Positions 1-64,000 of a DNA stretch of 64,000 nucleotides are shown here, one piece after another. Numbering within the stretch: the first letter of the stretch is position 1; each line of letters opens with the position of its first letter. The notes beneath the pieces were generated by a model that was not told the DNA's origin, did no database searches, and worked only from the letters and a program-made list of their open reading frames with translations. Origin of the DNA: an uncultured Bacilli bacterium (GTDB lineage: Bacteria > Bacillota_I > Bacilli_A > RFN20 > CAG-826); contig CAKPBC010000001.1 in NCBI GenBank assembly GCA_934140155.1, positions 422,542 through 486,541 of the forward strand, given 5' to 3'. The position numbers and the translations under genes were made by a program.

Positions 1-599
1 GCACAATCTTCATATCCTGGTACTTTAACCATATTTGCTAATGAGTTAACTGTTGCAAATGATAGCAAGTTATAACGCATTTTGGCCATTCTATCAAATA
101 AACCTTGCCAAAAATCTAAATCCCATGTATTCTCTAAATTCCATCTAGTAGAATCGCCATTATTTGTATATGATGGTGTTCTTAAATCCATAGGTGGCCT
201 AATAGATACACCTCGATATTCTAAATATGGACTTTCTTCAAAATTTTGTAGATTAACGATACCTTTATTTAATGATATGTTTTCCGCTAGTTGTAAGCCT
301 CCATACATTAAACCTGTTGAGTCATTTGAAAGCACATTAATAGTATTATTTTCCACTTTAATTTTGTAGCCTTCTTTAGCAATTCCTTTAGTTGAATTAT
401 TTATTATAATTTGATAATCACCGCCGCTATTTACATACTTTAATTTATTTTGTTTTAAAGATGTTTTAATTTCCTCAATAGCAAATTTTACCGATTCTTC
501 ATCTCCGGTATAATCGATGGAAACGGTTGTGCTTTTGCCACATGATGAAAGCGCTCCTAAAAAGAGTGTTGCAATTAAAAATGATAATTTCTTTTTCAT
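1..599 (-). CDS. Lipoprotein, possibly glycoside-hydrolase-like; 3' end runs off the window (N-terminal 199 aa present)
   Basis: Reverse-strand translation from ATG (rc of 597-599) gives MKKKLSFLIATLFLGALSSC (signal peptide plus lipobox Cys), then GLMYGGLQLAENI...EYRGVSIRPPMDL...FWQGLFDRMAKMRYNLL with no stops to position 1. The tail motif resembles GH115/GH20-type TIM-barrel enzymes, but the family is uncertain. Confidence 0.6.
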   Translation of the reverse strand, partial: MKKKLSFLIATLFLGALSSCGKSTTVSIDYTGDEESVKFAIEEIKTSLKQNKLKYVNSGGDYQIIINNSTKGIAKEGYKIKVENNTINVLSNDSTGLMYGGLQLAENISLNKGIVNLQNFEESPYLEYRGVSIRPPMDLRTPSYTNNGDSTRWNLENTWDLDFWQGLFDRMAKMRYNLLSFATVNSLANMVKVPGYEDC

Positions 600-836
600 A
601 CTTTGTTCGAGTGTTTTCTCGAATCCTTTCTATAATTATTTTTTATAAGATTCTAAATATAACAATATTAGCTTTGCAAAACAATAATAAATTTAATATG
701 ATTTTGTCAATATTCTATCTATATGTTTATTAATGTAATCTTACATTAATATTTTATAAAACATTAAAAAATGATTACTTTAATTTTTCGTGAAATGGTT
801 AATATTTTACGCAAAAATATAGTAATCGACGAATAT

Positions 837-2135
837 TTATTTTTTGAAAATAATATCCACAATAAAATTATTATTTTTTATAGTTGATAAGTACCGTCCG
901 TTGTATTTTTCGATGATTGTTTTCATAGATTGAATACCAAAACCATGATAATGTTCATTTTTCTTTTCTTCTTCAAAAACATTATCAGTATAGTAATTTT
1001 CACAGTGAATTTTGATAAATGAATTCCAAGAATATACTTTTAATAAAATTTTTCTTTTTTCCTTGTCTTTAACTCGTATTTCGTAATTTGTGGCATTTTC
1101 AAGCAAATTAGAAAATAACGATATTAAATAATCCTCGCGCATGAAGTCCATTAGTTTGCCATCAGCAATTACATTTAATTCTATATCATTTGCATTACAC
1201 CTTAATTTTGTGTTAGTTATAATTACATCTAAAATATCATTGCCTGTTTTTGTTTTGCAGTCATAAATATTAATTGATTTTAAAGTATCGTTTACAAATT
1301 CATCGTTAAGTTTGCCGCTTTTTTGAGCAACTCTAATTTGATGTCGCATATCATGGCACTTTTGATTAATGATTTCGATGTTTTCTTTTGTTATTTCATA
1401 TTCTTTCATTGATGCGATGACTATTTTATTCATTTGATTCATTCTTAACCTAGATTCGTTAGCAAACGATAAGACAAAAATCATGCTTAAAGAAATAATA
1501 TAAAAACAAAATGCCCCAAAACTTACTCTAAACAAATATTTAGTCGGCATAATTCTATCATTTAACATAGGAGCTATGAGAAAGATTGCAACTTCGGCAA
1601 TAATAAATAATACTGTAATTATCTTATTAATATGAAATTGTTTATTTATACTTGCATATTTTTTAAAAATGAAAAATATAAGTAAAAACCATAATAATTT
1701 ACATAATATAGATATAAAAAACCATATGCCTGGTGTTTTTGAAGCTTGATAATAACCAGTGTTAGCTAAATCAGCATAAGCGTAGAAAATCATATTGTAT
1801 ATAGAAGATGAGGTATTATAGACTAATGTTGTTGCAACAAACATATATATTTTGGTGCTTAATGACTCTTTAATAAAGTAAAATAAATAAATAAGTGTCG
1901 GAATAGTTAAAATTGTAAAAACTAAAGGAGTTATAGTTTTATATGATGTGTAATTGTTTGTTTTTAAATCGGCGAGAAGAATAGCGAAAATAAGCGATAA
2001 AACGCAAGAAATTAATATAACAATAATATAAAAAAATCCTTCTTTTTTTCTCCTTTTTAAGGAGTTAGTTACCGCAAGACTAGCGATAAAATACGATAGT
2101 GAAAATACTAAATAATACTTAAATTGTTCAATCAT
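837..2135 (-). CDS. HPK10-family sensor histidine kinase (AgrC/ComD/LytS-like; multi-TM sensor plus GHKL ATPase)
   Basis: 432 aa. The N-terminal ~200 aa is highly hydrophobic (6-7 predicted TM). The C-terminal HATPase_c carries ...HGFGIQSMKTIIEKYNGRYL... Sits directly downstream of a LytTR regulator; RBS aaaggaac before ATG. Confidence 0.8.
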   Translation of the reverse strand: MIEQFKYYLVFSLSYFIASLAVTNSLKRRKKEGFFYIIVILISCVLSLIFAILLADLKTNNYTSYKTITPLVFTILTIPTLIYLFYFIKESLSTKIYMFVATTLVYNTSSSIYNMIFYAYADLANTGYYQASKTPGIWFFISILCKLLWFLLIFFIFKKYASINKQFHINKIITVLFIIAEVAIFLIAPMLNDRIMPTKYLFRVSFGAFCFYIISLSMIFVLSFANESRLRMNQMNKIVIASMKEYEITKENIEIINQKCHDMRHQIRVAQKSGKLNDEFVNDTLKSINIYDCKTKTGNDILDVIITNTKLRCNANDIELNVIADGKLMDFMREDYLISLFSNLLENATNYEIRVKDKEKRKILLKVYSWNSFIKIHCENYYTDNVFEEEKKNEHYHGFGIQSMKTIIEKYNGRYLSTIKNNNFIVDIIFKK

Positions 2136-2148
2136 TAGTTCGTTCCTT

Positions 2149-2841
2149 TTATATTACCTTGTTTAGTGCATCCATTATTTGATTTTTTAATAATGGTGAA
2201 AATATTAGTTCTAAATTATTAGATAAAATAATTGTTTTGTTCCCAATTGAAGCGATATGAAAGATATTAACAATTTTTGATTTGGAAATGCGTACGAAAA
2301 AATCTTTTGGAAGAGTCTTTTCAATATTTTTTAATGAATCCCAACACTCATAATTTTTGTTTTTTAAGTGCAAATACACCAGGTGATCATCAACGGAAAT
2401 ATAATAAACATCTTTACATCTAATTTTTAAATAGCCAGAAGTTGTTTTAATGTTAAAAAAGTCGGCATTTTTTTCAACTTTAGTAGATATTTTATTAAGA
2501 ATTGCTTCTAATCTTTCGTATTTTATTGGCTTTACTATGTAATCATATGCGTTAACCTCATATCCATTTATTGCAAATTGAGCAAGGTTTGTTATAAATA
2601 TAATGATTGCCTCCTCATCAATTTTTCTTATTTTCTTACTTAATTCAAGCCCATTAATGTCTGGTAATTCAATGTCAATAAAAATAATATCATAGTTTGC
2701 TTTGAATTTTTCTAAAAATGTAATTGAAGTATTGAATATATCTAATTCGATGAATAATGAATTATTGCTTTCGTATTGATTAATTAAGTTTTTAAAATAA
2801 CTTGAATATATTTCTTCATCTTCAATTAATGCTATTTTCAT
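2149..2841 (-). CDS. LytTR-family response regulator (REC plus LytTR DNA-binding domain; AgrA/ComE-like)
   Basis: Start refined to MKIALIED (RBS AAGGAG; the ORF-track N-extension is rejected). REC domain motifs IDIELPDINGLEL. C-terminal LytTR: KIRCKDVYYISVDDHLVYLHLKN...FFVRISKSKIVN. Confidence 0.85.
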   Translation of the reverse strand: MKIALIEDEEIYSSYFKNLINQYESNNSLFIELDIFNTSITFLEKFKANYDIIFIDIELPDINGLELSKKIRKIDEEAIIIFITNLAQFAINGYEVNAYDYIVKPIKYERLEAILNKISTKVEKNADFFNIKTTSGYLKIRCKDVYYISVDDHLVYLHLKNKNYECWDSLKNIEKTLPKDFFVRISKSKIVNIFHIASIGNKTIILSNNLELIFSPLLKNQIMDALNKVI

Positions 2842-2959
2842 TTCAATTACTCCTTGTAATATTTTATTTTGCTTTGCTGTCAATATTTTATATTTTAATT
2901 ATAACATAAAAGTGAAAAAAAGCACTTTTTCAAAGTGCTTTTTAAGATTTGTGATTAAT

Positions 2960-3823
2960 TTATATAATCTCTGTTCTTACAGTTGATGTTCTTTCACGTG
3001 CTTCACAAGAACAGTTGAATTTTGCTTTTCCATCTAAATCCGTATAGAATAATCCAACAAAAGATCCATCTAATCTAGTGATTTTGCCATCCATAACACA
3101 ACCGAATTCATCAATTGCACCTTCAAAAGCACCAATGCCAGTGTCATTAAATGACCCTTTGGTGTATAAGGAATTGTCTTCATCTTTGAAATCAACTACA
3201 ACTTCATTAACTGGATTTATTTGTCCTTCCATATTTGTGAATGTTCCAGTGTATTCGCCAATAAATGAAGCGGATGTATATAATGGAGTATCATATGTTT
3301 TTTTATTATAGTAATAAGTCCAATTAACTTTTCCGTCAGCAGTTGATGTTAAAGTTACATTTTCATTAACGCTTCCTCTTCCATCGAAACCATCCAAATT
3401 AATTGTATAAGAATCTCCTTGCTTTTCCCATGATCCAGTTGTTTCAAATGTTTTTACGTTTAACAAATCACCATTTTGGAAGAGAATTCGTCTACCTGCC
3501 TTAACAGACTTTTCACCATTAGCCTCTTTTAATAAGCGAATGTAAATCATATAGTTTGGTCCTTTATGCTTAGATGTTTCAAATGCTTGAGAAGCAAGTG
3601 TATTAGCTTCGCCTTCTGTTTTTGTTTCTGAATCATAAATTTTACCTGGAGCATAATATACAAATTCATGTTCATATGGGCTTACATATTTTCTTTCTGG
3701 TATTGTCGATGTGCTTGGTTGTTCATTACTTGGCTTGCTTGATGGGTTGTCTCCATTATTACATGAAGCTAAGCATCCTAAAGCTGCAAATAATGATAAT
3801 GTACAAATTAGTTTCTTTTTCAT
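2960..3823 (-). CDS. Lipoprotein of unknown function
   Basis: Start refined to MKKKLICTLSLFAALGCLASCNNG (RBS AAAAAGGAG). Lipobox LASC. Followed by a terminator hairpin at ~2912-2940. Confidence 0.7.
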   Translation of the reverse strand: MKKKLICTLSLFAALGCLASCNNGDNPSSKPSNEQPSTSTIPERKYVSPYEHEFVYYAPGKIYDSETKTEGEANTLASQAFETSKHKGPNYMIYIRLLKEANGEKSVKAGRRILFQNGDLLNVKTFETTGSWEKQGDSYTINLDGFDGRGSVNENVTLTSTADGKVNWTYYYNKKTYDTPLYTSASFIGEYTGTFTNMEGQINPVNEVVVDFKDEDNSLYTKGSFNDTGIGAFEGAIDEFGCVMDGKITRLDGSFVGLFYTDLDGKAKFNCSCEARERTSTVRTEII

Positions 3824-4068
3824 TTCTTTTCTCCTTTTTGTAATAAATACATAACTAAATTTACATTTCAATGCTATTTTATCTTTTTATAATATTATAT
3901 GTTTTTTTCGCGAAAGCGCTTTTTTGGTTCGTGAAACCGCTTTAAACATATGATTCTAATTTCACGAAATCCTTTTTGGCTTTTACGAAAAATATGTGTT
4001 ATATTTATGGCTTTACATTGAAAATTGTGATGGTAAGAAGAATATTTTATTATTCTAGAAAGGATTTT

Positions 4069-4509
4069 ATGAAATACAAAGTAAGAAAATTTTTTAATGT
4101 TAATGGGTATGGAGCATATGTATTGATAGCAAATATCATTCTAATATTAATAACGTTAATACTATATCCATGTTTTTACGATGGGAACAAGTCAATTTGG
4201 GATTTGATGTCTTGGAGCGCATTTTATGTTTTATTGGTAGGATTGGTTATAAGTGTGGCATTACTATTTTTGTTTAAAGGTAAATTTTCATCATTAGTAC
4301 TAATGCCAACAACATTAGTTGCTTTTGGTCTATTTGTTTTAAAAACATATCAATATATTTCTGCAGCGTTTGTTGGAATTGATTCCCAATTTACTCCACA
4401 ATTTATAATTTTATTTATATTATTCATTATAAATGTGGTTTTATCATTTATTGCATTTTTTAAAACATTTAATTTCGAGAAGGAGAATTTAAACAATGAA
4501 GAGAAATAA
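4069..4509 (+). CDS. Small polytopic membrane protein (about 4 TM), unknown function
   Basis: Start placed at MKYKVRK (RBS AGAAAGGA 5 nt upstream). Hydrophobic helices ILILITLILYP, VLLVGLVISVALLFLF, LVAFGLFVL, FIILFILFIINVVLSFIAFF. The stop overlaps the start of the next gene. Confidence 0.55.
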   Translation: MKYKVRKFFNVNGYGAYVLIANIILILITLILYPCFYDGNKSIWDLMSWSAFYVLLVGLVISVALLFLFKGKFSSLVLMPTTLVAFGLFVLKTYQYISAAFVGIDSQFTPQFIILFILFIINVVLSFIAFFKTFNFEKENLNNEEK

Positions 4510-7500
4510 ATTAAATTTAACGTTACCTAAAACTTTATTAGCGGTATCACTTGCATTTTTAGTGCTAACAGCAGTGGGTTATGAAATAGTTGATGAAAAC
4601 AAATCTCAAATTAACAAAGCATTAAATATCAAAACTACAGAAATAATAAAAAAGGATTCATCAGAAGAAGTCGATTCTTTGTACTATAAAACTAAGTACA
4701 AATCAATTAAAGAATTAAAAAAAGATAGTTCAAAACTTTGCGAGGATGCTGAAGCAGAAGGAATTGTTTTGTTAAAAAATAACGACAATGCTTTGCCTTT
4801 AACAAAAGAATCAAGAAATGTATCATTGTTTTCTATTTCTAGTGTTGATCCAGCTTATGGCGGAACGGGATCTGGTAATGTTGATACATCGACAGCTCCG
4901 ACATTAAAAGAGGCGTTTGAAAGAAATTCTCTTTTTAAAGTAAATCCAGTACTTTGGAACTATTATTCTTCACATCCTGAGTATAAAAGAAAATTTGTTT
5001 CAACAGGACAAGGCGTTAAGGGAATAGGCTATATGGGAGAAGCACCATGGAGTGATGTTAAAGCAAATACTGAATCATCATTTAAACAATATGGAGATGC
5101 TGCAATTGTAGTACTTTCTCGAATTGGTGGGGAAGGATCTGACATGCCTCGCGGTGATTTTGCAGTAAATAAACTAAAGACAGATGTTGCTGGAGATAAT
5201 GATGGTAACTATTTACATCTTTCTCCAAAAGAAAAAGATATGTTGTTAGGTCTTAAATTAGAAAAAGATGCAGGTAATATTAAAAAAATTATTGTTTTAT
5301 TAAATGGCTGTAACCAGATTGAAGCTGATTTTTTAGAAGATACACAGTATGACATTGATGCAGCATTGTGGATTGGAACTCCTGGAAATACAGGATTTTA
5401 CGCAGTTGCAGAGGTTATAGCGGGGTTATCACCATCTGGAAGATTAAATACTACATTCTGGGCAAATCATAACATGAATCCAGTTAATACAAACTTTGGG
5501 CCAAAAGTATATGAAGGCGCTACTGATTCAATATTAGCTGATGGCACTTTAAATCAAGACCGCGTTTATACAGCATATCAAGAGGGAATTTATGTCGGAT
5601 ATAAATATACTGAAACTAGATATATGGATTATGTTTATAATCGCTCTAATGTGGGCGGATATGATTATTCTAAAGTTGTAACTTACCCATTTGGTTATGG
5701 ATTATCTTATACAAATTTCGAATATTCTAATTTTTCTATTAAAGAAGATATGAAAGATAATGAAAAAGTATATATAGTTAAAGTTGATGTGAAAAACGTC
5801 GGAAATATAGCAGGAAAAGATGTTGTCCAAGTATATTTGGAAAAGCCTTATAACCAATATAATATTGAAAATAAGATGGAAACAGCAGGTGTAGAATTAG
5901 TTGGATTTGTGAAAACTAAAGAATTAGATGCTAATGAACCACAAACTGTCGAAATTGAAATTAAAGAGCGCCAATTTGCCTCTTATGATTCTAACAATGC
6001 TAAGACATATGTTTTAAATGGCGGTGATTATTATCTTAGTATTGGCAATGGTGCACACGAAGCTGCAAATAACATTCTTGCTAAGAAAGGCTATTCGCCA
6101 TCAAATACAAATAATAAGATGGATGCAATAGGTAATAAAGATTTAGTTGGTGAAAAGATAACACTAGAATTTGATAATAAAATTTATTCAAAATCAAAAT
6201 CTACTGGTAATGAAATAACTAATAGATTTGATGACGTTGATTTTAACAAATACGAAAACAGAGGAAATGATTATATTAATTACTTAACAAGAAACAACTG
6301 GGAAGACACAGTACAATTAGACTGGAGCAAACATGCAGTAATTCACTGGTCAGATAGTTTAGAAACTGATCAAAAAGCAATGGGATATCAAACTGAATGT
6401 GTTGTTGAAGAAGACAAAAGTGAATATCCTAAATATGGGCAAGATAATGGACTTCAGCTTATTGATTTAAGAGTAAATGAAAAAGGTGAAAAAATTGCTT
6501 ATGATGATGAATTGTGGAATCAATTATTAGACCAATTAACTTGGGAAGATTGTACATCAACAATATCATCTGGTATGAGACATTCTGAAGCAATTGAAAG
6601 TATTGGCAAACCAGAATGTACTGACCATAATGGTCCTAATGGTTTAACAGAAAGATATAGATATGGATCTACTAGTAAACAAGGATATGCTTATTTATAT
6701 AACGACCCGGACATGGATTCTTATCCAACTTGTTACCCTTCCTCAAATGTATTAGCTGCTTCATTTAATAAAGATTTGATTTATGAAGTTGGTGCTATGA
6801 TTGGAGAAGATGCATTATGGGTTGGTTATGCCGGATTATATGGGCCTGGTAGTAATATTATCCGTTCACCATATAGTGGAAGAAATTTTGAATATTTTTC
6901 TGAAGATGGATACTTATCAGGCGAAATGTGTGCATATGAAACGGCGGCAATGGAAAGCAAAGGATTATATGTTTATAATAAACATTGTGCACTAAATGAT
7001 TCGGAAGATATGAGAAGAGGCATTTCAGTTTGGTGTAATGAACAAGCATTGCGAGAAGTTTATTTACGAGCATTTGAATTACCAATAACAATTGATGGAA
7101 CATCATATAATTACAATGGCACTGAAGTTACTATGAAAGGCGCTTCTGGAGTTATGACAGCGTTTAATAGATTGGGGCTTTACTGGTCAGGACAATCAAA
7201 ATCACTAATGACTGACTTCTTACGTAATGAATGTGGTATGACCGGTATTGCTGTTACTGATATGTGGTACGGAAACGTTACACCATATATGAACTTTGTT
7301 CAAATGTTGCTTGCTGGTACTAATTTAGTGGATGGCGCAGTGAAGGCATCAACAAATATAGACATGTGTAGAACAAATCATGCTAATGTAGCATGGGCTA
7401 TGCGAGAAGCTATGCATAGAATATTATATACCACTGTCCATAGTAGCGTCATGAATGGAATTACAAGTAACACTATAATAAAAAGACTAACACCATTCTA

Positions 7501-7618
7501 TTTGCCATTAATTAGAGGAATAGAAATTGGCTCTGGAGTTGTATTAGCGAGTTCTATCGCATTAGGGTTTTATATTATATTTAAAAACAAAAAAGAAATA
7601 GACTTATCAATATTATAA
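4496..7618 (+). CDS. Glycoside hydrolase family 3-like enzyme with permuted domain order (GH3 C-domain, Fn3-like, GH3 N-terminal barrel), N-terminal signal anchor and C-terminal TM anchor
   Basis: 1040 aa; RBS GAAGGAG. GH3 C-domain-like: GIVLLKNNDNALPL, IVVLSRIGGEGSDMPRGD, PSGRLNTTF. Fn3-like: VVQVYLEKP...ELVGFVKT. GH3 N-domain-like near the C-terminus: RSPYSGRNFEYFSEDGYLSGEM...YNKHCALND...NEQALREVYLRAFE. C-terminal hydrophobic IEIGSGVVLASSIALGFYIIF then KNKK. Paralogue of the gene at 63321-64000. Confidence 0.75.
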   Translation: MKRNKLNLTLPKTLLAVSLAFLVLTAVGYEIVDENKSQINKALNIKTTEIIKKDSSEEVDSLYYKTKYKSIKELKKDSSKLCEDAEAEGIVLLKNNDNALPLTKESRNVSLFSISSVDPAYGGTGSGNVDTSTAPTLKEAFERNSLFKVNPVLWNYYSSHPEYKRKFVSTGQGVKGIGYMGEAPWSDVKANTESSFKQYGDAAIVVLSRIGGEGSDMPRGDFAVNKLKTDVAGDNDGNYLHLSPKEKDMLLGLKLEKDAGNIKKIIVLLNGCNQIEADFLEDTQYDIDAALWIGTPGNTGFYAVAEVIAGLSPSGRLNTTFWANHNMNPVNTNFGPKVYEGATDSILADGTLNQDRVYTAYQEGIYVGYKYTETRYMDYVYNRSNVGGYDYSKVVTYPFGYGLSYTNFEYSNFSIKEDMKDNEKVYIVKVDVKNVGNIAGKDVVQVYLEKPYNQYNIENKMETAGVELVGFVKTKELDANEPQTVEIEIKERQFASYDSNNAKTYVLNGGDYYLSIGNGAHEAANNILAKKGYSPSNTNNKMDAIGNKDLVGEKITLEFDNKIYSKSKSTGNEITNRFDDVDFNKYENRGNDYINYLTRNNWEDTVQLDWSKHAVIHWSDSLETDQKAMGYQTECVVEEDKSEYPKYGQDNGLQLIDLRVNEKGEKIAYDDELWNQLLDQLTWEDCTSTISSGMRHSEAIESIGKPECTDHNGPNGLTERYRYGSTSKQGYAYLYNDPDMDSYPTCYPSSNVLAASFNKDLIYEVGAMIGEDALWVGYAGLYGPGSNIIRSPYSGRNFEYFSEDGYLSGEMCAYETAAMESKGLYVYNKHCALNDSEDMRRGISVWCNEQALREVYLRAFELPITIDGTSYNYNGTEVTMKGASGVMTAFNRLGLYWSGQSKSLMTDFLRNECGMTGIAVTDMWYGNVTPYMNFVQMLLAGTNLVDGAVKASTNIDMCRTNHANVAWAMREAMHRILYTTVHSSVMNGITSNTIIKRLTPFYLPLIRGIEIGSGVVLASSIALGFYIIFKNKKEIDLSIL

Positions 7619-7704
7619 AAAACTTTAAAAATTTTTAGGGTTTCGTATGGCTGCTAAAAATTGAATTAATAAGCGTGGTAATGTCAGACATAAAATTATT
7701 AAAT

Positions 7705-7732
7705 GGTATCTTGAAAAGAAGATACCATTTTT
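7705..7732 (+). terminator. Rho-independent terminator downstream of the GH3-like gene
   Basis: GGTATCTT-gaaaag-AAGATACC hairpin followed by ATTTTT. Confidence 0.6.
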
Positions 7733-7744
7733 AAAACAAAATTA

Positions 7745-7794
7745 TTGACAGCGCTTACAAAAGTGATATTATAAAATTGATAGATAATCTATCA
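7745..7794 (+). promoter_or_regulatory. Sigma-A-type promoter (TTGACA, 17 nt, TATAAA-like) followed by a perfect 8-1-8 palindrome TGATAGAT-A-ATCTATCA (7778-7794), likely the TetR operator
   Basis: The palindrome lies between the -10 and the RBS (GAGGTGA) of the TetR gene at 7817. This is the classic TetR autoregulatory layout. Confidence 0.6.
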
Positions 7795-7816
7795 GTTTCA
7801 TAATTGAGGTGATTAC

Positions 7817-8443
7817 ATGTCAAAAGCAAAAGATAAAAGAATAAACGAAGTAATCAAAAAAGCAAGTGAATTATTTATTGGAAAATCAATTGAAGAAGTT
7901 CGAGTAGTGGACATTGCTAATAGTTTAAATATTGGTGAAGCATCCATATATCGTTATTTTGGAAAAAAAGAAAATCTTGTTTATAAAGTGGCAATATATT
8001 TATGGAATGAAGTAAAAGCTAAATATTTTGATTATCAACTTATTTATAAAGAAAGTAATGGCTTAGAACAAGTCAAACAATTCTTTAATTGTTTTATTGA
8101 TATTTATAGTAATAACCAATCATTTTTCATATTTATTAATGATTTTGATAATTACATCATTGATAAAAACATTTCTATGGATGATATTAATGAATACGAA
8201 AAAGAACTTCTTACTATTAAAGATATATTTGATAATATTTGGAATATTGGTGTTAATGATAAATCAATAAAAGCCAATATTAATAAAGATGAAATATATT
8301 TTACTTATACTCATGCTTTATTATCCACATGTTCAAAATTATCGAAAAGAGCAATTTTACATTCGGATAGTTTAGTATCAAGTATAAAACAAATAACGTT
8401 ATTAATAGATGTGTTCATCGATTATATCAAAGGAGGAAATTAA
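7817..8443 (+). CDS. TetR/AcrR-family transcriptional regulator
   Basis: N-terminal HTH: VRVVDIANSLNIGEASIYRYFGKKENLVYKVA; 208 aa all-alpha. Confidence 0.8.
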   Translation: MSKAKDKRINEVIKKASELFIGKSIEEVRVVDIANSLNIGEASIYRYFGKKENLVYKVAIYLWNEVKAKYFDYQLIYKESNGLEQVKQFFNCFIDIYSNNQSFFIFINDFDNYIIDKNISMDDINEYEKELLTIKDIFDNIWNIGVNDKSIKANINKDEIYFTYTHALLSTCSKLSKRAILHSDSLVSSIKQITLLIDVFIDYIKGGN

Positions 8444-8444
8444 T

Positions 8445-9845
8445 ATGAATACAAGAAGATTAACAAAAAAAGAGATGTGGATTTTCGCTATCGGACAATT
8501 AGGATGGTCCATATTAGGAGGAATTATCAATGCTTGGTTAGTAACTTTCTATTTGCCAACATCAGATTCCGCTACTAAGTATATTAAACCTGGTCTTGTG
8601 ATATTTGGAATATTAACAATCTTAGGATTAATTACTTTTATTTGCCGTATTTTTGATGCTGTTACTGACCCGCTTATTGCAACACTTTCGGATAGATCAA
8701 AAAATCCGAAAGGAAGAAGAATTCCTTTTATGCGTATAGCGGCGATTCCTTTTGCGGTTATTACCGTATTAGTATTCTGTGCACCAGTTGAGCATATTAG
8801 TGGTATTAATGTGGCTTGGATTTTAGTATTCTTAATCTTATTTTATTTATTTATGACGATGTATTGCACACCTTATAATGCTTTAATTTCGGAATTTGGA
8901 AAAACTCAAGAAGATCGTATGTATATTTCGACCGCCATATCATTAACATATTTCTTTGGTACAGTTTTAGCTTATTTACCTTTTGTATTTGGCGGCGTAT
9001 TACAAAAAGTTGTTTCTTATAACTGGAGTTATCGAATTTGTTTTATTGTTTTAGCGCTTATTGCTTTATTTTGTATGTTACTTCCAACATTTAAATTAAA
9101 AGAGACGGATTTTGTTGATGTAAAACCATCAAATTCTAATACATTTAAATCACTTGGTGCAACATTTAAAAATAAAGATTTTAGAATATTCGTTTGGTCA
9201 GATATTGCTTATTGGATTGGTTTAACTTTATTCCAAACTGGCTTACCATTCTTTGTTAAAGTATCAATGAAAATTGATGAATCCTTTACGATGATTTTAT
9301 TAGCGGGTATGACTATTTTATCAGCTTGCTTTTATCCAGTTGTTTCTAAGTTAGTTAAAAAATTTGGTAAGAAAAAGATGACAATTGCTGGATTTTTAGG
9401 CCTTGCTTTAGCGTATGTAATAACTGCTTTAATTGGCGTGATTCCTGTTGGTAATAATTTAGTTTATGGTATTGCTATTGTTGTTATAGCTTCATTCCCA
9501 ATGGCGTTACTTGGAATTATTCCTCAATCAATTGTGGCTGATATTGCCGAAGAAGACGCTATTAACACTAAAGAAAAAAGAGAAGGCATGTTCTTTGCTG
9601 CTCGTACATTTGCAATGAAAATGGGACAATCTATTGCCATGCTTGCCTTTACTTCATTAGCAATTTTAGGAGCAAGTCAAGACTTAACATCTAATGATAT
9701 TGCGGCATCTGTATTTGGTTTAAGAATCGTCGCAATAGTGGCAATTGTATTCTGTGTATTAGGTGCAGTTATATTAGCGTTTTATAACGAAAAACGTGTC
9801 ATGAAAACAATTGAAGATAATCATAAAATAACGGAAGAAAAATAA
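8445..9845 (+). CDS. Glycoside-pentoside-hexuronide (GPH) family Na+/sugar symporter (MelB-like, MFS superfamily)
   Basis: Start refined to MNTRRL (RBS AGGAGG). About 12 TM. GPH N-terminus WIFAIGQLGWSILGGIINAWLVTFY and DAVTDPLIATLSDR(S)...GRR motif. Confidence 0.85.
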   Translation: MNTRRLTKKEMWIFAIGQLGWSILGGIINAWLVTFYLPTSDSATKYIKPGLVIFGILTILGLITFICRIFDAVTDPLIATLSDRSKNPKGRRIPFMRIAAIPFAVITVLVFCAPVEHISGINVAWILVFLILFYLFMTMYCTPYNALISEFGKTQEDRMYISTAISLTYFFGTVLAYLPFVFGGVLQKVVSYNWSYRICFIVLALIALFCMLLPTFKLKETDFVDVKPSNSNTFKSLGATFKNKDFRIFVWSDIAYWIGLTLFQTGLPFFVKVSMKIDESFTMILLAGMTILSACFYPVVSKLVKKFGKKKMTIAGFLGLALAYVITALIGVIPVGNNLVYGIAIVVIASFPMALLGIIPQSIVADIAEEDAINTKEKREGMFFAARTFAMKMGQSIAMLAFTSLAILGASQDLTSNDIAASVFGLRIVAIVAIVFCVLGAVILAFYNEKRVMKTIEDNHKITEEK

Positions 9846-9846
9846 T

Positions 9847-11472
9847 ATGCTTAAGTATTTTATTGAAGATAAGTTAGTAAAATTAGATGTTAATAATGAT
9901 TTAATTGTATCTATTAAAAAAGAAGCAATTCCTTTAGAAAATGGAAAAAGAATTATTTATAAATTATTAACTAAAAAAACCATCAAATTACACTCATTTG
10001 TTATTGATTTGCCATTTAAATATAATAAAAAGGATTATATTTGCCCTAATGGATATCAATCGTGGACCGATACATTAGTAAGAAAAAGAAACGGAAAAAT
10101 ACATTCTTTAAGTCACTTGCCAAAATCTATTAAAAGCATGTATTGTTTTGAATATTATGGTGACTCATATTTTAAAAAATATAATTCAAAAAGCGGTTGT
10201 TTTCATGGATTTTCTTTTGCTTATATTTTAGGAGATAATGATACATTATTCGCTTCATTAAATGAAAGAAACTATTATACTATTTTTAATTTTGATAAAT
10301 CTGATTATGTTCATGTTGAAAGTGATGTTGAAGGAGAAGTAGTAGAAAAGGAAACAATTTTGTTAGACTTTATTGTAATTAATGGCAAAATAAATGAATT
10401 ATTTAATACTTATAAAGAATTATTAAATTATAGGGTAATTAATAAAAAAATTAATGGTTATACCACTTGGTATAATTATTATCAAGATATTAATGAAGAT
10501 ATCATATTACGAGATTTATCTTCTTTAGATGATAGTTATAATCTATTTCAAATCGATGATGGATACGCTACGGCAGTAGGAGATTTTAAAAATATCGATA
10601 AAACTAAATTTCCTCATGGCTTAAAATATGTGGTAGATAAAATCCACGAATCTCATAAATTAGCGGGTATCTGGCTAGCCCCTTTTATTGGAGAAGAAAA
10701 GTCGGAAACTTTTAAAAATCATCCTGATTGGTTCATTAAAAAAGATGATAAGCCATTAAAAATAGGAACTAATTGGTCCGGATTTTACGCTCTTGACTTT
10801 GATAAAAAAGAAGTTAAAGAATATATTAAAAGTGAATTAAATTTTTTGGTAAATGAAGTAGGATTTGATTTTATTAAAATTGATTTCTTACATGCTGTAT
10901 GTATTAATCATCAAAACAAATCAAGAGCAAAACAAATGTATCAAGCACTTGAGTTTATTCGTGAATGTGTTCCTAATACTTTAATATTAGGATGTGGAGT
11001 GCCTTTAGCTAGCGCTTTTGGAGTTGTTGATTATTGTAGGGTTGGTCCAGATGTTTCACTTATTTTTGATGATGTCTGGTTTATGAAATTTATGCATCGA
11101 GAAAGAATATCTACCAAAATCACATTACAAAACACCATCAATCGTTATTATATAAATGGCCTTGGATTTATTAATGATCCAGATGTTTATATTATGCGAA
11201 AAGAAAATGTTAAGTTAAGTGATAAACAAAAAGAAGCATTAATAATCATTAACTTTATCTTTGGCTATATTTATATGACTAGTGATAACATTGCTAATTA
11301 TGACACATCAAAAAAAGAGTTAATGCAAAAATATCAAGAATTTAAACATCATAAAGTGATAAAAATTACTTATGATAAAAAATATATTAAATTCGTAACA
11401 GAATTTAATAAAAATAGATATAATTTTAGTTATAATACTAAAAAAGGAGAATTAAGTTATGGAAAGATCTAA
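9847..11472 (+). CDS. Clan GH-D glycosidase (GH36/GH27-like alpha-galactosidase family), putative
   Basis: 541 aa. NGYQSWTDT N-domain motif and FQIDDGYATAVGDF...KFPHGLKYVVDKIHESHKLAGIWLAPF, resembling the GH36 catalytic core (DDGW...W.EP). Family assignment is inferential. Confidence 0.5.
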   Translation: MLKYFIEDKLVKLDVNNDLIVSIKKEAIPLENGKRIIYKLLTKKTIKLHSFVIDLPFKYNKKDYICPNGYQSWTDTLVRKRNGKIHSLSHLPKSIKSMYCFEYYGDSYFKKYNSKSGCFHGFSFAYILGDNDTLFASLNERNYYTIFNFDKSDYVHVESDVEGEVVEKETILLDFIVINGKINELFNTYKELLNYRVINKKINGYTTWYNYYQDINEDIILRDLSSLDDSYNLFQIDDGYATAVGDFKNIDKTKFPHGLKYVVDKIHESHKLAGIWLAPFIGEEKSETFKNHPDWFIKKDDKPLKIGTNWSGFYALDFDKKEVKEYIKSELNFLVNEVGFDFIKIDFLHAVCINHQNKSRAKQMYQALEFIRECVPNTLILGCGVPLASAFGVVDYCRVGPDVSLIFDDVWFMKFMHRERISTKITLQNTINRYYINGLGFINDPDVYIMRKENVKLSDKQKEALIIINFIFGYIYMTSDNIANYDTSKKELMQKYQEFKHHKVIKITYDKKYIKFVTEFNKNRYNFSYNTKKGELSYGKI

Positions 11473-12904
11473 AGAAATATTTGGTAATGTAATTGCTGAA
11501 AAAACTTATAAGAAAGCTCTTAAATCAAAAAAGAAATATCAAAGAAAATATGGAGATGAAAGTAAAACCCAATATCATTTATCCGCTAAACCACTAAATA
11601 TATTAGGCAAAGATAAAATTATTAATAAATTAGAACTCGCTATTGATGATATGAAATTTGATAAAAAAGCGATTATCATTGGTAATATTAGAATGGGCTT
11701 TGGTCATTACCGTATCTCTTTAGCATTTGCAAGTTGCGCTCTTGCTCTAGGATATAAACCATATTGGTTTGATTTAAATAGTTTTAAAACCACTGGCGGA
11801 AAAATGATTGAACATCAAAACAAATTGTATTCTATGGGCTCTAAATTATCACAAAAATCAAAATTATTTAACAAATTATTTTGGGAACCAATGAATAGTG
11901 AAGGATTTCGCCAATTAACTTATAACGCAATCGACCAAAAGAATTCAGAATTATTAGTGCCTTTATATACTGATTTTCCTAAAGATATTCCTTTTATTGC
12001 CACTCACGTATGGCCTAGTCAAGGCGCAATTCATGCGGGTATGACTAATGTTTGCAATGCTATTCCTGATAACTGGCCAATGGCACTTCATCTTTCAGAA
12101 GGTGCACTTCATACAGTCCAAACACATTTTGCTTATTTAGGCTATAAAAGATTAAATGGATTTGCTAAAAAGAAAGTATTACTTCCAATGCCTGATGATT
12201 CTTTAAAAGATGTTGGACATTATATTGATCATGAATTAGTGGCAAATTTAGAAAGTGATACTGAAGATAGATTAGATCGCATAAATAACAATAAACCACT
12301 TCGTTTATTATTAACTGTTGGTGGAGCTGGTGCGCAATATCCAATATTTAAATCAATTGTGAAACATTTATTACCTTATATTAATGAAAATAAAGTAATC
12401 TTATTTATTAATTTTGGTGACCATGAAAAAGTACTTAAAAAGATGTGTAAAGACATTAAAGAATTAGAAAGTGTTATGAAAATTTATAATAATAAATATG
12501 AAAACTTTATGGAAGATGTTAATAATGATAACTTTAATAAAGGAATTTATGCGCTATATAACAAAGAAATATTTGAAGCAGTATATTCCACGAATGTATT
12601 AATGCGTATATGTGATTTGCTTATCACTAAACCAAGTGAATTAGCGTATTATCCAATTCCTAAACTTATGATTCAAAGAGTAGGTGGACATGAAGCATAT
12701 GGCGCAATTCACGCAAGTGAATATGGTGATGGAACATATGAATGTCGTACAAGTAAAGACATTAATGAAATGCTTGATTCTTTATTAAATGATAAGTTGT
12801 TATTAATCCACATGAATGAAAATATTCTCCATAATAAAGAAAGTGGATTATATGATGGAGCGTATAATGTTATTAAATTAATAACAAAAAATAATAAAAA
12901 ATAA
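11459..12904 (+). CDS. GT-B fold glycosyltransferase, GT28-like (UgtP/MGDG-synthase/MurG-like)
   Basis: 481 aa. Overlaps the upstream gene by 14 nt, suggesting translational coupling. N-domain IIIGNIRMGFGHYRIS (GxGH loop as in UgtP GNGH); C-domain LLLTVGGAGAQYP. Terminator ATTCCGAC...GTCGGAAT-TTTTTTG at ~12926-12955. Confidence 0.5.
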   Translation: MERSKEIFGNVIAEKTYKKALKSKKKYQRKYGDESKTQYHLSAKPLNILGKDKIINKLELAIDDMKFDKKAIIIGNIRMGFGHYRISLAFASCALALGYKPYWFDLNSFKTTGGKMIEHQNKLYSMGSKLSQKSKLFNKLFWEPMNSEGFRQLTYNAIDQKNSELLVPLYTDFPKDIPFIATHVWPSQGAIHAGMTNVCNAIPDNWPMALHLSEGALHTVQTHFAYLGYKRLNGFAKKKVLLPMPDDSLKDVGHYIDHELVANLESDTEDRLDRINNNKPLRLLLTVGGAGAQYPIFKSIVKHLLPYINENKVILFINFGDHEKVLKKMCKDIKELESVMKIYNNKYENFMEDVNNDNFNKGIYALYNKEIFEAVYSTNVLMRICDLLITKPSELAYYPIPKLMIQRVGGHEAYGAIHASEYGDGTYECRTSKDINEMLDSLLNDKLLLIHMNENILHNKESGLYDGAYNVIKLITKNNKK

Positions 12905-13054
12905 TTTGCATATTTTGTAATTAAGATTCCGATGTTTTTGTCGGAATTTTTTTGTCGTTTTTTTCTACAAAAGTCATAATTTTTTTCAAAATAATTAATA
13001 ACAGCATATAAAAAAGACTTACGGATTGTAAGCCTTTTTAAGATACTTTAATTA

Positions 13055-15019
13055 TTATGCTTTTTGAAATGCAAATGTGAAATCTTCACTATAATCAGAA
13101 ATAATAATTGTTAATATTTCATCAGCAAATGTAGCTTCTTTAAGAGTGTATGGTGATGAAAAAATTTCGTAACCATCTTCATCTAGGTTTTTTAAACTTT
13201 CAGAATCAATAACATTTGAATAATCATTAGTCCAATCAAATTTAAAGTATTCAATGAAGGCATAAGTATAATGGAAATTCAATGTACCAGTGCCATCTTC
13301 ATTTAATACTAACTCAGGCTTATAGCCACCTTCATCGTTAATTGCCACCCATTCACCTGCTAAGTTATTATCAGAAGAAGAAGATTTTTCTTTTACTGTT
13401 AAAGTGATTTCTGCTGCAGCTTTACTACCATCTTCTTTAAGTTCGACTGCTTTAAATGTTACTTTAATTGTTGCGCCTACTGTAGCGTCTTCATTTGCGG
13501 TTAAGGAATAAGAGCCATCACTATTTTTAGTTAATGATGCAAGAGTATTGCCTTCAGTTATTGTTGCCACATAATTTTGTGGAACGGCAATAGGATAAAC
13601 AGTTGCACTTAATTTAATTGTTTGTCCTTGAGTAATTTGACTTGTGCTTTGATCAATACTAATACTATTAACTGGTCGATTAGATGTTGTAACAGAAATA
13701 GTTTTAGTTACGCCGCTTTGTGATCTAAAAGTGATTTTGGCTTTACCAGCAATATTTACTTTAAACATTTTGTTATTATAAGTAAGAACATCACCATCAT
13801 ATTCTCCATCGTTTTCCACTTTAGTTACAGTGATTTCATCAACTAAATCAGAGGCATTTTCGTTATCTGAAGCGATATCAAATCCATAAGACATGCCAAC
13901 ATAATATTTTCCATTTTGAGAAGAAAGAGAAGGAGTGAAATCACCATATTGGAAATCACTTTCATTAATGGAATTTGTATTTTCTACTTTGCTTGTTCCT
14001 TCTAATGTCATCTTAATAAATGATGTACTTAAAGGTGAAGTAGATGTTTCTGAATCAAATTCTTGTTTTTCAAAATCAAATTTAGTAACAACATTATCTT
14101 TAATATTTAGTGTTAATGTTTCTTTTAAGTAAGTTACGTCTTCAGTAATAGAATCTTTGCTACTAAATGATGTAGATAAGACATATCCATCAGAAGTTAC
14201 TTCACATTTTAATGTGTCTTTATTATTTGTAAAATCATTAATTACGCCACTATCTCCAAATAAGATTGTATAAAATCCATATTGGTTATTAGCAAAAATA
14301 TAATTTACTTTTTGTTGTACATCTTGTCTATTTTCATTTGTTACATCGTCTTTTACAAAACCACTTAAATATTCATCATCAAAACGATATTCATAGTAAG
14401 TATTGTTTTTGATTTGTTTAACAATTTTTAAACCAGAAGTAGTTGTTTGAATTAATTCATTTTTGAATAATTCTGCGGTAATTACATTATCAGAAGAATT
14501 TTGGAAGGTTACTTTACTTGCTTTTAATTCCGCTGCCTTGGTTTTGTCTTTAATAGTTTTTAAAGATGATAAGAATCTAGATTCTAAAGTCGAAACTTTA
14601 AATGTTAATTCTTTTTTAACTGATGTGCCTTCAACGGAAATGGTTATTTTAATTTCATCAGCAGTCTTAAGAAATTTAATTTTGTCTTTACTAACAGAAA
14701 CTTTGTCTTTGTCATTTTCTGAGAGAGTATAAATAACTTCTTTATTTGTGGCATTTTCAGGTACAACTTTGCTAGTAAAAGAAATTTCAGTACCCACTAA
14801 AACATCATAGACATCGCCATTTAAAACATATTCTCCCTTAACTTGTACGTCAATATCGGTAGGAAGAATTTCTTGTGAAGTACTAGGTGAAGTTGATGTG
14901 CTTTCTGTTGTTGAAGTTGGCTTTGATGTTGAGCCACTTGTTGAGTTGGATGTTTGGTTATTACAACTTGCAAGTGCAAGAGGTAATAACATTAAGATTA
15001 ATAATTTTCCTTTTTTCAT
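13055..15019 (-). CDS. Large surface lipoprotein with Ser/Thr-rich linker and bacterial Ig-like (Big_2-type) repeats
   Basis: MKKGKLLILMLLPLALASC lipobox; STSGSTSKPTSTTESTSTSPSTS linker; repeated beta-rich modules. RBS AAAGGAG. Last gene of a three-gene minus-strand lipoprotein operon. Confidence 0.7.
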   Translation of the reverse strand: MKKGKLLILMLLPLALASCNNQTSNSTSGSTSKPTSTTESTSTSPSTSQEILPTDIDVQVKGEYVLNGDVYDVLVGTEISFTSKVVPENATNKEVIYTLSENDKDKVSVSKDKIKFLKTADEIKITISVEGTSVKKELTFKVSTLESRFLSSLKTIKDKTKAAELKASKVTFQNSSDNVITAELFKNELIQTTTSGLKIVKQIKNNTYYEYRFDDEYLSGFVKDDVTNENRQDVQQKVNYIFANNQYGFYTILFGDSGVINDFTNNKDTLKCEVTSDGYVLSTSFSSKDSITEDVTYLKETLTLNIKDNVVTKFDFEKQEFDSETSTSPLSTSFIKMTLEGTSKVENTNSINESDFQYGDFTPSLSSQNGKYYVGMSYGFDIASDNENASDLVDEITVTKVENDGEYDGDVLTYNNKMFKVNIAGKAKITFRSQSGVTKTISVTTSNRPVNSISIDQSTSQITQGQTIKLSATVYPIAVPQNYVATITEGNTLASLTKNSDGSYSLTANEDATVGATIKVTFKAVELKEDGSKAAAEITLTVKEKSSSSDNNLAGEWVAINDEGGYKPELVLNEDGTGTLNFHYTYAFIEYFKFDWTNDYSNVIDSESLKNLDEDGYEIFSSPYTLKEATFADEILTIIISDYSEDFTFAFQKA

Positions 15020-15037
15020 AAACCTTTGCTCCTTTTA

Positions 15038-16996
15038 TTATAATGCGTTTATTTTTTTAGTTAGGTTAGGCCCTAACTTCGCAGTACCATAATTTGAAAA
15101 TGTAATAGATTCTTTTCCTTCGTAAGATTGATAACCATCTCCGACAGGACGACTATAGTTATATAAAATTTTTGTGATTTCGTTATTGCTATTTAAATTC
15201 ATTTTTAATGTATCAACAGTCATATAACTTAATGAAAAATCTGAGAAGAATTGTGGGAACATATAATTAGCAATATCAATTACATTGGTTTTAGGAACGA
15301 TAGTGTTACCATTAAGTGTAAATACTACAGAACTTAAGCTAAATCCAATGTAGTCATTTAATGTTTTTCCTACGATTCCTGAATTAAGTGCTTTTGGAGT
15401 CTTTTCTCCTTGATCGTTAGTTTCAACAGTAAATGGAATTACTTTTCCTTCTTTTTCAACAAAACCACGAGAACTAATAACAGTTGTAGATAGTTCTTCA
15501 TATTGTTCAAAGTAAACAATGTTATCAGCCACAATCATTTTAGTTTTTATATTTGTATAAGAACCATAATCTTCAATTATTGCTTCAAAATTGTTGCCAG
15601 ATTTAATTTTACTAAATGCTAGACTAATTTTATTATTATCTTCAATTTCTTTTTCGGTAGTAATAGTAAATGGTGCTGGTTCAATAATTGTTGGATTTTC
15701 TGAGAATGTTACTTTGATAAAAGTTGATATATAACTAGAATCTTCATCAGATACATTGCGATATAAAGCAACATTCATTTCTTTAATAGAATTATTTTCT
15801 ACTACAATGTCTAAACTCTTAATTGCCATTTCAAAGTTTAAATATGTTAATGAATAAAATAATGCTTCGCTATGATAACCAAAGTATCGATAAGTGTTGT
15901 CACTTATTTTTCGGAAGGCATTGTGATCAAACACATCACTAGGTTTAATTAAGTCATTCCAAGAAACATCAGATGCATCCTCAATGACTTCGTTTAAGCC
16001 ATTAATTCCTACAACAGTAGCGACATTTTCTTTGTTTTTATAAACATAAGAATAATTTCTATTATTTACAATATCATTAGTATCAATATTAATGAAATTA
16101 GCGTTATATTTTAAATCGCTATTTAAAATTGTTTCTTTTTCTTCATTACCAACTTGTTGTTCAACAACACTATGAGTGGCTAAAGAAGTAGAGGCAAATA
16201 AATTTTCACTAGATTCATTTAATGTTTCTTTAAAAGCAAAATCTTTTTTAAATTTCTCTAATGAATCTATTTTTGAACCATTAATATTTGAGAATTTTGC
16301 TGTTGTTACTTTCGAAGAATATTGTTCTCCGTTTTCATCTAATCCAGTCATGTAAATAGTGTATGAGATATCTCCGCTATTTAAGAAATCAAATGATACA
16401 CCAGATACTAATCCATTAAATACTAAACTAGAATAACCAACGGCAATTGTTAATAGGGAATTTAAGGTTACACTATTAGAGTAGTATTTACCATCAGTTT
16501 TGTTATAAATAAATGAATCATGAGAAATAAGATATCTTGGATCAGTTTTATCCGCTAACAAGGAAAAATAACTTATCTCGTTAATGCTATCTACATAATA
16601 TTTTTCAGTGGAAATACCATTTTCAGGCAATAGAAGGTTGATATTATTATTGTTTAATTCATAACGATACACAACATTGCCTTTTATTTCACTTTGGTCA
16701 TAATAAGGAAGAAGAACACCGCCATTATTTAAAATAGACATATAATAATACTCTTCATTAAATAAGTCATAACATTCTGTGCCTTCAATATCATAAGTCA
16801 AAGTGTAATTACCATGAAGACCAACATATGTTAAATATCGATATAAGTAATTTTCATTTTTTTCTTGAGGTAAGTAATTATAGAAATCAGAAGGTGTATT
16901 TTGATGCCCACTATTGCTTGTACTATTAGAAGGTTTAGAACAACCGGAAATAACAAAAATAGAACAAGCTAATAATATTTTTAATTTTGAATTCAT
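15038..16996 (-). CDS. Large surface lipoprotein, paralogue of the upstream gene
   Basis: Start refined to MNSKLKILLACSIFVISGC (RBS GAAGGGAG). Shares ...NAFRKISDNTYRYFGYHSEALFYSLTYLNFEMAIKSLDI... with ...NSLMKLDGNNFRYIGSDTFKLFNALTSAKSMGNLDI... in 17016-19355. Confidence 0.7.
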   Translation of the reverse strand: MNSKLKILLACSIFVISGCSKPSNSTSNSGHQNTPSDFYNYLPQEKNENYLYRYLTYVGLHGNYTLTYDIEGTECYDLFNEEYYYMSILNNGGVLLPYYDQSEIKGNVVYRYELNNNNINLLLPENGISTEKYYVDSINEISYFSLLADKTDPRYLISHDSFIYNKTDGKYYSNSVTLNSLLTIAVGYSSLVFNGLVSGVSFDFLNSGDISYTIYMTGLDENGEQYSSKVTTAKFSNINGSKIDSLEKFKKDFAFKETLNESSENLFASTSLATHSVVEQQVGNEEKETILNSDLKYNANFINIDTNDIVNNRNYSYVYKNKENVATVVGINGLNEVIEDASDVSWNDLIKPSDVFDHNAFRKISDNTYRYFGYHSEALFYSLTYLNFEMAIKSLDIVVENNSIKEMNVALYRNVSDEDSSYISTFIKVTFSENPTIIEPAPFTITTEKEIEDNNKISLAFSKIKSGNNFEAIIEDYGSYTNIKTKMIVADNIVYFEQYEELSTTVISSRGFVEKEGKVIPFTVETNDQGEKTPKALNSGIVGKTLNDYIGFSLSSVVFTLNGNTIVPKTNVIDIANYMFPQFFSDFSLSYMTVDTLKMNLNSNNEITKILYNYSRPVGDGYQSYEGKESITFSNYGTAKLGPNLTKKINAL

Positions 16997-17015
16997 ATTA
17001 GTAAGTCTCCCTTCA

Positions 17016-19355
17016 TTAATCTGGAATATAAACTTCAATTCCACTTTTTGGATTATTGCTTAATGCAATAGCCAATGTATAAACATCGCCATCTTCGTAG
17101 TAATAAATTGTCTTTCCTTTAGAATCGATGTCTTTAACAAAGTGTGAATTTTGTTTGATTTTATCTTCTAATCGTTGCATATAATTTGTTTCATCATCAA
17201 AGTCAATGTATGTATCTGGTAAATAAATAGATAGTCTTGTTGGTTTACCATTAACAATGTTAGTTGTAATAGCGTACCATTTTCCAAATAATTCTTTTTC
17301 ATATATATATGGAACTAAAACAGCTTTTTCTTTACCTAAGAAAGAGATTAATGTTTCATAAACATTTTCTTCCATTTCCCAAGTAGAAGGTTCTTGGTAA
17401 GTTGTTAATTCAGCAATCTTACTTGCTAATGTTTCATCAATTTCTACTTCGTCAGCGCCAATACCGGTAAATTCAACAGTTTCTGATCCAGTTGATTGAC
17501 CATCATTATAACTATATCGATAATTATAACTTGTTGGTTTGATTGCTTTATTATCAGTAAAATAAATCTTTAATGACATTGGACGGAAATCTTTTAAGTG
17601 ATTGTATCCAAGTAAGTTGTCATCAACTTTTAATAAACTTGTTCTTAAACTATAGCAAGGTACACCATCCATTGTAGATTTCTTAAATAATTTTTCACTA
17701 ATATTCATGTTAAGAACATCAGTAATAGAAATATCACTTCTTGGTTCGCTTAAAGCAAAGACATCGCCTTCTGAATTAATCATAAATTCGACAACTTCAT
17801 TATTTTTATTAACACCAAAACCGGTTCTTTTATTGTTATATTCTTCTAACGAGCCTGGTTTTAATGTTTTTTCTTCTCTTAAGATATATTTGTTACCTTC
17901 AACATTTGAGAAAGTGACATTTGTTACATTACTCTTGTCACGGTCATCATACATTTTAACAGAGAAAGTATCTTTAAAATAACTAAACGTTTTTCGAATA
18001 TCGCTTGTATCACTTGTTTCTTCTAAAGGTGTAGGAAGAGTGATATCATTACCTTCAGCGATTTTAACAAATGCTTCATACCAAACAATTTGACGTCCAG
18101 CAATTTCATAACTATCTTCAAATTTTGCATGAGCAGACTTAAATCCAGTTGCGTCAATTTCAAAATCAATATATTCAATATCAAGGTTACCCATCGATTT
18201 AGCGGATGTTAAGGCATTGAATAATTTAAATGTGTCTGAACCAATGTAACGGAAATTATTTCCATCAAGTTTCATTAAACTATTAGATGAAACGATATCA
18301 TTTAAATAATTAATATCATCCCAAGCGATAGAAGTGTCTTTTTCTTGTACGTTATTTAGTGAATCAAGGTATACTTCATAAGAATTATTATTCTTTTTAG
18401 TGTAATAATGTTCATCATAACCAATTTTTGTATGAAGTGTATCTTTATGAATATCATAGATACCAGTATCTTCAATCCAACCGCCACCATATTCATTTGT
18501 TTGGTCGAATTCTAATTCAAAGGCATAAGATTCTTTTTTAGCACTATCTAAAATGGTAGAAGAGATCGTTTCAAAATTAAATGAATTTTTTAGTAAATCT
18601 TCTTCTAATTTAGAAGTGGAATTATTGATGTTTTTAAAAGTGCCACGAGCGTAATCCACAAATGTATCTAAACCCACTAATTCAACAAGAGTAAATACCA
18701 AATTTTCTTTTTCATCTAAGTTGAATCTAGCATAAACAAATGTTTCATTTTCAGCGAGTTCTTTTAAATTAAGCATTGATGCAAAAGAAATAACAACCCC
18801 GAAGTTATTAGTAACATAATCATCAACACTTAATAAAATATCATCTTTAGTAAATGTTCCTTTGTTAGTTTCATCTTTGTATTCGTTTAAAGCGTTAAAT
18901 GATGATAAATTTGTTTTGTTTTTATATTCACCATTAACTAATTCGCTATCGATTGATAAAAATTCAAGTTTTTTATCTGAATTATCAAAACTATATGAAC
19001 TGATTTTTGCTGAGTCTTGAATATTTTTCATTAAAATATGCGACTTTCCTTTTGTCTCTAAATGAACATATTTTTCATTGTAAACATCGGTATTTTTGAT
19101 AGCATCTTCAAGTATTTCTGTTTCTAAAGTAAAACTATTTGCTTCCACGATTGAATTTAATTTTTTGGCAATAAGTTCTTTATTGATTTTTGTTGAAGGT
19201 GTAATAGATGAACTATTTTGGTTGTTCCCGCTAGTGGAACCATTTGAAATAGAGTTACTAGTTGAGTTTGAACCGCTAGTAACATTAGAAGTACAAGAAG
19301 CAATAAGTAAACTAATTGCTAAAGCAAGTAAAACTTTGTTTTTGTTTTTTGACAT
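17016..19355 (-). CDS. Large surface lipoprotein (779 aa), Ser/Asn/Thr-rich linker
   Basis: MSKNKNKVLLALAISLLIASC lipobox; RBS AAGGAGG. First gene of the operon. Confidence 0.7.
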   Translation of the reverse strand: MSKNKNKVLLALAISLLIASCTSNVTSGSNSTSNSISNGSTSGNNQNSSSITPSTKINKELIAKKLNSIVEANSFTLETEILEDAIKNTDVYNEKYVHLETKGKSHILMKNIQDSAKISSYSFDNSDKKLEFLSIDSELVNGEYKNKTNLSSFNALNEYKDETNKGTFTKDDILLSVDDYVTNNFGVVISFASMLNLKELAENETFVYARFNLDEKENLVFTLVELVGLDTFVDYARGTFKNINNSTSKLEEDLLKNSFNFETISSTILDSAKKESYAFELEFDQTNEYGGGWIEDTGIYDIHKDTLHTKIGYDEHYYTKKNNNSYEVYLDSLNNVQEKDTSIAWDDINYLNDIVSSNSLMKLDGNNFRYIGSDTFKLFNALTSAKSMGNLDIEYIDFEIDATGFKSAHAKFEDSYEIAGRQIVWYEAFVKIAEGNDITLPTPLEETSDTSDIRKTFSYFKDTFSVKMYDDRDKSNVTNVTFSNVEGNKYILREEKTLKPGSLEEYNNKRTGFGVNKNNEVVEFMINSEGDVFALSEPRSDISITDVLNMNISEKLFKKSTMDGVPCYSLRTSLLKVDDNLLGYNHLKDFRPMSLKIYFTDNKAIKPTSYNYRYSYNDGQSTGSETVEFTGIGADEVEIDETLASKIAELTTYQEPSTWEMEENVYETLISFLGKEKAVLVPYIYEKELFGKWYAITTNIVNGKPTRLSIYLPDTYIDFDDETNYMQRLEDKIKQNSHFVKDIDSKGKTIYYYEDGDVYTLAIALSNNPKSGIEVYIPD

Positions 19356-19526
19356 AGTAATCCTCCTTAATTTTTAACTACACAATAAAAGCATTATACA
19401 CGCTTTTTATTTTATTACATAGTAATAAGTGCAAGAAAACACTTACATTTTGTTAATTTTTAACTTTTTTAAAAATATAAGTCTATTTATATGAATTTTA
19501 TGACAAAAATAAATTACTTTTGATTA

Positions 19527-20618
19527 TTAATCGATTCCAAGTACATATTTAATTTTGCTTATTATATTTTTACAAGTTGATAATGATAATTTGAATTTAT
19601 AAGCTATATCAAGCAAGTCTTTTTCTTTAGGCAATCCATTACCATTTACTGTCATTTCGTGCTCGAATTTGTTTGGAGTACTTGTTATATCATAAGCTGG
19701 TGAAAGACGATAACCTTTTATATTTTCATCATAAATAAAGGAAAAATTTTTGCCATGATCATCACGATTATTGTAAAATACGTTAAAGCACATTCTTCGA
19801 TATGCTTCGTAAATATCACCTTTATCAGGACAAATGCTTTGGATTACTTGAAATAAATGGGAGTAATCTAAATTAGGTATTCTATGTGTTGTTTCAAGTA
19901 ATGCAGATAAAGAAATCATATGAACTCTTTTATTATCTTTGCGGTCAAATCTTTTCACGCCAAAATAGCCAGAGCATATTTTAGAAGGAAATAATTTAAA
20001 ATCATTTACATTTATGCCACATTTTTTTGCTAACTTGTTAGCGGTGTATTCTTGTTTACCAATATTTTTAGAGTCCATATAGCAAGGGAATTTAACAATC
20101 CATTCTTCATTATCTATGGCTATGTGTGCTTTTGGTCTTGCTCCTCCACTAGAACCACCAAGCATATAGATTTGGTCAAGATTATTAGTATTATCATCAT
20201 TTAAAATAGCGTTAGCTTCTTTAGCAATTTCATCTAAGTTTATATCTACGATAGTTTCGTTTTCTATTGGATTATTTGGCTCATATGTTAAAGCTCCAAG
20301 AGCGTTATTAGATATTATTGTAAGCTTTTGAATAGGTGATAAAGAATCTGGGTTTATTCCTTTTTTGACCAGCATTCTTCTAACCAATAATTCTCCCCAG
20401 CCGTCTGGTAAACTATCATTAAATACGCCGTATAATCCATCAAATGTTTGCTTAGTATTTATAAATACTTTATTTGTTAAAGGCAAAGAAAATGGAGATA
20501 TAGAAAAACCATGTTTAATCCATTCATCATTATATTGAAAAGCAATTCTTCCATCGTTTGTTTCAAGTAAATATCCGACTAGTTTATCATTATACATTAC
20601 ATTTAATTTTTTAATCAT
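19527..20618 (-). CDS. hipA: HipA-family serine/threonine kinase toxin (type II TA)
   Basis: N-terminal HipA_N-like LVGYLLETNDGRIAFQYNDEW; GGSSGGARPKAH loop; catalytic DDHGKNFSF (DxHxKNxS). Overlaps the upstream HTH gene by 4 nt. Confidence 0.85.
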   Translation of the reverse strand: MIKKLNVMYNDKLVGYLLETNDGRIAFQYNDEWIKHGFSISPFSLPLTNKVFINTKQTFDGLYGVFNDSLPDGWGELLVRRMLVKKGINPDSLSPIQKLTIISNNALGALTYEPNNPIENETIVDINLDEIAKEANAILNDDNTNNLDQIYMLGGSSGGARPKAHIAIDNEEWIVKFPCYMDSKNIGKQEYTANKLAKKCGINVNDFKLFPSKICSGYFGVKRFDRKDNKRVHMISLSALLETTHRIPNLDYSHLFQVIQSICPDKGDIYEAYRRMCFNVFYNNRDDHGKNFSFIYDENIKGYRLSPAYDITSTPNKFEHEMTVNGNGLPKEKDLLDIAYKFKLSLSTCKNIISKIKYVLGID

Positions 20619-20905
20619 AATTTATAGTCCTTTAAATTAGTTATTTGTTCATACTTAAATAAATTATTAAAATCTTCTAGACAATTCATTGCATGAGCAA
20701 TCTTGATTAATGAAGCAAGTGAAATGTCACCAGTAGTTTCAAATCTTCTAATAGAAGCATAGTTAACGCCAGATCTTTTGGCTAATTCTTTTTGGGTGTA
20801 TTTAAGTTCTTTTCGTCTTAGTTTGACTCTTTTTATTAATTTTTCCGTAATACTTGCTTCTGTTATCGTATCTACAAAGTCACTAATGTCAAATTTTCTT
20901 TCCAT
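20615..20905 (-). CDS. hipB: HipB-like XRE-family HTH antitoxin
   Basis: HTH: LRRKELKYTQKELAKRSGVNYASIRRFE. 96 aa. Translationally coupled to hipA. Confidence 0.75.
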   Translation of the reverse strand: MERKFDISDFVDTITEASITEKLIKRVKLRRKELKYTQKELAKRSGVNYASIRRFETTGDISLASLIKIAHAMNCLEDFNNLFKYEQITNLKDYKL

Positions 20906-20920
20906 TTTATCACCAACTTA

Positions 20921-20940
20921 ATTGCTTATATATTAGCAAT
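20921..20940. promoter_or_regulatory. Palindromic operator candidate ATTGCT-N8-AGCAAT immediately upstream of the hipB RBS
   Basis: 6-bp perfect inverted arms around an AT-rich 8-nt spacer, 16 nt from the hipB start. HipB proteins bind such palindromes to autoregulate. Confidence 0.45.
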
Positions 20941-21073
20941 TTTACTTTAATAAGTCAATAATCGCTAATATTTGAGCGAAAATCAAAAGCGAAAAAATTA
21001 ATAAGTAATGAAAAAGAAAAATATATCTTGACTTAGAGTTAACTCCAAGGATTACAATGTTCGTGTAAAGACT

Positions 21074-21476
21074 GTGATCATTATAACTATTGATGAATTA
21101 TTATCATTAGATGTATTAAAAGTGGAAAATATTAAAGATAATTTGCATGCATATCAATTAGCCAAAAGATGTAACGAAAAACAAGTAATGTTTGAAGCGT
21201 GTCGATATAGTAAAGTTGGCGCAAGAATTAATTCTATTTCGCCAGGTATAATTGTTACCCAATTAGCGATTGATGCATTTAATGGACTGCGTGGAGATTT
21301 TTATAAAAATATGTTCGCTAATTGTCCTGTTAAAAGGTCAGGAACCGCTGATGAAATGGCAAAATGTTCTAGAACTATTAATGAGTGATAAAGGTGCATT
21401 TATTAAAGAATCTGATTTTTTAATTGATGGTGGCGCAACTGCAAGTTACTATTATGGAGATTTAAAGCTAATTAAA
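21074..21476 (+). pseudogene. Short-chain dehydrogenase/reductase (SDR) remnant: C-terminal region split over two frames
   Basis: Frame 1: ...ARINSISPGIIVTQLAID...RSGTADEMAKCS. Frame 2: ...IDGGATASYYYGDL*. These are the typical SDR C-terminal motifs with no N-terminal Rossmann portion, so the gene is frameshifted and truncated. Confidence 0.6.
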
Positions 21477-21896
21477 ATTCTTCGTTGCTAATGGTAATAT
21501 GTTCTATCAAAACTGGTCATTCAAAGTTAGAAGAGATGGTTTAGATGGCGATGCAGAAACAAAATACAAAACAAATTTTGAAACTAAATTTGCTGAATGG
21601 CAATTATCAGGAGGAGAAGACGCCTATATTGAATTAAAATACAAGCAATGACAAAACTAATAGAGGTACATTCTATGTAGAAACATCTGATGTTACTCTT
21701 GGTTTTGGTGGTTGGGACTTAGAATAATTTTTTGAAGTATTGCAAAATTTAATTTAATAGTTTTTACTTATATTAGTAACTAAAAGAGTCAGCAATTTGC
21801 TGACTTTTTTCGAAAAATATTATATTTTTTGTGCTAAAAAGCACATGATATTATTTGTAAAGTATAGTAAAATTATTTTTTAGCTAAGATTTTCTT

Positions 21897-22055
21897 GTAT
21901 ATCTTACCTCTAGTCCAGTATTAGGATGATGTCCAAGTTTTTCCACACCATTTTGGCCCTTCAATGCATATAGCGCCACTAACTTTAAGATATTGTTCGA
22001 TAACTTCGTCAATAATTCTTTTTTTATAGTCAGATTTATTTACAATTTTATCCAT
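21897..22055 (-). pseudogene. P-loop ATPase N-terminal fragment (44 aa then stop)
   Basis: MDKIVNKSDYKKRIIDEVIEQYLKVSGAICIEGPKWCGKTWTSS*; a Walker-A-like GPKWCGKT then premature stop; no intact downstream ORF. Confidence 0.45.
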
Positions 22056-22086
22056 TTTAATAGCATCCGCTTCATTAATATTTTAC

Positions 22087-22168
22087 TTAACTGAGCAATA
22101 TTTGCTAATCTAACTGAGCAATCTTTTAGAGAATAGGTGAGCAACTTTTTTAATATTTGCTGAGCAAT
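22087..22168. repeat. Four direct copies of (A/G)CTGAGCAA(T/C) spaced about 22-25 bp; two embedded in the inverted repeat AGCAA-TAT-TTGCT
   Basis: taaCTGAGCAATatttgct (22087), taaCTGAGCAATc (22111), gGTGAGCAAC (22137), gCTGAGCAATattt (22159). Lies between the decayed region and the 3' end of the SNF2 gene. Confidence 0.5.
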
Positions 22169-22183
22169 ATTTTGAAAAAACTA

Positions 22184-25100
22184 TTAATTAAGTAAGAATT
22201 TAATATCATCATGTGTCAATTGTAAAATTGATTTTTCATTGGATGATATAAGGGAATCTATTAAATCCTTTTTCATATTTTGTAATTCAATTACTTTTTC
22301 TTCAATTGAATTTTCACATATAAATTTTAAAACTGTGACATTGTTTTTTTGACCAATACGATGTGCACGATCTGTGGCTTGGTCTTGTACAGCGGCATTC
22401 CACCACGGATCAATATGAATGACCGTATCTGCACCAGTTAAGTTTAATCCATTTCCTCCGGCTTTAAGTGAAATTAAGAATAATGGTGTTTTATCATTAT
22501 TAAATTTGTCACATAATATGACTCTTTCTTCCGCTTTAGTTTCGCCAGTTAATAAATAATATTTGATTTTTTCTTTATTTAAATGATTTTCCACTATATT
22601 AAGTGCTTTAACAAATTGTGAGAAGATTAAAATTTTATGACCTTCTTTGATTAATGCGTTTATATAATCATAAATTAAGTCCATTTTTCCACTTTTTCCG
22701 GAATAATTTTCTATAAACATTGATGGTTCAACGCAAATTTGTCTTAAACGCATAAGGTATGGAAGTATTTCAAAAATACTACTAGATTGACCTAATGCTT
22801 TTTTGGCTACTTGACAATAAGCATCATATGCTTTTCTTTGTTCAGTCGTCATTTCTGCTTCAATAACGCGTTCAATCTTGTCTGGTAAATCATTAAGAAC
22901 ATCTTTTTTTGTTCTTCTTAAAATAAATAAAGAGACACGTTTTGCTATCATATTTTTATATTCTTCTTCGGTTTCAAAACGCTTTTTAAACACATCAATA
23001 TCATCTAAGTATCCAGGCATTAAGAAATCAAATATTGACCATAGTTCGAGTGCACTATTTTCAATAGGAGTACCAGTTAAAGCAAAGCGATGATTAGATT
23101 TTATTTGCTTTACAGAACGTGATTTTTTAGAAGTAAATGTTTTAATAGCTTGTGCTTCATCAAGTATTAAATATTGGAAAGTGTAATTATATTTTTCTAA
23201 ATCAATTCTTAATGAATCATAAGAAGTAATATAAATTACATGTTCGTTTGGTTTAATATTATTTATAATTTGTTTTCTTTCTTCTTGGGTGCCAAAGATT
23301 TTAATTACCTTGGTATTTGGATCAAATTTAAGAAATTCATTATACCAGTTAAATATTAAACTTTTTGGACAAACAATTAACGAAGGTACATTAGTTTTAT
23401 CAATATTTAATAAAGCAATAGTTTGTAAGGTTTTACCTAAACCCATATCATCAGCAAGAATACCACATAAATTATGTTTAACTAAGGTGGCCATCCAGTT
23501 AACCCCATCAATTTGATAATCACGTAATTTGGCATTAATATTAGATAAATCAAGTTTGTTATTTTTAAAATCTTTAACTTCATCAATAACCTTTATAAAA
23601 TAATCTTTAACTTTGTTATCTTCAATAGCGTTAATTGCTTTAAATGCATTATAAAAATTAGTTTTTTGTTCATTAGTTAATTTAGTTTTATCTAGTCTTA
23701 ATCCTTCGGATATGTTATAAAATTCTTGAGCATTTTCATTTTGAATATTGATAATTTGGTTATTTTTTAGTTGTACAAATTTCTTTTTCTTTTTAAGAGC
23801 GTTATATATTTTTTCTAGTTCTTCATTACTAAAAGAAGATTCTGCCCAAAATGCTTCAATCATGCTAGATCCATAATCAATTCTTAAATTTTGCTTTGGA
23901 AAATTAATAATATTTTTAGTTTTAATATGCTCGGATAAATAAATTGTACAAATACTTTGAAGTGGTGATATATCAGCAATTAGAAAATTATAAATATCCT
24001 CATCTTTTTCAATTTTATTGTCAACAAATTTGAAACTCTTAAATAAATTATCTATAAAATTAAGATTTTCAACTGTAATCTTACTATATTTGCTTTCTTC
24101 AATAGGTAAACCATTTTCTTTTACAATTATCTTTTTTGTTAATATATTTTCTTCCATATCAATATAAATTTCAATATTTTGATAATTTTCACTTAATTTA
24201 TTAATTGATTCAGGAATAGAAATAAGTTCTTCATTTCCTTTATAAATATACTTAAGGAAGAATTCTTCGTTATTTTCAATATCGTTTTCATTAAAAGATA
24301 AAAAGAAATCTAATATTGAGTTAATTTGTTCTCCGCCTTTTATTAAAGAAAGTGTTTTATTTAATTTGTCTATATAATAAACACCATCTTTGGCGTAAAT
24401 CAAATCTTGTCTTGCGATAGTAGGAGACATTGTTATTACTTTATTTTCATCAATGCTAAATTTAATTTCTTTTTCTTCTTTATTTAATGAATAAAATATC
24501 TTTTCATAATAAATACCATTATATAAGTGAATTAGCCTTGTTAATCCTTCTTCATTTAAATATATATTAGAAAAACGTGATCCGTAATCATTATTAAAGC
24601 CACGTACTAAAAAACAAGTTAACAAAATATTTATTAATTCTTTACTGAATTCATCAAATCCTTTTAGTGAACAATTAAATTTATATTCTTTATAAACATC
24701 AAGAGTTTCTTCGTTTCTAACTGCATTCATAAAGTCCATAACATAGTGGACTTTGTATAACTTTTGCTTGCCAATATAAACGTTGATATTAGCGTACTCA
24801 TTTAATTCGATTCTTATTCTCATTTTTTCTTCGCTTAATATTTTTAAAGCAATTTTGCTAGTTTTATTTTTACTTTGGTCTAATAAAAATGTGCGCATTT
24901 CATCTTGGACAATTTTCTTTTTAGCATTATTACATTTAGCAAAAGTATCCTCAATCATTTTGTTTAACTTGTCTGATGTGGCGGATTCGCAGATTTTAGT
25001 TAACATTGCAAAATATTTTTTTATTATTGGATTTGTTTCATCTAAACCACCATAGTCAATTTCCTTCCAATAATAATAGCTAAACTTATCTTCATCATTA

Positions 25101-26596
25101 ATATAAATACAATTTAAAAAATCAAAACTAGGTTCAGAAACTTCAAGAAAATATTCATCATCATAAATCTCTTCGTCACGGTTGATGACATTAAATTTAA
25201 AATATTCATCAAATTTTGAAAAATCGATATGTTTGGTTCTTTCAATAGCGTCATTAATGCGTGCTTTTATAAATGTTTTATTATTAGAAATATTTAAAAA
25301 TAGCAAAGCATAATAAGAAGCATCTTGAAACTCACACAAGCAGTCGTATAAGTTACAATCATAAGAAAAAAAATATCTTTTATCGACTAATTCAAATAAT
25401 TGCTCAATGTAATGCTTAGCATTTTTTTCTAATTTATCAATATTAGCTTTGATAAATTTTAGTCTTTCATTATCGTTGAATTGACTAAAATATTCAACCC
25501 CATCTTCATAGTCAATAACGGAATAATCTAAATCAATTAAGTATGGCTTAGCTCGATGTATGGCAAGCATTTGTTCTGCACTTAGTGAAGGTTTAATGGC
25601 ATTAACTGTTTCTTTAGAAAAGGCGTTATTATTAATTATTAAATTAGTAATAGTGGAAGCATCTTCTTTACTTAAATTACATAATGGAATCAAAGAATTT
25701 AAACTACTAGTAAAATCATAATATTTATAGTCTTCATTATATAAAGCAAAGTGAAGTATAGAATCATAATTTTCTTCAAATAAATCGTTTAATAAACTAT
25801 AAAAATTATCTTTTTCTAGTTTGTGACTAGCGTTTCGATAATTGGTGGCTTCTTTAATATTTGATTCATAAAAATTTTTCATCGCAGTATTATTAGAAAT
25901 CGAATTTAAATAAGTATTTAAATTATTTTTTTTATTTAAATCTAAATATAAATATATGATATTAAAAGCATTAATATCAGATTTAGAATAAGATGTTTCT
26001 AAAAGAGGTTGTATAAGATTATCAGCTAATTTATTATCTAAATATTTTTTAAGCTCATTAAATGATTTAAAACTTAAAAATAAAAATGTTGGTGAACGAT
26101 AAGTACTTACTTTTTTTATTTGATTATATATATCTAAAGCAGGAGAATTATAATTAGAGACATAAAAACTATAAATTTTATCTAAGACACGATAAACATG
26201 TTTACATTTAAATCCAACAGGGCAAGAGCAATCACCAAGTAGATTAGGATGAGAATATTTAATTTTAACATCATATTGTGTGTCGTAAGATGAAGACATC
26301 ACTTTAGCACTTATTTCATTTGAAGAAACAAATTGTATGGATGACAAGTCGAATTGCAATTTTGATGCCCGCTCTTTTGTGATTTTATCAAAATCATTTT
26401 TGTAACTTCCGTCTATAATATATTTTTCGAATTCATCTGATAAGGTAATTAAAAAAGGATTATTCTCAATTCCAGTTACATTATTAATAATATGAACACC
26501 ATCCAAAAATCGAATTGACAAAAGTATATTATTATTTTGAATTGGCTCAATAACACCTAATTTAAATAATTTATGATATACAAGAATATGCCCCAT
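22184..26596 (-). CDS. Giant SWIM zinc-finger / SNF2-family (DEAD-like) helicase, 1470 aa
   Basis: Start refined to MGHILVY (RBS AAGGGGTGA). SWIM: DCSCPVGFKCKHVYRV at ~aa 125. Helicase motifs: GILADDMGLGKTLQTIALL (I), LILDEAQAIK (II), ALTGTPIEN (III), TVIHIDPWWNAAVQDQATDRAHRIGQKNNVTV (VI). About 850 aa between SWIM and helicase core has no recognisable motif. Confidence 0.85.
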   Translation of the reverse strand: MGHILVYHKLFKLGVIEPIQNNNILLSIRFLDGVHIINNVTGIENNPFLITLSDEFEKYIIDGSYKNDFDKITKERASKLQFDLSSIQFVSSNEISAKVMSSSYDTQYDVKIKYSHPNLLGDCSCPVGFKCKHVYRVLDKIYSFYVSNYNSPALDIYNQIKKVSTYRSPTFLFLSFKSFNELKKYLDNKLADNLIQPLLETSYSKSDINAFNIIYLYLDLNKKNNLNTYLNSISNNTAMKNFYESNIKEATNYRNASHKLEKDNFYSLLNDLFEENYDSILHFALYNEDYKYYDFTSSLNSLIPLCNLSKEDASTITNLIINNNAFSKETVNAIKPSLSAEQMLAIHRAKPYLIDLDYSVIDYEDGVEYFSQFNDNERLKFIKANIDKLEKNAKHYIEQLFELVDKRYFFSYDCNLYDCLCEFQDASYYALLFLNISNNKTFIKARINDAIERTKHIDFSKFDEYFKFNVINRDEEIYDDEYFLEVSEPSFDFLNCIYINDEDKFSYYYWKEIDYGGLDETNPIIKKYFAMLTKICESATSDKLNKMIEDTFAKCNNAKKKIVQDEMRTFLLDQSKNKTSKIALKILSEEKMRIRIELNEYANINVYIGKQKLYKVHYVMDFMNAVRNEETLDVYKEYKFNCSLKGFDEFSKELINILLTCFLVRGFNNDYGSRFSNIYLNEEGLTRLIHLYNGIYYEKIFYSLNKEEKEIKFSIDENKVITMSPTIARQDLIYAKDGVYYIDKLNKTLSLIKGGEQINSILDFFLSFNENDIENNEEFFLKYIYKGNEELISIPESINKLSENYQNIEIYIDMEENILTKKIIVKENGLPIEESKYSKITVENLNFIDNLFKSFKFVDNKIEKDEDIYNFLIADISPLQSICTIYLSEHIKTKNIINFPKQNLRIDYGSSMIEAFWAESSFSNEELEKIYNALKKKKKFVQLKNNQIINIQNENAQEFYNISEGLRLDKTKLTNEQKTNFYNAFKAINAIEDNKVKDYFIKVIDEVKDFKNNKLDLSNINAKLRDYQIDGVNWMATLVKHNLCGILADDMGLGKTLQTIALLNIDKTNVPSLIVCPKSLIFNWYNEFLKFDPNTKVIKIFGTQEERKQIINNIKPNEHVIYITSYDSLRIDLEKYNYTFQYLILDEAQAIKTFTSKKSRSVKQIKSNHRFALTGTPIENSALELWSIFDFLMPGYLDDIDVFKKRFETEEEYKNMIAKRVSLFILRRTKKDVLNDLPDKIERVIEAEMTTEQRKAYDAYCQVAKKALGQSSSIFEILPYLMRLRQICVEPSMFIENYSGKSGKMDLIYDYINALIKEGHKILIFSQFVKALNIVENHLNKEKIKYYLLTGETKAEERVILCDKFNNDKTPLFLISLKAGGNGLNLTGADTVIHIDPWWNAAVQDQATDRAHRIGQKNNVTVLKFICENSIEEKVIELQNMKKDLIDSLISSNEKSILQLTHDDIKFLLN

Positions 26597-26801
26597 CGTA
26601 TCACCCCTTAACATATTATTCTAACATTTAGAGTAAGCGAAATAAAATATTATTAAAAATTTTTTCTTTAAGAAAAACATCATAAAGCGTTTACATAAAT
26701 AAATGCTTGTAAAATTGTTGAATAATGAATAAAAAATACTTGCAAAGAGATTTTTGTAATGTTAATATATTTGCAATTAAAAAACGAAAGAGGAAATAAT
26801 T

Positions 26802-28994
26802 ATGAAACGAAAAAGTTGTTCTTTTTTGGCATTATTTTTGGCATTTTCTTTATTCTCATGTGCCAATGATAATTCCGTAAATTCTGGTTCTATAGAACCA
26901 TCTGTTAGTGCTAGTACCACTAATAGTGTATCTACTTCTAGTGGATCCACTTCATCTTCAGGATCTCAAACAAGTGTATCCACATCAACAAAACCTAGCA
27001 CATCAACAAAACCTAGCACAAGCAATTCTGTCTCAGCAAGTACAAGCACAGTTAGTACTGATGCAGTAAAAAAAGCAATTGAGAAAGCAGTAACTAAGAC
27101 TGATTTGATTGCTAGTGGCAATGTTACTATAAGTTCAAAAGATGATTGGACTAATGAATCAAACGAAAGTATATTTGAATTTGGTAAAGATTCTAATGGT
27201 GCTACACTGCATTATACTGGTAAAGATTATAGTGGAGAATATGATATGTATTTATTAACTGATACTGATGGTAGCGTTGTGGCAATTCAAAAATCTAAAA
27301 CTGATGGTTCGATAACAAAGCCATATGATGAATTTGATTCTATTGGTTTTCGCTTTAGTAATGTATTAAGCTATTCTGCTAGTTTTATCGGCGTGGAAAA
27401 TTTAGTACAAGGTTTATATGGCTATGGTATGCAAAATGTAAATAAAGATTTTAAATATCAAGTTGATAATGGAAAATATTCTTTTTCATTTGGATATTTT
27501 GAATCATTAGATGCTTGGCAATTCTTAAAAGTTAGTTGTGAATTTACTATTGGAGACAAAGAAGAATTTAGTAGTGTTAATGTTACAATTGACTCATATA
27601 GTCAATCTAGCTTTATGGTTGATGATGAACTAGGAGTAATTCAATTAAATAGCGATGCAAAAGCATCAAGCGTTAAAAAAATTGAAATTAGTCAAAAAGC
27701 AGGCGCTAGAACATTTGTGTCACCAATTTCATTAAGTTCACTTAAAGCAGCATCATTTGATGTAATGTTTGATGGTAAAGTAGTTGCTAGTGGCGAAACT
27801 ATTAAAGTAGCAAAAGGAGAAACTATTAATTTGTCATTATCTAATGTTGCTCCTGAAACTGCTAGTTTTGCTTTTGATGAGCCACAAATTACTGCTTCAG
27901 AAGGTTTGATTTTAGGATTTAGCTCATTTAATAATTCTATAAATGGAACTCCAAATGTGGTTGGTAAGTTTGATGTTTCTATAAAAACTGCGAATGTCAC
28001 TAAATCATTTAAAGTTGAAGTAACAGAAGCACAACCAAAATCTATTTCTTTATCTTACTTCACTGTAGCACCAAAAGGATACAACTCTTATGTTTTAGCT
28101 AATAATAAGTTTGATGGCTTTGTTGGTGTTGAATACATTGTTAAAGCTGGTATATTACCAGATGCTGCAAATCAAAACGTCAATGCTTCAATCGATGGTG
28201 TTGATTCATCTAAATATGAATTAACTAAAAAACAAATTAAGGTCCATGAATGGATGGATGAATATGATGTTTGGAGTTTTGTGGCAAAAGAAAGTGGAGA
28301 TTATGCAATTACTTTTGCAAGCGCCGTTAATGCAAATATAAAAGAAGTTGTTAATGTCCATGTTAGTGCTGCTCCAACTTTTGCAGAAGTATTGTCATCC
28401 GCTAAATTTGGAACTAAACAAGGCAATAGTGTCAAATATCAAGTTGAATTTGTTCCTACTGGAACTGGTGAAACAGGTGTAGTAACAATTAAAGACAATT
28501 TATCTTCAAAAGAAGAAGTAGCAAGTTACGTTATAAGCAAAGGTGAAAAATGTTACAATTTTGCTTTAACACATGTAAGTGGAGATACATTAGAAATACA
28601 ATTAGTTATGTCGTTTGATTTCTCTTTATCATATTACAATTCTGAATGGGATATGTATGAAGCACTTAGTAAAATTACTCCAGAATTCTTAGTCGCAGGA
28701 TCAACATATGATGGTGCAACAAACTCTGGTGAACATACTCTTACGATTAACTTAATGAGTAATAATGAAGCAAGTTTATTATTAGATGAAGTGTTCTCAC
28801 AATCTTTGAATTGTGCTTTCTCATTAAAAGAAGAAGGAGATCATTATGTTGGAACATTTACTTCAACTTCTTCAGAAGCTTCATTTGTAACATTACCATT
28901 ATCATTTACTCTCTCAAAAGATATGACTACATTAACTGTTTCATTTGAAATTGATGGAAATGTAGAAACATTTACTTGTTCAAGAAGTGAATAA
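26802..28994 (+). CDS. Large surface lipoprotein with Ser/Thr-rich linker and Ig-like repeats
   Basis: MKRKSCSFLALFLAFSLFSC lipobox; linker STSSGSTSSSGSQTSVSTSTKPSTSTKPSTS; repeated beta-sandwich-like segments. Confidence 0.7.
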   Translation: MKRKSCSFLALFLAFSLFSCANDNSVNSGSIEPSVSASTTNSVSTSSGSTSSSGSQTSVSTSTKPSTSTKPSTSNSVSASTSTVSTDAVKKAIEKAVTKTDLIASGNVTISSKDDWTNESNESIFEFGKDSNGATLHYTGKDYSGEYDMYLLTDTDGSVVAIQKSKTDGSITKPYDEFDSIGFRFSNVLSYSASFIGVENLVQGLYGYGMQNVNKDFKYQVDNGKYSFSFGYFESLDAWQFLKVSCEFTIGDKEEFSSVNVTIDSYSQSSFMVDDELGVIQLNSDAKASSVKKIEISQKAGARTFVSPISLSSLKAASFDVMFDGKVVASGETIKVAKGETINLSLSNVAPETASFAFDEPQITASEGLILGFSSFNNSINGTPNVVGKFDVSIKTANVTKSFKVEVTEAQPKSISLSYFTVAPKGYNSYVLANNKFDGFVGVEYIVKAGILPDAANQNVNASIDGVDSSKYELTKKQIKVHEWMDEYDVWSFVAKESGDYAITFASAVNANIKEVVNVHVSAAPTFAEVLSSAKFGTKQGNSVKYQVEFVPTGTGETGVVTIKDNLSSKEEVASYVISKGEKCYNFALTHVSGDTLEIQLVMSFDFSLSYYNSEWDMYEALSKITPEFLVAGSTYDGATNSGEHTLTINLMSNNEASLLLDEVFSQSLNCAFSLKEEGDHYVGTFTSTSSEASFVTLPLSFTLSKDMTTLTVSFEIDGNVETFTCSRSE

Positions 28995-28999
28995 TTATT

Positions 29000-30436
29000 A
29001 TGAAGAAAAAGTTTATATTTTTAGGTTTAATTTGCTCCATCATTGCTTCTTGTGATGGGGCAAACATCAAGCCTAGTGCTGGTTTATTAAATAATAATCT
29101 TATTTTAAGTAATACTACTGAATATAAAGAAGCCAAATCAACAAGCGCAATAGGAAATAAAAAACTATTAGTTATTCCTTTTGAATTTCAAGGAGAAAGA
29201 GAATTTCAAGATAGTGACTTAGAAAAGATTAGAAAAGCCTTTTTTGAACCAAAATTATCAACAAGCGGAAATGCTTATTATTCTTTAACAGAATATTATG
29301 AAAAAAGCAGTTTAGGAAAAGTTCATATTAGTGGTGATGTTGCTCCGGTATTAAAAGTTCCACATACTGTGGACGAACTTACTAAAGATGGTAATTATTT
29401 TCCAGGAGTCCCAGCTTATGAATATTTAAATAATGCCGGCGTTAGTGATGAATATTTGTCTTCTTTTGACCAAGATAAAGACGGTTATATTGATGCGGTT
29501 GTATTTGTTTATTCTTCTCAAACTTCAGAGCGTAGTGGAAACTTTTGGGCTTGGGTTTCAACATTCGATGCTGAACCAAACCTTACAAGGCCTCAATTTG
29601 CTAGACATATGTGGGTTGGCTTAGATTTCTTTTCTACATCTAATTATGAAATTGATGCACACACTATTATCCACGAAACAGGACATTTGTTTGGATTAAG
29701 GGATTATTATCCTAGTGATAACTATAATGTTGCCTTAGGTGGGCATTCAATGATGGATTATAACATTTCTGACCATGATCCGTATTCTAAAATGCTATTA
29801 TCTTGGTTAGATCCAATTTACTATGATTTTAAAAATTATAGAGAGATTACTTTAAATTTAAAAACATTCGAAGAAAATAATCAAGTTTTGCTCTTGAATA
29901 ATTCTTGGAATCATTCGGTTATGGATGAATATTTATTAATTGAATATTATACTTCTACGGGAGTAAATGAATTAGATGCTAAAAATAAATATGATAGTCG
30001 ACCATTAGGATTTACTAAAAACGGAATTAAAATATATCATGTCGATAGTCGTATCGCTAAATGCCATTATGATAAAACTCAATATGCGGTTGTTTTCGAT
30101 GAATATGTTAACGAAATTCCTGAAACTTATGCGGATGATATATATTATTTGATAGGGGCATCTAATAATAATCAAGATTCAAGAACAGATGCTTCTAGAC
30201 AAGGAAGGTATAAACAAGTTGCTTTAATAGAAAACAAACAATATAACAAATTACAAGCTGGAGAAAGTGCGGATGATGATTCACTATTTTATGAAGGCGA
30301 TATATTTGATTCCTCTACATCTCCATACTTATTAAATGGCAATTGGAATAATGGCACAGCAATTAATTTTACTATTTCAGTAGATAAATTAACTAGTGAG
30401 TATGCCACAATTACTATAAACTTTAAGGGGGAATAA
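29000..30436 (+). CDS. Lipoprotein Zn-metalloprotease, M6 (immune-inhibitor-A)-like HExxH...GLxD domain
   Basis: MKKKFIFLGLICSIIASC lipobox. Zincin motif AHTIIHETGHLFGLRDYY matches the M6-domain signature HExGHxLGLxDxY. 5 nt after the upstream lipoprotein gene. Confidence 0.55.
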   Translation: MKKKFIFLGLICSIIASCDGANIKPSAGLLNNNLILSNTTEYKEAKSTSAIGNKKLLVIPFEFQGEREFQDSDLEKIRKAFFEPKLSTSGNAYYSLTEYYEKSSLGKVHISGDVAPVLKVPHTVDELTKDGNYFPGVPAYEYLNNAGVSDEYLSSFDQDKDGYIDAVVFVYSSQTSERSGNFWAWVSTFDAEPNLTRPQFARHMWVGLDFFSTSNYEIDAHTIIHETGHLFGLRDYYPSDNYNVALGGHSMMDYNISDHDPYSKMLLSWLDPIYYDFKNYREITLNLKTFEENNQVLLLNNSWNHSVMDEYLLIEYYTSTGVNELDAKNKYDSRPLGFTKNGIKIYHVDSRIAKCHYDKTQYAVVFDEYVNEIPETYADDIYYLIGASNNNQDSRTDASRQGRYKQVALIENKQYNKLQAGESADDDSLFYEGDIFDSSTSPYLLNGNWNNGTAINFTISVDKLTSEYATITINFKGE

Positions 30437-30441
30437 GATAT

Positions 30442-33060
30442 ATGAAGAAATCTTTAAAATTATGTTTATTACCAGTAACTTTATCAATTATGTTAACTGC
30501 TTGTAATAATCAAAGTAATTCTATTTCAGATTCAAGTTCTAACTCTATTTCAACTTCTTCATCAATAGATGTTAGTAAAATTTCTTTAAAAGACGCTATT
30601 GCAAATACGAGAGAATATACTTTGCAAACAAAAACTTTTGATGATTCATTTATGACTTTCCAAGTATTTAGTGATAACTTTTATTATTATGCACCAAATA
30701 TTGGCGGATACATCGTGATTGACGATGATCCGGAATATGTTCATGCTTTTGATGTTGTATCAATTGATAGTGATTTGATTTTTAAAACTAAAATAGATGT
30801 TTTAGGTAGAAACGGCTTAATTGATCAAAAAGGATATTTATTTACTACAAATTTTTTAGATATTATGAGAGTATACGCTGACGATTTTGTAAGAATCAGC
30901 GACAATACATTTTGTTGTTCGGTAAAAGATCTATCTTCTCATCTTAAAGATTATTTTCAAAATAAAAACTTATCTTATGCCAACTATTTTGAAATTGTTA
31001 TTGGTAACGATGGACGTGTATCTCGCTTTATTCCTTATGAAAAAACAACTGCAGATATGTACTCATTAGGCGAAGTTTATTTTTCAACATTTAATTTAGA
31101 AGATTATGAACCATATAAATTATGGGATCAAGAAGGAAGAAAAATTAATACACGTTTATATGACTTAAAGATGGGATATTTTGCCGAAGATAACAAAACA
31201 TATATTCCTTTTTATAAAGATGAACAAGTTGTAGTTGAAGGCGTAGTATCATCATTCGATGTTAATAACAATGTTTATATTAGTGTAGAAAGTCTTACAT
31301 TAGGCAATGTAGGAATTCAAGTTCGATTGTCTAAAAAAGATACATTACCAAAAATAAATGAACTTATAAAAGTACAAGGAACAATAGCTTGTGATAATTA
31401 TGTTTCATTAATTAAAGATGCAACATTTACTGTAATTGAAGAACAAGATTATTTCCCATATTTTGACGAAGAGCCAATCGCAGATATTTATGGCTCCGGA
31501 TATTACGCGGCAAATTTTTTCTCTCAATCACCTGTGTTTGGAGACTCTATTTATTCAACTGCAGCTTATATCTATGAAGATTTCGAAAGTAATTTGGTAG
31601 AAAATAAAAATGTTGAAATAGATATGATTTGCCCAGCAATACCTTCTAGTGATAAAAAAGACTATTATCATATGAAGTTGGTTTTACCAACAAATATGCC
31701 ACTTGAAAAGAAGAATCAAATCCTTCAATCATTAAAAGAATATGGAATCTATGGTAATGAAGATGCGAAAGAGATATTACTAGATAAGTTTATTATTAGA
31801 ATCGATCCGACATATTTTTACGCTGTAAAATTAGAATATGGCTCTGAAAGTTCTATTTCTTTACAACTTTCTCCAACTGAAAAAGTTGAAAAAATTGTTG
31901 GTATTAAAAATTTTGAATTTTCAAAGTTAACTGATTATTCTTGCTATCGTTTTGGCGGACATACTGCGATGAGTTTAGAAGAAGTGTATGGAAAAGATGG
32001 AAAAACGATGGGAGTTTACTATCAATCATCATCAATGACACAAAAAGAATATGATGCTCAAGTTAAAAATATTGAAAGCATAGGCTTTAAAAAGTTTAAT
32101 GAAATAAAAGATGAATATAAACGTAGGCACATTATTTATCAAAAGGATACTTATTATGTAGATCTATTTACACAAGAAGATACTTTTGGCGAAGATGGTT
32201 CGATGGTATTCAATATGTGGATATATAAGGGAGAATTGATTTATAGCAAAACAGTTCAAGAGCAATTAAAAGAATCTATACCATTCTTCAACGTGGATGA
32301 TTTTATTCAAATGGATGGAGTATATGATGCAGACTTAAACTATTTTGAATTAACAAGTTATGCTGGAAAAGAATATAAAAATGATGAGCGTATTGCTTGT
32401 GTTACGATAAATACTAATAGTGATATTTTTTCAGAATTACGTTCAAAGTATAGAACTGAAAAAGGATATACCGCTGTCAGAAATAGTGACAATTCTATTT
32501 ATACTTATAATACGCGTGGAAGTAACCATTATGTATTTTCAAAGGCGATAGATGGTAGTAATGAAAAAGTATATTTAGATATGGCTTTATATTCTACAGA
32601 TGATTATACATATGCTGGTCATAAAGATTTCACTAATAGAATTGAAATTGCAATATATAAAGGAACTGAGCCATTATCAACAACTTATTTAGATAATTTA
32701 AATGAATTTGGAAAACGCTTTGGCGAAAAAAATGGTGTAGATGCTTTAACATTTAACTTACCAGCAAATACAAAAGTAGAAATGTATTATTGCGCAGATA
32801 AAGATATTAAATATAGTTTCTTAGAATATGGTTATTTGTATCAAGATGAAGCATTTGTTTATAGTGATTCGTTAAATGAAACATATAATGCAATAATTAG
32901 TTCTTTAGAAGCACAAGGATATAAAATATCTACAACAACCGCAAAAGGTAATGTATGTTACGTAAAGCAAGATGGCAAGGTCAGTGCGTATATATTTATT
33001 ATGAAAAGTGATAAAGGATATATACGATTAATTGATGGTGTTGGCGGATTGGATTATTAA
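30442..33060 (+). CDS. Large lipoprotein (872 aa), unknown function
   Basis: MKKSLKLCLLPVTLSIMLTAC lipobox, Ser-rich linker, RBS AAGGGGGAA. Terminator with UUCG tetraloop (AGAGGAC-TTCG-GTTCTCT-TTTTG) at 33062-33086. Confidence 0.7.
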   Translation: MKKSLKLCLLPVTLSIMLTACNNQSNSISDSSSNSISTSSSIDVSKISLKDAIANTREYTLQTKTFDDSFMTFQVFSDNFYYYAPNIGGYIVIDDDPEYVHAFDVVSIDSDLIFKTKIDVLGRNGLIDQKGYLFTTNFLDIMRVYADDFVRISDNTFCCSVKDLSSHLKDYFQNKNLSYANYFEIVIGNDGRVSRFIPYEKTTADMYSLGEVYFSTFNLEDYEPYKLWDQEGRKINTRLYDLKMGYFAEDNKTYIPFYKDEQVVVEGVVSSFDVNNNVYISVESLTLGNVGIQVRLSKKDTLPKINELIKVQGTIACDNYVSLIKDATFTVIEEQDYFPYFDEEPIADIYGSGYYAANFFSQSPVFGDSIYSTAAYIYEDFESNLVENKNVEIDMICPAIPSSDKKDYYHMKLVLPTNMPLEKKNQILQSLKEYGIYGNEDAKEILLDKFIIRIDPTYFYAVKLEYGSESSISLQLSPTEKVEKIVGIKNFEFSKLTDYSCYRFGGHTAMSLEEVYGKDGKTMGVYYQSSSMTQKEYDAQVKNIESIGFKKFNEIKDEYKRRHIIYQKDTYYVDLFTQEDTFGEDGSMVFNMWIYKGELIYSKTVQEQLKESIPFFNVDDFIQMDGVYDADLNYFELTSYAGKEYKNDERIACVTINTNSDIFSELRSKYRTEKGYTAVRNSDNSIYTYNTRGSNHYVFSKAIDGSNEKVYLDMALYSTDDYTYAGHKDFTNRIEIAIYKGTEPLSTTYLDNLNEFGKRFGEKNGVDALTFNLPANTKVEMYYCADKDIKYSFLEYGYLYQDEAFVYSDSLNETYNAIISSLEAQGYKISTTTAKGNVCYVKQDGKVSAYIFIMKSDKGYIRLIDGVGGLDY

Positions 33061-33195
33061 AAAGAGGACTTCGGTTCTCTTTTTGTATACTAAAAGATTG
33101 TTATGGCAAAACGAATAATTTTAATAAAATTAAATAAGTATTAAACTTTTATAGTTTTTATTGTAGAATAATAAAAATGTTTAGGAGTTGTTATT

Positions 33196-34206
33196 ATGAA
33201 GAATAATATTATTATTGAAAATTATCAATCTTTACTTTCGTTAAAAGAAACTGAAATTGCTATTAAATTAGTTAAAGATACATTTGAGAATTTGCTAGCA
33301 ATAAAACTTAATTTAACAAGAGTATCTGCGCCTTTATTTGTTGATCCTAAAACTGGATTAAATGATAATTTAAATGGTTATGAAAAAGCGGTAAGTTTTA
33401 ATGTGTTTGAAAATAACCATCACTTAGAAGTTGTGCAATCATTAGCAAAATGGAAAAGAAATGCATTAAAAAAATATGGATTTGCCACTGATTCTGGAAT
33501 ATATACAGATATGAATGCAATTAGACCATATGAAGATTTAGATAATATTCATTCTTTATATGTTGATCAATGGGATTGGGAAAGAGTTATATCAAGTGAA
33601 GAAAGAAATGAACACTTTTTGATTCGTATTGTTAAAGATATTTATGAAGTACTTAAAGATACGGAAAGGAAAGCTCACATAACATATCCTGTATTAGGTA
33701 AATGTACATTACCTGAAGATATTACTTTTGTTACAAGTGAAGAATTAGAAAAAAAATATCCTTCCTTAACACCAAAAGAAAGAGAAAATATTGAAGCTAA
33801 AGAACATGGTGCAATATTTTTAATGCATATTGGTGGTAAACTAGCTAATGGCGCGCCACATGATGGACGTGCCGCTGATTATGATGATTGGTCACTTAAT
33901 GGTGATATTTTACTTTGGTATGAACCATTGGGTATTGCTTATGAAATATCATCAATGGGTATAAGAGTAAATAAAGAATCTTTATTAAAACAATTAAAAG
34001 AGAAAAATGAAGAATTTAAATTAGATTTACCATATCATCAAGATATTATTAATAATAATCTTCCACTTACTATTGGTGGGGGTATTGGTCAATCTAGAAT
34101 GTGTATGTTTATGCTTAAAAAAGTACATATTGGTGAAGTACAAGCATCTTATTGGTCAAAAGAAGATATTGAACTATTTGCTAAAAATAATATACATTTG
34201 TTGTAG
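33196..34206 (+). CDS. asnA: Aspartate-ammonia ligase (asparagine synthetase A)
   Basis: 336 aa. Conserved AsnA segments LNLTRVSAPLFV, SLYVDQWDWERVI, GGGIGQSRMCMF. Confidence 0.92.
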   Translation: MKNNIIIENYQSLLSLKETEIAIKLVKDTFENLLAIKLNLTRVSAPLFVDPKTGLNDNLNGYEKAVSFNVFENNHHLEVVQSLAKWKRNALKKYGFATDSGIYTDMNAIRPYEDLDNIHSLYVDQWDWERVISSEERNEHFLIRIVKDIYEVLKDTERKAHITYPVLGKCTLPEDITFVTSEELEKKYPSLTPKERENIEAKEHGAIFLMHIGGKLANGAPHDGRAADYDDWSLNGDILLWYEPLGIAYEISSMGIRVNKESLLKQLKEKNEEFKLDLPYHQDIINNNLPLTIGGGIGQSRMCMFMLKKVHIGEVQASYWSKEDIELFAKNNIHLL

Positions 34207-34233
34207 TTAAGTTTTTAATTAAGGATAAAACAT

Positions 34234-34731
34234 ATGAAAACTGACTTAGAAAAATTAAAAGTTATTCAATCTTTTATAGATAAAAATTATGTAGAATTAG
34301 AAACTTCACGTATGTTGCATAGGGCTTTAAAAAATAAAGCAGCGTGTTTATTTTGTGAAGTCCCACTTATTGATGATTCAAATATTAAAACAGATTCTTC
34401 ATGGCAAGAAGAAGTTTTTCATATTATTGATAATAAAAACATGAATGATCCTGAAGTGTATAAAAAAGCATTTATAACAAAACAAACATTTTCTAAAATT
34501 AGAAAAGATGTTAATTATCATCCAGACAAAGATACCGCAATTAAGATGTGTGTTGGATTAGAATTAGATGAAGAAAATACATTGAAATTGCTAGAAAAAG
34601 CTGGATATACATTATCTAATTCTATTAAAAAAGATATAGTTATAAGATATTTTATTAGAAAAAAAGAATTCGATATTATAAGTATAAATAATGCTTTATA
34701 TGATTTAAATTTAGATTTGATAAAATGTTAA
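34234..34731 (+). CDS. Hypothetical protein (165 aa)
   Basis: RBS AAGGA plus ATG; no recognisable motif. Confidence 0.5.
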   Translation: MKTDLEKLKVIQSFIDKNYVELETSRMLHRALKNKAACLFCEVPLIDDSNIKTDSSWQEEVFHIIDNKNMNDPEVYKKAFITKQTFSKIRKDVNYHPDKDTAIKMCVGLELDEENTLKLLEKAGYTLSNSIKKDIVIRYFIRKKEFDIISINNALYDLNLDLIKC

Positions 34732-34761
34732 AAACAATTGGCACTTAAGTATTTATAATTA

Positions 34762-35700
34762 TTATTTATTTTGACATCTCCAAAGTGCCATTGGATGTAA
34801 TTTAATATTGTTTATGATTTCTTTGTCTTCAAATAGCAATTCTGGCCTGTAATTTCTATTTTTGAATTCTCTAATAAATTCTTGCTCATTTTCAGTAATT
34901 TTAATTAAATCTTTTAAATAAACTATTACCTTTGTTTTTGCTTCTTCAATATTAAATTTGTCACTTTTTGCAATAACGGGCTTTAATTGAGTTTTAAATT
35001 TCGCAAAAGTGATTTTTTCAATATTTTCAAAAGATAAATTGTCGATATCTTGTTCACCACCAATCATATTATAAAAAATCAAGCATTTTTTAAGCATTGT
35101 TGTGTTTTTAATAATATTATTTTCAATCATTTTAGTTACATCATATAAATCTCTAGGTGTTGTACGTGATAATAATGCGTTTATTTTGCTCGCATAAAGT
35201 TCGATGGTGTTTAGTGTTAATACTTCAAATGAATTAAAAATATCTTTGACTAAAATCTTTTTGTTTTCAAGAGGTAATATATGACATCTGTCCATGAAAT
35301 TTATTTCGATTTTAATATTATCGCGATTACCAGCGTTATTTATGTAATTAAATGTAAAAGATAATAATGCATAGTGTTCTTTAGAAGAAACTGATAATGC
35401 ATAATTTTCTTGCCACATATAATCTAATAGTCTTTTTGTGAATATTACTTTAGTTTCTTTGATTTTTTCTTTCGAAAGATTTTCCGTGAAATCTAAATCT
35501 ATATCGACAGATAATCTTGGCAATTCTACTGCAGTTAGATTTATGGCTGTTCCGCCTTTAAGAGCAAGTTTATTCTTAAAAATATTATCATTATTTAAAA
35601 ATTTTAATATTTCAGATAATCTTAATACTTTTTCAAGATTGTCTCTTATAAAATTTGTATTATATGATAATTCTACTAAGTATTGCTTTGAAATGTTCAT
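34762..35700 (-). CDS. abiEii: AbiEii/AbiGii-family nucleotidyltransferase toxin (type IV TA / abortive infection)
   Basis: LALKGGTAINLTAVELPRLSVDIDLDF matches the DUF1814 GGTAL...R(F/L)S.DID signature; 312 aa. Confidence 0.8.
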   Translation of the reverse strand: MNISKQYLVELSYNTNFIRDNLEKVLRLSEILKFLNNDNIFKNKLALKGGTAINLTAVELPRLSVDIDLDFTENLSKEKIKETKVIFTKRLLDYMWQENYALSVSSKEHYALLSFTFNYINNAGNRDNIKIEINFMDRCHILPLENKKILVKDIFNSFEVLTLNTIELYASKINALLSRTTPRDLYDVTKMIENNIIKNTTMLKKCLIFYNMIGGEQDIDNLSFENIEKITFAKFKTQLKPVIAKSDKFNIEEAKTKVIVYLKDLIKITENEQEFIREFKNRNYRPELLFEDKEIINNIKLHPMALWRCQNK

Positions 35701-36437
35701 TAGGATCCTCCATTGATACGAGTTTTAATATTAATTGGTGCCATTATTTTCCATTTTGAATTATATTCAATGTTTTTGAATTCATCTTGTAAAAAATATT
35801 TAACTTGGTTTGTTAGATGACTTTTACATTCGCAAAAGAAATAATCACTTAACATTAATTCATCTTTAAATTGTTCTAAGATAAATCCTACTTTTTGATA
35901 CAATAATACTTTGTTATATGACTTTAGAACATCTAATAATTTTGTTTGATCTAATGTTTTTATTTGCTGAAGCGCATTTAATACTTCTTCAATACCACCC
36001 GCAAGTTCAATGTTATCGATGCAATCAATTATTGTACGTTCTAGACTTGTAATTCGAACTTTTGCACTTTCAATATAATTAACTTGTTCATAGTTATTTA
36101 CAATTTTCAAATTGTATTCAATGCCATCAAATTCAAAAGTATTGAATTTTGTTGAACTACCGACAACTATATTATTAAAAACTTGATTGGCAATGCCATA
36201 ATATTCTAGTGCTGAATGAAATGCAACAAATGAATCGGGTGAAATTTTGCTTGCTATTTCAAATTTTGTGGAATTGATGATACCAGCTTGATCTATTGAA
36301 ACATATAAGCCGTTGCGGATTTTCTTTATTTTTCCTAATTTTGTTTGATTAAAAATCCAGTTGTTTAACTGCTTTTCACTTTTAAAATTTTTTAGCAATT
36401 CATTTTTATTAAATAAGTATGGTACGTAACGTTTCAT
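35700..36437 (-). CDS. abiEi: AbiEi-family antitoxin / transcriptional regulator (wHTH AbiEi_4 N-domain)
   Basis: Start refined to MKRYVPYLFNKNELLKNF...KIRNGLYVS (RBS AAAGGAAG). The hydrophobic 80-aa upstream extension in the ORF track is rejected. The stop overlaps the abiEii start. Confidence 0.7.
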   Translation of the reverse strand: MKRYVPYLFNKNELLKNFKSEKQLNNWIFNQTKLGKIKKIRNGLYVSIDQAGIINSTKFEIASKISPDSFVAFHSALEYYGIANQVFNNIVVGSSTKFNTFEFDGIEYNLKIVNNYEQVNYIESAKVRITSLERTIIDCIDNIELAGGIEEVLNALQQIKTLDQTKLLDVLKSYNKVLLYQKVGFILEQFKDELMLSDYFFCECKSHLTNQVKYFLQDEFKNIEYNSKWKIMAPINIKTRINGGS

Positions 36438-36536
36438 TTTATCTTCCTTTTTAACTATTTTGGCACGTTTTACCCATAAATGCAAGTATTTTGAGAAAAA
36501 ATAGTTAAAAAAACTATATTTTAAACTGTACCAAAT

Positions 36537-36806
36537 TTGTATTTTTATTATACATTCGATGAGCACGATGAGCCTAAAAATGAGCACGATAACTATTATG
36601 ATAATTTTAGTAAAAAAGAAAAGACTATAATTGATATAATAAAAAACGGATCTAAAATAACTATTAATGATATGCAAACTAAATCATTGTTTTCTAGAGC
36701 AACAGTTGTAAGAATATTAAATAAACTTAAACGCAAAAATGTAATTTCTTATATTGGAACATCAAAGAATGGAGAATGGATTTTAAACAACAAAGATATT
36801 CTTTAA
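36537..36806 (+). CDS. Winged-helix DNA-binding domain ORF (TTG start), possibly a C-terminal gene remnant
   Basis: ...TIIDIIKNGSKITINDMQTKSLFSRATVVRILNKLKRKNVISYIGTSKNGEWIL is a typical C-terminal wHTH. No ATG start, and no upstream ORF in frame. Confidence 0.3.
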   Translation: MYFYYTFDEHDEPKNEHDNYYDNFSKKEKTIIDIIKNGSKITINDMQTKSLFSRATVVRILNKLKRKNVISYIGTSKNGEWILNNKDIL

Positions 36807-36882
36807 AAGTCGCTTTTAATGCGACCATAATGTTAAAAATTTATATTACACTACAACTATAAAAAAGAGGAGTGTAATTAAA

Positions 36883-37509
36883 ATGAAAAAAGATTTAACA
36901 GAATTAGTATTTATTCTTGATAAGAGTGGATCGATGAATGGATTAGAAAAAGATACAATAGGTGGATATAATTCACTTATAAAAAAGCAAAAAAATGAAA
37001 AAGGAGAAGCACTTGTAACTACTGTTCTTTTTAGCACTGAAACAAATTGTATTGCTAATCGTATGGACATAAACAAAATAAAACCATTAACATCAAAAGA
37101 ATACTTTGCTTCTGGATGCACAGCTTTATTAGATGCAGTAGGAGAAACTATTACTTCTATAAAAAGAGAACAAGAAAAGTTAAAAGAAGATGAAAAACCA
37201 GAAAAAACAATAGTGGTTATTACCACTGATGGATTAGAAAACGCTAGCAAAGAATATAGTTATGATAAAGTAAAAGAACTAATTAGTTCATTAAAAGAAA
37301 AAGACAATTGGGAGTTTCTATTTTTAGGTGCTAATATTGATGTGGCTAAAGAAGCTAATAAGTTAGGAATTAATTCTGATTTTGCTGCTAAATATGATTG
37401 TAACGAAGTAGGAATTGATGCAAGCTTTTCTTGCGTATGTGAAACTTTAAGCTTAGCTAGAAAAGAAAAAAGAATTCCTAAATCTTGGAAAAAGAAAATC
37501 GAAAAATAA
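36883..37509 (+). CDS. Stand-alone von Willebrand factor A (vWA) domain protein, TerY-like size
   Basis: 208 aa; RBS AGAGGAG. MIDAS motif VFILDKSGSM (DxSxS) plus downstream T and D residues (TTVLFS, TDG). Confidence 0.7.
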   Translation: MKKDLTELVFILDKSGSMNGLEKDTIGGYNSLIKKQKNEKGEALVTTVLFSTETNCIANRMDINKIKPLTSKEYFASGCTALLDAVGETITSIKREQEKLKEDEKPEKTIVVITTDGLENASKEYSYDKVKELISSLKEKDNWEFLFLGANIDVAKEANKLGINSDFAAKYDCNEVGIDASFSCVCETLSLARKEKRIPKSWKKKIEK

Positions 37510-37604
37510 AGCAGATTATTCCTAAAAACATACAAATTAAGCCAGTACATTAGTTTTTAATAATAATTATGTTATTATTAATACTAATTATGGGAGTGGA
37601 TAAA

Positions 37605-39968
37605 ATGCAAAAAATTAGTTTTAATCAAAATTGGAGTTACTCAAGATTAGGGGAAAGCAAAAAAGTACCTTGTGAATTACCACATGATGCTATGATTAGC
37701 GAAAAAAGATCTTTAGATAGTAAAGGTGCTAAAAATATATCATATTTTGAAGGCTATGATTATGAGTATGAAAAGCATTTTGAAATTGATAAGGACTTAG
37801 CAAATAAAATTCTTATTTTAGAATTCGAAGGAGTCTATAAGGACGCAGAAATATATATAAATTCCACTTTTGTGCATAAAGAAAATTATGGATATAATGA
37901 TTTCTTTGTTGATATCACTAAATTTGTTAAATTAGGCGATAATGTTATTATTGTTAAATGTTTTAATGCGGATCAACCAAACTCAAGATGGTATACAGGA
38001 TCAGGAATTTATCGTAATGTGAATCTATTAACATTTGAAAAAGAACACATTTTATTAAATAGTATCAAAATGTCCACTTTATCATACTTAGATAAAACCA
38101 TTAGTGTCGAGTTAGATACTACAAGTGAGGGTAATGTCGAAGTTGATTTTTATCAAAATAAAAAATTATTAAAACATTGTACTTTTATTTCTAATAAACA
38201 TGTAAAAGAAGTTGTAACTTTAAGTGATGCATTGTTATGGTCTAGTGATAGTCCTAATTTAGTGGAAGCAAAATTTAAATTTAAGCAAGATGAACAAATA
38301 GTGCGTTTTGGTTTAAGAACTATTGAACTTTCTAAAGAAAAAGGATTATTAATTAATGGAAAACGTGAAATCCTTCTTGGAGCATGTATTCATCATGATA
38401 ATGGCTTAATTGGAGCAAGAAATATTGATTTTGCGGAATATCGTAAAGCTAGTTTATTAAAAGATGCGGGATATAATGCAGTTAGAAGTGCCCATAATCC
38501 ATGCTCTAAAGCATTCTTGGATGCGTGTGATGAATTAGGCTTATATGTCTTAGACGAATATGTAGATTGTTGGTACATTCATAAAACATATTATGATTAT
38601 GTTTTACATATGGAACAAAATTATGAACATGATTTAAAATTAATGTCTGATAAAGACTATAACTACCCAAGTGTTATTATGTATTCTATTGGTAATGAAG
38701 TTAGTGAAACTGGACAAAAGAAAGGTATTGAATTAACACGTAAAATGACAGAATATTTACATTCTATTGATTATCGTTATGTTACTTGTGGAGTAAATAT
38801 TTTCTTTAATTTCTTAAGCTCGATGAACTTAGGTGTATATTCGGATAAAAAAGCCCAAAAAGAACTAAAATCTAAAAAGAAAAAGAAAGCAGTAGGTAGT
38901 GAGTTTTTTAATGATTTAGCGGGTATTATGGGAGCCTCATTTATGAAAATTGGCGCTACTTTGCATGGATGTGATGTTAAAACTCGTGATGCTTTTGCTG
39001 CTTTAGATGTCGCAGGATATAACTATGGCATTAAACGTTATAAGCATGACTTAAAAAAATATCCCAATCGCTTTATTTTAGGTACAGAAACATTTTGTTC
39101 TGATACAGATGTATTCTATGAACTTGCTAAAAAAAATCCACGCTTAATTGGTGATTTTGTTTGGGCTGGTATTGATTATATTGGTGAAGTTGGTGTTGGC
39201 TCTTGGACAGTAGATGAATATTGTGATAATGATTTTTCACATTCTGTTGGTTGGTTAACCGCAGGAAGTGGAAGAATAGATATTACTGGTAAAAAACTTA
39301 GTGAAGCTGATTTTATGCAAGTAGCGTTTGATCAAAAAGTAATAGCTATGGGTGTTGTACCAGTTAATCACTATAAGAGCAAACATTCTCCTTCGGCATG
39401 GAAATGCTCAATGGCTTTAGATAATTGGTCTTATGATGGATTTGAAGGTAAAGTAACAGAAGTAGAAGTTTATACTAAAGCACCATTTATTGAACTATAT
39501 TTAAATGGTAAATTACTAAAAAGAAAGAAAACTAAAAAAGCATTTAATGTCTTTAAAGTGAAGTATCAACCTGGTGAATTAAAAGCCCAAGCTTATGATA
39601 AAGATTATAATTTAATTGGTGAAGCTATTATTCGAAGTGGTAAAAGCGTAATCACTTTAACAGGAACTAGTGAATCTAATGAATTTAAAGAAAACGATTT
39701 AGTTTATGTACGATTCATGTTTAGTGATAAAGATGGAATAGTTAAACCAGCAATAAAAGATAATATTACTATTACTAGTGTTGAAAATGGTAAATTATTA
39801 GGATTTGGTAATGGCTGTTCTTATTCTAAAGAAGGATATTTGAATAATACTACTTCCACATATTATGGTGAGGCTCTAGCGGTTATAAAACCAGATAATA
39901 AAGGTGATGTAAAAGTAAGCGCTAGTTCTAAATATGGTGATGTAGAAGTAGTGGTGAAGAAAATATAA
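37605..39968 (+). CDS. Glycoside hydrolase family 2 enzyme (beta-galactosidase/beta-glucuronidase-like)
   Basis: Start refined to MQKISFNQNWSY (RBS GGGAGTGG). GH2 N-terminal sugar-binding motifs FNQNWSY, YEGVYKDAEIYINSTFV, SRWYTGSGIYRNVNL; TIM-barrel NEV(S)E region. Confidence 0.8.
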   Translation: MQKISFNQNWSYSRLGESKKVPCELPHDAMISEKRSLDSKGAKNISYFEGYDYEYEKHFEIDKDLANKILILEFEGVYKDAEIYINSTFVHKENYGYNDFFVDITKFVKLGDNVIIVKCFNADQPNSRWYTGSGIYRNVNLLTFEKEHILLNSIKMSTLSYLDKTISVELDTTSEGNVEVDFYQNKKLLKHCTFISNKHVKEVVTLSDALLWSSDSPNLVEAKFKFKQDEQIVRFGLRTIELSKEKGLLINGKREILLGACIHHDNGLIGARNIDFAEYRKASLLKDAGYNAVRSAHNPCSKAFLDACDELGLYVLDEYVDCWYIHKTYYDYVLHMEQNYEHDLKLMSDKDYNYPSVIMYSIGNEVSETGQKKGIELTRKMTEYLHSIDYRYVTCGVNIFFNFLSSMNLGVYSDKKAQKELKSKKKKKAVGSEFFNDLAGIMGASFMKIGATLHGCDVKTRDAFAALDVAGYNYGIKRYKHDLKKYPNRFILGTETFCSDTDVFYELAKKNPRLIGDFVWAGIDYIGEVGVGSWTVDEYCDNDFSHSVGWLTAGSGRIDITGKKLSEADFMQVAFDQKVIAMGVVPVNHYKSKHSPSAWKCSMALDNWSYDGFEGKVTEVEVYTKAPFIELYLNGKLLKRKKTKKAFNVFKVKYQPGELKAQAYDKDYNLIGEAIIRSGKSVITLTGTSESNEFKENDLVYVRFMFSDKDGIVKPAIKDNITITSVENGKLLGFGNGCSYSKEGYLNNTTSTYYGEALAVIKPDNKGDVKVSASSKYGDVEVVVKKI

Positions 39969-39976
39969 GTTGAAAG

Positions 39977-40005
39977 TGTCTAGAATTTGTTTCTAGACAT
40001 TTTTT
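39977..40005 (+). terminator. Rho-independent terminator after the GH2 gene
   Basis: TGTCTAGAA-tttgt-TTCTAGACA followed by TTTTTT. Confidence 0.75.
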
Positions 40006-40080
40006 AATAAATATTTTGTAGCGCTTTCATTATCGTTTTAAAATATCGGAAATTTTTTTCTTATTATACTAATAATATAA

Positions 40081-41403
<1,323 letters not shown>

Positions 41404-41578
41404 TAACAACTAAAATCTAAATTAAAAAACTATTGAGTTGCACTAAAATTCAATAGTTTTTTTACGTTTAATTGCTGATTAAAAATGATAATTATATCTC
41501 CAACTCCAAAATATACTAAAATTAGTAGAATTTGGAGTTGAATAAAATTAAAAGATAAAAATACTTAGCAAAACCAAA

Positions 41579-41616
41579 TAAAAAACTGTTGAGCTTTAAA
41601 AACTCAACAGTTTTTT
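41579..41616. terminator. Bidirectional intrinsic terminator between eno and the SPFH gene
   Basis: AAAAA-ACTGTTGAG-ctttaaaaa-CTCAACAGT-TTTTTT. A/T runs on both sides. The minus-strand SPFH gene stops at 41625. Confidence 0.7.
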
Positions 41617-41624
41617 GCACTTAA

Positions 41625-42842
41625 TTATTCACCGGTACTTGGGTTAGAAGGGATGATAATATCAACATTATCTTTACCAGTCATAACACTAGGAAGTTTT
41701 CCATCCCATTTTTCTAAATATTCTAAGTATTTAACAAATTCTACAACGACATTTAAATCATCTTTTGTATGTGTTTCATCATATACAATAGAATATTTTG
41801 TACTTGCTAATGAAGTTGATATTGTAGTTTTAATTAAATTATCTTCCTCATAACTAACCATAACGCCAACGTTAGGATAAGTATCTATCTCTGATTCAAC
41901 TGTTTCTTTAGAAACTATTTCGTTAGTTTGTGTATTTTCTTTAATAGTTTCGACACTTTGAATATAAGTTTCATTTACTTTAAAACCTAATGATTTAGAT
42001 AATTCGACAATTTTTAAGGCCATAGCTTCAGCAGAAGCAGAAGCAATAATTTTTTGACTTTCGGCATCACCACGAGCGGCTTCAATTTTAGCTTGTGCAG
42101 TTAATTTTGCGACTTCTAATTCTTGTTCCGCTTTTGTAATAGCGGCTTCTTTTTGTTGCTCCGCGACCACTTTATCTTCGACGGCTTTTTCAAATTCATC
42201 GGTAAAATCAATATTAGTTAAGTTAACTGCAGTAACTTGCACATAATATTTATTTCCAACTGTTTCTTTAACAACAGTTTCAACTTCTGGAGATATTTTC
42301 GCTCTTGTTTCAATGATTTTCATCGCAGTGTATTTAGATAATATTGATTTTGTATTATCATCTGCAACTTTTTCAATTCTTTGTCCTAAAGAATCCATAT
42401 TTGTGTATTCAGTTAAAATATTTTCCGCTTTTCCAGGATCAATTTTAAATTGCACGGTCATTTGTATGTTCATAGTTTGAGCATCACTAGAATAAGAACT
42501 AGTGTTAATTTCTAATTTTTGTACAGTAGTATCAAAATATGTGTAATTTGTAGTTAAACAAAAATCAAAATATGTTCCTGGTAAACGAGTGCCAACTACT
42601 TTACCTAAACTTTTAACAACTGCGACTTGTCCAGCTTCAACTTGATGGAAAGATCCAGGTATTAAAATAGTTCCTATTAAAGAAACAAGTAAACCGATAA
42701 TAGAAATCTTATTGAGCTTCTTTTTATTACCGTTAGTTACATCAATAATTTTTCCTTTCTTTGTGTTGGTGGAAACCGCAATTCCTACCAAAAATAGAAT
42801 AATAAGTGCAGCAAAAACGACAAATAAAATAGACTTAATCAT
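41625..42842 (-). CDS. SPFH/band-7 (prohibitin/HflC/flotillin-like) membrane protein with long C-terminal extension
   Basis: N-terminal TM then VEAGQVAVVKSLGKVVGTRLPGTYF...QTMNIQMTVQFKIDP (SPFH core); coiled-coil AEQQKEAAITKAEQELEVAKLTAQAKIEAARGDAESQ. RBS AAGGAGG. Confidence 0.8.
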   Translation of the reverse strand: MIKSILFVVFAALIILFLVGIAVSTNTKKGKIIDVTNGNKKKLNKISIIGLLVSLIGTILIPGSFHQVEAGQVAVVKSLGKVVGTRLPGTYFDFCLTTNYTYFDTTVQKLEINTSSYSSDAQTMNIQMTVQFKIDPGKAENILTEYTNMDSLGQRIEKVADDNTKSILSKYTAMKIIETRAKISPEVETVVKETVGNKYYVQVTAVNLTNIDFTDEFEKAVEDKVVAEQQKEAAITKAEQELEVAKLTAQAKIEAARGDAESQKIIASASAEAMALKIVELSKSLGFKVNETYIQSVETIKENTQTNEIVSKETVESEIDTYPNVGVMVSYEEDNLIKTTISTSLASTKYSIVYDETHTKDDLNVVVEFVKYLEYLEKWDGKLPSVMTGKDNVDIIIPSNPSTGE

Positions 42843-42878
42843 AATTATTTTCCTCCTTGATTATAGTTTATTTCCATG

Positions 42879-42990
42879 AAAAAAGATCATGGGGTCTTAC
42901 CATGATCTTGCGAAATCTTTTATTGATTAGTAATCCCAGTTTTATCAAACGGGTGTGTTGAGATTACTCGAGTACGCTACTCCTCAGGTG
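42879..42990 (-). ncRNA. Structured ~110-nt leader RNA with its own promoter and an intrinsic terminator, directly upstream of the SPFH gene RBS (candidate riboswitch/attenuator or sRNA)
   Basis: Minus-strand promoter TTGAAA (43019-43024), 17 nt, TATTAT (42996-43001). Transcript begins ~GCACCUGAGGAG. Hairpins GAGUA-GCG-UACUC and AGUAAUCUCA...UGGGAUUACU. Terminator AGAUCAUGG-uaagacc-CCAUGAUCU then UUUUUU (42879-42908), about 20 nt before the RBS. Local GC is higher than the surroundings. Confidence 0.5.
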
Positions 42991-43168
42991 CTTTTATAAT
43001 ACCATAAATCTATAGCATTTTCAATATTTTTGCAAAAAATCGCTATATTATAAAAAATTATTATTAATCGATTCGATTGTTTTGCGTTTACTTAGAAATA
43101 GCCATTAATTCATTTTTATAACATTCATTTATTGTTATAAATGATTATTAATGATAATATTTTTATAA

Positions 43169-44170
43169 GTGAGGAAAATACTTGTGGATAATTATCTAGA
43201 TTTAATACTACCTAATGATTTTAAGACTTATATTGATGAACATCTTTATGAGCTTAATAAAGATGAAACAATAAATCTAGCTAGTAAATGTTATGAATTA
43301 GGTGTTGCAAATGAAAAAACATCAATAAAAGAAGAACATTTAAAAAACGCTTTAAGAGTATTGTATCATCTTCAAGAAATGTATGAGATTATGCCACCAG
43401 ATCTGTTTTTCAAAATAAATTATGAATTAATATTAATATATATTGATAAAAATGACGAAAAAGAAGTAAGAAATACTTATAAAATTGTTCGTGATTATTA
43501 TAGGTTTTTTGATGATGATTATAAAAAAACATGTGCTTATGGATTTTCTTGTGTTGCTTTTAAATATATGGAGTACTTGTATTCTATTAAAGATTATAAG
43601 GGCTGTTTATTCCCATTTGATGAAATTTTTGATGGATTAATAAAAAACACTAAAGACGAATCAATGAATTTGCTTGCAAATGCATTTGCGCTCGTATCTC
43701 ATATTGGGTTTATCTATAATTTTAAAGAAAAAGCATTAAGCTATATGAAAAATGCTCTTTCTTTAGTGGAAGTATTAAGCGATAGATTTAAAGATAAATA
43801 TTCGCAAATTGCTTTATTTACTTTTAATTCAGGTAATATTTGTTTACAAATGGATGATTATGATAATGCAATTAAATATTTCATTCAAGCAAAAGATGTA
43901 TGTAAAAATAATAAATTTGATGATTCTAATGATATGTTTGCTATGAGTTCTAATTATATGGCACAAGCTTTAGTGCTAAAAAAAGAATATGAAGAAGCTA
44001 TCAATGAATATAAAAATGCAATAGAGTACTTAAATAATAATGAATTAAATGAAAATAAACGTAATATAAATATTAAAGATTTTTTAAATCGAATTGGGAT
44101 TATATATGAAAAGTATTTAAATAATGAAGAACAAAGCAAAATTTATTATGAAAAGGCAGAAAAAATTTGA
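43169..44170 (+). CDS. Cytoplasmic TPR-like repeat protein (333 aa), non-ATG start (GTG at 43169 or 43184)
   Basis: All-alpha with TPR-like repeats (LQMDDYDNAIKYFIQAKDV, LVLKKEYEEAINEYKNAIEY, GIIYEKYLNNEEQSKIYYEKAEKI). No HTH, no signal peptide. RBS-like GTGAGGA before GTG 43184. Confidence 0.6.
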   Translation: MRKILVDNYLDLILPNDFKTYIDEHLYELNKDETINLASKCYELGVANEKTSIKEEHLKNALRVLYHLQEMYEIMPPDLFFKINYELILIYIDKNDEKEVRNTYKIVRDYYRFFDDDYKKTCAYGFSCVAFKYMEYLYSIKDYKGCLFPFDEIFDGLIKNTKDESMNLLANAFALVSHIGFIYNFKEKALSYMKNALSLVEVLSDRFKDKYSQIALFTFNSGNICLQMDDYDNAIKYFIQAKDVCKNNKFDDSNDMFAMSSNYMAQALVLKKEYEEAINEYKNAIEYLNNNELNENKRNINIKDFLNRIGIIYEKYLNNEEQSKIYYEKAEKI

Positions 44171-44262
44171 TATTAGCAATCAAATATGTGAACATTGTAT
44201 AAAAAAAGTTTTGATTATATGTTAATAAATTATTATAATAAAAAAGTAAGAGGAAAAATAAT

Positions 44263-44913
44263 ATGGAAAAAAATGTATTTGAAGAAGCTGCAAAAGCTTA
44301 TGTTGAAGTGATGAATACTGCAACGGAAATGTTTAAATTTCATCAACAATCTATGGCAAATGAAGGAAAAAATTTTGACGTTCGTGTTGGTTTAAATCAA
44401 CTTGATGTTATTATTCAATACTCTATGCTCCAAGTCGCTCTTAATGATGGTAATTTAGATGAAAACGAAGTAGGATTTATTAAGTCAATGTCACAATTTT
44501 GTGATTTTTGTGACTATTTAAATCAAGCTGGATATCAAGGCGTTACTTGGGATGTAATTTTTAACACTGATGAAAATTCTTTAAAAGAAGTATTAGAAGA
44601 ATCTAGAAAGTCAGTTATTTCTTTATCAGAGGATTTTGTTAGAGTATTTTCATTAATTGACGCAATGACAGAACATAATTATTTAGATGATTTATATAAG
44701 AACTTCTGCGCAATCATCGCTGGCATTATGCAAGCAGATGGAAAAACATATAAAGAAGAAGTAACAAATGGCTGCTTATTAGTAGATTTACTTAATGCTG
44801 TTAATGCCAAAAAGAAAGATTTTGAAAACATAATTGCTGCAAGAAATTCACAACCAAAAGAACAACCAAATGCTAAAAAATCATTAAAAGATTATTATGT
44901 AAAAAAAAACTAA
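44263..44913 (+). CDS. Hypothetical protein with possible TerB-like tandem D-G...E motifs
   Basis: 216 aa; RBS AGAGGA. Two segments LNDGNLDENEVGFI and IMQADGKTYKEEVTNG resemble the duplicated DGxxxxxE signature of TerB-domain proteins. Weak assignment. Confidence 0.35.
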   Translation: MEKNVFEEAAKAYVEVMNTATEMFKFHQQSMANEGKNFDVRVGLNQLDVIIQYSMLQVALNDGNLDENEVGFIKSMSQFCDFCDYLNQAGYQGVTWDVIFNTDENSLKEVLEESRKSVISLSEDFVRVFSLIDAMTEHNYLDDLYKNFCAIIAGIMQADGKTYKEEVTNGCLLVDLLNAVNAKKKDFENIIAARNSQPKEQPNAKKSLKDYYVKKN

Positions 44914-44963
44914 TTAATCTTGATTCAGATAAAAAGGTTAATTACAAAAATAAAGAAGAAGCT

Positions 44964-45518
44964 TTGGCTTATATAGAAACTGATACTGGTTCAGGATCCG
45001 GATTCATGATTACAAATACCGGTCTATGTTTTACATGTAATCATGTGATTAAAGGCTCTACGGAAATCTATGTTGGTTTAATTAATAGTGAAGGTAAAAA
45101 GACTGTTTATAAAGCAAAGGCATTAATTCAAAATGAAGATGAAGATTTTGCTGTTATTGAATTAGAAGATTGTGTTGATAATTATTTCTATGAATTAGAA
45201 TTTGATTATAAAACACTTAAAACAGGTAATGATGTTGCTATATTTGGTTATCCATTTGGTTCAGCTTTAAATGATGAAATAATGGAACTAGAGCCGTCAC
45301 TTACTAAAGGATATATTTCTTCTAAAAATAAAATCAATGGTCACATTTGTTATTACTTAGATATTAATTCCGCACCTGGCAATAGCGGTGGCCCAGTATT
45401 TTCTTTAGATACTAATAAAGTAATTGGCTATTTATGTGGATCATATGGTAATGATCGCTCGGATATCATCTTTATTAGGACATTAGAATATTTTCTAAAA
45501 AATTATTTAAAAGATTAA
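44964..45518 (+). CDS. Minimal trypsin/chymotrypsin-fold (S1) serine protease, no signal peptide, TTG start
   Basis: 184 aa. GSGSGFMITNTGLCFTCNHVI (His), DFAVIELED (Asp), GNSGGPVFS (Ser) in canonical S1 order. No N-terminal hydrophobic segment and no PDZ domain. Confidence 0.7.
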   Translation: MAYIETDTGSGSGFMITNTGLCFTCNHVIKGSTEIYVGLINSEGKKTVYKAKALIQNEDEDFAVIELEDCVDNYFYELEFDYKTLKTGNDVAIFGYPFGSALNDEIMELEPSLTKGYISSKNKINGHICYYLDINSAPGNSGGPVFSLDTNKVIGYLCGSYGNDRSDIIFIRTLEYFLKNYLKD

Positions 45519-45703
45519 AAAAAGAAACCATTCTCTAGCGGAATGGTTTTTTAGTATGCTAAAGGAATTTTAAAATATAAAATAAAAAAGTGCTGTATTA
45601 AAAAAATATATATAAACATTTTTCTTAAGAATAGTTGATACTTTATTAAATGCCGTCTAAAATAAAATTGCATTTTAATTTGGACGGAGGTATAAGTATT
45701 GTA

Positions 45704-46093
45704 ATGAAAGCCATTGAAGTAGTTGCGGGTATTATAAAATATAATGACCAAATCCTTTGTATGCAAAGAGGATTAGATAAATATAACAATGTCAGTTATA
45801 AATGGGAGTTTCCAGGTGGAAAAATAGAAAATGGCGAAACTAAAGAAGAAGCATTGATTAGAGAATTAAAAGAAGAATTAGAAATTAATGTAGAAATTGA
45901 AAAGTATTTCACCACAGTTTTACATGAATATAATGCTTTTGCGGTAAATATTCATTATTTTATTTGTAAAACTAATGATAAACATTTAAATATGAAAGTG
46001 CATAATGATTATGCATGGTTAAATACAGATGAATTATCTAAATTAGATTGGGCACCCGCTGATAAAAAAGTAGTTAATATGTTAATAAAATAA
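45704..46093 (+). CDS. NUDIX hydrolase (MutT-like nucleoside di/triphosphate pyrophosphohydrolase)
   Basis: Start at MKAIEV (GGAGG upstream). Nudix box GGKIENGETKEEALIRELKEELEI (Gx5Ex7REUxEExGU). Confidence 0.8.
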   Translation: MKAIEVVAGIIKYNDQILCMQRGLDKYNNVSYKWEFPGGKIENGETKEEALIRELKEELEINVEIEKYFTTVLHEYNAFAVNIHYFICKTNDKHLNMKVHNDYAWLNTDELSKLDWAPADKKVVNMLIK

Positions 46094-46185
46094 TTTTAAC
46101 AAACTAATGCTATAAGTTGATATTATAATCACATTAGTTGAAACTAACTTATTAGGATGCTACCATAATTACGGAGGATAAAATT

Positions 46186-47115
46186 ATGGAGTTATTACAT
46201 AAAATAGATGAAGAAAAATTAGCACAAGCTAAAAATGGCCAAGGATTTATCGCAGCCTTAGATCAATCAGGTGGTTCAACACCCAAAGCATTATTAGGCT
46301 ATGGAGTTGATGAATCTTTTTATACCGTTAATGGTGTAAAAGATGAAGGTAAGATGTTTGATTTAGTTCATGAAATGCGTACAAGAGTTATTAAATCACC
46401 AGAATTTAATGGTAAAAAAATAATGGGCGCAATATTGTTTGAACAAACAATGGAAAGAAAGATTGATGGACTTTACACAAGTGAATATTTATGGAATGTA
46501 AAACACGTTGTTCCTTTCTTAAAATGTGATAAAGGATTAGAAGAAGAACATAATGGTGTTCGCTTAATGAAAGATATCCCTAATCTTGATGAAACATTAG
46601 AAAAAGCTGTCAAACATGGTGTATTTGGTACAAAAATGCGTAGTGTTATTAATCACTATAACGAAGAAGGTATTAAAGCAATCGTTGATCAACAATTTAA
46701 AGTTGGACTTCAAATTGCGCGTCATGGACTAGTACCTATCTTAGAACCAGAAACTACAATTACAAGTGAAGATAGAGAAAAGAGTGAACAATTACTTCAT
46801 GATTTATTTGTTGAACACTTAAATAAGCTTGATGATAATATCAAAATCATGATTAAAGTTTCTATTCCAGTAAATCCACATTTATATGATGATATTATTA
46901 CTAATCCACATGTTGTTCGTGTAGTGGCATTATCTGGTGGATATAGTCAAGAAGTAGCTAATGAAAAATTAAAACATATTAAAGGATTAATTGCTAGCTT
47001 CTCTAGAGCCCTATTAGAAAACTTAAAATATCAACAATCTGAAGAAGAATTTAATAAAACAATTGGACAATCAATTGATAATATTTATTCCGCTAGTGTG
47101 GATAAAGTATTATAA
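46186..47115 (+). CDS. fda: Class I fructose-1,6-bisphosphate aldolase
   Basis: 309 aa; RBS GGAGGA. Class I (Schiff-base) aldolase segments ALDQSGGSTPKAL, LFEQTM, KVSIPV, LSGGYS as in staphylococcal FdaB. Confidence 0.9.
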   Translation: MELLHKIDEEKLAQAKNGQGFIAALDQSGGSTPKALLGYGVDESFYTVNGVKDEGKMFDLVHEMRTRVIKSPEFNGKKIMGAILFEQTMERKIDGLYTSEYLWNVKHVVPFLKCDKGLEEEHNGVRLMKDIPNLDETLEKAVKHGVFGTKMRSVINHYNEEGIKAIVDQQFKVGLQIARHGLVPILEPETTITSEDREKSEQLLHDLFVEHLNKLDDNIKIMIKVSIPVNPHLYDDIITNPHVVRVVALSGGYSQEVANEKLKHIKGLIASFSRALLENLKYQQSEEEFNKTIGQSIDNIYSASVDKVL

Positions 47116-47132
47116 AATTTAAAATACTAATT

Positions 47133-47174
47133 AAAAAAGAACTGCAAATCTTATGAAATTGCAGCTCTTTTTTT
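47133..47174. terminator. Bidirectional terminator between fda (+) and the relB-like gene (-)
   Basis: AAAAAAGAACTGCAA-atcttatgaa-ATTGCAGCTC-TTTTTTT. Confidence 0.6.
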
Positions 47175-47191
47175 GATAAGTGTAAATAAAA

Positions 47192-47467
47192 TTACTTTTT
47201 TAATTCATCGAATAATTCATCAGTATTAGTGAAAGATTTTTTTGAGGAGTCATTAGAAATTCTTTCTGCCTCTTTAATCGCGGCTATTGTTTCTTTGTTT
47301 GGTTGTTCTTTATTAATCATAAAAGGTATACCTCCTTCACGAATTGATTGACGAATAAAAACATTAAAAGCAGTAGAAATGTTCATTCCTAATTCGGAAA
47401 ATAATTTTTCTGCTTGCTTTTTTAATTCCTTATCGATCCTAATAGTGATATTAGTAGAATTTTTCAT
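47192..47467 (-). CDS. RelB/DinJ-family ribbon-helix-helix antitoxin (orphan: no adjacent toxin gene)
   Basis: MKNSTNITIRIDKELKKQAEKLFSELGMNISTAFNVFIRQSIREGGIPF is typical DinJ/RelB RHH; 91 aa. Confidence 0.7.
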   Translation of the reverse strand: MKNSTNITIRIDKELKKQAEKLFSELGMNISTAFNVFIRQSIREGGIPFMINKEQPNKETIAAIKEAERISNDSSKKSFTNTDELFDELKK

Positions 47468-47489
47468 AAAATCACCTCATTTACATTTT

Positions 47490-47504
47490 ATGTGCATTGC
47501 ACAT
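47490..47504. promoter_or_regulatory. Perfect palindrome ATGTGCA-T-TGCACAT upstream of the RelB/DinJ-like gene (autoregulatory operator candidate)
   Basis: 7-1-7 perfect inverted repeat about 23 nt upstream of the start codon, overlapping the likely promoter. Confidence 0.5.
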
Positions 47505-47662
47505 CAAATGCAATATATTAATTTAAATAATACTCTTCCACACATTAATAATATAGTAATAAAAATATTGAATTTCGTTTATGTGTTTGTAATTTTTATT
47601 TTAACTAGCGTTTTTTGACATTCTTTTATATTATTAATATATGAATTGCTGGAGGGAAACTT

Positions 47663-48562
47663 ATGATAATTTGTACTGGTGAAATACTTGTAGATATGGT
47701 TGGAAGAATGAATAATGGTATATTACAATACGACCGCCATGCCGGTGGAGCGCCATTTAATGTTTGTTCGGCAATTGCAAAATTCGGTGGAGAATCCATA
47801 TTTAATGGAGCAGTAGGAAATGATTTAATGGGTGGCTTTCTTATCGATTTTGCTAATAAACAAAATATTAAAGCAATACATCTTAATATATCTCTTAATC
47901 GTAACACTACTTTAGCGTTTGTTGATATTGATGAGAATGGTGAAAGAAATTTTTGCTTTTATCGAAAAAATACCGCTGATTATCATTTAGAGCCAATAAA
48001 AGAAGTGGATTTAAAAAATGCTAATATTGTTCATTTTGGAAGTTTAATGCTATCAGAAAAAGAAGGATTTAAATTTGCACAAAAAGAAATGGAAAGGGCA
48101 AAGAAATTAGGAAAATATATTAGTTTTGATGTTAATTTTAGAACGGATATTTTTAAAAACGAAGAAGAGGCACTTGATAGATATAAAACTATATTAAAAT
48201 ATGTGGATATTGTTAAATTTTCTGAAGAAGAAGTAAATATATTTAGTAAAACATATGTGAAAAATTTATCACAACAGGCATTGGTTTGTGTATCTTTAGG
48301 TAATAAAGGTAGTAAATACATTTATAAAAATTTAACAAATAAAATACCTTCAATAAAAGTGAAACCTATTGATACTACTGGTGCTGGCGATGCTTTTTTT
48401 GCAGCAATATTAATGAATTTAGATGGTATTAATAGTAATGAGTGGAATAAAGAATTGTTAGATGAAATATTTAAGTTTGCTAATATTGCTGGAGCATTAA
48501 CGACATTAAAAGTTGGTGCAATTGATGGCTTACCTAGTAAGGAAGAAATAAAAAACTATTAA
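47663..48562 (+). CDS. PfkB-family carbohydrate kinase (fructokinase/ribokinase-like)
   Basis: N-terminal GGAPFNV and C-terminal DTTGAGDAFFAAIL motifs; RBS GGAGGG. Confidence 0.85.
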   Translation: MIICTGEILVDMVGRMNNGILQYDRHAGGAPFNVCSAIAKFGGESIFNGAVGNDLMGGFLIDFANKQNIKAIHLNISLNRNTTLAFVDIDENGERNFCFYRKNTADYHLEPIKEVDLKNANIVHFGSLMLSEKEGFKFAQKEMERAKKLGKYISFDVNFRTDIFKNEEEALDRYKTILKYVDIVKFSEEEVNIFSKTYVKNLSQQALVCVSLGNKGSKYIYKNLTNKIPSIKVKPIDTTGAGDAFFAAILMNLDGINSNEWNKELLDEIFKFANIAGALTTLKVGAIDGLPSKEEIKNY

Positions 48563-48796
48563 GTTGCTAAAGGATTAGATGTTGATTCATTAATTAATAG
48601 TTCTAAAACAAAAGAGGTATTTGTTTAGTGGGTACCAGCATTAGTAATTGTTAATGTTGTTGCTTTATCAGGTGCAGTAGATTGGTGTATTAGAATCTTC
48701 TTTCCCGAAGTATATAATAAAAAAGAAAAAAAGTTAAAAGAATGATATAATTTTACGAGTCGCTTCTTTACAAGGTGACTTTTTTTAGAAAAAGGT

Positions 48797-48856
48797 TTCG
48801 TGCAAAAGGTGCAAATTATGGATAATAAAAACATGTAAAAAGGTGCAAATTATTGA
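48797..48856 (+). repeat. Two direct copies of AAAAGGTGCAAATTAT within the 600-bp non-coding region upstream of ktrB
   Basis: gcaAAAGGTGCAAATTATgg (48797-48820) and aAAAAGGTGCAAATTATtg (48839-48856), 38 bp apart. Confidence 0.5.
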
Positions 48857-49167
48857 GTACTTTAAATATAAAATCAACTATAAAGATAAATAATATCAAT
48901 TTATAACAAATTTATTAATAAAACATGTGTGCAATAATGTCCATTAAGATCTTATTTAGCTTTGATGATATACCAATAATCGATTCTAAAATTTTTTAAG
49001 AAGTATTTAAATCGAAACTATTAACAATAAAAACTTAAAAAATTTTAGAGAAATTTTGTTGTAAAAGTAAATGACCAAGTAAATGACGTAGTAAAAGTGA
49101 ATTGTATATTATTGCTTTTGCTAGCATTAAAATATATAATTTATCTTGCTAAAGGAAGCGATGAAAG

Positions 49168-50514
49168 ATGAAAAAAAGTGCTATAAAACCACAATTTCTA
49201 ATCATATTATCTTTTTTATGTGTGATTTTAATAGGCACAATTCTTTTAATGTTACCTTTTGCAACGATTAATCATAGTGGTTTAGGATTTGTTGATGCTT
49301 TATTTGTAGCAACATCCGCGACATGTGTAACTGGCCTTTCCACTATTCATGTTGGTACGACATTATCTTTATTTGGACGAATAGTATTAGCGGTATTAAT
49401 TGAAATAGGTGGATTATCTTTCTTAACTTTAATTTCATTTGTTTTTGCTTTAATTGGTGGAAAAGAAAATATTTCACAAATGAATTTAATGAAAGAAGCG
49501 TTAAATCAAGAAAGTTTTAAAGGATTATATGCTTTAGTAAAAAAGATTGTTGTTATTGCATTTTCCATTCAATTAGTGGGAGCGTTATCTTATTTTTTGA
49601 TATTTTTATGTAAATATCATTTTTCAGTTGGCACATCATTAGAATATGGATTATTTCATGCTGTATCAGCATTTAATAATGCCGGATTTGATATATTAAC
49701 TGACCCATCAGTTACTTCATTAATGGCATATAAAGATGATATTGGTATCAACTTAACAACCATGATTTTAATTGTATTAGGTGGAATTGGATTTATTGTT
49801 TTAACGGATATATTAAAAAAGAAAAAATGGCGAAAATTTGAATTACATACTAAAGTTGTACTTGTTATGACCGCTAGTTTGATATTTGGCGGAGCAATAT
49901 TATTTAAGTTATTTTATACTTTAAATGATGAACCAATCACTTGGCTACAAGCGTTCTTTCAAAGTATTACAGCTAGAACAGCCGGATTCTTAACTCTTGA
50001 TGCTTCAACGCTACCTTCTAATAGTGGTGCTTATATCGTAATGCTTATTTTGATGTTTGTTGGTGCTTCACCTTGTTCTACTGGTGGAGGATTTAAAACA
50101 ACATCATTATTTGTTTTATTAGTAACAGTTATTTCATTTATTAAGGGTACATCAATTCATGCGTTTAAAAGAAAAATACCAAATACTATTATTTCTAAAG
50201 TATTGATATTATTTGTTAGTGAGTTGCTTTATATTTTTATCATAGTAGCCGCAATTGGCGTAATAGAAAATGGCGTTAAATCAGGAATAACTTTAGACGC
50301 AATTACGCTTGAAACTGTATCAGCATTTGCCACTGTGGGATTATCAACTGGTATTACTAGTAGTTTACATGTAGCAAGCAAAATACTAATTATTATAACT
50401 ATGTATATTGGTAGATTAGGACCATTGACATTGCTTTCTTTCTGGAATAATAGAAAAGAAGCAATTATAGAAAAGAATATTAAATTTGTTGAAGGAAATA
50501 TTACAGTAGGATAG
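49168..50514 (+). CDS. ktrB: TrkH/KtrB-family K+ uptake transporter membrane subunit
   Basis: 448 aa, about 10 TM, with repeated selectivity-filter-like motifs (VTGLSTI, NAGFDIL, TAGFLTLD, TVGLSTG). Confidence 0.9.
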   Translation: MKKSAIKPQFLIILSFLCVILIGTILLMLPFATINHSGLGFVDALFVATSATCVTGLSTIHVGTTLSLFGRIVLAVLIEIGGLSFLTLISFVFALIGGKENISQMNLMKEALNQESFKGLYALVKKIVVIAFSIQLVGALSYFLIFLCKYHFSVGTSLEYGLFHAVSAFNNAGFDILTDPSVTSLMAYKDDIGINLTTMILIVLGGIGFIVLTDILKKKKWRKFELHTKVVLVMTASLIFGGAILFKLFYTLNDEPITWLQAFFQSITARTAGFLTLDASTLPSNSGAYIVMLILMFVGASPCSTGGGFKTTSLFVLLVTVISFIKGTSIHAFKRKIPNTIISKVLILFVSELLYIFIIVAAIGVIENGVKSGITLDAITLETVSAFATVGLSTGITSSLHVASKILIIITMYIGRLGPLTLLSFWNNRKEAIIEKNIKFVEGNITVG

Positions 50515-50523
50515 GTGATAAAT

Positions 50524-51180
50524 ATGAAAAAGAGTTTTATTGTTATTGGATTAGGAAGATTTGGTTTATCGGTTGTAAATCAACTAGCAAAGCAAACTAA
50601 TCAGCTAATTGCAGTTGATGTTGATGAAAAAAGAGTTGATTTAATTAAAGGAGAAGTAGAACAATGTTTTTGTTGTGATTGCACAAATAAAAATGTTTTA
50701 GAAGAATTGAATGTCTCTAAAATTGATCATGCCATTGTAGCAATCGGCAATAACTTAGAAGCCACTATATTAACAACAATGAATTTAAAAGAATTGGGTG
50801 TTAAAAAAGTTACTGTAAGAATTGACGAAACAAAATATGAAAATCTTTTAAAGCGTATTGGCGCAGATGTGGTTATTGTTCCAGAAGAAGATGCTGGTAT
50901 TGAATTAGCCAAAAAAGTAGTATCAGATTCTATTCTTGATTATTATCAAGTTGATAAAGAATATGGAGTAGTGCAAATAGCAATTCCTAATAATTTTAAA
51001 GAACAATCTTTAATTGAATTGGATGTTCGTAATAAATTTGATGTTAATATTGTTGGCGTTATTCGTAGCAAATCTTTCTTTATTCCTAAAGGCCAAGATA
51101 AAGTTCTACCAAATGATGTCATTATGGTTGTTGGTAAATCTAATAAAATCATTAAATTTGATAATTATATAAATAAATAA
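50524..51180 (+). CDS. ktrA: KtrA/TrkA RCK-domain K+ uptake regulatory subunit
   Basis: Start at MKKSFIVIGLGRFG (Rossmann GxGxxG; RBS AGGTGA). RCK_N plus RCK_C. Confidence 0.9.
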   Translation: MKKSFIVIGLGRFGLSVVNQLAKQTNQLIAVDVDEKRVDLIKGEVEQCFCCDCTNKNVLEELNVSKIDHAIVAIGNNLEATILTTMNLKELGVKKVTVRIDETKYENLLKRIGADVVIVPEEDAGIELAKKVVSDSILDYYQVDKEYGVVQIAIPNNFKEQSLIELDVRNKFDVNIVGVIRSKSFFIPKGQDKVLPNDVIMVVGKSNKIIKFDNYINK

Positions 51181-51309
51181 TATAAGTCTTACTTTCAATA
51201 AAATGCTGAAGTTACAAAAGTTCTATTTGATATTAGATTATCATCCTTTTTCCTTTGTAATAATTCACTATTTGTTTTAAAATAGTGTTGATACGAGAGG
51301 GTGTAATTT

Positions 51310-52368
51310 ATGAAAATAATACATGCTGCAGATTTACATTTATCTTCTTCATTTGTGGGATTTCCCCAAGATTTAAAAAAGCAAAGAAATATTGAATTAT
51401 CAAATAATTTTCGTTTATTAATTGGATATGCTCGACAAACTAATATTAAACACATAATACTTGCGGGTGATGTTTTTGATAACAATCGTCCAACGATTGC
51501 TATAAAAACTTTCTTTTATAATGAAATAGAAAAAAATAGTGATATAACTTTTTATTATTTAAAAGGAAATCATGATATTGAAAATTCTTTAACAAGAACA
51601 GATTTAAGTAATTTAAAAACATTTACCAATATTTGGACGACTTATAATGTTGATAATGTTACTATTACTGGTGTTGAGTTAAACGCGGATAATGAAAGCC
51701 TTGTTTATAATTCACTTTCTCTTAATAAAGATAAATATAATATTGTTACAATGCACGGACAACTAGGCGGAATAAGTAATGGAAAAGAATGTTCAATTAA
51801 TCTAGATAGATTAAAAGGCTTAAATATTGATTACTTAGCGTTAGGCCATGTGCATTCTTTAAAAACTGGTAAATTAGATGAACGAGGATTTTATGCTTAT
51901 CCTGGTTGCTTAGAAGGACGTGGATTTGATGAAACTGGTGAAAAAGGATTTATTGAAATAGATACGGATACTAAAAAAGTTCGTTTTATTCCATTAAATC
52001 AAAGACAAGTAAGAGTTTATGAGATATTTATCAAAAATAATGATACTGAAAGTATGGCATTAGATGAAATTATTAATAAGATAGACGCTAGTAATAATGA
52101 CACTATTCGTATTATTTTAAAAGGCGAAGTGACATTTGAAATAGATGATTTAATTAAAAGATTAAAAGACTTATTAAATGGAAAATATGCTTATTTTGAG
52201 ATAAAAAATCAACTAAAAAAGACTTATAAGTTAGAAGATTACATTAATAATGTTTCGCTTAAGAGTGAATTTATTAAAAATGTAATGGATTCTCGTTTAA
52301 CAAATGAAGAAAAAAACGAAATTATTGCTATTGGATTAATGGCTATAAATGGCGAGGAGGTAGAATAA
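51310..52368 (+). CDS. SbcD/Mre11-like calcineurin-type phosphoesterase (YhaO-like DNA-repair exonuclease)
   Basis: MKIIHAADLHL, ILAGDVFD, GNHD, GHVH metallophosphatase motifs. Confidence 0.85.
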   Translation: MKIIHAADLHLSSSFVGFPQDLKKQRNIELSNNFRLLIGYARQTNIKHIILAGDVFDNNRPTIAIKTFFYNEIEKNSDITFYYLKGNHDIENSLTRTDLSNLKTFTNIWTTYNVDNVTITGVELNADNESLVYNSLSLNKDKYNIVTMHGQLGGISNGKECSINLDRLKGLNIDYLALGHVHSLKTGKLDERGFYAYPGCLEGRGFDETGEKGFIEIDTDTKKVRFIPLNQRQVRVYEIFIKNNDTESMALDEIINKIDASNNDTIRIILKGEVTFEIDDLIKRLKDLLNGKYAYFEIKNQLKKTYKLEDYINNVSLKSEFIKNVMDSRLTNEEKNEIIAIGLMAINGEEVE

Positions 52369-52369
52369 T

Positions 52370-55174
52370 ATGCGTTTAATCTCCTTATATATTAAACAAT
52401 TTGGTTGTTTGGCAAATTGTAAGATGACATTTGATAAAAATTTAACTATTAAATTTGCGGATAATGGTAAAGGCAAATCTACACTTGCGGCATTTATTAA
52501 AGCAATGTTTTATGGATTAGAAAACGCCACAAAAAAAGATAAGTTTGTGGATAGAAAGCATTATGCTCCACTTAATGGTGATTCTTTTGGTGGAAGTATT
52601 ATTTTTGAATGCAAAGGTCAAACTTATCGTATTGAAAGGTTTTTTGATAATAAATCCTCAAGTAAAGATATTACTTGTTTATATGATCAAAACAATCATC
52701 GAATGTATTTAAAAGAAGAATATGGTGACTATTTCTTTGGTATCGATAAAGAAAGTTATGAACGTACAGCATTTATTGGTAGTGAGGATTTATTAACTAA
52801 ATCAACATTATCAATTAATAAAAAATTAAATAATTTAGTATCTAATGTTGAAGATGATTATGACTTTGATGCAATTGTTGAAAAGTTAGATGAAGGAATA
52901 AAAAAATATTATTATCCTCAAGCAAAAGTTAATAAAGGCGAATACGAAAAATGCCAAGATAAAATAGATGAATTAAAAGAAAAAATTGCCCAATTAACCG
53001 CTATTGAAGCAACAATGGAGCAAAACTATGAGAAGTTAAGTGATTATGATAAATCTATCGATAAACTAAAATCTGATATCTTAGTAGCGCAAAAAGAAGA
53101 TATCACGAGAAAAGATTGGGAACATTATGATTCTTTAATAGAAGAAGCAAATAATTTAAAGGGTGACTTACAAAAAGAATTAGATAAATATCAAAGTGGA
53201 TTACCAACTAAAGAAGAATTAAAATTGTTAGAAGATAATTTGGATATTTATAATGCCACTAGTAATCGTCTAGAAAGTATTTCATATAGTAGCGAAGATA
53301 AAATTCGTCATAATACATTAAAAAGTAAATATCAAATCATTCCTAGTGTAGAAGATATTAATTATCTAGAAAAGAACAAACAAAAAGAGCAAGAATTAAA
53401 AATAAAATTAAATTCTTTAACTTTTAGTAACGAAAAAGAAACTAAACTTAATATCTTAAAAGAAAAATTTGATAACAATGTAATTAATGATGAAGTTATT
53501 TCTAAAATTGATGATCAAGTTAATACATTAGAAAAGCATAGAATTATTAATGAATCCACTTCTAATCAATTTTCTAATGATGAGATTAAAAAACTCAAAC
53601 GAATGTTTGATGATAATTTACCAAGTAAAGAGAAATTATTAGAAATAGAAACTTTATTAAAAGATTATCAACTTAATAAAGAAAAAGTAGATGGTATTTC
53701 TTATCAAAATAAACGTAATACACCAACTATATTAAATGCAACTATATCAATCTTACTTTTAATAGCAACAATTGTTTTGTTTGTTTTTAAAATGGATATT
53801 TACGTTTATATTACTTTAGGGTTAACTATATTATCGTTTATATCATTATTAGTAGTTTTCATAACTAGTAAAAATAAATTAAATAAAAATGAATGGAAAT
53901 ATAAAGAAAAGAATATCGAAATTGCAAATGTTTTGCGTGAATTTTTTGCTGGTTTTATGATATCAGGTGATGAATTTTCCACTAATTTATTAATTTTAAA
54001 AAATGATATGGACAAGTTTCAAAAATATTTAGAAATTAAAAATAAAGTAATGGATGATAAAGAAGTAGAAAATATTAAAGAATCTTTATCTAAAATATTT
54101 TCTACATTTAATTATACTGGAGAAGATTATAAAGTGATGTTAGACCAGTTAAAGAATGATTATAAAGATTATGTTTCTTTAAATAAAGATTATAAAGAGT
54201 TTGAAATCGCCAGTAAAAATATTTCTTTTGAATTAGAACAAAATGAAAAAGATATCAAAAATGTATTACAGAAATATGATATTTATATTAATGATATTGG
54301 TGAACTAAATAACACTCTTTTAGAAATAAATGATTTAAGAAAACTAAATGATAGTTTTCTTGCGTTAGTAACTAAAAACAAAGAAGATAAAGAAAAATGC
54401 GATAAATCTAAAGCATATATTGATGATTTTAAATCCAAATATCAAGTGACTATAGATGTTAAAAATTATATTAATGACGCTCGTAATTCAATTACTATCA
54501 TTGAATCTTTAAAAGATAATATTAAAGATAAAGAACAAAAAATAGAAAAGTTTAAAAATGATAATAATTTATCTTTGCGTCCGGATAGTAACACAAAAAG
54601 TGTTGATGAACTAAATGAATTATTATCTAAAACGATAGCGGAACGCGATTCATTAGAAGCACTTATTAGTGATAATGAAGATAAATTAATGTATTTAAGT
54701 GAATATGAAGACGATCTTAAAACTTATCAAGAAGAAAAACAAAAAGCTAAGGAGCGAGCGAATTTAATAAAAAAAGCAAAAAACTATATGGAATCCGCAG
54801 ATGAAAATCTTAAAAATAAGTTTATAATGCCAATTCAAGATAAATACATTGATTATGCTAGACAAATTAATCCCCACTTAGCGGATAATATAAGCATGAA
54901 CTATGATTTTGAAATAAATTTTGATATTAATGGTAAATATAAAAACTATTTACAATTATCTTTAGGAGAAAAAGCTTGTTTGGGTTTATGTTTAAGATTT
55001 GCAATTATTGATAATATTTATAAAGATGATAAACCAATTATTATTCTTGATGATCCATTTGTTAATTTAGATGAAGATAACTTACAAAAAGCTAAAGATG
55101 TTTTGGTTAAATTATCTAGTAATACACAAGTGTTATATTTATGTTGTCATAAATCTAGAATGATTGAAAAATAA
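52370..55174 (+). CDS. SbcC/Rad50-like AAA ATPase with internal TM hairpin (YhaN-like)
   Basis: Overlaps the upstream stop. Walker A ADNGKGKSTL; long coiled-coil; C-terminal IIILDDPFVNLDE (D-loop/Walker B). Two hydrophobic helices at ~aa 450-500. Confidence 0.8.
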   Translation: MRLISLYIKQFGCLANCKMTFDKNLTIKFADNGKGKSTLAAFIKAMFYGLENATKKDKFVDRKHYAPLNGDSFGGSIIFECKGQTYRIERFFDNKSSSKDITCLYDQNNHRMYLKEEYGDYFFGIDKESYERTAFIGSEDLLTKSTLSINKKLNNLVSNVEDDYDFDAIVEKLDEGIKKYYYPQAKVNKGEYEKCQDKIDELKEKIAQLTAIEATMEQNYEKLSDYDKSIDKLKSDILVAQKEDITRKDWEHYDSLIEEANNLKGDLQKELDKYQSGLPTKEELKLLEDNLDIYNATSNRLESISYSSEDKIRHNTLKSKYQIIPSVEDINYLEKNKQKEQELKIKLNSLTFSNEKETKLNILKEKFDNNVINDEVISKIDDQVNTLEKHRIINESTSNQFSNDEIKKLKRMFDDNLPSKEKLLEIETLLKDYQLNKEKVDGISYQNKRNTPTILNATISILLLIATIVLFVFKMDIYVYITLGLTILSFISLLVVFITSKNKLNKNEWKYKEKNIEIANVLREFFAGFMISGDEFSTNLLILKNDMDKFQKYLEIKNKVMDDKEVENIKESLSKIFSTFNYTGEDYKVMLDQLKNDYKDYVSLNKDYKEFEIASKNISFELEQNEKDIKNVLQKYDIYINDIGELNNTLLEINDLRKLNDSFLALVTKNKEDKEKCDKSKAYIDDFKSKYQVTIDVKNYINDARNSITIIESLKDNIKDKEQKIEKFKNDNNLSLRPDSNTKSVDELNELLSKTIAERDSLEALISDNEDKLMYLSEYEDDLKTYQEEKQKAKERANLIKKAKNYMESADENLKNKFIMPIQDKYIDYARQINPHLADNISMNYDFEINFDINGKYKNYLQLSLGEKACLGLCLRFAIIDNIYKDDKPIIILDDPFVNLDEDNLQKAKDVLVKLSSNTQVLYLCCHKSRMIEK

Positions 55175-55191
55175 TCAGACTAGGTATTCAG

Positions 55192-55251
55192 TTTATCTTA
55201 TCAAAAAATTGACATATGATAAGATAAGTGAGTAGATAAATGATAAGATAA
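55192..55251. promoter_or_regulatory. Operator-like array: inverted repeat TTATCTTATCA-N13-TGATAAGATAA with TTGACA in the spacer, plus a third direct copy TGATAAGATAA
   Basis: Arms at 55193-55203 and 55217-55227 are exact reverse complements. The -35-like TTGACA is at 55209-55214. A third copy is at 55241-55251. Confidence 0.55.
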
Positions 55252-55517
55252 AATGAAAGTGAGAAAATAGTTATGATTAAAGAAATCTCAAGCCACTATT
55301 TATCAATCTTTAGACAAACTGATGAAATTAAATATAGTAAAAAGAGTGGGGGGGCAAGGGAGACTGGCTATTGGGATATTTTAAATTAAATTTAGTGTAA
55401 TATGCAGATTAAACTGCTAGTTGATAAAAATTAAACTGATAGATGAGTAATTAAACTAATTTGATATTTAAATTTATAAAATCTTTCTTTTATAATTGAT
55501 GTATGGAGGATATAAAT

Positions 55518-55997
55518 ATGGAAACATTAGGAACTAGACTCGTAGAATTAAGAAAAAAATATAATTTTACACAAGCTGATATTGGAGAAAAATTAAATGT
55601 ATCAGTTCAAGCAGTTAGCAAATGGGAAAATGATTTATCTTTACCAGATTATGATTATCTAATTAAACTAGCGGATTTGTTTAATACATCTATAGATGAA
55701 TTATTAGGAAGAAAAAAAGAAATTGTTAGACAAGAAGAAAACAAAGATAAAAATAAATTATTATTTAAAATTTCTATCAAAAGCGCAGACGGAGATGAAA
55801 TAAATATTAATCTACCATTATCAGTTATAAAAGTATTAGTGGAAAATAATTCAAATACTAATATCATATCTGGAAATGAGTCGCTTAAAAATATTGATTT
55901 TGCTTCTTTGCTCTCTTTAGCAGAGCAAGGTGTAATTGGTGAAATTGTTAATATAAAAAGCGCAGATGGCGACATAATAAAAATCGTGGTGGAATAG
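55518..55997 (+). CDS. XRE-family HTH regulator with C-terminal domain containing repeated KSADGD-x-I-(N/K)-I motifs
   Basis: Start at METLGTRL (RBS GGAGGA). HTH_XRE: LRKKYNFTQADIGEKLNVSVQAVSKWEN. C-terminal repeats KSADGDEININLP and KSADGDIIKIVVE. Confidence 0.75.
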   Translation: METLGTRLVELRKKYNFTQADIGEKLNVSVQAVSKWENDLSLPDYDYLIKLADLFNTSIDELLGRKKEIVRQEENKDKNKLLFKISIKSADGDEININLPLSVIKVLVENNSNTNIISGNESLKNIDFASLLSLAEQGVIGEIVNIKSADGDIIKIVVE

Positions 55998-55998
55998 T

Positions 55999-56229
55999 GT
56001 GAAAGTTGTTTTAAAAAATGAAAAACATCGGATAGTGTTGTATTTTCCATTATGGATTATAAAAACAAAAGTATTCACGAAAATATTGAATGATAACAAT
56101 ATTAGCTTCAAATCCACATTAAATAATAAATTGCTCTATAAAGTATTAAAAAAATATATAAGAATAAATGGACATTTTACACTTTTAAGCATTCATTCTG
56201 ATACAAAAAATGTTAAAATAATAATGTAA
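55999..56229 (+). CDS. Small basic hypothetical protein (76 aa), GTG start 1 nt after the XRE gene stop
   Basis: ORF-track prediction. Lys-rich with no motif. Possibly translationally coupled to the XRE gene. Could be spurious. Confidence 0.25.
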   Translation: MKVVLKNEKHRIVLYFPLWIIKTKVFTKILNDNNISFKSTLNNKLLYKVLKKYIRINGHFTLLSIHSDTKNVKIIM

Positions 56230-56356
56230 GTAAAAAAAGAGTTTAAACAATTATTTTATAAATGTTAGTGGTTTACAAATTGCAATATTATGAAAAAATT
56301 AACGCAATGTAATTGCTACCATAAATAAATTATAATTATACTTATAGAAATGAGCG

Positions 56357-58282
56357 ATGATTATGAAAATTATTAAAAACATTAACAAAAGTTGGAAATT
56401 TGAAGACCAAAATAAAGTTACACATGATATCGATTTACCACATACTTGGAATGGTATTGATGGCCAAGATGGCGGAGCGGATTATTATCGTGGTACTTTA
56501 AAATACACGACTATTTTTGATTTAAACGAAGATGTTAATACCCATGATATTTATCTAGAATTTAAAGCTGTTAACGCAAGCGCAACTGTTTATCTTAATG
56601 ATAAGCTTGTTGGCAAACATGATGGTGGTTATTCAGCATTTAGATTTGATATTACTAAATTTGTAAAACCTCATAATGAATTAGTGGTTTTAGTTGATAA
56701 TAGTGAAAATGATAGAGTATATCCTCAAAAAGCTGACTTTACTTTCTATGGTGGAATTTATCGTGATGTTAATCTTCTTATCTTAGATAAGGATCATTTC
56801 GATTACGATTATTTTGGTGCTTTACCAATTAAAATTGATCCAGTTGTTTTAAATAACGAAGGCAAAGTAGTTGTAGAAGCATTCACAAAATCTAATAAAG
56901 ATATCGTAATTGAAATTTATGATGCAGAAAATAATTTAATTAAAACTGCTAAAAATAAAGAAGAAATTATTATTAATAATCCTCATTTATGGAATGGTAA
57001 AAAAGATCCATATTTATATGTTGCTAAAGCAAAATTAATAGATAACGATAAAATAATAGATGAAGTATCACACCAATTTGGCTTTAGAACATTTACATAT
57101 GATTCTAAAAAAGGATTTTTCTTAAATGGTGTATCTTATCCATTGCGTGGCGTTTCTAGACACCAAGACCGCTTATTAAAAGGAAATGCTATATCAAAAG
57201 AGGATCAAGAAGAAGATATGAATCTTATCCTTGATATTGGCGCAAATACGGTACGTTTAGCGCATTATCAACATGATGATTATTTCCTTGATTTATGCGA
57301 TAAATATGGTCTTGTTGTTTGGGCAGAAGTGCCATATATTTCTAAACATATGCCTAATGCTAAAGATAATATTGAACAACAATTAAAAGAATTAATTTAT
57401 CAACAATATAATCACCCATCTATTGCAGTTTGGGGCATTTCTAATGAAATTACAATGTTTAAAGCCGATAAAAAAGATTTAATCGCAGATCATGTATATT
57501 TAAATGATTTAGTACATAAAATTGATCCAAATCGTAAGACAGTTCTTGCTTGCTTTGCAATGTGCGGACCAATGAATAAAATTGCTCATATTACCGATGT
57601 TGTTTCTTGGAACCTTTATTTAGGCTGGTATGTACCTGGCTTATTCTTAAATGATTTCTGGATTCATTTATTCCATTTATTATATCCAAAACGTTGTGTA
57701 GGATATTCAGAATATGGCGCAGAAGGTATGCCAAACTTACATAGTTCTCATCCGAAAATTGGTGATAATAGTGAAGAATATCAAGCGCATTACCATGAAT
57801 TCTTATTAAAATGTTTTACTAGACATCCATATTTATGGGCAACTCATGTTTGGAATATGTTTGACTTTGCTAGTGATGGAAGAGATCAAGGCGGAGAACC
57901 AGGAAGAAATCACAAAGGCTTAGTTACTATTGATCGTAAGATTAAAAAAGATTCTTTCTATTTGTATAAAGCATATTGGTCAGATGAACCATTTGTTCAT
58001 ATTGCTAGTAAAAGATACATCAATCGTACGGATAAAAAAGCGACAATTACCGTATATTCTAATCAAAAACACCTTACATTCATTCATAATGGAAAAGTAG
58101 TTGAAAAAGATGGAGACAAAGTATTTACATTCAAAATTAAATTAGCAAAAGAAAATAAAATTGAAGTTAAGAGTGGAAATCTTTATGATGTAGCGTATAT
58201 CAAAAAAGTCGATAAACCAGATCCATCTTATGTTAATAAAACAGGCAATTCTCATAGTTGGGAAAAGAAAGATAAAAAATAA
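56357..58282 (+). CDS. Glycoside hydrolase family 2 enzyme (second GH2 paralogue)
   Basis: NKSWKFEDQ, LEFKAVNASATVYLNDKLVGKHDGGYSAFRFDIT (GH2 sugar-binding domain), ISNEITM (NE acid/base region). Terminator CATAGA-ttttgtt-TCTATG-GCTTTTTTT at ~58301-58329. Confidence 0.85.
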   Translation: MIMKIIKNINKSWKFEDQNKVTHDIDLPHTWNGIDGQDGGADYYRGTLKYTTIFDLNEDVNTHDIYLEFKAVNASATVYLNDKLVGKHDGGYSAFRFDITKFVKPHNELVVLVDNSENDRVYPQKADFTFYGGIYRDVNLLILDKDHFDYDYFGALPIKIDPVVLNNEGKVVVEAFTKSNKDIVIEIYDAENNLIKTAKNKEEIIINNPHLWNGKKDPYLYVAKAKLIDNDKIIDEVSHQFGFRTFTYDSKKGFFLNGVSYPLRGVSRHQDRLLKGNAISKEDQEEDMNLILDIGANTVRLAHYQHDDYFLDLCDKYGLVVWAEVPYISKHMPNAKDNIEQQLKELIYQQYNHPSIAVWGISNEITMFKADKKDLIADHVYLNDLVHKIDPNRKTVLACFAMCGPMNKIAHITDVVSWNLYLGWYVPGLFLNDFWIHLFHLLYPKRCVGYSEYGAEGMPNLHSSHPKIGDNSEEYQAHYHEFLLKCFTRHPYLWATHVWNMFDFASDGRDQGGEPGRNHKGLVTIDRKIKKDSFYLYKAYWSDEPFVHIASKRYINRTDKKATITVYSNQKHLTFIHNGKVVEKDGDKVFTFKIKLAKENKIEVKSGNLYDVAYIKKVDKPDPSYVNKTGNSHSWEKKDKK

Positions 58283-58535
58283 TTTAATTACATAAATAAG
58301 TCATAGATTTTGTTTCTATGGCTTTTTTTAGCAACAAAAAAACAGGTAGAAGGAGGATAAGGTTGGAGTTTGTTTTTTTGGTTCTACCTGTTTTAGTTTT
58401 AATAAATGCTTAGGACATTTATTAGTTGGAATGCTTTGATTATTTGCATACTTTAATTATAAAACAATTAATAATAAAATCTATTGCAATTAATTTGAAA
58501 ATATATTGCATTATATGTAGTGGGCTAAATAAGCA

Positions 58536-58590
58536 ATAAAAAACAGATAGATTGTTTAAATCCATTGACAAAATCTATCTGTTTTTGTTT
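58536..58590. terminator. Bidirectional hairpin terminator downstream of the minus-strand secreted-protein gene
   Basis: AACAGATAGATT-(17 nt)-AATCTATCTGTT-TTTTTG, with an A-run on the opposite side. A second long hairpin AACAGGTAGAAcc...ggTTCTACCTGTT at 58334-58392. Confidence 0.55.
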
Positions 58591-58602
58591 TTAAATTATA
58601 AC

Positions 58603-60759
58603 TTAAGCTGCAATTACTAAGTACTCTTTTACTGTTAATGAGAGATCAGAAGTAGTTGCGTTATTAAACTTATAATAAGTCATAATATTAGCATTACTTA
58701 AGTTGTTTGCAGTTAGTACTATTGTTTTTGTTTCTTTTGAAGCAATAGTAAATGTTTCATTAGCATTTCCAGTTGCTTCAGGACTTCCACTAGCATTTGT
58801 TTGGAATAAAGAAATATTAAGTTCTTCTTCGCCATTATTAGTTAGAATAAATGTAAATTTATAAGTTACGCCTGATGAAACAGTTGTTGGAATCATTGAT
58901 ATAAAGTACCAACCTGCTTGAACGCCATCTGCATAATTAAATGTATTTTCTTTTTCTAAATGGCCATCTACATTGACTACTGAACTTGACATTTGATCAA
59001 TTAAAGAGCTTCTATTAAATCCATTTATTTTTGTATGAATTGGTGCAATAGAACCTTTCAAACTTGTGTTAATTGAAGTATTTTTATCAAAATAAGGAAT
59101 TAATGTTACATCTTCTTTAACAACATAATTATTGGCATTATATACTTTTGCACTATTATTAGCATCAACCCATCCTGCTAAAGTATAGCCTTCAGGAGCA
59201 GTAACTTTTAGATTAGATATAGTAGTACCTTCAGTTATGAATCTGCTATTTGGATTATCTTTTTTGAAGGTAACAGCGAAGTTGGTATCTTCGCCATTTT
59301 GAATAGTGACTTGATGAGTTGGAATAGTAGATGTAACTTTTTCAAAATATTGGGCAACACCAATAATTGGTTTAGTTCTCATATTTCCTGTGAATTTATA
59401 ATTGGTTAAGACATTAGCGTTGCTATATACATTTGCAGGTAATTCCATTGTGAATACCGCTAATTCGCCTATATCAAGAATTAGTGACTTATTTGGACGA
59501 GCATTTTGGCCTAATGCTTCTTCATCAGTGGCGTCTCCACTTGCTCCAATTTGTTGGACATCAAGACCTATTTTTTCTGTTCCTAAGTTTTGAATCTTAT
59601 ATGTAACAAGCATATGTTCTTTGTTAACATTCATAACTGACATACCATTAAACCAATATCCACTTAAAGCGGCTTTGTCTGGATAATATAATGTTGCTTG
59701 TTCAGACATACCATTTTTATTATAGATAGCACCAGTGGTGACACTAACAGAACTAAATCCATATAATTTATTAATGTTATTAGGATTACCAACATTTAAG
59801 TATACTTTACCATTAGCGGTTGCCATATTATTTGTATAATTATCAACTTCATAATATGGTTCTAACATTGTATCAGCAGTGATATTTTTTAATGTAAATT
59901 TTGATGTAAATACTTGCTTATAATCTAGAATATCATTGTGTTTCATAAATCCGACAAGATGATATCCAGTATGCTCTGGAGCTTGAACACCGCTAACAAC
60001 TTGACCATTACCATATAATTTTTTAGTTGAACCATCAGCAAAAGTAGCACCTTTAGCTAATGAGAATTCATAAGCAGTAAATGTTTTTGTTTCATCATGT
60101 TCACCACAGATACAGGATTTATAATATGTTCTACCAGATTTTTTAAATGCATCACGGGCAATATTTTGCTCATAAGCATGCGTATGAGTTTCACCTTTTA
60201 TTTTTGCTAATGTTGCATCAGTTTCAGTGCCTTTAACACCATTAACGATAATTTGAATAGGAACATTGTAGAAATCTAAATCAGAAGTTGTATAACGTAT
60301 AGTGTAGCATGCCCAGTAATATTCACCAGCATATGATTCTGTTGTAGTTTGTGATGTACCATTATAGTAGTAAGTTTTTCCATCCGCTATAATTCCTTTA
60401 TAAAGCGTTAGTACTTCTTTAGGCGCAATGTCATCTTTTCCAACAACATATCCTCTTTGATAAGAAATAGAATCAATTTTACCTTTAATAGCAGTGGCAA
60501 AACGCATGACATCATATTCTTTGCCATCGATTGTTTGTGTACCTATTTGTACGAATGTTTTTGACATTGATAATTTATCGTCACTACCAATTTTAATTCC
60601 TTTTTTAAATGGAATAGCATTTTTATTAGTTATATCATCTGCAGTTTCAATTAATTTATCATTAATATCAATAGACTTAGTGGAAGCAGCAGCTTTAGTA
60701 GTTATAACTGCACCTACTAAAGCGCTACTTAATAGTAATAATTTTGTTGTTTTTTTCAT
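58603..60759 (-). CDS. Secreted/surface protein (signal peptide, no lipobox), paralogue of 60919-63324
   Basis: Start at MKKTTKLLLLSSALVGAVITTKAAAS (RBS GGAGTGA). Shares PTHQVTIQNGEDTNFAVTFKK / PTHNVTIQNIEGSNLKVKFANG and ...TYYKFNNATTSDLSLTVKEYL / ...TYYQFLNDFSSGLKLATTQYF with the upstream gene. Confidence 0.7.
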   Translation of the reverse strand: MKKTTKLLLLSSALVGAVITTKAAASTKSIDINDKLIETADDITNKNAIPFKKGIKIGSDDKLSMSKTFVQIGTQTIDGKEYDVMRFATAIKGKIDSISYQRGYVVGKDDIAPKEVLTLYKGIIADGKTYYYNGTSQTTTESYAGEYYWACYTIRYTTSDLDFYNVPIQIIVNGVKGTETDATLAKIKGETHTHAYEQNIARDAFKKSGRTYYKSCICGEHDETKTFTAYEFSLAKGATFADGSTKKLYGNGQVVSGVQAPEHTGYHLVGFMKHNDILDYKQVFTSKFTLKNITADTMLEPYYEVDNYTNNMATANGKVYLNVGNPNNINKLYGFSSVSVTTGAIYNKNGMSEQATLYYPDKAALSGYWFNGMSVMNVNKEHMLVTYKIQNLGTEKIGLDVQQIGASGDATDEEALGQNARPNKSLILDIGELAVFTMELPANVYSNANVLTNYKFTGNMRTKPIIGVAQYFEKVTSTIPTHQVTIQNGEDTNFAVTFKKDNPNSRFITEGTTISNLKVTAPEGYTLAGWVDANNSAKVYNANNYVVKEDVTLIPYFDKNTSINTSLKGSIAPIHTKINGFNRSSLIDQMSSSVVNVDGHLEKENTFNYADGVQAGWYFISMIPTTVSSGVTYKFTFILTNNGEEELNISLFQTNASGSPEATGNANETFTIASKETKTIVLTANNLSNANIMTYYKFNNATTSDLSLTVKEYLVIAA

Positions 60760-60771
60760 AATAATCACTCC

Positions 60772-60903
60772 TTAGAATTCTTCATCAATTCCTTGATTAG
60801 GATTTGTAATATCTAAATTTTCATCAGTGATAATTGAAGTAAGAACTATGTCATCAATGTGTAACTCTTCGATATCAATTATTGGTTTAATATAATCTTT
60901 CAT
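60772..60903 (-). CDS. Small acidic peptide ORF (43 aa), not in the ORF track
   Basis: MKDYIKPIIDIEELHIDDIVLTSIITDENLDITNPNQGIDEEF*. Strong RBS GGAGGA 7 nt upstream, placed 2 nt after the stop of the 801-aa gene. Its stop (TAA 60772-60774) abuts the RBS of the 721-aa gene, so the three genes are tightly coupled. Confidence 0.45.
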   Translation of the reverse strand: MKDYIKPIIDIEELHIDDIVLTSIITDENLDITNPNQGIDEEF

Positions 60904-60918
60904 ATTGTTTTCCTCCTA

Positions 60919-63324
60919 TTAGTTAACTTTTTGAAAGTATTGAGTTGTTGCTAATTTTAATCCACTTGAGAAATCATTTAAGAATTGATAGTAAGTAATA
61001 GAGTTTGCATTACCTAATTTAGAAACATCTAATGTTACAACTTTACTTTCGCCAGGGTTTAATGTTATTTCTGTGCTAGGTACAGTATCAGATTCAAACT
61101 CGCCGCTCATATTAATTTGTTTAATCTTAAATGATATAGTTTCAGTTCCTTCATTTTTGAAAGTATAAATGATGTTATAATCTCCACCAACTTTATTAGA
61201 AGCCATATTTATAAATGAATAACCAGTTTTAACTTCGCCAGTCCAATTGAAATAAGTTACTGCTTCATAATGTTTATCTGTTTCGTTACCTACTAAGGTG
61301 AATCCTGTTGCAATAGAAGCAGATAATTGTTTTTGTGTAAATCCATTTATTCCACGTGGGTGAATTACATTTCGCTCTTGTTGATATGATAAATCAACAT
61401 GATAGTGATCTTTATAAGCAAAATATGGAATTAATGTAATATCCTCTGTTCCCATTACAAATTGCGAAATAGTCCAATATTTTGTCATGTCATTAGCGTT
61501 AATAAATCCTGCTACTTCATAATTCTCATTGCCTTCAACAATTAAATCTGGTAAAACTTTTTCTTCTTTCAATTTAGTAGAAGTAGTGCCATTAGCAAAT
61601 TTGACTTTTAAGTTACTACCTTCTATATTTTGAATTGTTACATTATGTGTAGGTAATGTTGATTGTTTCTTTGAGTATTGTGTCATAGCTAATCTTAATT
61701 TGCTTGAACAATTATTCTTAAACAAAATATATGTCATCATATTGACATTGCTGAATCCTGCAACTTCTAATTCAAAGGAAACAATTTCATTTGGTTTAAT
61801 AGTTACACTCTTATGAGGGTTACTAGCAGCAGTAGGATTAGCACTACCATTTGTTTGCCATATTTCGAGATTTAATGTATCACTACCTTGATTTTGTAGT
61901 TTATAAATTAAATCCATTCTATCTGCACCATTAATTTTTGCGGAATTACAAGTTAAGAAACTCCATCCCTCTTGAGGCGCTTTATCATATTGATATAATG
62001 TGGCAACTTCCGCAAAACTATTTGTGTCTTTGATAATAGTTTTTGAAACTTTGTTTCTGAATGCGTTAACCTCGAATCCATTTGAACCAATAGTATGAAT
62101 AGGTTTATAACCTTCACTAGTATCATTTAGGTTGATTTTTCCGCCTTTACTAAATTCTTCTAAAAATTCATTAACTTCAAAATAAGGTGCGATTTGAACA
62201 TCGTATTTTGGCATTGCGAATTCTTTAGCTAACCATGTTTCTGATGGGTTATTGACATTATACCAGCCTACAATTTTATAGTCATCTAATTTGTTTTTTA
62301 TAGAAGGCATTTCATAGAATTCCCAAACGTTAGCTTCATTAGTATCATCTTCAAATGTTACTTTATCACTTACAATTGTTAATTTGTGTTGTACAATTTT
62401 TGGTAGTGGATCAGAAGTAACCAAAACATCTGAATTTGAGAAGAAGTATTGTTTAACTTTGTTACCAGATTCATCTTCTGAATCAACTTCTTTATATAAA
62501 CCACTAGCTAGACCAGTAGTTATATCTGGAAGTTTAGCTGTTCCAAATGAGACAGGAGTTTCACCATCGTTACAGATACGTTTTACTTGACCTAAGCGAT
62601 TTAAAGATGGTGGAAGCAAAATCTCAAAACTAGATAAGTCCCAATAATGAGGCTCATAACCAGTTATATTTGCAGTTGTATTAAGAGTGATACAATCAAA
62701 TATTGCCTGTGTATAAGGTGTATAAGGTTTAGTTTCAAAAATGATTTTATTTTCCCCCGCGACAATATTTATAGGTGTTCTTATAGACGCCATACCATAT
62801 TCATCGCCAGTCTTAGGAATTGAGTCGTTAATCCCTAAAAGTTTTTTGTTTACTTTAATTGAATATAAGTCACTAAAACTAAAAGCAGTGAATACGTTGC
62901 TATTACATACTGATACTCTTATATCCATATTGATGGTTACATTCTTATCAGAATTAAATGTAAAAACAACTTGATTTTTCTCTTTCTCAGTAGGAGAAGT
63001 GAAAATGTTATATAGAGCCATGCCACCACTTAAGCCGTCACTAAAATAATATGATGCTCCAGTACAAGCGTGGTCTAACATTGAAGATCCGTTAGAACTC
63101 TTTCCTTTGAATTCGGCGTTTTCTGCTTCGAATGTATAAGAAGTTAATCCTTCTTCTAATGTTGTTTCGTCGATATAATCGATTGGCGTTTCTGTGTTAT
63201 CAGCAATAATTTTATTTTTATCTTTGATTCCATTAGCGGCACTTACGACACTTGCTATAACTACAATGCCGCAAATAACACTAACGCCAGTAACACCTAA
63301 TGTGAAAATTGATGGTTTTTTCAT
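60919..63324 (-). CDS. Large secreted/surface protein (801 aa) with N-terminal signal anchor; repeated beta-rich modules
   Basis: MKKPSIFTLGVTGVSVICGIVVIASVVSAANG; RBS GGAGGT. Internal repeats (...GWSFLTCNSAKINGADRMDLIYKLQNQGSDTLNLEIWQTNGS... / ...GYSFINMASNKVGGDYNIIYTFKNEGTETISFKIKQINMSG...). Start overlaps the upstream gene stop (ATGA). Confidence 0.7.
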   Translation of the reverse strand: MKKPSIFTLGVTGVSVICGIVVIASVVSAANGIKDKNKIIADNTETPIDYIDETTLEEGLTSYTFEAENAEFKGKSSNGSSMLDHACTGASYYFSDGLSGGMALYNIFTSPTEKEKNQVVFTFNSDKNVTINMDIRVSVCNSNVFTAFSFSDLYSIKVNKKLLGINDSIPKTGDEYGMASIRTPINIVAGENKIIFETKPYTPYTQAIFDCITLNTTANITGYEPHYWDLSSFEILLPPSLNRLGQVKRICNDGETPVSFGTAKLPDITTGLASGLYKEVDSEDESGNKVKQYFFSNSDVLVTSDPLPKIVQHKLTIVSDKVTFEDDTNEANVWEFYEMPSIKNKLDDYKIVGWYNVNNPSETWLAKEFAMPKYDVQIAPYFEVNEFLEEFSKGGKINLNDTSEGYKPIHTIGSNGFEVNAFRNKVSKTIIKDTNSFAEVATLYQYDKAPQEGWSFLTCNSAKINGADRMDLIYKLQNQGSDTLNLEIWQTNGSANPTAASNPHKSVTIKPNEIVSFELEVAGFSNVNMMTYILFKNNCSSKLRLAMTQYSKKQSTLPTHNVTIQNIEGSNLKVKFANGTTSTKLKEEKVLPDLIVEGNENYEVAGFINANDMTKYWTISQFVMGTEDITLIPYFAYKDHYHVDLSYQQERNVIHPRGINGFTQKQLSASIATGFTLVGNETDKHYEAVTYFNWTGEVKTGYSFINMASNKVGGDYNIIYTFKNEGTETISFKIKQINMSGEFESDTVPSTEITLNPGESKVVTLDVSKLGNANSITYYQFLNDFSSGLKLATTQYFQKVN

Positions 63325-64000
63325 TGTTTTTTACCTCCATTTTCTAAAGGCTTTTTAATGTATTTTTTCTCTATGAAGTCATAAACATAACACCAAGTTA
63401 ATAGCAAAGCAGATCCAGCAAATAAAGTAATTACGCTTGTATTTGCAGCTTTAATGATATATTTCCAGTTTGCTTGTAATTCGATAATCTTCGTACTTGA
63501 TGATATTCCATTCATAGCAGCACTATGAACGACTGTATACAAGATACGATGTACTTCTAATCGCATCGCTTGAGCAACGTGACCATAACCAGTTGTTCCT
63601 GGCTTACAAATATCAAATACTGGATAACCAGAGAAGTCACGGTCAACAAGAGCATTACCATTTAAAGCGCCAATAGCAAGTCTTTGCCAGTGTGGATCAA
63701 GTACGAAGTCAGTAACAGCAAATCCGCTCATACCGAATTCATCATGTAAGACATTATTAATAAATCCTTGTTTACCTGTCCAGATAGCGCCAATCTTGTT
63801 ATAACCTGACATTACGCATTGTGCGCCACCTTCGCTAATAGCTAATTCAAATTGACGTAAGTATAATTCACGAATTGTTTGTTCGTTTGCCCATGTAGCA
63901 ACATATAATCTATTACCTTCTTGTTCATTTAATATAGCGTGTTTTAAATAAACATAAATTCCTTTTTCTACTAATCCTTTACATAATGCAGCACAGATTT
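63321..64000 (-). CDS. GH3-like glycosidase, C-terminal portion (5' end outside window); paralogue of 4496-7618, with C-terminal TM anchor
   Basis: Frame stays open to position 64000: ...GIYVYLKHAILNEQEGNRLYVATWANEQTIRELYLRQFELAISEGGAQCVMSGYNKIG... then ...HRILYTVVHSAAMNGISSS..., then hydrophobic VITLFAGSALLLTWCYVY and a basic tail. Aligns motif for motif with aa ~840-1040 of the 4496 gene. Confidence 0.7.
   Translation of the reverse strand, partial: ICAALCKGLVEKGIYVYLKHAILNEQEGNRLYVATWANEQTIRELYLRQFELAISEGGAQCVMSGYNKIGAIWTGKQGFINNVLHDEFGMSGFAVTDFVLDPHWQRLAIGALNGNALVDRDFSGYPVFDICKPGTTGYGHVAQAMRLEVHRILYTVVHSAAMNGISSSTKIIELQANWKYIIKAANTSVITLFAGSALLLTWCYVYDFIEKKYIKKPLENGGKKQ

What the first reader, a model, noticed from the sequence alone, without database searches (positions are those of the whole stretch)
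22184..26596. Unusually large (1470 aa) SWIM-SNF2 helicase with a ~850-aa uncharacterised central region, in an accessory neighbourhood
The protein has an N-terminal SWIM zinc finger (CSCPVGFKCKHVYRV) and a complete C-terminal SNF2 ATPase core (motifs I, II DEAQ, III, VI all present). The bacterial SWIM-SNF2 proteins I know of are only about 900-1100 aa, so roughly 400 extra residues of Asn/Lys/Tyr-rich sequence between SWIM and helicase are unexplained. The gene sits next to HipBA, a ~1-kb stretch of decayed gene fragments and a direct-repeat array. That is typical of variable defence islands, where SNF2 helicases also occur (for example DISARM DrmD), though no partner genes are present here.
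Basis: partly seen in the sequence, partly recalled or inferred. Interest (0 to 1): 0.55.

Follow-up and report, generated by a model that had tools for sequence, protein, structure and literature searches.

The report
Long SWIM-SNF2 helicase with helical insert
This is a chromosomal, conserved member of a widespread but poorly studied bacterial SNF2 motor-protein family; it is about 400 residues longer than usual because an all-helical segment with no detectable relatives sits just after its zinc finger, and nothing ties it to an anti-phage defence system.

Summary
The ORF is real: 22184-26596 (-), 1470 aa, with a good ribosome-binding site. It has a SWIM motif (C123/C125/C131/H133) and a complete SNF2 ATPase core.

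The "850-aa uncharacterised" centre is overstated. Residues ~662-1015 are the Pfam SNF2_assoc domain, and residues 560-661 are the family's usual post-SWIM linker. The unexplained part is about 415 aa (146-559).

That insert found only its own 50%-identity cluster among 1.84 billion representative proteins. It is under purifying selection (dN/dS 0.14-0.21) with no indels across three 1470-aa orthologues. AlphaFold2 predicts it all-alpha, but with low confidence.

Among 64 complete family genes the median length is 1078 aa. Two MAG proteins (1444 and 1530 aa) have an unrelated-looking insert at the same site. In two other MAGs the same layout is split into overlapping SWIM-protein and SNF2 genes within a housekeeping block.

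In three gut lineages (86-100% identity) the gene keeps its place next to a lipoprotein operon and asnA. Only the 3' flank decays (HipBA, gene remnants). No defence partner genes were found.

Verdict: a new architectural variant of a known family, most likely a DNA translocase acting on protein-DNA complexes. Modest interest.

The parts
22184..26596 (-). Gene for the 1470-aa SWIM-SNF2_assoc-SNF2 helicase (stop codon 22184-22186)
   Evidence: ORF list and translation. RBS AAGGGGTGA at 26601-26609. Domain hits. Exact protein present in NCBI, ENA and Logan assemblies.
26405..26596 (-). N-terminal extension, residues 1-64, absent from short-form relatives
   Evidence: The short-form N-terminal profile starts matching only at residue ~90 of the query and ~70 of L011. 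SWIM lies at ~120 in the long forms against ~45-80 in most short forms. The fold is unknown (pLDDT 22-34).
26162..26404 (-). SWIM N-domain, residues ~65-145 (zinc ligands C123, C125, C131, H133 at 26198-26230)
   Evidence: Pfam SWIM 122-139, 17.9 bits. hhalign to the L011 SWIM region, E 9.5e-5. blastp to the stand-alone SWIM protein of L045, E 1.8e-4. Profile match, E 9e-5. Ligands conserved in orthologues.
24920..26161 (-). Lineage-specific insert, residues ~146-559, predicted all-alpha, no detectable homologues
24614..24919 (-). Family-typical post-SWIM linker, residues 560-661
   Evidence: Positions 106-212 of the short-form N-terminal profile match residues 560-661, E 2e-9. The NCBIfam NF053675 alignment starts at residue 607.
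23552..24613 (-). SNF2_assoc domain (Pfam match 702-1015; domain probably starts near residue 662)
   Evidence: PF08455, 68.6 bits, profile positions 35-370 of 373. AF2 pLDDT is about 80 for residues 800-1000. No solved structure matches this part by sequence.
22718..23518 (-). SNF2 ATPase lobe 1 (SNF2-rel_dom, residues 1027-1293; motif I 1045-1056, DEAQ 1146-1149)
   Evidence: PF00176, 220.7 bits. Invariant motif columns. Best PDB match is the Sulfolobus Rad54-like core 1z63, E 7.7e-89.
22352..22687 (-). SNF2 ATPase lobe 2 (Helicase_C, residues 1304-1415; motif VI 1406-1416)
   Evidence: PF00271, 96.2 bits. Invariant QATDRAHRIGQ.
22091..22173 (.). Four copies of (C/G)TGAGCAA(T/C) about 23 nt apart, between the helicase stop codon and the AAA_14 remnant (context, not part of the gene)
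   Evidence: TRF period 23, 3.6 copies, 67% matches. Sequence read. The region is 92% conserved in L004.
21924..22055 (-). Remnant (first 44 codons) of an AAA_14/DUF4143 ATPase gene that is intact in the 86% lineage (context)
   Evidence: tblastn gives 97.7% identity over 44 aa to the L004 protein. The L004-L007 gene is annotated.
19527..20905 (-). hipB-hipA toxin-antitoxin pair (context, variable flank)
   Evidence: Pfam HTH_3, Couple_hipA and HipA_C. hipA is truncated in L004.
26802..33060 (+). Divergent three-gene lipoprotein operon (730, 478, 872 aa), the conserved neighbour of the helicase in all three lineages (context)
   Evidence: Signal peptide plus Cys lipobox and S/T-rich linkers. 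No Pfam or PADLOC hits. Synteny shown.

Best explanation
The gene encodes a vertically inherited chromosomal member of the bacterial SWIM / SNF2_assoc / SNF2 helicase family. This is the family of the streptococcal pilus-repressing Snf2 and, from memory of its domain architecture, of B. subtilis YwqA.

Shown:
- The layout is N-terminal extension (1-64), SWIM domain (65-145), a ~415-aa insert (146-559), the family's usual linker (560-661), SNF2_assoc (~662-1015), and an intact SNF2 ATPase (1016-1470).
- The extra length comes from the insert placed directly after the SWIM helix plus the N-terminal extension.
- The insert is a constrained, non-repetitive, Gly/Pro-poor segment with no detectable homologues.
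- The same site is expanded in related proteins, and the gene is cut into two translationally coupled genes in others.
- The gene keeps its length and position in three lineages while its 3' flank decays.

Inferred:
- The protein works as an ATP-driven double-stranded-DNA translocase. It would remodel or displace protein-DNA complexes, most plausibly RNA polymerase or a transcriptional repressor complex, by analogy with YwqA and the pneumococcal Snf2.
- The SWIM and SNF2_assoc parts would provide substrate recognition.
- The helical insert would act as a species-specific protein-interaction or autoregulatory scaffold.
- It is not a component of a defence system.
For: Architecture: (split match of the short-form N-terminal profile: residues 90-199 and 560-661).

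Intact catalytic motifs. ATPase core closest to the SsoRad54, ISWI and Snf2 cores.

Insert:
- Only its own cluster was found in 1.84e9 representatives.
- dN/dS is 0.14-0.21 against 0.04-0.05 for the ATPase, with no indels at dS 0.35-0.6.
- It is predicted all-alpha, and the only fold similarity is generic alpha-solenoid.

Family survey:
- Median length is 1078 aa in 64 genes.
- The query clade, L011 (1444 aa) and L009 (1530 aa) group together in 79/100 NJ bootstraps.
- With the split pair L045/L061 and the short form L010 they form a clade in 57/60 bootstraps.
- Split genes overlap by 14 nt with an internal RBS. They lie in a block with an LPG_synthase_TM-domain gene, a GT4 glycosyltransferase, recX and a YhaM-like gene that is conserved between two MAGs.

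Synteny and flank decay. No mobile or viral relatives.

Function by analogy:
- YwqA was enriched 19-fold in a PcrA pull-down that also recovered RNA polymerase subunits (PMC3797733).
- YwqA is listed as an RNAP interactor believed to backtrack RNAP (PMC10804225, PMC7385302).
- A pneumococcal Snf2-family protein represses pilus genes (Basset 2017, cited in PMC8465756 and PMC7899983).
Against: - No experiment or structure exists for any long-form member, and the functional analogy rests on distant relatives. NF053675 scores 504 bits against a cut-off of 1100. YwqA's membership of this architecture is recalled, not tested here.
- The AF2 models are low-confidence (mean pLDDT 44.8 and 50.1), so 'helical scaffold' is tentative.
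'Core gene' status therefore rests on three closely related lineages.
- One MAG carries both a long and a short form (L011 and L013). The long form may be a paralogue with a different job from YwqA-type proteins.
- Rapid divergence of the insert between lineages would also fit an arms-race role.
Confidence: 0.6

Rival explanations
1. The long form arose by fusing (or the split form by fissioning) a two-gene unit: a ~500-aa SWIM protein plus a SWIM-less SNF2 gene. On this view the 'insert' is the helical body of a separable targeting subunit, and the inserts of the query, L011, L009, L045 and L061 share one origin. This concerns origin and is compatible with the main functional explanation.
For: - L045 and L061 have exactly this two-gene layout. 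The break falls inside the extra region: the SWIM domain plus ~385 aa in gene 1, then ~112 extra aa followed by the usual linker in gene 2.
- The summed lengths (1568 and 1562 aa) resemble the long forms (1444-1530 aa).
- All belong to one clade in 57/60 bootstraps.
- A collinear YYALLFL / FYALLFL / FDALLFL motif is present.
Against: - No significant similarity exists between the inserts. hhalign scored 17.4 against a shuffled mean of 14.4 +/- 2.1, and 5 of 60 shuffles reached it. The L011 and L009 inserts scored within the shuffled range against the split-form profile.
- blastp, hmmsearch and hhalign were negative.
- A short form with a contiguous N-terminus (L010) nests inside the clade. Long plus split forms without L010 were never monophyletic, 0/60. 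This implies either a loss or two independent gains.
- Other lineages expanded the same site by clearly different routes: a charged coiled coil in P0004 and tandem SWIM domains in L068, L073 and L075.
Confidence: 0.35
2. It is a stand-alone or orphaned anti-phage / anti-plasmid SNF2 helicase sitting in a defence island.
For: - Toxin-antitoxin and abortive-infection genes are nearby: HipBA at 19527-20905 and AbiEi/AbiEii at 34762-36677.
- The 3' flank is variable and decaying.
- PADLOC DpdE and ZorD models hit strongly, up to E 1e-128.
- The insert diverges very fast between lineages.
Against: - The PADLOC hits cover only residues ~920-1465, the generic motor.
- The curated NCBIfam defence models are far below cut-off: ZorD 199/1500, DrmD 75/950 and 56/610, DpdE 45/500 bits.
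- No partner genes are present.
- The gene itself is fixed in length and position in three lineages, under purifying selection.
- Its one recurrent neighbour, AAA_14/DUF4143, has been reduced to 44 codons here while the helicase stays intact.
- The long-form loci L009 and L011 share no neighbours with the window.
- The split-form relatives lie in a housekeeping block.
- There are no relatives on plasmids, phages or viral contigs.
Confidence: 0.1
3. The extra 415 residues are non-functional filler: an AT-driven expansion, or a decayed remnant tolerated as a linker.
For: - The genome is very AT-rich (GC about 27%) and the segment is N/K/Y/I-rich.
- AF2 confidence is low.
- No homologues were found.
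Against: - dN/dS is 0.14-0.21 and there is not a single indel in 414 codons at dS 0.35-0.6.
- The segment has no internal repeats and is not low-complexity.
- Gly and Pro are depleted, and a regular series of about 20 helices is predicted.
Confidence: 0.05
4. The insert is an intein or another selfish in-frame element.
For: Some SNF2 helicases carry inteins. An 'intein-prone helicase' NCBIfam model gives a short hit.
Against: - That hit covers only motif I (residues 1017-1055), not the insert.
- No Hint, intein or homing-endonuclease domain appears in Pfam.
- The insert lies outside the catalytic core, after the SWIM helix, and is predicted all-alpha.
Confidence: 0.02

Closest known systems
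Short-form bacterial SWIM / SNF2_assoc / SNF2 helicases (about 1020-1150 aa; B. subtilis YwqA is cited from memory as the studied example)
   Same: They share the same domain order and are collinear from residue 560 to the C-terminus. The SWIM CxCxnCxH motif, SNF2_assoc domain and intact ATPase motifs are all present. Identity is 33-43% over 600-930 residues.
   Different: The gap between SWIM and SNF2_assoc is about 530 aa instead of about 125-135 aa. There is an extra ~60-aa N-terminus. Total length is 1470 aa against a median of 1078 aa.
Streptococcal pilus-expression-regulating Snf2 helicase (NCBIfam NF053675; pneumococcal Snf2, Basset et al. 2017)
   Same: It is the best-scoring curated model. 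It aligns collinearly, query 607-1469 to profile positions 143-1026 of 1029, E 8.8e-151.
   Different: The score is 504 bits against an equivalog cut-off of 1100, so the query is not an equivalog. The N-terminal 606 residues are not covered. No pilus genes lie in the window.
Long-form relatives in MAGs: L011 (Erysipelotrichaceae SUG151, 1444 aa) and L009 (MAG labelled Lachnospiraceae, 1530 aa)
   Same: SWIM lies at about residue 105-135, a 355-480-aa Gly/Pro-poor segment sits at the same site, and collinear homology then runs to the end (43% and 38% identity over ~870 aa). They group with the query in 79/100 bootstraps.
   Different: The inserts show no detectable sequence similarity to each other. 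Their gene neighbourhoods are unrelated.
Split SWIM-protein + SNF2 gene pairs (L045 Bacilli MAG; L061 Erysipelotrichaceae MAG)
   Same: The overall collinear layout is the same, with extra sequence after the SWIM domain. They fall in the same larger clade, 57/60 bootstraps.
   Different: There are two polypeptides (499/501 aa and 1069/1061 aa) encoded by genes that overlap by 14 nt. Their context is housekeeping: recX, a YhaM-like gene and glycolipid-synthesis genes.
E. coli RapA/HepA (RNA-polymerase-recycling SNF2 ATPase)
   Same: It has an SNF2 ATPase core, and the proposed mode of action on RNA polymerase is the same. The literature calls YwqA a RapA homologue (PMC3797733, PMC10804225).
   Different: No RapA model appears among the NCBIfam hits. 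RapA has no SWIM or SNF2_assoc domain (from knowledge). A CarD/TRCF-like RNAP-interacting domain at the N-terminus was looked for and not supported.
Defence-system SNF2 helicases: DISARM DrmD, Zorya ZorD, Dpd DpdE
   Same: They share a homologous SNF2 motor.
   Different: All curated models are far below cut-off and cover only the motor. No DrmABC/MII, ZorABC or DpdA-C partner genes are present. The query lacks the ZorD-type nuclease. The gene is syntenic and of fixed length across lineages.

Membership tests
Bacterial SWIM / SNF2_assoc / SNF2 helicase family | SNF2 ATPase core with intact motifs I, II (DExQ), III and VI | tested here: met
   PF00176 scores 220.7 bits and PF00271 scores 96.2 bits. 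Motif columns are invariant.
Bacterial SWIM / SNF2_assoc / SNF2 helicase family | SNF2_assoc (PF08455) domain immediately N-terminal to the ATPase | tested here: met
   68.6 bits against a cut-off of 27; residues 702-1015 match profile positions 35-370 of 373.
Bacterial SWIM / SNF2_assoc / SNF2 helicase family | N-terminal SWIM zinc finger (CxCxnCxH) | tested here: met
   The motif C123-x-C125-x5-C131-x-H133 is conserved in orthologues. Pfam scores 17.9 bits, just under the 19.6 cut-off. The family N-terminal profile matches at E 9e-5 and hhalign gives E 9.5e-5.
Bacterial SWIM / SNF2_assoc / SNF2 helicase family | Short (~125-135 aa) linker between SWIM and SNF2_assoc; total length ~1000-1150 aa | tested here: not met
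   The gap is about 530 aa and the total is 1470 aa, against a median of 1078 aa. This is why it is filed as a variant.
Streptococcal pilus-regulating Snf2 (NCBIfam NF053675 equivalog) | Whole-protein score at or above the curated cut-off (1100 bits) | tested here: not met
   504 bits.
B. subtilis YwqA-type RNAP-associated translocase | Physical association with RNA polymerase | not testable with these tools
   Only literature on YwqA is available (PMC3797733, PMC10804225). No YwqA sequence was available here for a direct comparison.
RapA/HepA | Match to a RapA model or RapA-type N-terminal RNAP-binding domains | tested here: not met
   No RapA family appears among the NCBIfam hits at E <= 0.1. 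Tests for an N-terminal CarD/TRCF-RID were negative.
DISARM (DrmD) | DrmD equivalog score, plus DrmA/DrmB/DrmC and a methylase nearby | tested here: not met
   NF038318 scores 75 bits against 950 and NF038317 scores 56 against 610. None of the ten neighbouring proteins scanned matched a Drm model.
Zorya type I (ZorD) | ZorD equivalog score, Mrr-like nuclease domain, and ZorA/ZorB/ZorC nearby | tested here: not met
   NF041790 scores 199 bits against 1500, covering only residues 907-1422. No nuclease domain was found and no ZorABC genes.
Dpd (DpdE) | DpdE equivalog score plus the dpdA-C deazaguanine-modification genes | tested here: not met
   NF041062 scores 45 bits against 500. The PADLOC DpdE hits cover only the C-terminal motor. 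No dpd genes are nearby.

The most novel reading that the evidence does not exclude
The SWIM domain plus the fast-evolving helical insert may form a separable, species-specific targeting subunit of a two-part remodeller, as it literally does in the split-gene relatives. Its extreme divergence between lineages, combined with purifying selection within a lineage, could reflect co-evolution with a changing target. That target could be foreign DNA-bound proteins or mobile-element factors. On this reading the long or split SWIM-SNF2 proteins would be a previously unrecognised single-gene or two-gene genome-defence or silencing system that happens to be chromosomally fixed.
Probability: 0.1. Interest if true: 0.6.

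Novelty: new variant of a known kind. Interest (0 to 1): 0.3.

Why it matters
SWIM-SNF2 helicases are among the most widespread SNF2 proteins in Bacillota and Actinomycetota, yet they have almost no biochemistry and no solved structure outside the motor.

This case shows that the junction just after the SWIM helix is a recurrent site of architectural change. It carries orphan helical inserts of 350-480 aa, a charged coiled coil, tandem SWIM domains, and even a split into two translationally coupled genes.

That gives natural domain boundaries for experiments. It also suggests that the SWIM module and the motor can work as separate subunits. As a defence-system lead, however, the finding is essentially negative.

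Tried and rejected
1. The word-indexed homologue search with the insert alone returned nothing, not even the query's own cluster. This is a tool limitation with AT-rich words. The exhaustive search replaced it. A second indexed search with the family alignment added no new members.

2. The AF2 model of residues 1-1020 was poor (pLDDT 44.8), and a Foldseek search against the PDB gave nothing at E <= 0.001. The afdb50 library was unavailable.

4. I thought the first ~50 residues resembled a CarD/TRCF RNAP-interacting Tudor domain. The only trace is a sub-threshold Pfam hit in L011 (E 0.15). A profile search of PDB sequences found no CarD or Mfd. Rejected.

5. Homology between the query insert and those of L011, L009 and the split SWIM proteins was not significant in blastp, hmmsearch, or hhalign with shuffled controls.

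6. An upstream partial ORF in L010 carries an 'FYLFNFL' motif and looked like a remnant of a split SWIM protein. But the L010 helicase has a contiguous short-form N-terminus, so this was dropped.

7. The two flanking lipoprotein triplets are not an inverted duplication.

8. The promoter scan is uninformative in this AT-rich DNA: 50 sites found against 41.6 expected.

9. The organism could not be named.

Full report
OBSERVATION. The window has an ORF at 22184..26614 on the minus strand (1476 aa). The ATG at 26596 is preceded by AAGGGGTGA at a 5-nt spacing, and most database copies are called at 1470 aa. Pfam finds SNF2-rel_dom (1027-1293, 220.7 bits), Helicase_C (1304-1415, 96.2 bits), SNF2_assoc PF08455 (702-1015, 68.6 bits) and a just-sub-threshold SWIM (122-139, 17.9 vs 19.6 bits). 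The SWIM ligands C123, C125, C131 and H133 are kept in the orthologues. Helicase motifs I, II (DEAQ), III and VI are invariant in a seven-sequence alignment. By sequence, only the ATPase core has solved relatives. The best is the Sulfolobus Rad54-like core 1z63, followed by ISWI, Snf2, INO80 and others.

WHAT THE "UNCHARACTERISED CENTRE" IS. I built a profile from the N-termini of 39 ordinary ("short-form") family members. It matches the query in two separated pieces. The SWIM-domain part of the profile aligns to residues 90-199 (E 9e-5). The post-SWIM linker part aligns to residues 560-661 (E 2e-9). The NCBIfam model of the streptococcal pilus-regulating Snf2 aligns collinearly from residue 607 to the end. 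The protein is therefore a normal family member with an insertion of about 415 residues (146-559) directly after the SWIM helix, plus about 60 extra residues at the N-terminus. In typical members the gap between SWIM and SNF2_assoc is about 125-135 aa (P0005, P0006). Here it is about 530 aa.

FAMILY SURVEY. A scan of species-representative genomes returned 80 loci, all at 43% identity or less. Full ORF lengths of 64 complete genes have a median of 1078 aa and a maximum of 1530 aa. This sample is biased towards the query's closest relatives.

Two MAG proteins share the query's layout: L011 (Erysipelotrichaceae SUG151, 1444 aa) and L009 (labelled Lachnospiraceae, 1530 aa). In both, SWIM lies near residue 105-135, 355-480 Gly/Pro-poor residues follow, and collinear homology then runs to the end. 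They group with the query clade in 79/100 NJ bootstraps on 843 columns of SNF2_assoc plus ATPase. Yet the three inserts show no detectable similarity to each other.

In two further MAGs (L045 and L061) the same collinear layout is divided into two genes that overlap by 14 nt, with an RBS inside the upstream gene. The first gene encodes a 499/501-aa protein made of the SWIM domain plus ~385 extra residues. The second encodes a 1069/1061-aa SNF2 protein with ~112 extra residues followed by the usual linker. The long forms, the split forms and one short form (L010) make a clade in 57/60 bootstraps. Long plus split forms without L010 were never monophyletic. A single origin with one loss and two independent gains therefore cannot be told apart.

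Other lineages lengthened the same site differently. P0004 (1351 aa) carries an E/K/R coiled coil. L068, L073 and L075 (1294-1459 aa) carry tandem SWIM domains. The junction after the SWIM helix is a recurrent site of expansion.

CONTEXT. In all three lineages the gene is transcribed divergently from a three-gene operon of large lipoproteins (730, 478 and 872 aa). These have a lipobox Cys and S/T-rich linkers and no Pfam hits, and asnA follows them. The 3' side is the variable part. The window and the 93% lineage have gene fragments and hipBA. The 86% lineage has an intact AAA_14/DUF4143 ATPase gene and only the 3' part of hipA. The window still carries the first 44 codons of that ATPase gene at 21924-22055. 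The flank has therefore decayed in different ways while the helicase stayed intact.

PADLOC on ten neighbouring proteins finds only AbiEi/AbiEii, 8 kb away beyond asnA and itself replaced in the 93% lineage, plus weak HipA and HTH hits. On the helicase itself, PADLOC DpdE, ZorD and DrmD models hit only residues ~920-1465. The curated NCBIfam versions are far below cut-off. The long-form loci L011 and L009 share no neighbours with the window. The split pair lies in a block with an LPG_synthase_TM-domain gene, a GT4 glycosyltransferase, recX and an HD/OB (YhaM-like) gene that is conserved between two very divergent MAGs. GC content is uniform across the region, and there is no tRNA or Rfam element.

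HOW IT MOST LIKELY WORKS. The following are shown: an intact SNF2 motor, the family's SNF2_assoc and SWIM modules, a constrained insert, and a fixed chromosomal position. The following are inferred. Like other SNF2 enzymes, the protein translocates on double-stranded DNA using ATP and remodels or removes bound proteins. The closest studied relatives point to transcription. B. subtilis YwqA was enriched 19-fold in a PcrA pull-down that also recovered RNA polymerase subunits, is listed as an RNAP interactor, and is thought to promote backtracking (PMC3797733, PMC10804225, PMC7385302). A pneumococcal Snf2-family protein represses pilus genes (Basset et al. 2017, cited in PMC8465756 and PMC7899983). 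The insert most plausibly serves as a species-specific protein-interaction or autoregulatory scaffold between the SWIM module and the motor. The split-gene relatives suggest that the two halves can be separate subunits held together through this region. I put about 0.6 on this overall picture, about 0.1 on a defence role, and less on filler or selfish-element explanations.

COMPARISON AND NOVELTY. The protein meets the defining features of the SWIM / SNF2_assoc / SNF2 family except the usual short linker and length. It is not an equivalog of the streptococcal regulator (504 vs 1100 bits). It is not RapA, and it is not DrmD, ZorD or DpdE. It is best filed as a new architectural variant (a long form) of a known but poorly characterised family. 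The finding is modestly interesting for understanding that family and is largely negative as a defence-system lead.

LIMITS. It is a human-gut metagenome scaffold of about 0.81 Mb with GC about 27%. The gene's nearest relatives are from Bacilli and Erysipelotrichaceae MAGs. Whether the genome also has a short-form paralogue, as MAG SUG151 does (L011 plus L013), could not be checked. Structure models are low-confidence. The trees are NJ only. YwqA's architecture is recalled, not tested.

Noticed in passing
window 21924-22055 (-); L004 14541-15830 and 16084-16490: The first 44 codons (97.7% identical) of an AAA_14/DUF4143 ATPase gene survive just downstream of the helicase. In the 86% lineage that gene is intact (429 aa), but hipA is reduced to its 3' part. 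This is reciprocal decay of the same flank.
   Followed up: yes
window 21074-21660 (+): There is a 104-aa fragment of a short-chain dehydrogenase (adh_short_C2) and further short ORF pieces between hipB and the ATPase remnant. They look like decayed genes.
   Followed up: partly
window 22091-22173: Four copies of (C/G)TGAGCAA(T/C), about 23 nt apart, lie in the spacer between the helicase stop codon and the start of the ATPase remnant. The spacer is 92% conserved in L004, where the ATPase gene is intact. It may be an operator or promoter element of that gene.
   Followed up: partly
window 34762-36677 (-): A complete AbiEi/AbiEii abortive-infection toxin-antitoxin pair is present (PADLOC E 2.5e-75 and 3.1e-106). 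It is replaced by a HATPase_c_4 gene in the 93% lineage (L003), marking a second variable spot beyond asnA.
   Followed up: partly
window 13055-19355 (-) and 26802-33060 (+): Six large lipoproteins (478-872 aa; the second gene on the minus strand is 668 aa as an ORF and called at 652 aa) have a lipobox Cys, Ser/Thr-rich linkers and no Pfam or PADLOC hits. The 478-aa one has an HETGH metalloprotease-like motif. Only the 652- and 779-aa proteins are distant paralogues.
   Followed up: partly
L045 7930-12625; L061 7249-11926: A SWIM protein (about 500 aa) and a SWIM-less SNF2 gene overlap by 14 nt, with an RBS inside the upstream gene (GAGG..ATGTTTCT in both MAGs). The downstream block, with an LPG_synthase_TM-domain gene, a GT4 glycosyltransferase, recX and an HD/OB (YhaM-like) gene, is conserved between the two MAGs.
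   Followed up: yes
L011 and L013 (both from MAG JALEMY01, Erysipelotrichaceae SUG151): One MAG carries both a long-form (1444 aa) and a short-form (1033 aa) SWIM-SNF2 gene, so long forms may be paralogues rather than replacements.
   Followed up: no
L011 2374-5223: A PRiA4_ORF3-like gene ends 10 nt before the long-form helicase, and an AAA_14/DUF4143 ATPase gene lies 1.5 kb upstream. The same ATPase family also neighbours the helicase in the query lineage. This may be chance, given how common that family is.
   Followed up: no
L068, L073, L075; P0004: There are other routes to long SWIM-SNF2 proteins. L068, L073 and L075 have two tandem SWIM N-domains (1294-1459 aa). P0004 has a ~300-aa E/K/R-rich coiled coil right after the SWIM finger (1351 aa).
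   Followed up: partly
P0054 (923 aa) and P0053 (470 aa), one ENA contig of 12.5 kb: One assembly of the same species has the helicase gene broken by a frameshift near codon 908. This is either an assembly error or a strain-level pseudogene.
   Followed up: no
window 4496-7618 (+): A 1040-aa glycoside hydrolase family 3 protein has its domains in permuted order. The GH3 C-terminal domain is at residues 90-369 and the GH3 N-terminal domain at 745-965.
   Followed up: no

Follow-up and report, generated by a model that had tools for sequence, protein, structure and literature searches.

[quoted passage not shown] In L3, which carries C40-A41, the N7 of A41 is the sole base contact to Mn2+, the other ligands being phosphates (PMC6754395, PMC6649816, PMC9190785). 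Mn2+ stabilises helix P1.1 of family members against invasion by the terminator strand, which leads to read-through (PMC6754395, PMC6649816), and the three-way-junction member upstream of mgtA in S. pneumoniae is an Mn2+-ON antiterminator (PMC6649816). The RNA class, the three-way-junction architecture and the antitermination mechanism are all already known. A neighbouring cation-transporter gene is a typical, not a defining, trait of these riboswitches. The functions of bacterial SPFH proteins, on the other side, are poorly defined. Here we analysed a 64-kb stretch of DNA from an uncultured Bacilli bacterium (the window) and found, upstream of an SPFH gene, a leader that is very probably a yybP-ykoY (Mn2+-type) riboswitch with a three-way junction, acting as a transcriptional ON switch for that gene. 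The prohibitin-like SPFH target is unusual and, as far as we have checked, unreported.

The leader is framed by a promoter and a terminator and is followed directly by the gene:

43024..42996, minus strand: sigma-70-type promoter, with the -35 TTGAAA at 43024-43019, a 17-nt spacer and a TG-extended -10 TATTAT at 43001-42996
42909..42879, minus strand: intrinsic terminator forming the expression platform, AAGAUCAUGG-UAAGACC-CCAUGAUCUU and then a U-run
41625..42858 including the SD sequence, minus strand: Band_7/SPFH gene of 405 aa, with the SD at 42858-42852, the ATG at 42842 and the stop at 41625

An earlier note on this DNA had described a near-consensus promoter here, and TTGAAA-17-TATTAT does match the consensus at 10 of 12 positions, with the upstream TG present. 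In this AT-rich region, promoter-like sites are no more frequent than chance would give (20 versus 27 expected from shuffles). Since the hexamers alone are not enriched, the call rests on the quality of the site and on its conserved position: a -35/-10 pair lies just upstream of the RNA, at equal distance from it, in the orthologous leaders described below. Transcription would start at about 42993-42990, a few nucleotides before P1.1. The strong terminator that the note had placed about 20 nt before the ribosome-binding site was borne out as well. Its stem, AAGAUCAUGG/CCAUGAUCUU, comprises 10 bp (42909..42883) closed by a loop of 7 nt, and its U-run (U6) ends at 42879, 20 nt before the SD AAGGAGG in the window locus. 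Between 41000 and 45000 there are five terminator-like sites, against 1.2 expected. The leader folds with an energy of -28.3 kcal/mol (z = -3.0), beating 200 of 200 dinucleotide shuffles, and its GC fraction of 0.34-0.38 is relatively high, as the note had remarked, the intergenic DNA on the upstream side of the promoter having 0.18-0.21. Between terminator and SD there is a lone TATAAT (42865-42860), which has no -35 and is not conserved. A second promoter for the SPFH gene was considered and rejected, this hexamer being the sole candidate in the window.

The SPFH product is membrane-anchored and prohibitin-like (Pfam Band_7, E = 2.6e-32), and its closest solved relatives are prohibitins (prohibitin 1, E = 4.6e-12). 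The gene is monocistronic and has a terminator of its own behind it, at 41616-41580. Operon partners were sought and none was accepted, a terminator being present downstream of the gene in the window and in 10 of 10 related loci; the regulon is therefore the SPFH gene alone. The protein is 98% identical to that of uncultured Mollicutes UMGS1248 and 79% identical to that of Coprobacillus sp. CAG:826. A search with the SPFH protein in a single genome for each GTDB species gave 32 loci, for which we compared the 350 nt upstream of the gene. We found the same leader upstream of SPFH orthologues in 10 other gut Bacilli MAGs, whose proteins are 39-98% identical (the loci with the leader are L001, L002, L004, L005, L007, L008, L009, L010, L016, L018 and L032). 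The copy in L018 is cut by a contig end, and that in L032, from Anaeroplasmataceae, is more diverged. Within the same 350 nt, the leader is absent from L006, from L012-L015 and from the Clostridia loci. The leader and its monocistronic SPFH target are conserved in at least 11 species of gut Bacilli. As conserved blocks the leaders share GAGGAGUAGCG, a UCAACAC within the long hairpin, the small hairpin AAUC...GAUU, and CGCAAGAUC, which runs into the terminator.

These blocks fall into the parts of a yybP-ykoY aptamer, given here from 5' to 3':

42989..42984, minus strand: 5' strand of P1.1, ACCUGA, half of the switch helix; its partner is 42905-42899, and it aligns to P1.1 of the covariance model R1 described below
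42983..42978, minus strand: 5' strand of L1, GGAGUA, equivalent to G8-G9-A10 of L. lactis, with the A-minor adenosine at 42981
42977..42975, minus strand: 5' strand of P1.2, GCG, paired with CGC at 42912-42910
42974..42969, minus strand: 6-nt linker UACUCG, which occupies the place of P2 in four-way-junction members and is complementary to the GAGUA of L1
42968-42959 with 42938-42929, minus strand: P3.1, within the P3 arm 42968..42929
42958-42951, minus strand: L3 bulge, ACACACCC, whose conserved C42957-A42956 corresponds to C40-A41 of L. lactis
42950-42947 with 42942-42939, minus strand: P3.2, GUUU/AAAC, with the loop GAUA
42928..42914, minus strand: P4 mini-hairpin, AAUC-AAUAAAA-GAUU, found in 10 of 11 leaders
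42912-42910, minus strand: 3' strand of P1.2, CGC, in the block CGCAAGAUC
42909-42906, minus strand: 3' strand of L1, AAGA, in the same block
42905..42899, minus strand: 3' strand of P1.1, UCAUGGU, also part of the 5' arm of the terminator

The L1 strand GGAGUA thus stands opposite AAGA (the family form being (A/G)-A-G-A), and L3 is an asymmetric bulge of about 7 nt with C-A at bulge positions 2-3, aligned to L3 of R1. The four-way junction with P2 and P4 that other members have is not formed: the linker UACUCG is too short for a hairpin, so that P2 is absent and the junction is three-way, and both P3.2 and P4 are minimal in the window leader, at 4 bp each. We considered whether the absence of P2 marks a new variant and rejected this, as forms without P2 have been described (PMC12153347, PMC6649816) and are frequent in metagenomes. 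The missing helix is within the range of the family and not defining, because P2-less yybP-ykoY members have been described.

The earlier note had proposed to look for covariation across the leaders of SPFH orthologues, and this check proved informative: with the 10 other MAGs included, 21 of 30 aptamer pairs show compensatory changes. A MAFFT alignment of the 11 leaders (A2) set P3.2, P4 and the L032 leader out of register and was replaced by A4, a hand-made, N-padded structural alignment. In A4, 93.8% of the cells of the aptamer fold are paired, a percentage inflated by the fitting of the alignment to the fold; slid controls, and an independent covariance-model alignment that gave the same helices, mitigate this bias. 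The covariation score of the aptamer was 0.479, compared with 0.155 in shuffles (0 of 500 reached 0.479) and at most 0.096 with slid partners. Compensatory changes occur in 6 of the 7 pair columns of P1.1 and in 3 of the 4 of P1.2, where GCG/CGC is GCU/AGC in L016 and GAAA/UUUC in L032. P3.1, the stem of the long hairpin AGUAAUCUCA...UGGGAUUACU that the note had described, is paired in 100% of cells and compensatory in 8 of 10 pairs, and P3.2 is compensatory in 4 of 5 columns. P4 shows no compensatory change in its four pairs, is always pairable where present, and is missing from L032, which lacks both P2 and P4. In the terminator stem, 100% of cells are paired and 4 of the 10 pairs have compensatory changes. 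Together, P1.1, P1.2, P3.1 and P3.2 occur in canonical order with covariation, as they do in the 39 canonical RNAs described next.

In terms of sequence, the window blocks GAGGAGUAGCG and the bulged UCAACAC match the consensus UUGGGGAGUAGCc / CGUCAACAUAC of the Rfam family RF00080, and the L1 strand GGAGUA is identical to the consensus GGAGUAG and to E. coli mntP. The 3' block, CGCAAGAUC in the window, reads GGCGAGACC in E. coli mntP and GCGAGACC in the consensus of the 39 canonical RNAs. Rfam itself was silent. No family was found by Rfam 15 at its gathering threshold in the whole 64-kb window, and at E <= 10 in the 421-nt slice 42780-43200 there was nothing relevant and no match to RF00080. 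The printed RF00080 model has the consensus UUGGGGAGUAGCc, a 3-bp P2, a P3 reading CGUCA|ACAUACU|... and a P4, and is without the 3' strand of L1 and P1. It scores the validated E. coli mntP leader (L033) at 41.6 bits, below its gathering score of 45, and reaches E < 0.1 in 5 of 20 metagenomic members scanned, all of them below the gathering score, while 15 of 20 are missed. The missing match is uninformative because the model is insensitive, and the Rfam scan that the earlier note had proposed would have misled. Blastn of the leader against E. coli genomes likewise gave no match.

To obtain a model independent of RF00080, we scanned metagenomes with the pattern GGAGTAG-N12-24-TCAWCA-N30-60-GCRAGAYC. 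This gave 120 stretches, 43 of which had a P1.1 helix closing the motif; after duplicates and two loci were dropped, 39 RNAs, none from the SPFH lineage, made up alignment A1. RNAalifold on A1 recovered P1.1, P1.2, P3.1 and P3.2 and no P2, with 16 of 23 predicted pairs compensatory. The genes downstream of the metagenomic RNAs (51 contexts) included GDT1/UPF0016 in 14, P-type ATPases in 11, TerC in 6 and Na_Ca_ex in 3. Since these are the classical partners of yybP-ykoY, and since 5 of 20 RNAs reach E < 0.1 with RF00080, we take the training set to be genuine. The covariance model R1 built from A1 (99 positions, 22 pairs) was searched against 268 kb comprising the window, 31 of the 32 SPFH loci and two E. 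coli loci, with 14 matches at E <= 10. R1 matched the window at 42897-42992 of the minus strand with 38.3 bits (E about 1e-8; 2e-8 to 7e-8) and the other SPFH leaders with 36.6-48.5 bits, plus the L018 leader cut by the contig end. Both E. coli leaders, that of mntP with 35.8 bits and that of alx with 31.0 bits, scored below the window; neither had been used for training. At E <= 10 in the 268 kb there were no matches beyond the window, the SPFH leaders, mntP and alx.

The training set had been gathered with a pattern derived from the leader motif, and we controlled for this circularity with the 81 pattern loci that had not been used. The riboswitch-like loci among them scored 28-71 bits with R1; the other roughly 60, which are coding DNA, scored at most 22.7 bits and mostly fell below the reporting limit of about 11 bits. 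Because loci that merely carry the pattern reach no more than 22.7 bits, the 38.3 bits of the window are not explained by the search pattern. The note had been unable to match the RNA to a riboswitch class; the leader belongs with yybP-ykoY, which was not among the classes it had checked. An undescribed class of riboswitch or attenuator, or an attenuator that depends on a protein or a tRNA, would fit the failure of any Rfam family to reach E <= 10 over the aptamer. However, the RF00080 model explains that miss, all the defining yybP-ykoY blocks and helices are present, and the independent covariance model scores the leader above validated members, so that a new class is scarcely credible. We also rejected the silence of Rfam as evidence of novelty, after the mntP control fell below threshold and 15 of 20 clear members were missed.

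Conservation of the core bears on the ligand of this yybP-ykoY RNA, which is most likely Mn2+. Four elements are invariant in 11 of 11 leaders: the L1 GGAGUA, the L3 C-A, one C-G pair of P3.1 and the 3' AGA (42983-42978, 42957-42956, C42960 with G42937, and 42908-42906 in the window). The P3.1 pair (A4 columns 41/67) has a C-G equivalent in 38 of 39 canonical RNAs and, judging from its position (PMC6754395), is probably the A-minor receptor pair. With the same fold and the same antitermination, the SPFH clade might instead answer another divalent cation (Ca2+, Fe2+, Mg2+ or similar). Such a shift would suit the atypical target, an SPFH gene and not an exporter, found in 0 of 51 canonical contexts, and two departures of the leaders point the same way: L3 departs from that of L. 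lactis at positions 4-7, and the P1.1 pair beside L1 has undergone a lineage-specific change, being A-U in 10 of 11 SPFH leaders versus G-C in 39 of 39 canonical RNAs. Some yybP variants are probably of altered specificity, which would explain odd gene associations (Sherlock and Breaker, PMC7266159), and in vitro the aptamer of S. pneumoniae has a higher affinity for Ca2+ than for Mn2+, no member being strictly Mn2+-specific (PMC6649816). On the other hand, all residues with reported base-specific or architectural contacts are invariant in the 11 leaders, and phosphates make the remaining metal contacts (PMC6754395), so that a changed base at those positions is hardly informative. The change in P1.1 lies outside the binding pocket and is a clean compensatory exchange of both bases, expected to make the switch helix weaker. 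Given that all known core residues are conserved, we regard a shifted ligand as unlikely and Mn2+ as the most likely one.

The arrangement of the leader also suggests how the riboswitch would work. Bases 42905-42900 (UCAUGG) are common to the 3' strand of P1.1 and to the middle of the 5' arm of the terminator, and A4 columns 102-107 belong to both stems, with compensatory changes in each helix. The shared strand makes the two helices mutually exclusive: P1.1 is the switch helix, whose 3' strand has an alternative partner in the expression platform. The earlier suggestion that a terminator within the 5' leader marks a riboswitch or attenuator is thus upheld, the arrangement being conserved with compensatory changes and the terminator sharing a strand with an aptamer helix. 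By nearest-neighbour energies, which are without tertiary or metal terms, the conformer with the terminator is 4-8.5 kcal/mol more stable than the aptamer in each of the 11 leaders, and the minimum-free-energy fold contains the terminator in all 11. From the shared strand, the terminator-favoured folds and the published stabilisation of P1.1 by Mn2+, we infer a metal-ON transcriptional switch, its direction and mechanism following published work on family members. Without metal, the 3' strand of the weak P1.1 (UCAUGG) would pair downstream and complete the terminator, and RNA polymerase would halt at the U-run, yielding an RNA of about 110 nt. With metal, most likely Mn2+, the ion would sit in the pocket formed where L1 (GGAGUA/AAGA) docks on L3 through its conserved C-A; P1.2 and P1.1 would be stabilised, the terminator blocked, and transcription would read through into the SPFH gene.

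The two clean hairpins described in the earlier note both exist in the sequence, but the shorter one, GAGUA-GCG-UACUC, is not an aptamer helix. It joins the linker to L1 and appears in the minimum-free-energy (OFF) folds of 8 of 11 leaders. It shows no covariation among the 11 leaders, a test made uninformative by its invariant 5' arm, and we exclude it from the ligand-bound fold because it overlaps the conserved L1 loop. At most it would be a ligand-free conformer. The leaders of L007 and L010 differ in that their linker pairs with the 5' flank and the 5' strand of P1.1 (UUGUAC/GUGCAA and UUUGUC/GACAAA). As far as the predicted folds suggest, either linker pairing may trap the 5' half of the aptamer when no ligand is bound.

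The promoter-to-terminator unit might also be primarily an independent, trans-acting small RNA of about 110 nt, its proximity to the SPFH gene being incidental. It has its own strong promoter and strong terminator, the terminated species is the predicted default product, and the TATAAT between terminator and SD could give the gene its own start. That hexamer is, however, without a -35 and not conserved, and, over the whole range of 39-98% protein identity, the RNA always directly precedes an SPFH orthologue and shares its strand. In L007, L008 and L010 just 6-11 nt separate the U-tract from the SD; this leaves no room for a second promoter, so the gene is without any other promoter and must be expressed by read-through. 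The leader is, moreover, homologous to cis-acting riboswitches. We consider a primary role as a small RNA very improbable; such an RNA may arise as a by-product and is not needed to explain the data.

The gene that this riboswitch precedes sets the locus apart. It encodes a Band_7/SPFH protein and is not one of the cation-transport or Mn-homeostasis genes typical of the family (MntP, TerC, GDT1/UPF0016 or a P-type ATPase), and Band_7 was found downstream of none of the canonical yybP-ykoY RNAs in the 51 contexts sampled. A literature search, with the 2015 gene-association tables of the family outside its scope, found no paper joining yybP-ykoY with SPFH or Band 7. A target that is not a transporter is not unprecedented, because YybP of B. 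subtilis, a lipoprotein of unknown function, is no transporter either (PMC13598126). YybP was recently found to be physiologically important, a finding that the SPFH target parallels (PMC13598126).

A metal-sensing riboswitch before an SPFH gene provides a concrete cue, namely induction by excess Mn2+. We lean towards the view that, in a clade of uncultured gut Bacilli of low GC (CAG-826-like, Erysipelotrichales and Anaeroplasmataceae), the prohibitin-like SPFH membrane scaffold is controlled by the riboswitch as a dedicated part of the response to stress from manganese or another divalent cation. If this is true, SPFH/prohibitin cages would be tied to membrane intoxication by metals. In a bolder version, the SPFH-associated yybP-ykoY aptamer clade would sense a cation other than Mn2+. 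There is also a practical consequence: RF00080 in Rfam 15 misses this RNA and most of the P2-less metagenomic members sampled, and pipelines relying on it will under-call Mn2+ riboswitches.

Compared with known systems, the leader shares the sequence blocks UUGGGGAGUAGCc ... CGUCAACAUAC with the Rfam 15 family RF00080 'Manganese', whereas that model is without the 3' strand of L1 and P1 and expects a P2 and a long P4, which the window RNA does not have. The crystallised L. lactis yoaB and X. oryzae yybP-ykoY RNAs (PMC6754395, PMC9190785) differ from it in having four-way junctions with P2 and longer P3.2 and P4, and in controlling cation transporter genes. E. coli alx (PMC12153347) is closer, being P2-less with the same L1/L3 signature, and R1 finds both RNAs (31.0 bits for alx, 38.3 for the window). 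Unlike the SPFH leader, alx is a translational, pH-modulated switch for a TerC-family exporter and has a long P4 with a pause/termination site. The mgtA leader of S. pneumoniae (PMC6649816) controls a PII-type Mn2+/Ca2+ ATPase, whereas the window RNA controls SPFH. It also keeps a helix stacked on P1 (in the numbering of that paper), while the window RNA has A-U in place of G-C atop P1.1 and very short P3.2 and P4 helices of 4 bp each. In other respects the two agree: mgtA is likewise a Firmicute leader with a three-way-junction yybP-ykoY aptamer in which the L1 G-G-A, the L3 C-A and the 3' AGA are conserved, and its intrinsic-terminator platform gives the metal-ON read-through that the SPFH leader would probably show.

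No Rfam family reached its gathering score anywhere across the full 64-kb window (1-64000), which means that neither a tRNA nor an rRNA, nor any further annotated RNA, is present in it. The Rfam model for yybP-ykoY RNAs, RF00080 'Manganese' (Rfam 15), lacks the 3' strand of L1/P1. With this model the experimentally validated E. coli mntP leader (L033 2462-2575) scored 41.6 bits, below the gathering score of 45. Of 20 clear yybP-ykoY RNAs from metagenomes (loci L038-L140), 15 were missed at E < 0.1. Pipelines based on RF00080 will leave Mn2+ riboswitches under-annotated.

In eight of the 11 SPFH leaders we found complementarity between L1 and the linker that stands in place of P2 (GAGUA/UACUC); in the window the two lie within 42969-42983. 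In the leaders of two relatives, L007 (2866-2887) and L010 (2862-2885), the linker is complementary instead to the 5' flank and the 5' strand of P1.1, with matching changes between the two (UUGUAC/GUGCAA in L007 versus UUUGUC/GACAAA in L010). The linker pairing may represent a conserved trap helix of the ligand-free state.

Features flanking the riboswitch in the window were as follows.
42860-42865, minus strand: a perfect TATAAT hexamer, between the terminator and the Shine-Dalgarno sequence of the SPFH gene
Within 43169-45518, plus strand: a TPR-repeat protein of 333 aa
Within 43169-45518, plus strand: a protein of 216 aa that matched no Pfam family
Within 43169-45518, plus strand: a trypsin-like peptidase of 184 aa

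The hexamer is accompanied by no recognisable -35 element or TG and is not conserved among the leaders of the SPFH orthologues; it could provide basal, riboswitch-independent expression of the SPFH gene in the window's species. The three divergent genes lie upstream of the riboswitch promoter, and no connection between them and the riboswitch was seen. In the SPFH protein itself (41625-42842, minus strand), the C-terminal ~115 residues (~290-405) had no Pfam match. This part ends in the motif EYLEKWDGKLP, which is conserved out to the Clostridia homologues that were used as scan patterns.

A smaller form of the aptamer was found in one relative.
L032 2790-2901: the yybP-ykoY aptamer in the SPFH leader of an Anaeroplasmataceae member

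This aptamer lacks both P2 and P4, making it smaller still than the P2-less forms, and P1.2 and P3.1 are connected by two linkers of 9 nt and 5 nt. At its upper end, P1.1 still has the canonical G-C pair, and the leader has its own terminator.

Metagenomes from soil, sediment, sludge and gut (L034-L153) also commonly contained P2-less yybP-ykoY aptamers, with a three-way junction; the genes 3' of them encode GDT1, a P-type ATPase or TerC. A published remark holds that riboswitches resembling E. coli alx, itself P2-less, are confined to Enterobacterales. Given how common P2-less aptamers are in metagenomes, a missing P2 is not by itself a sufficient basis for that claim.
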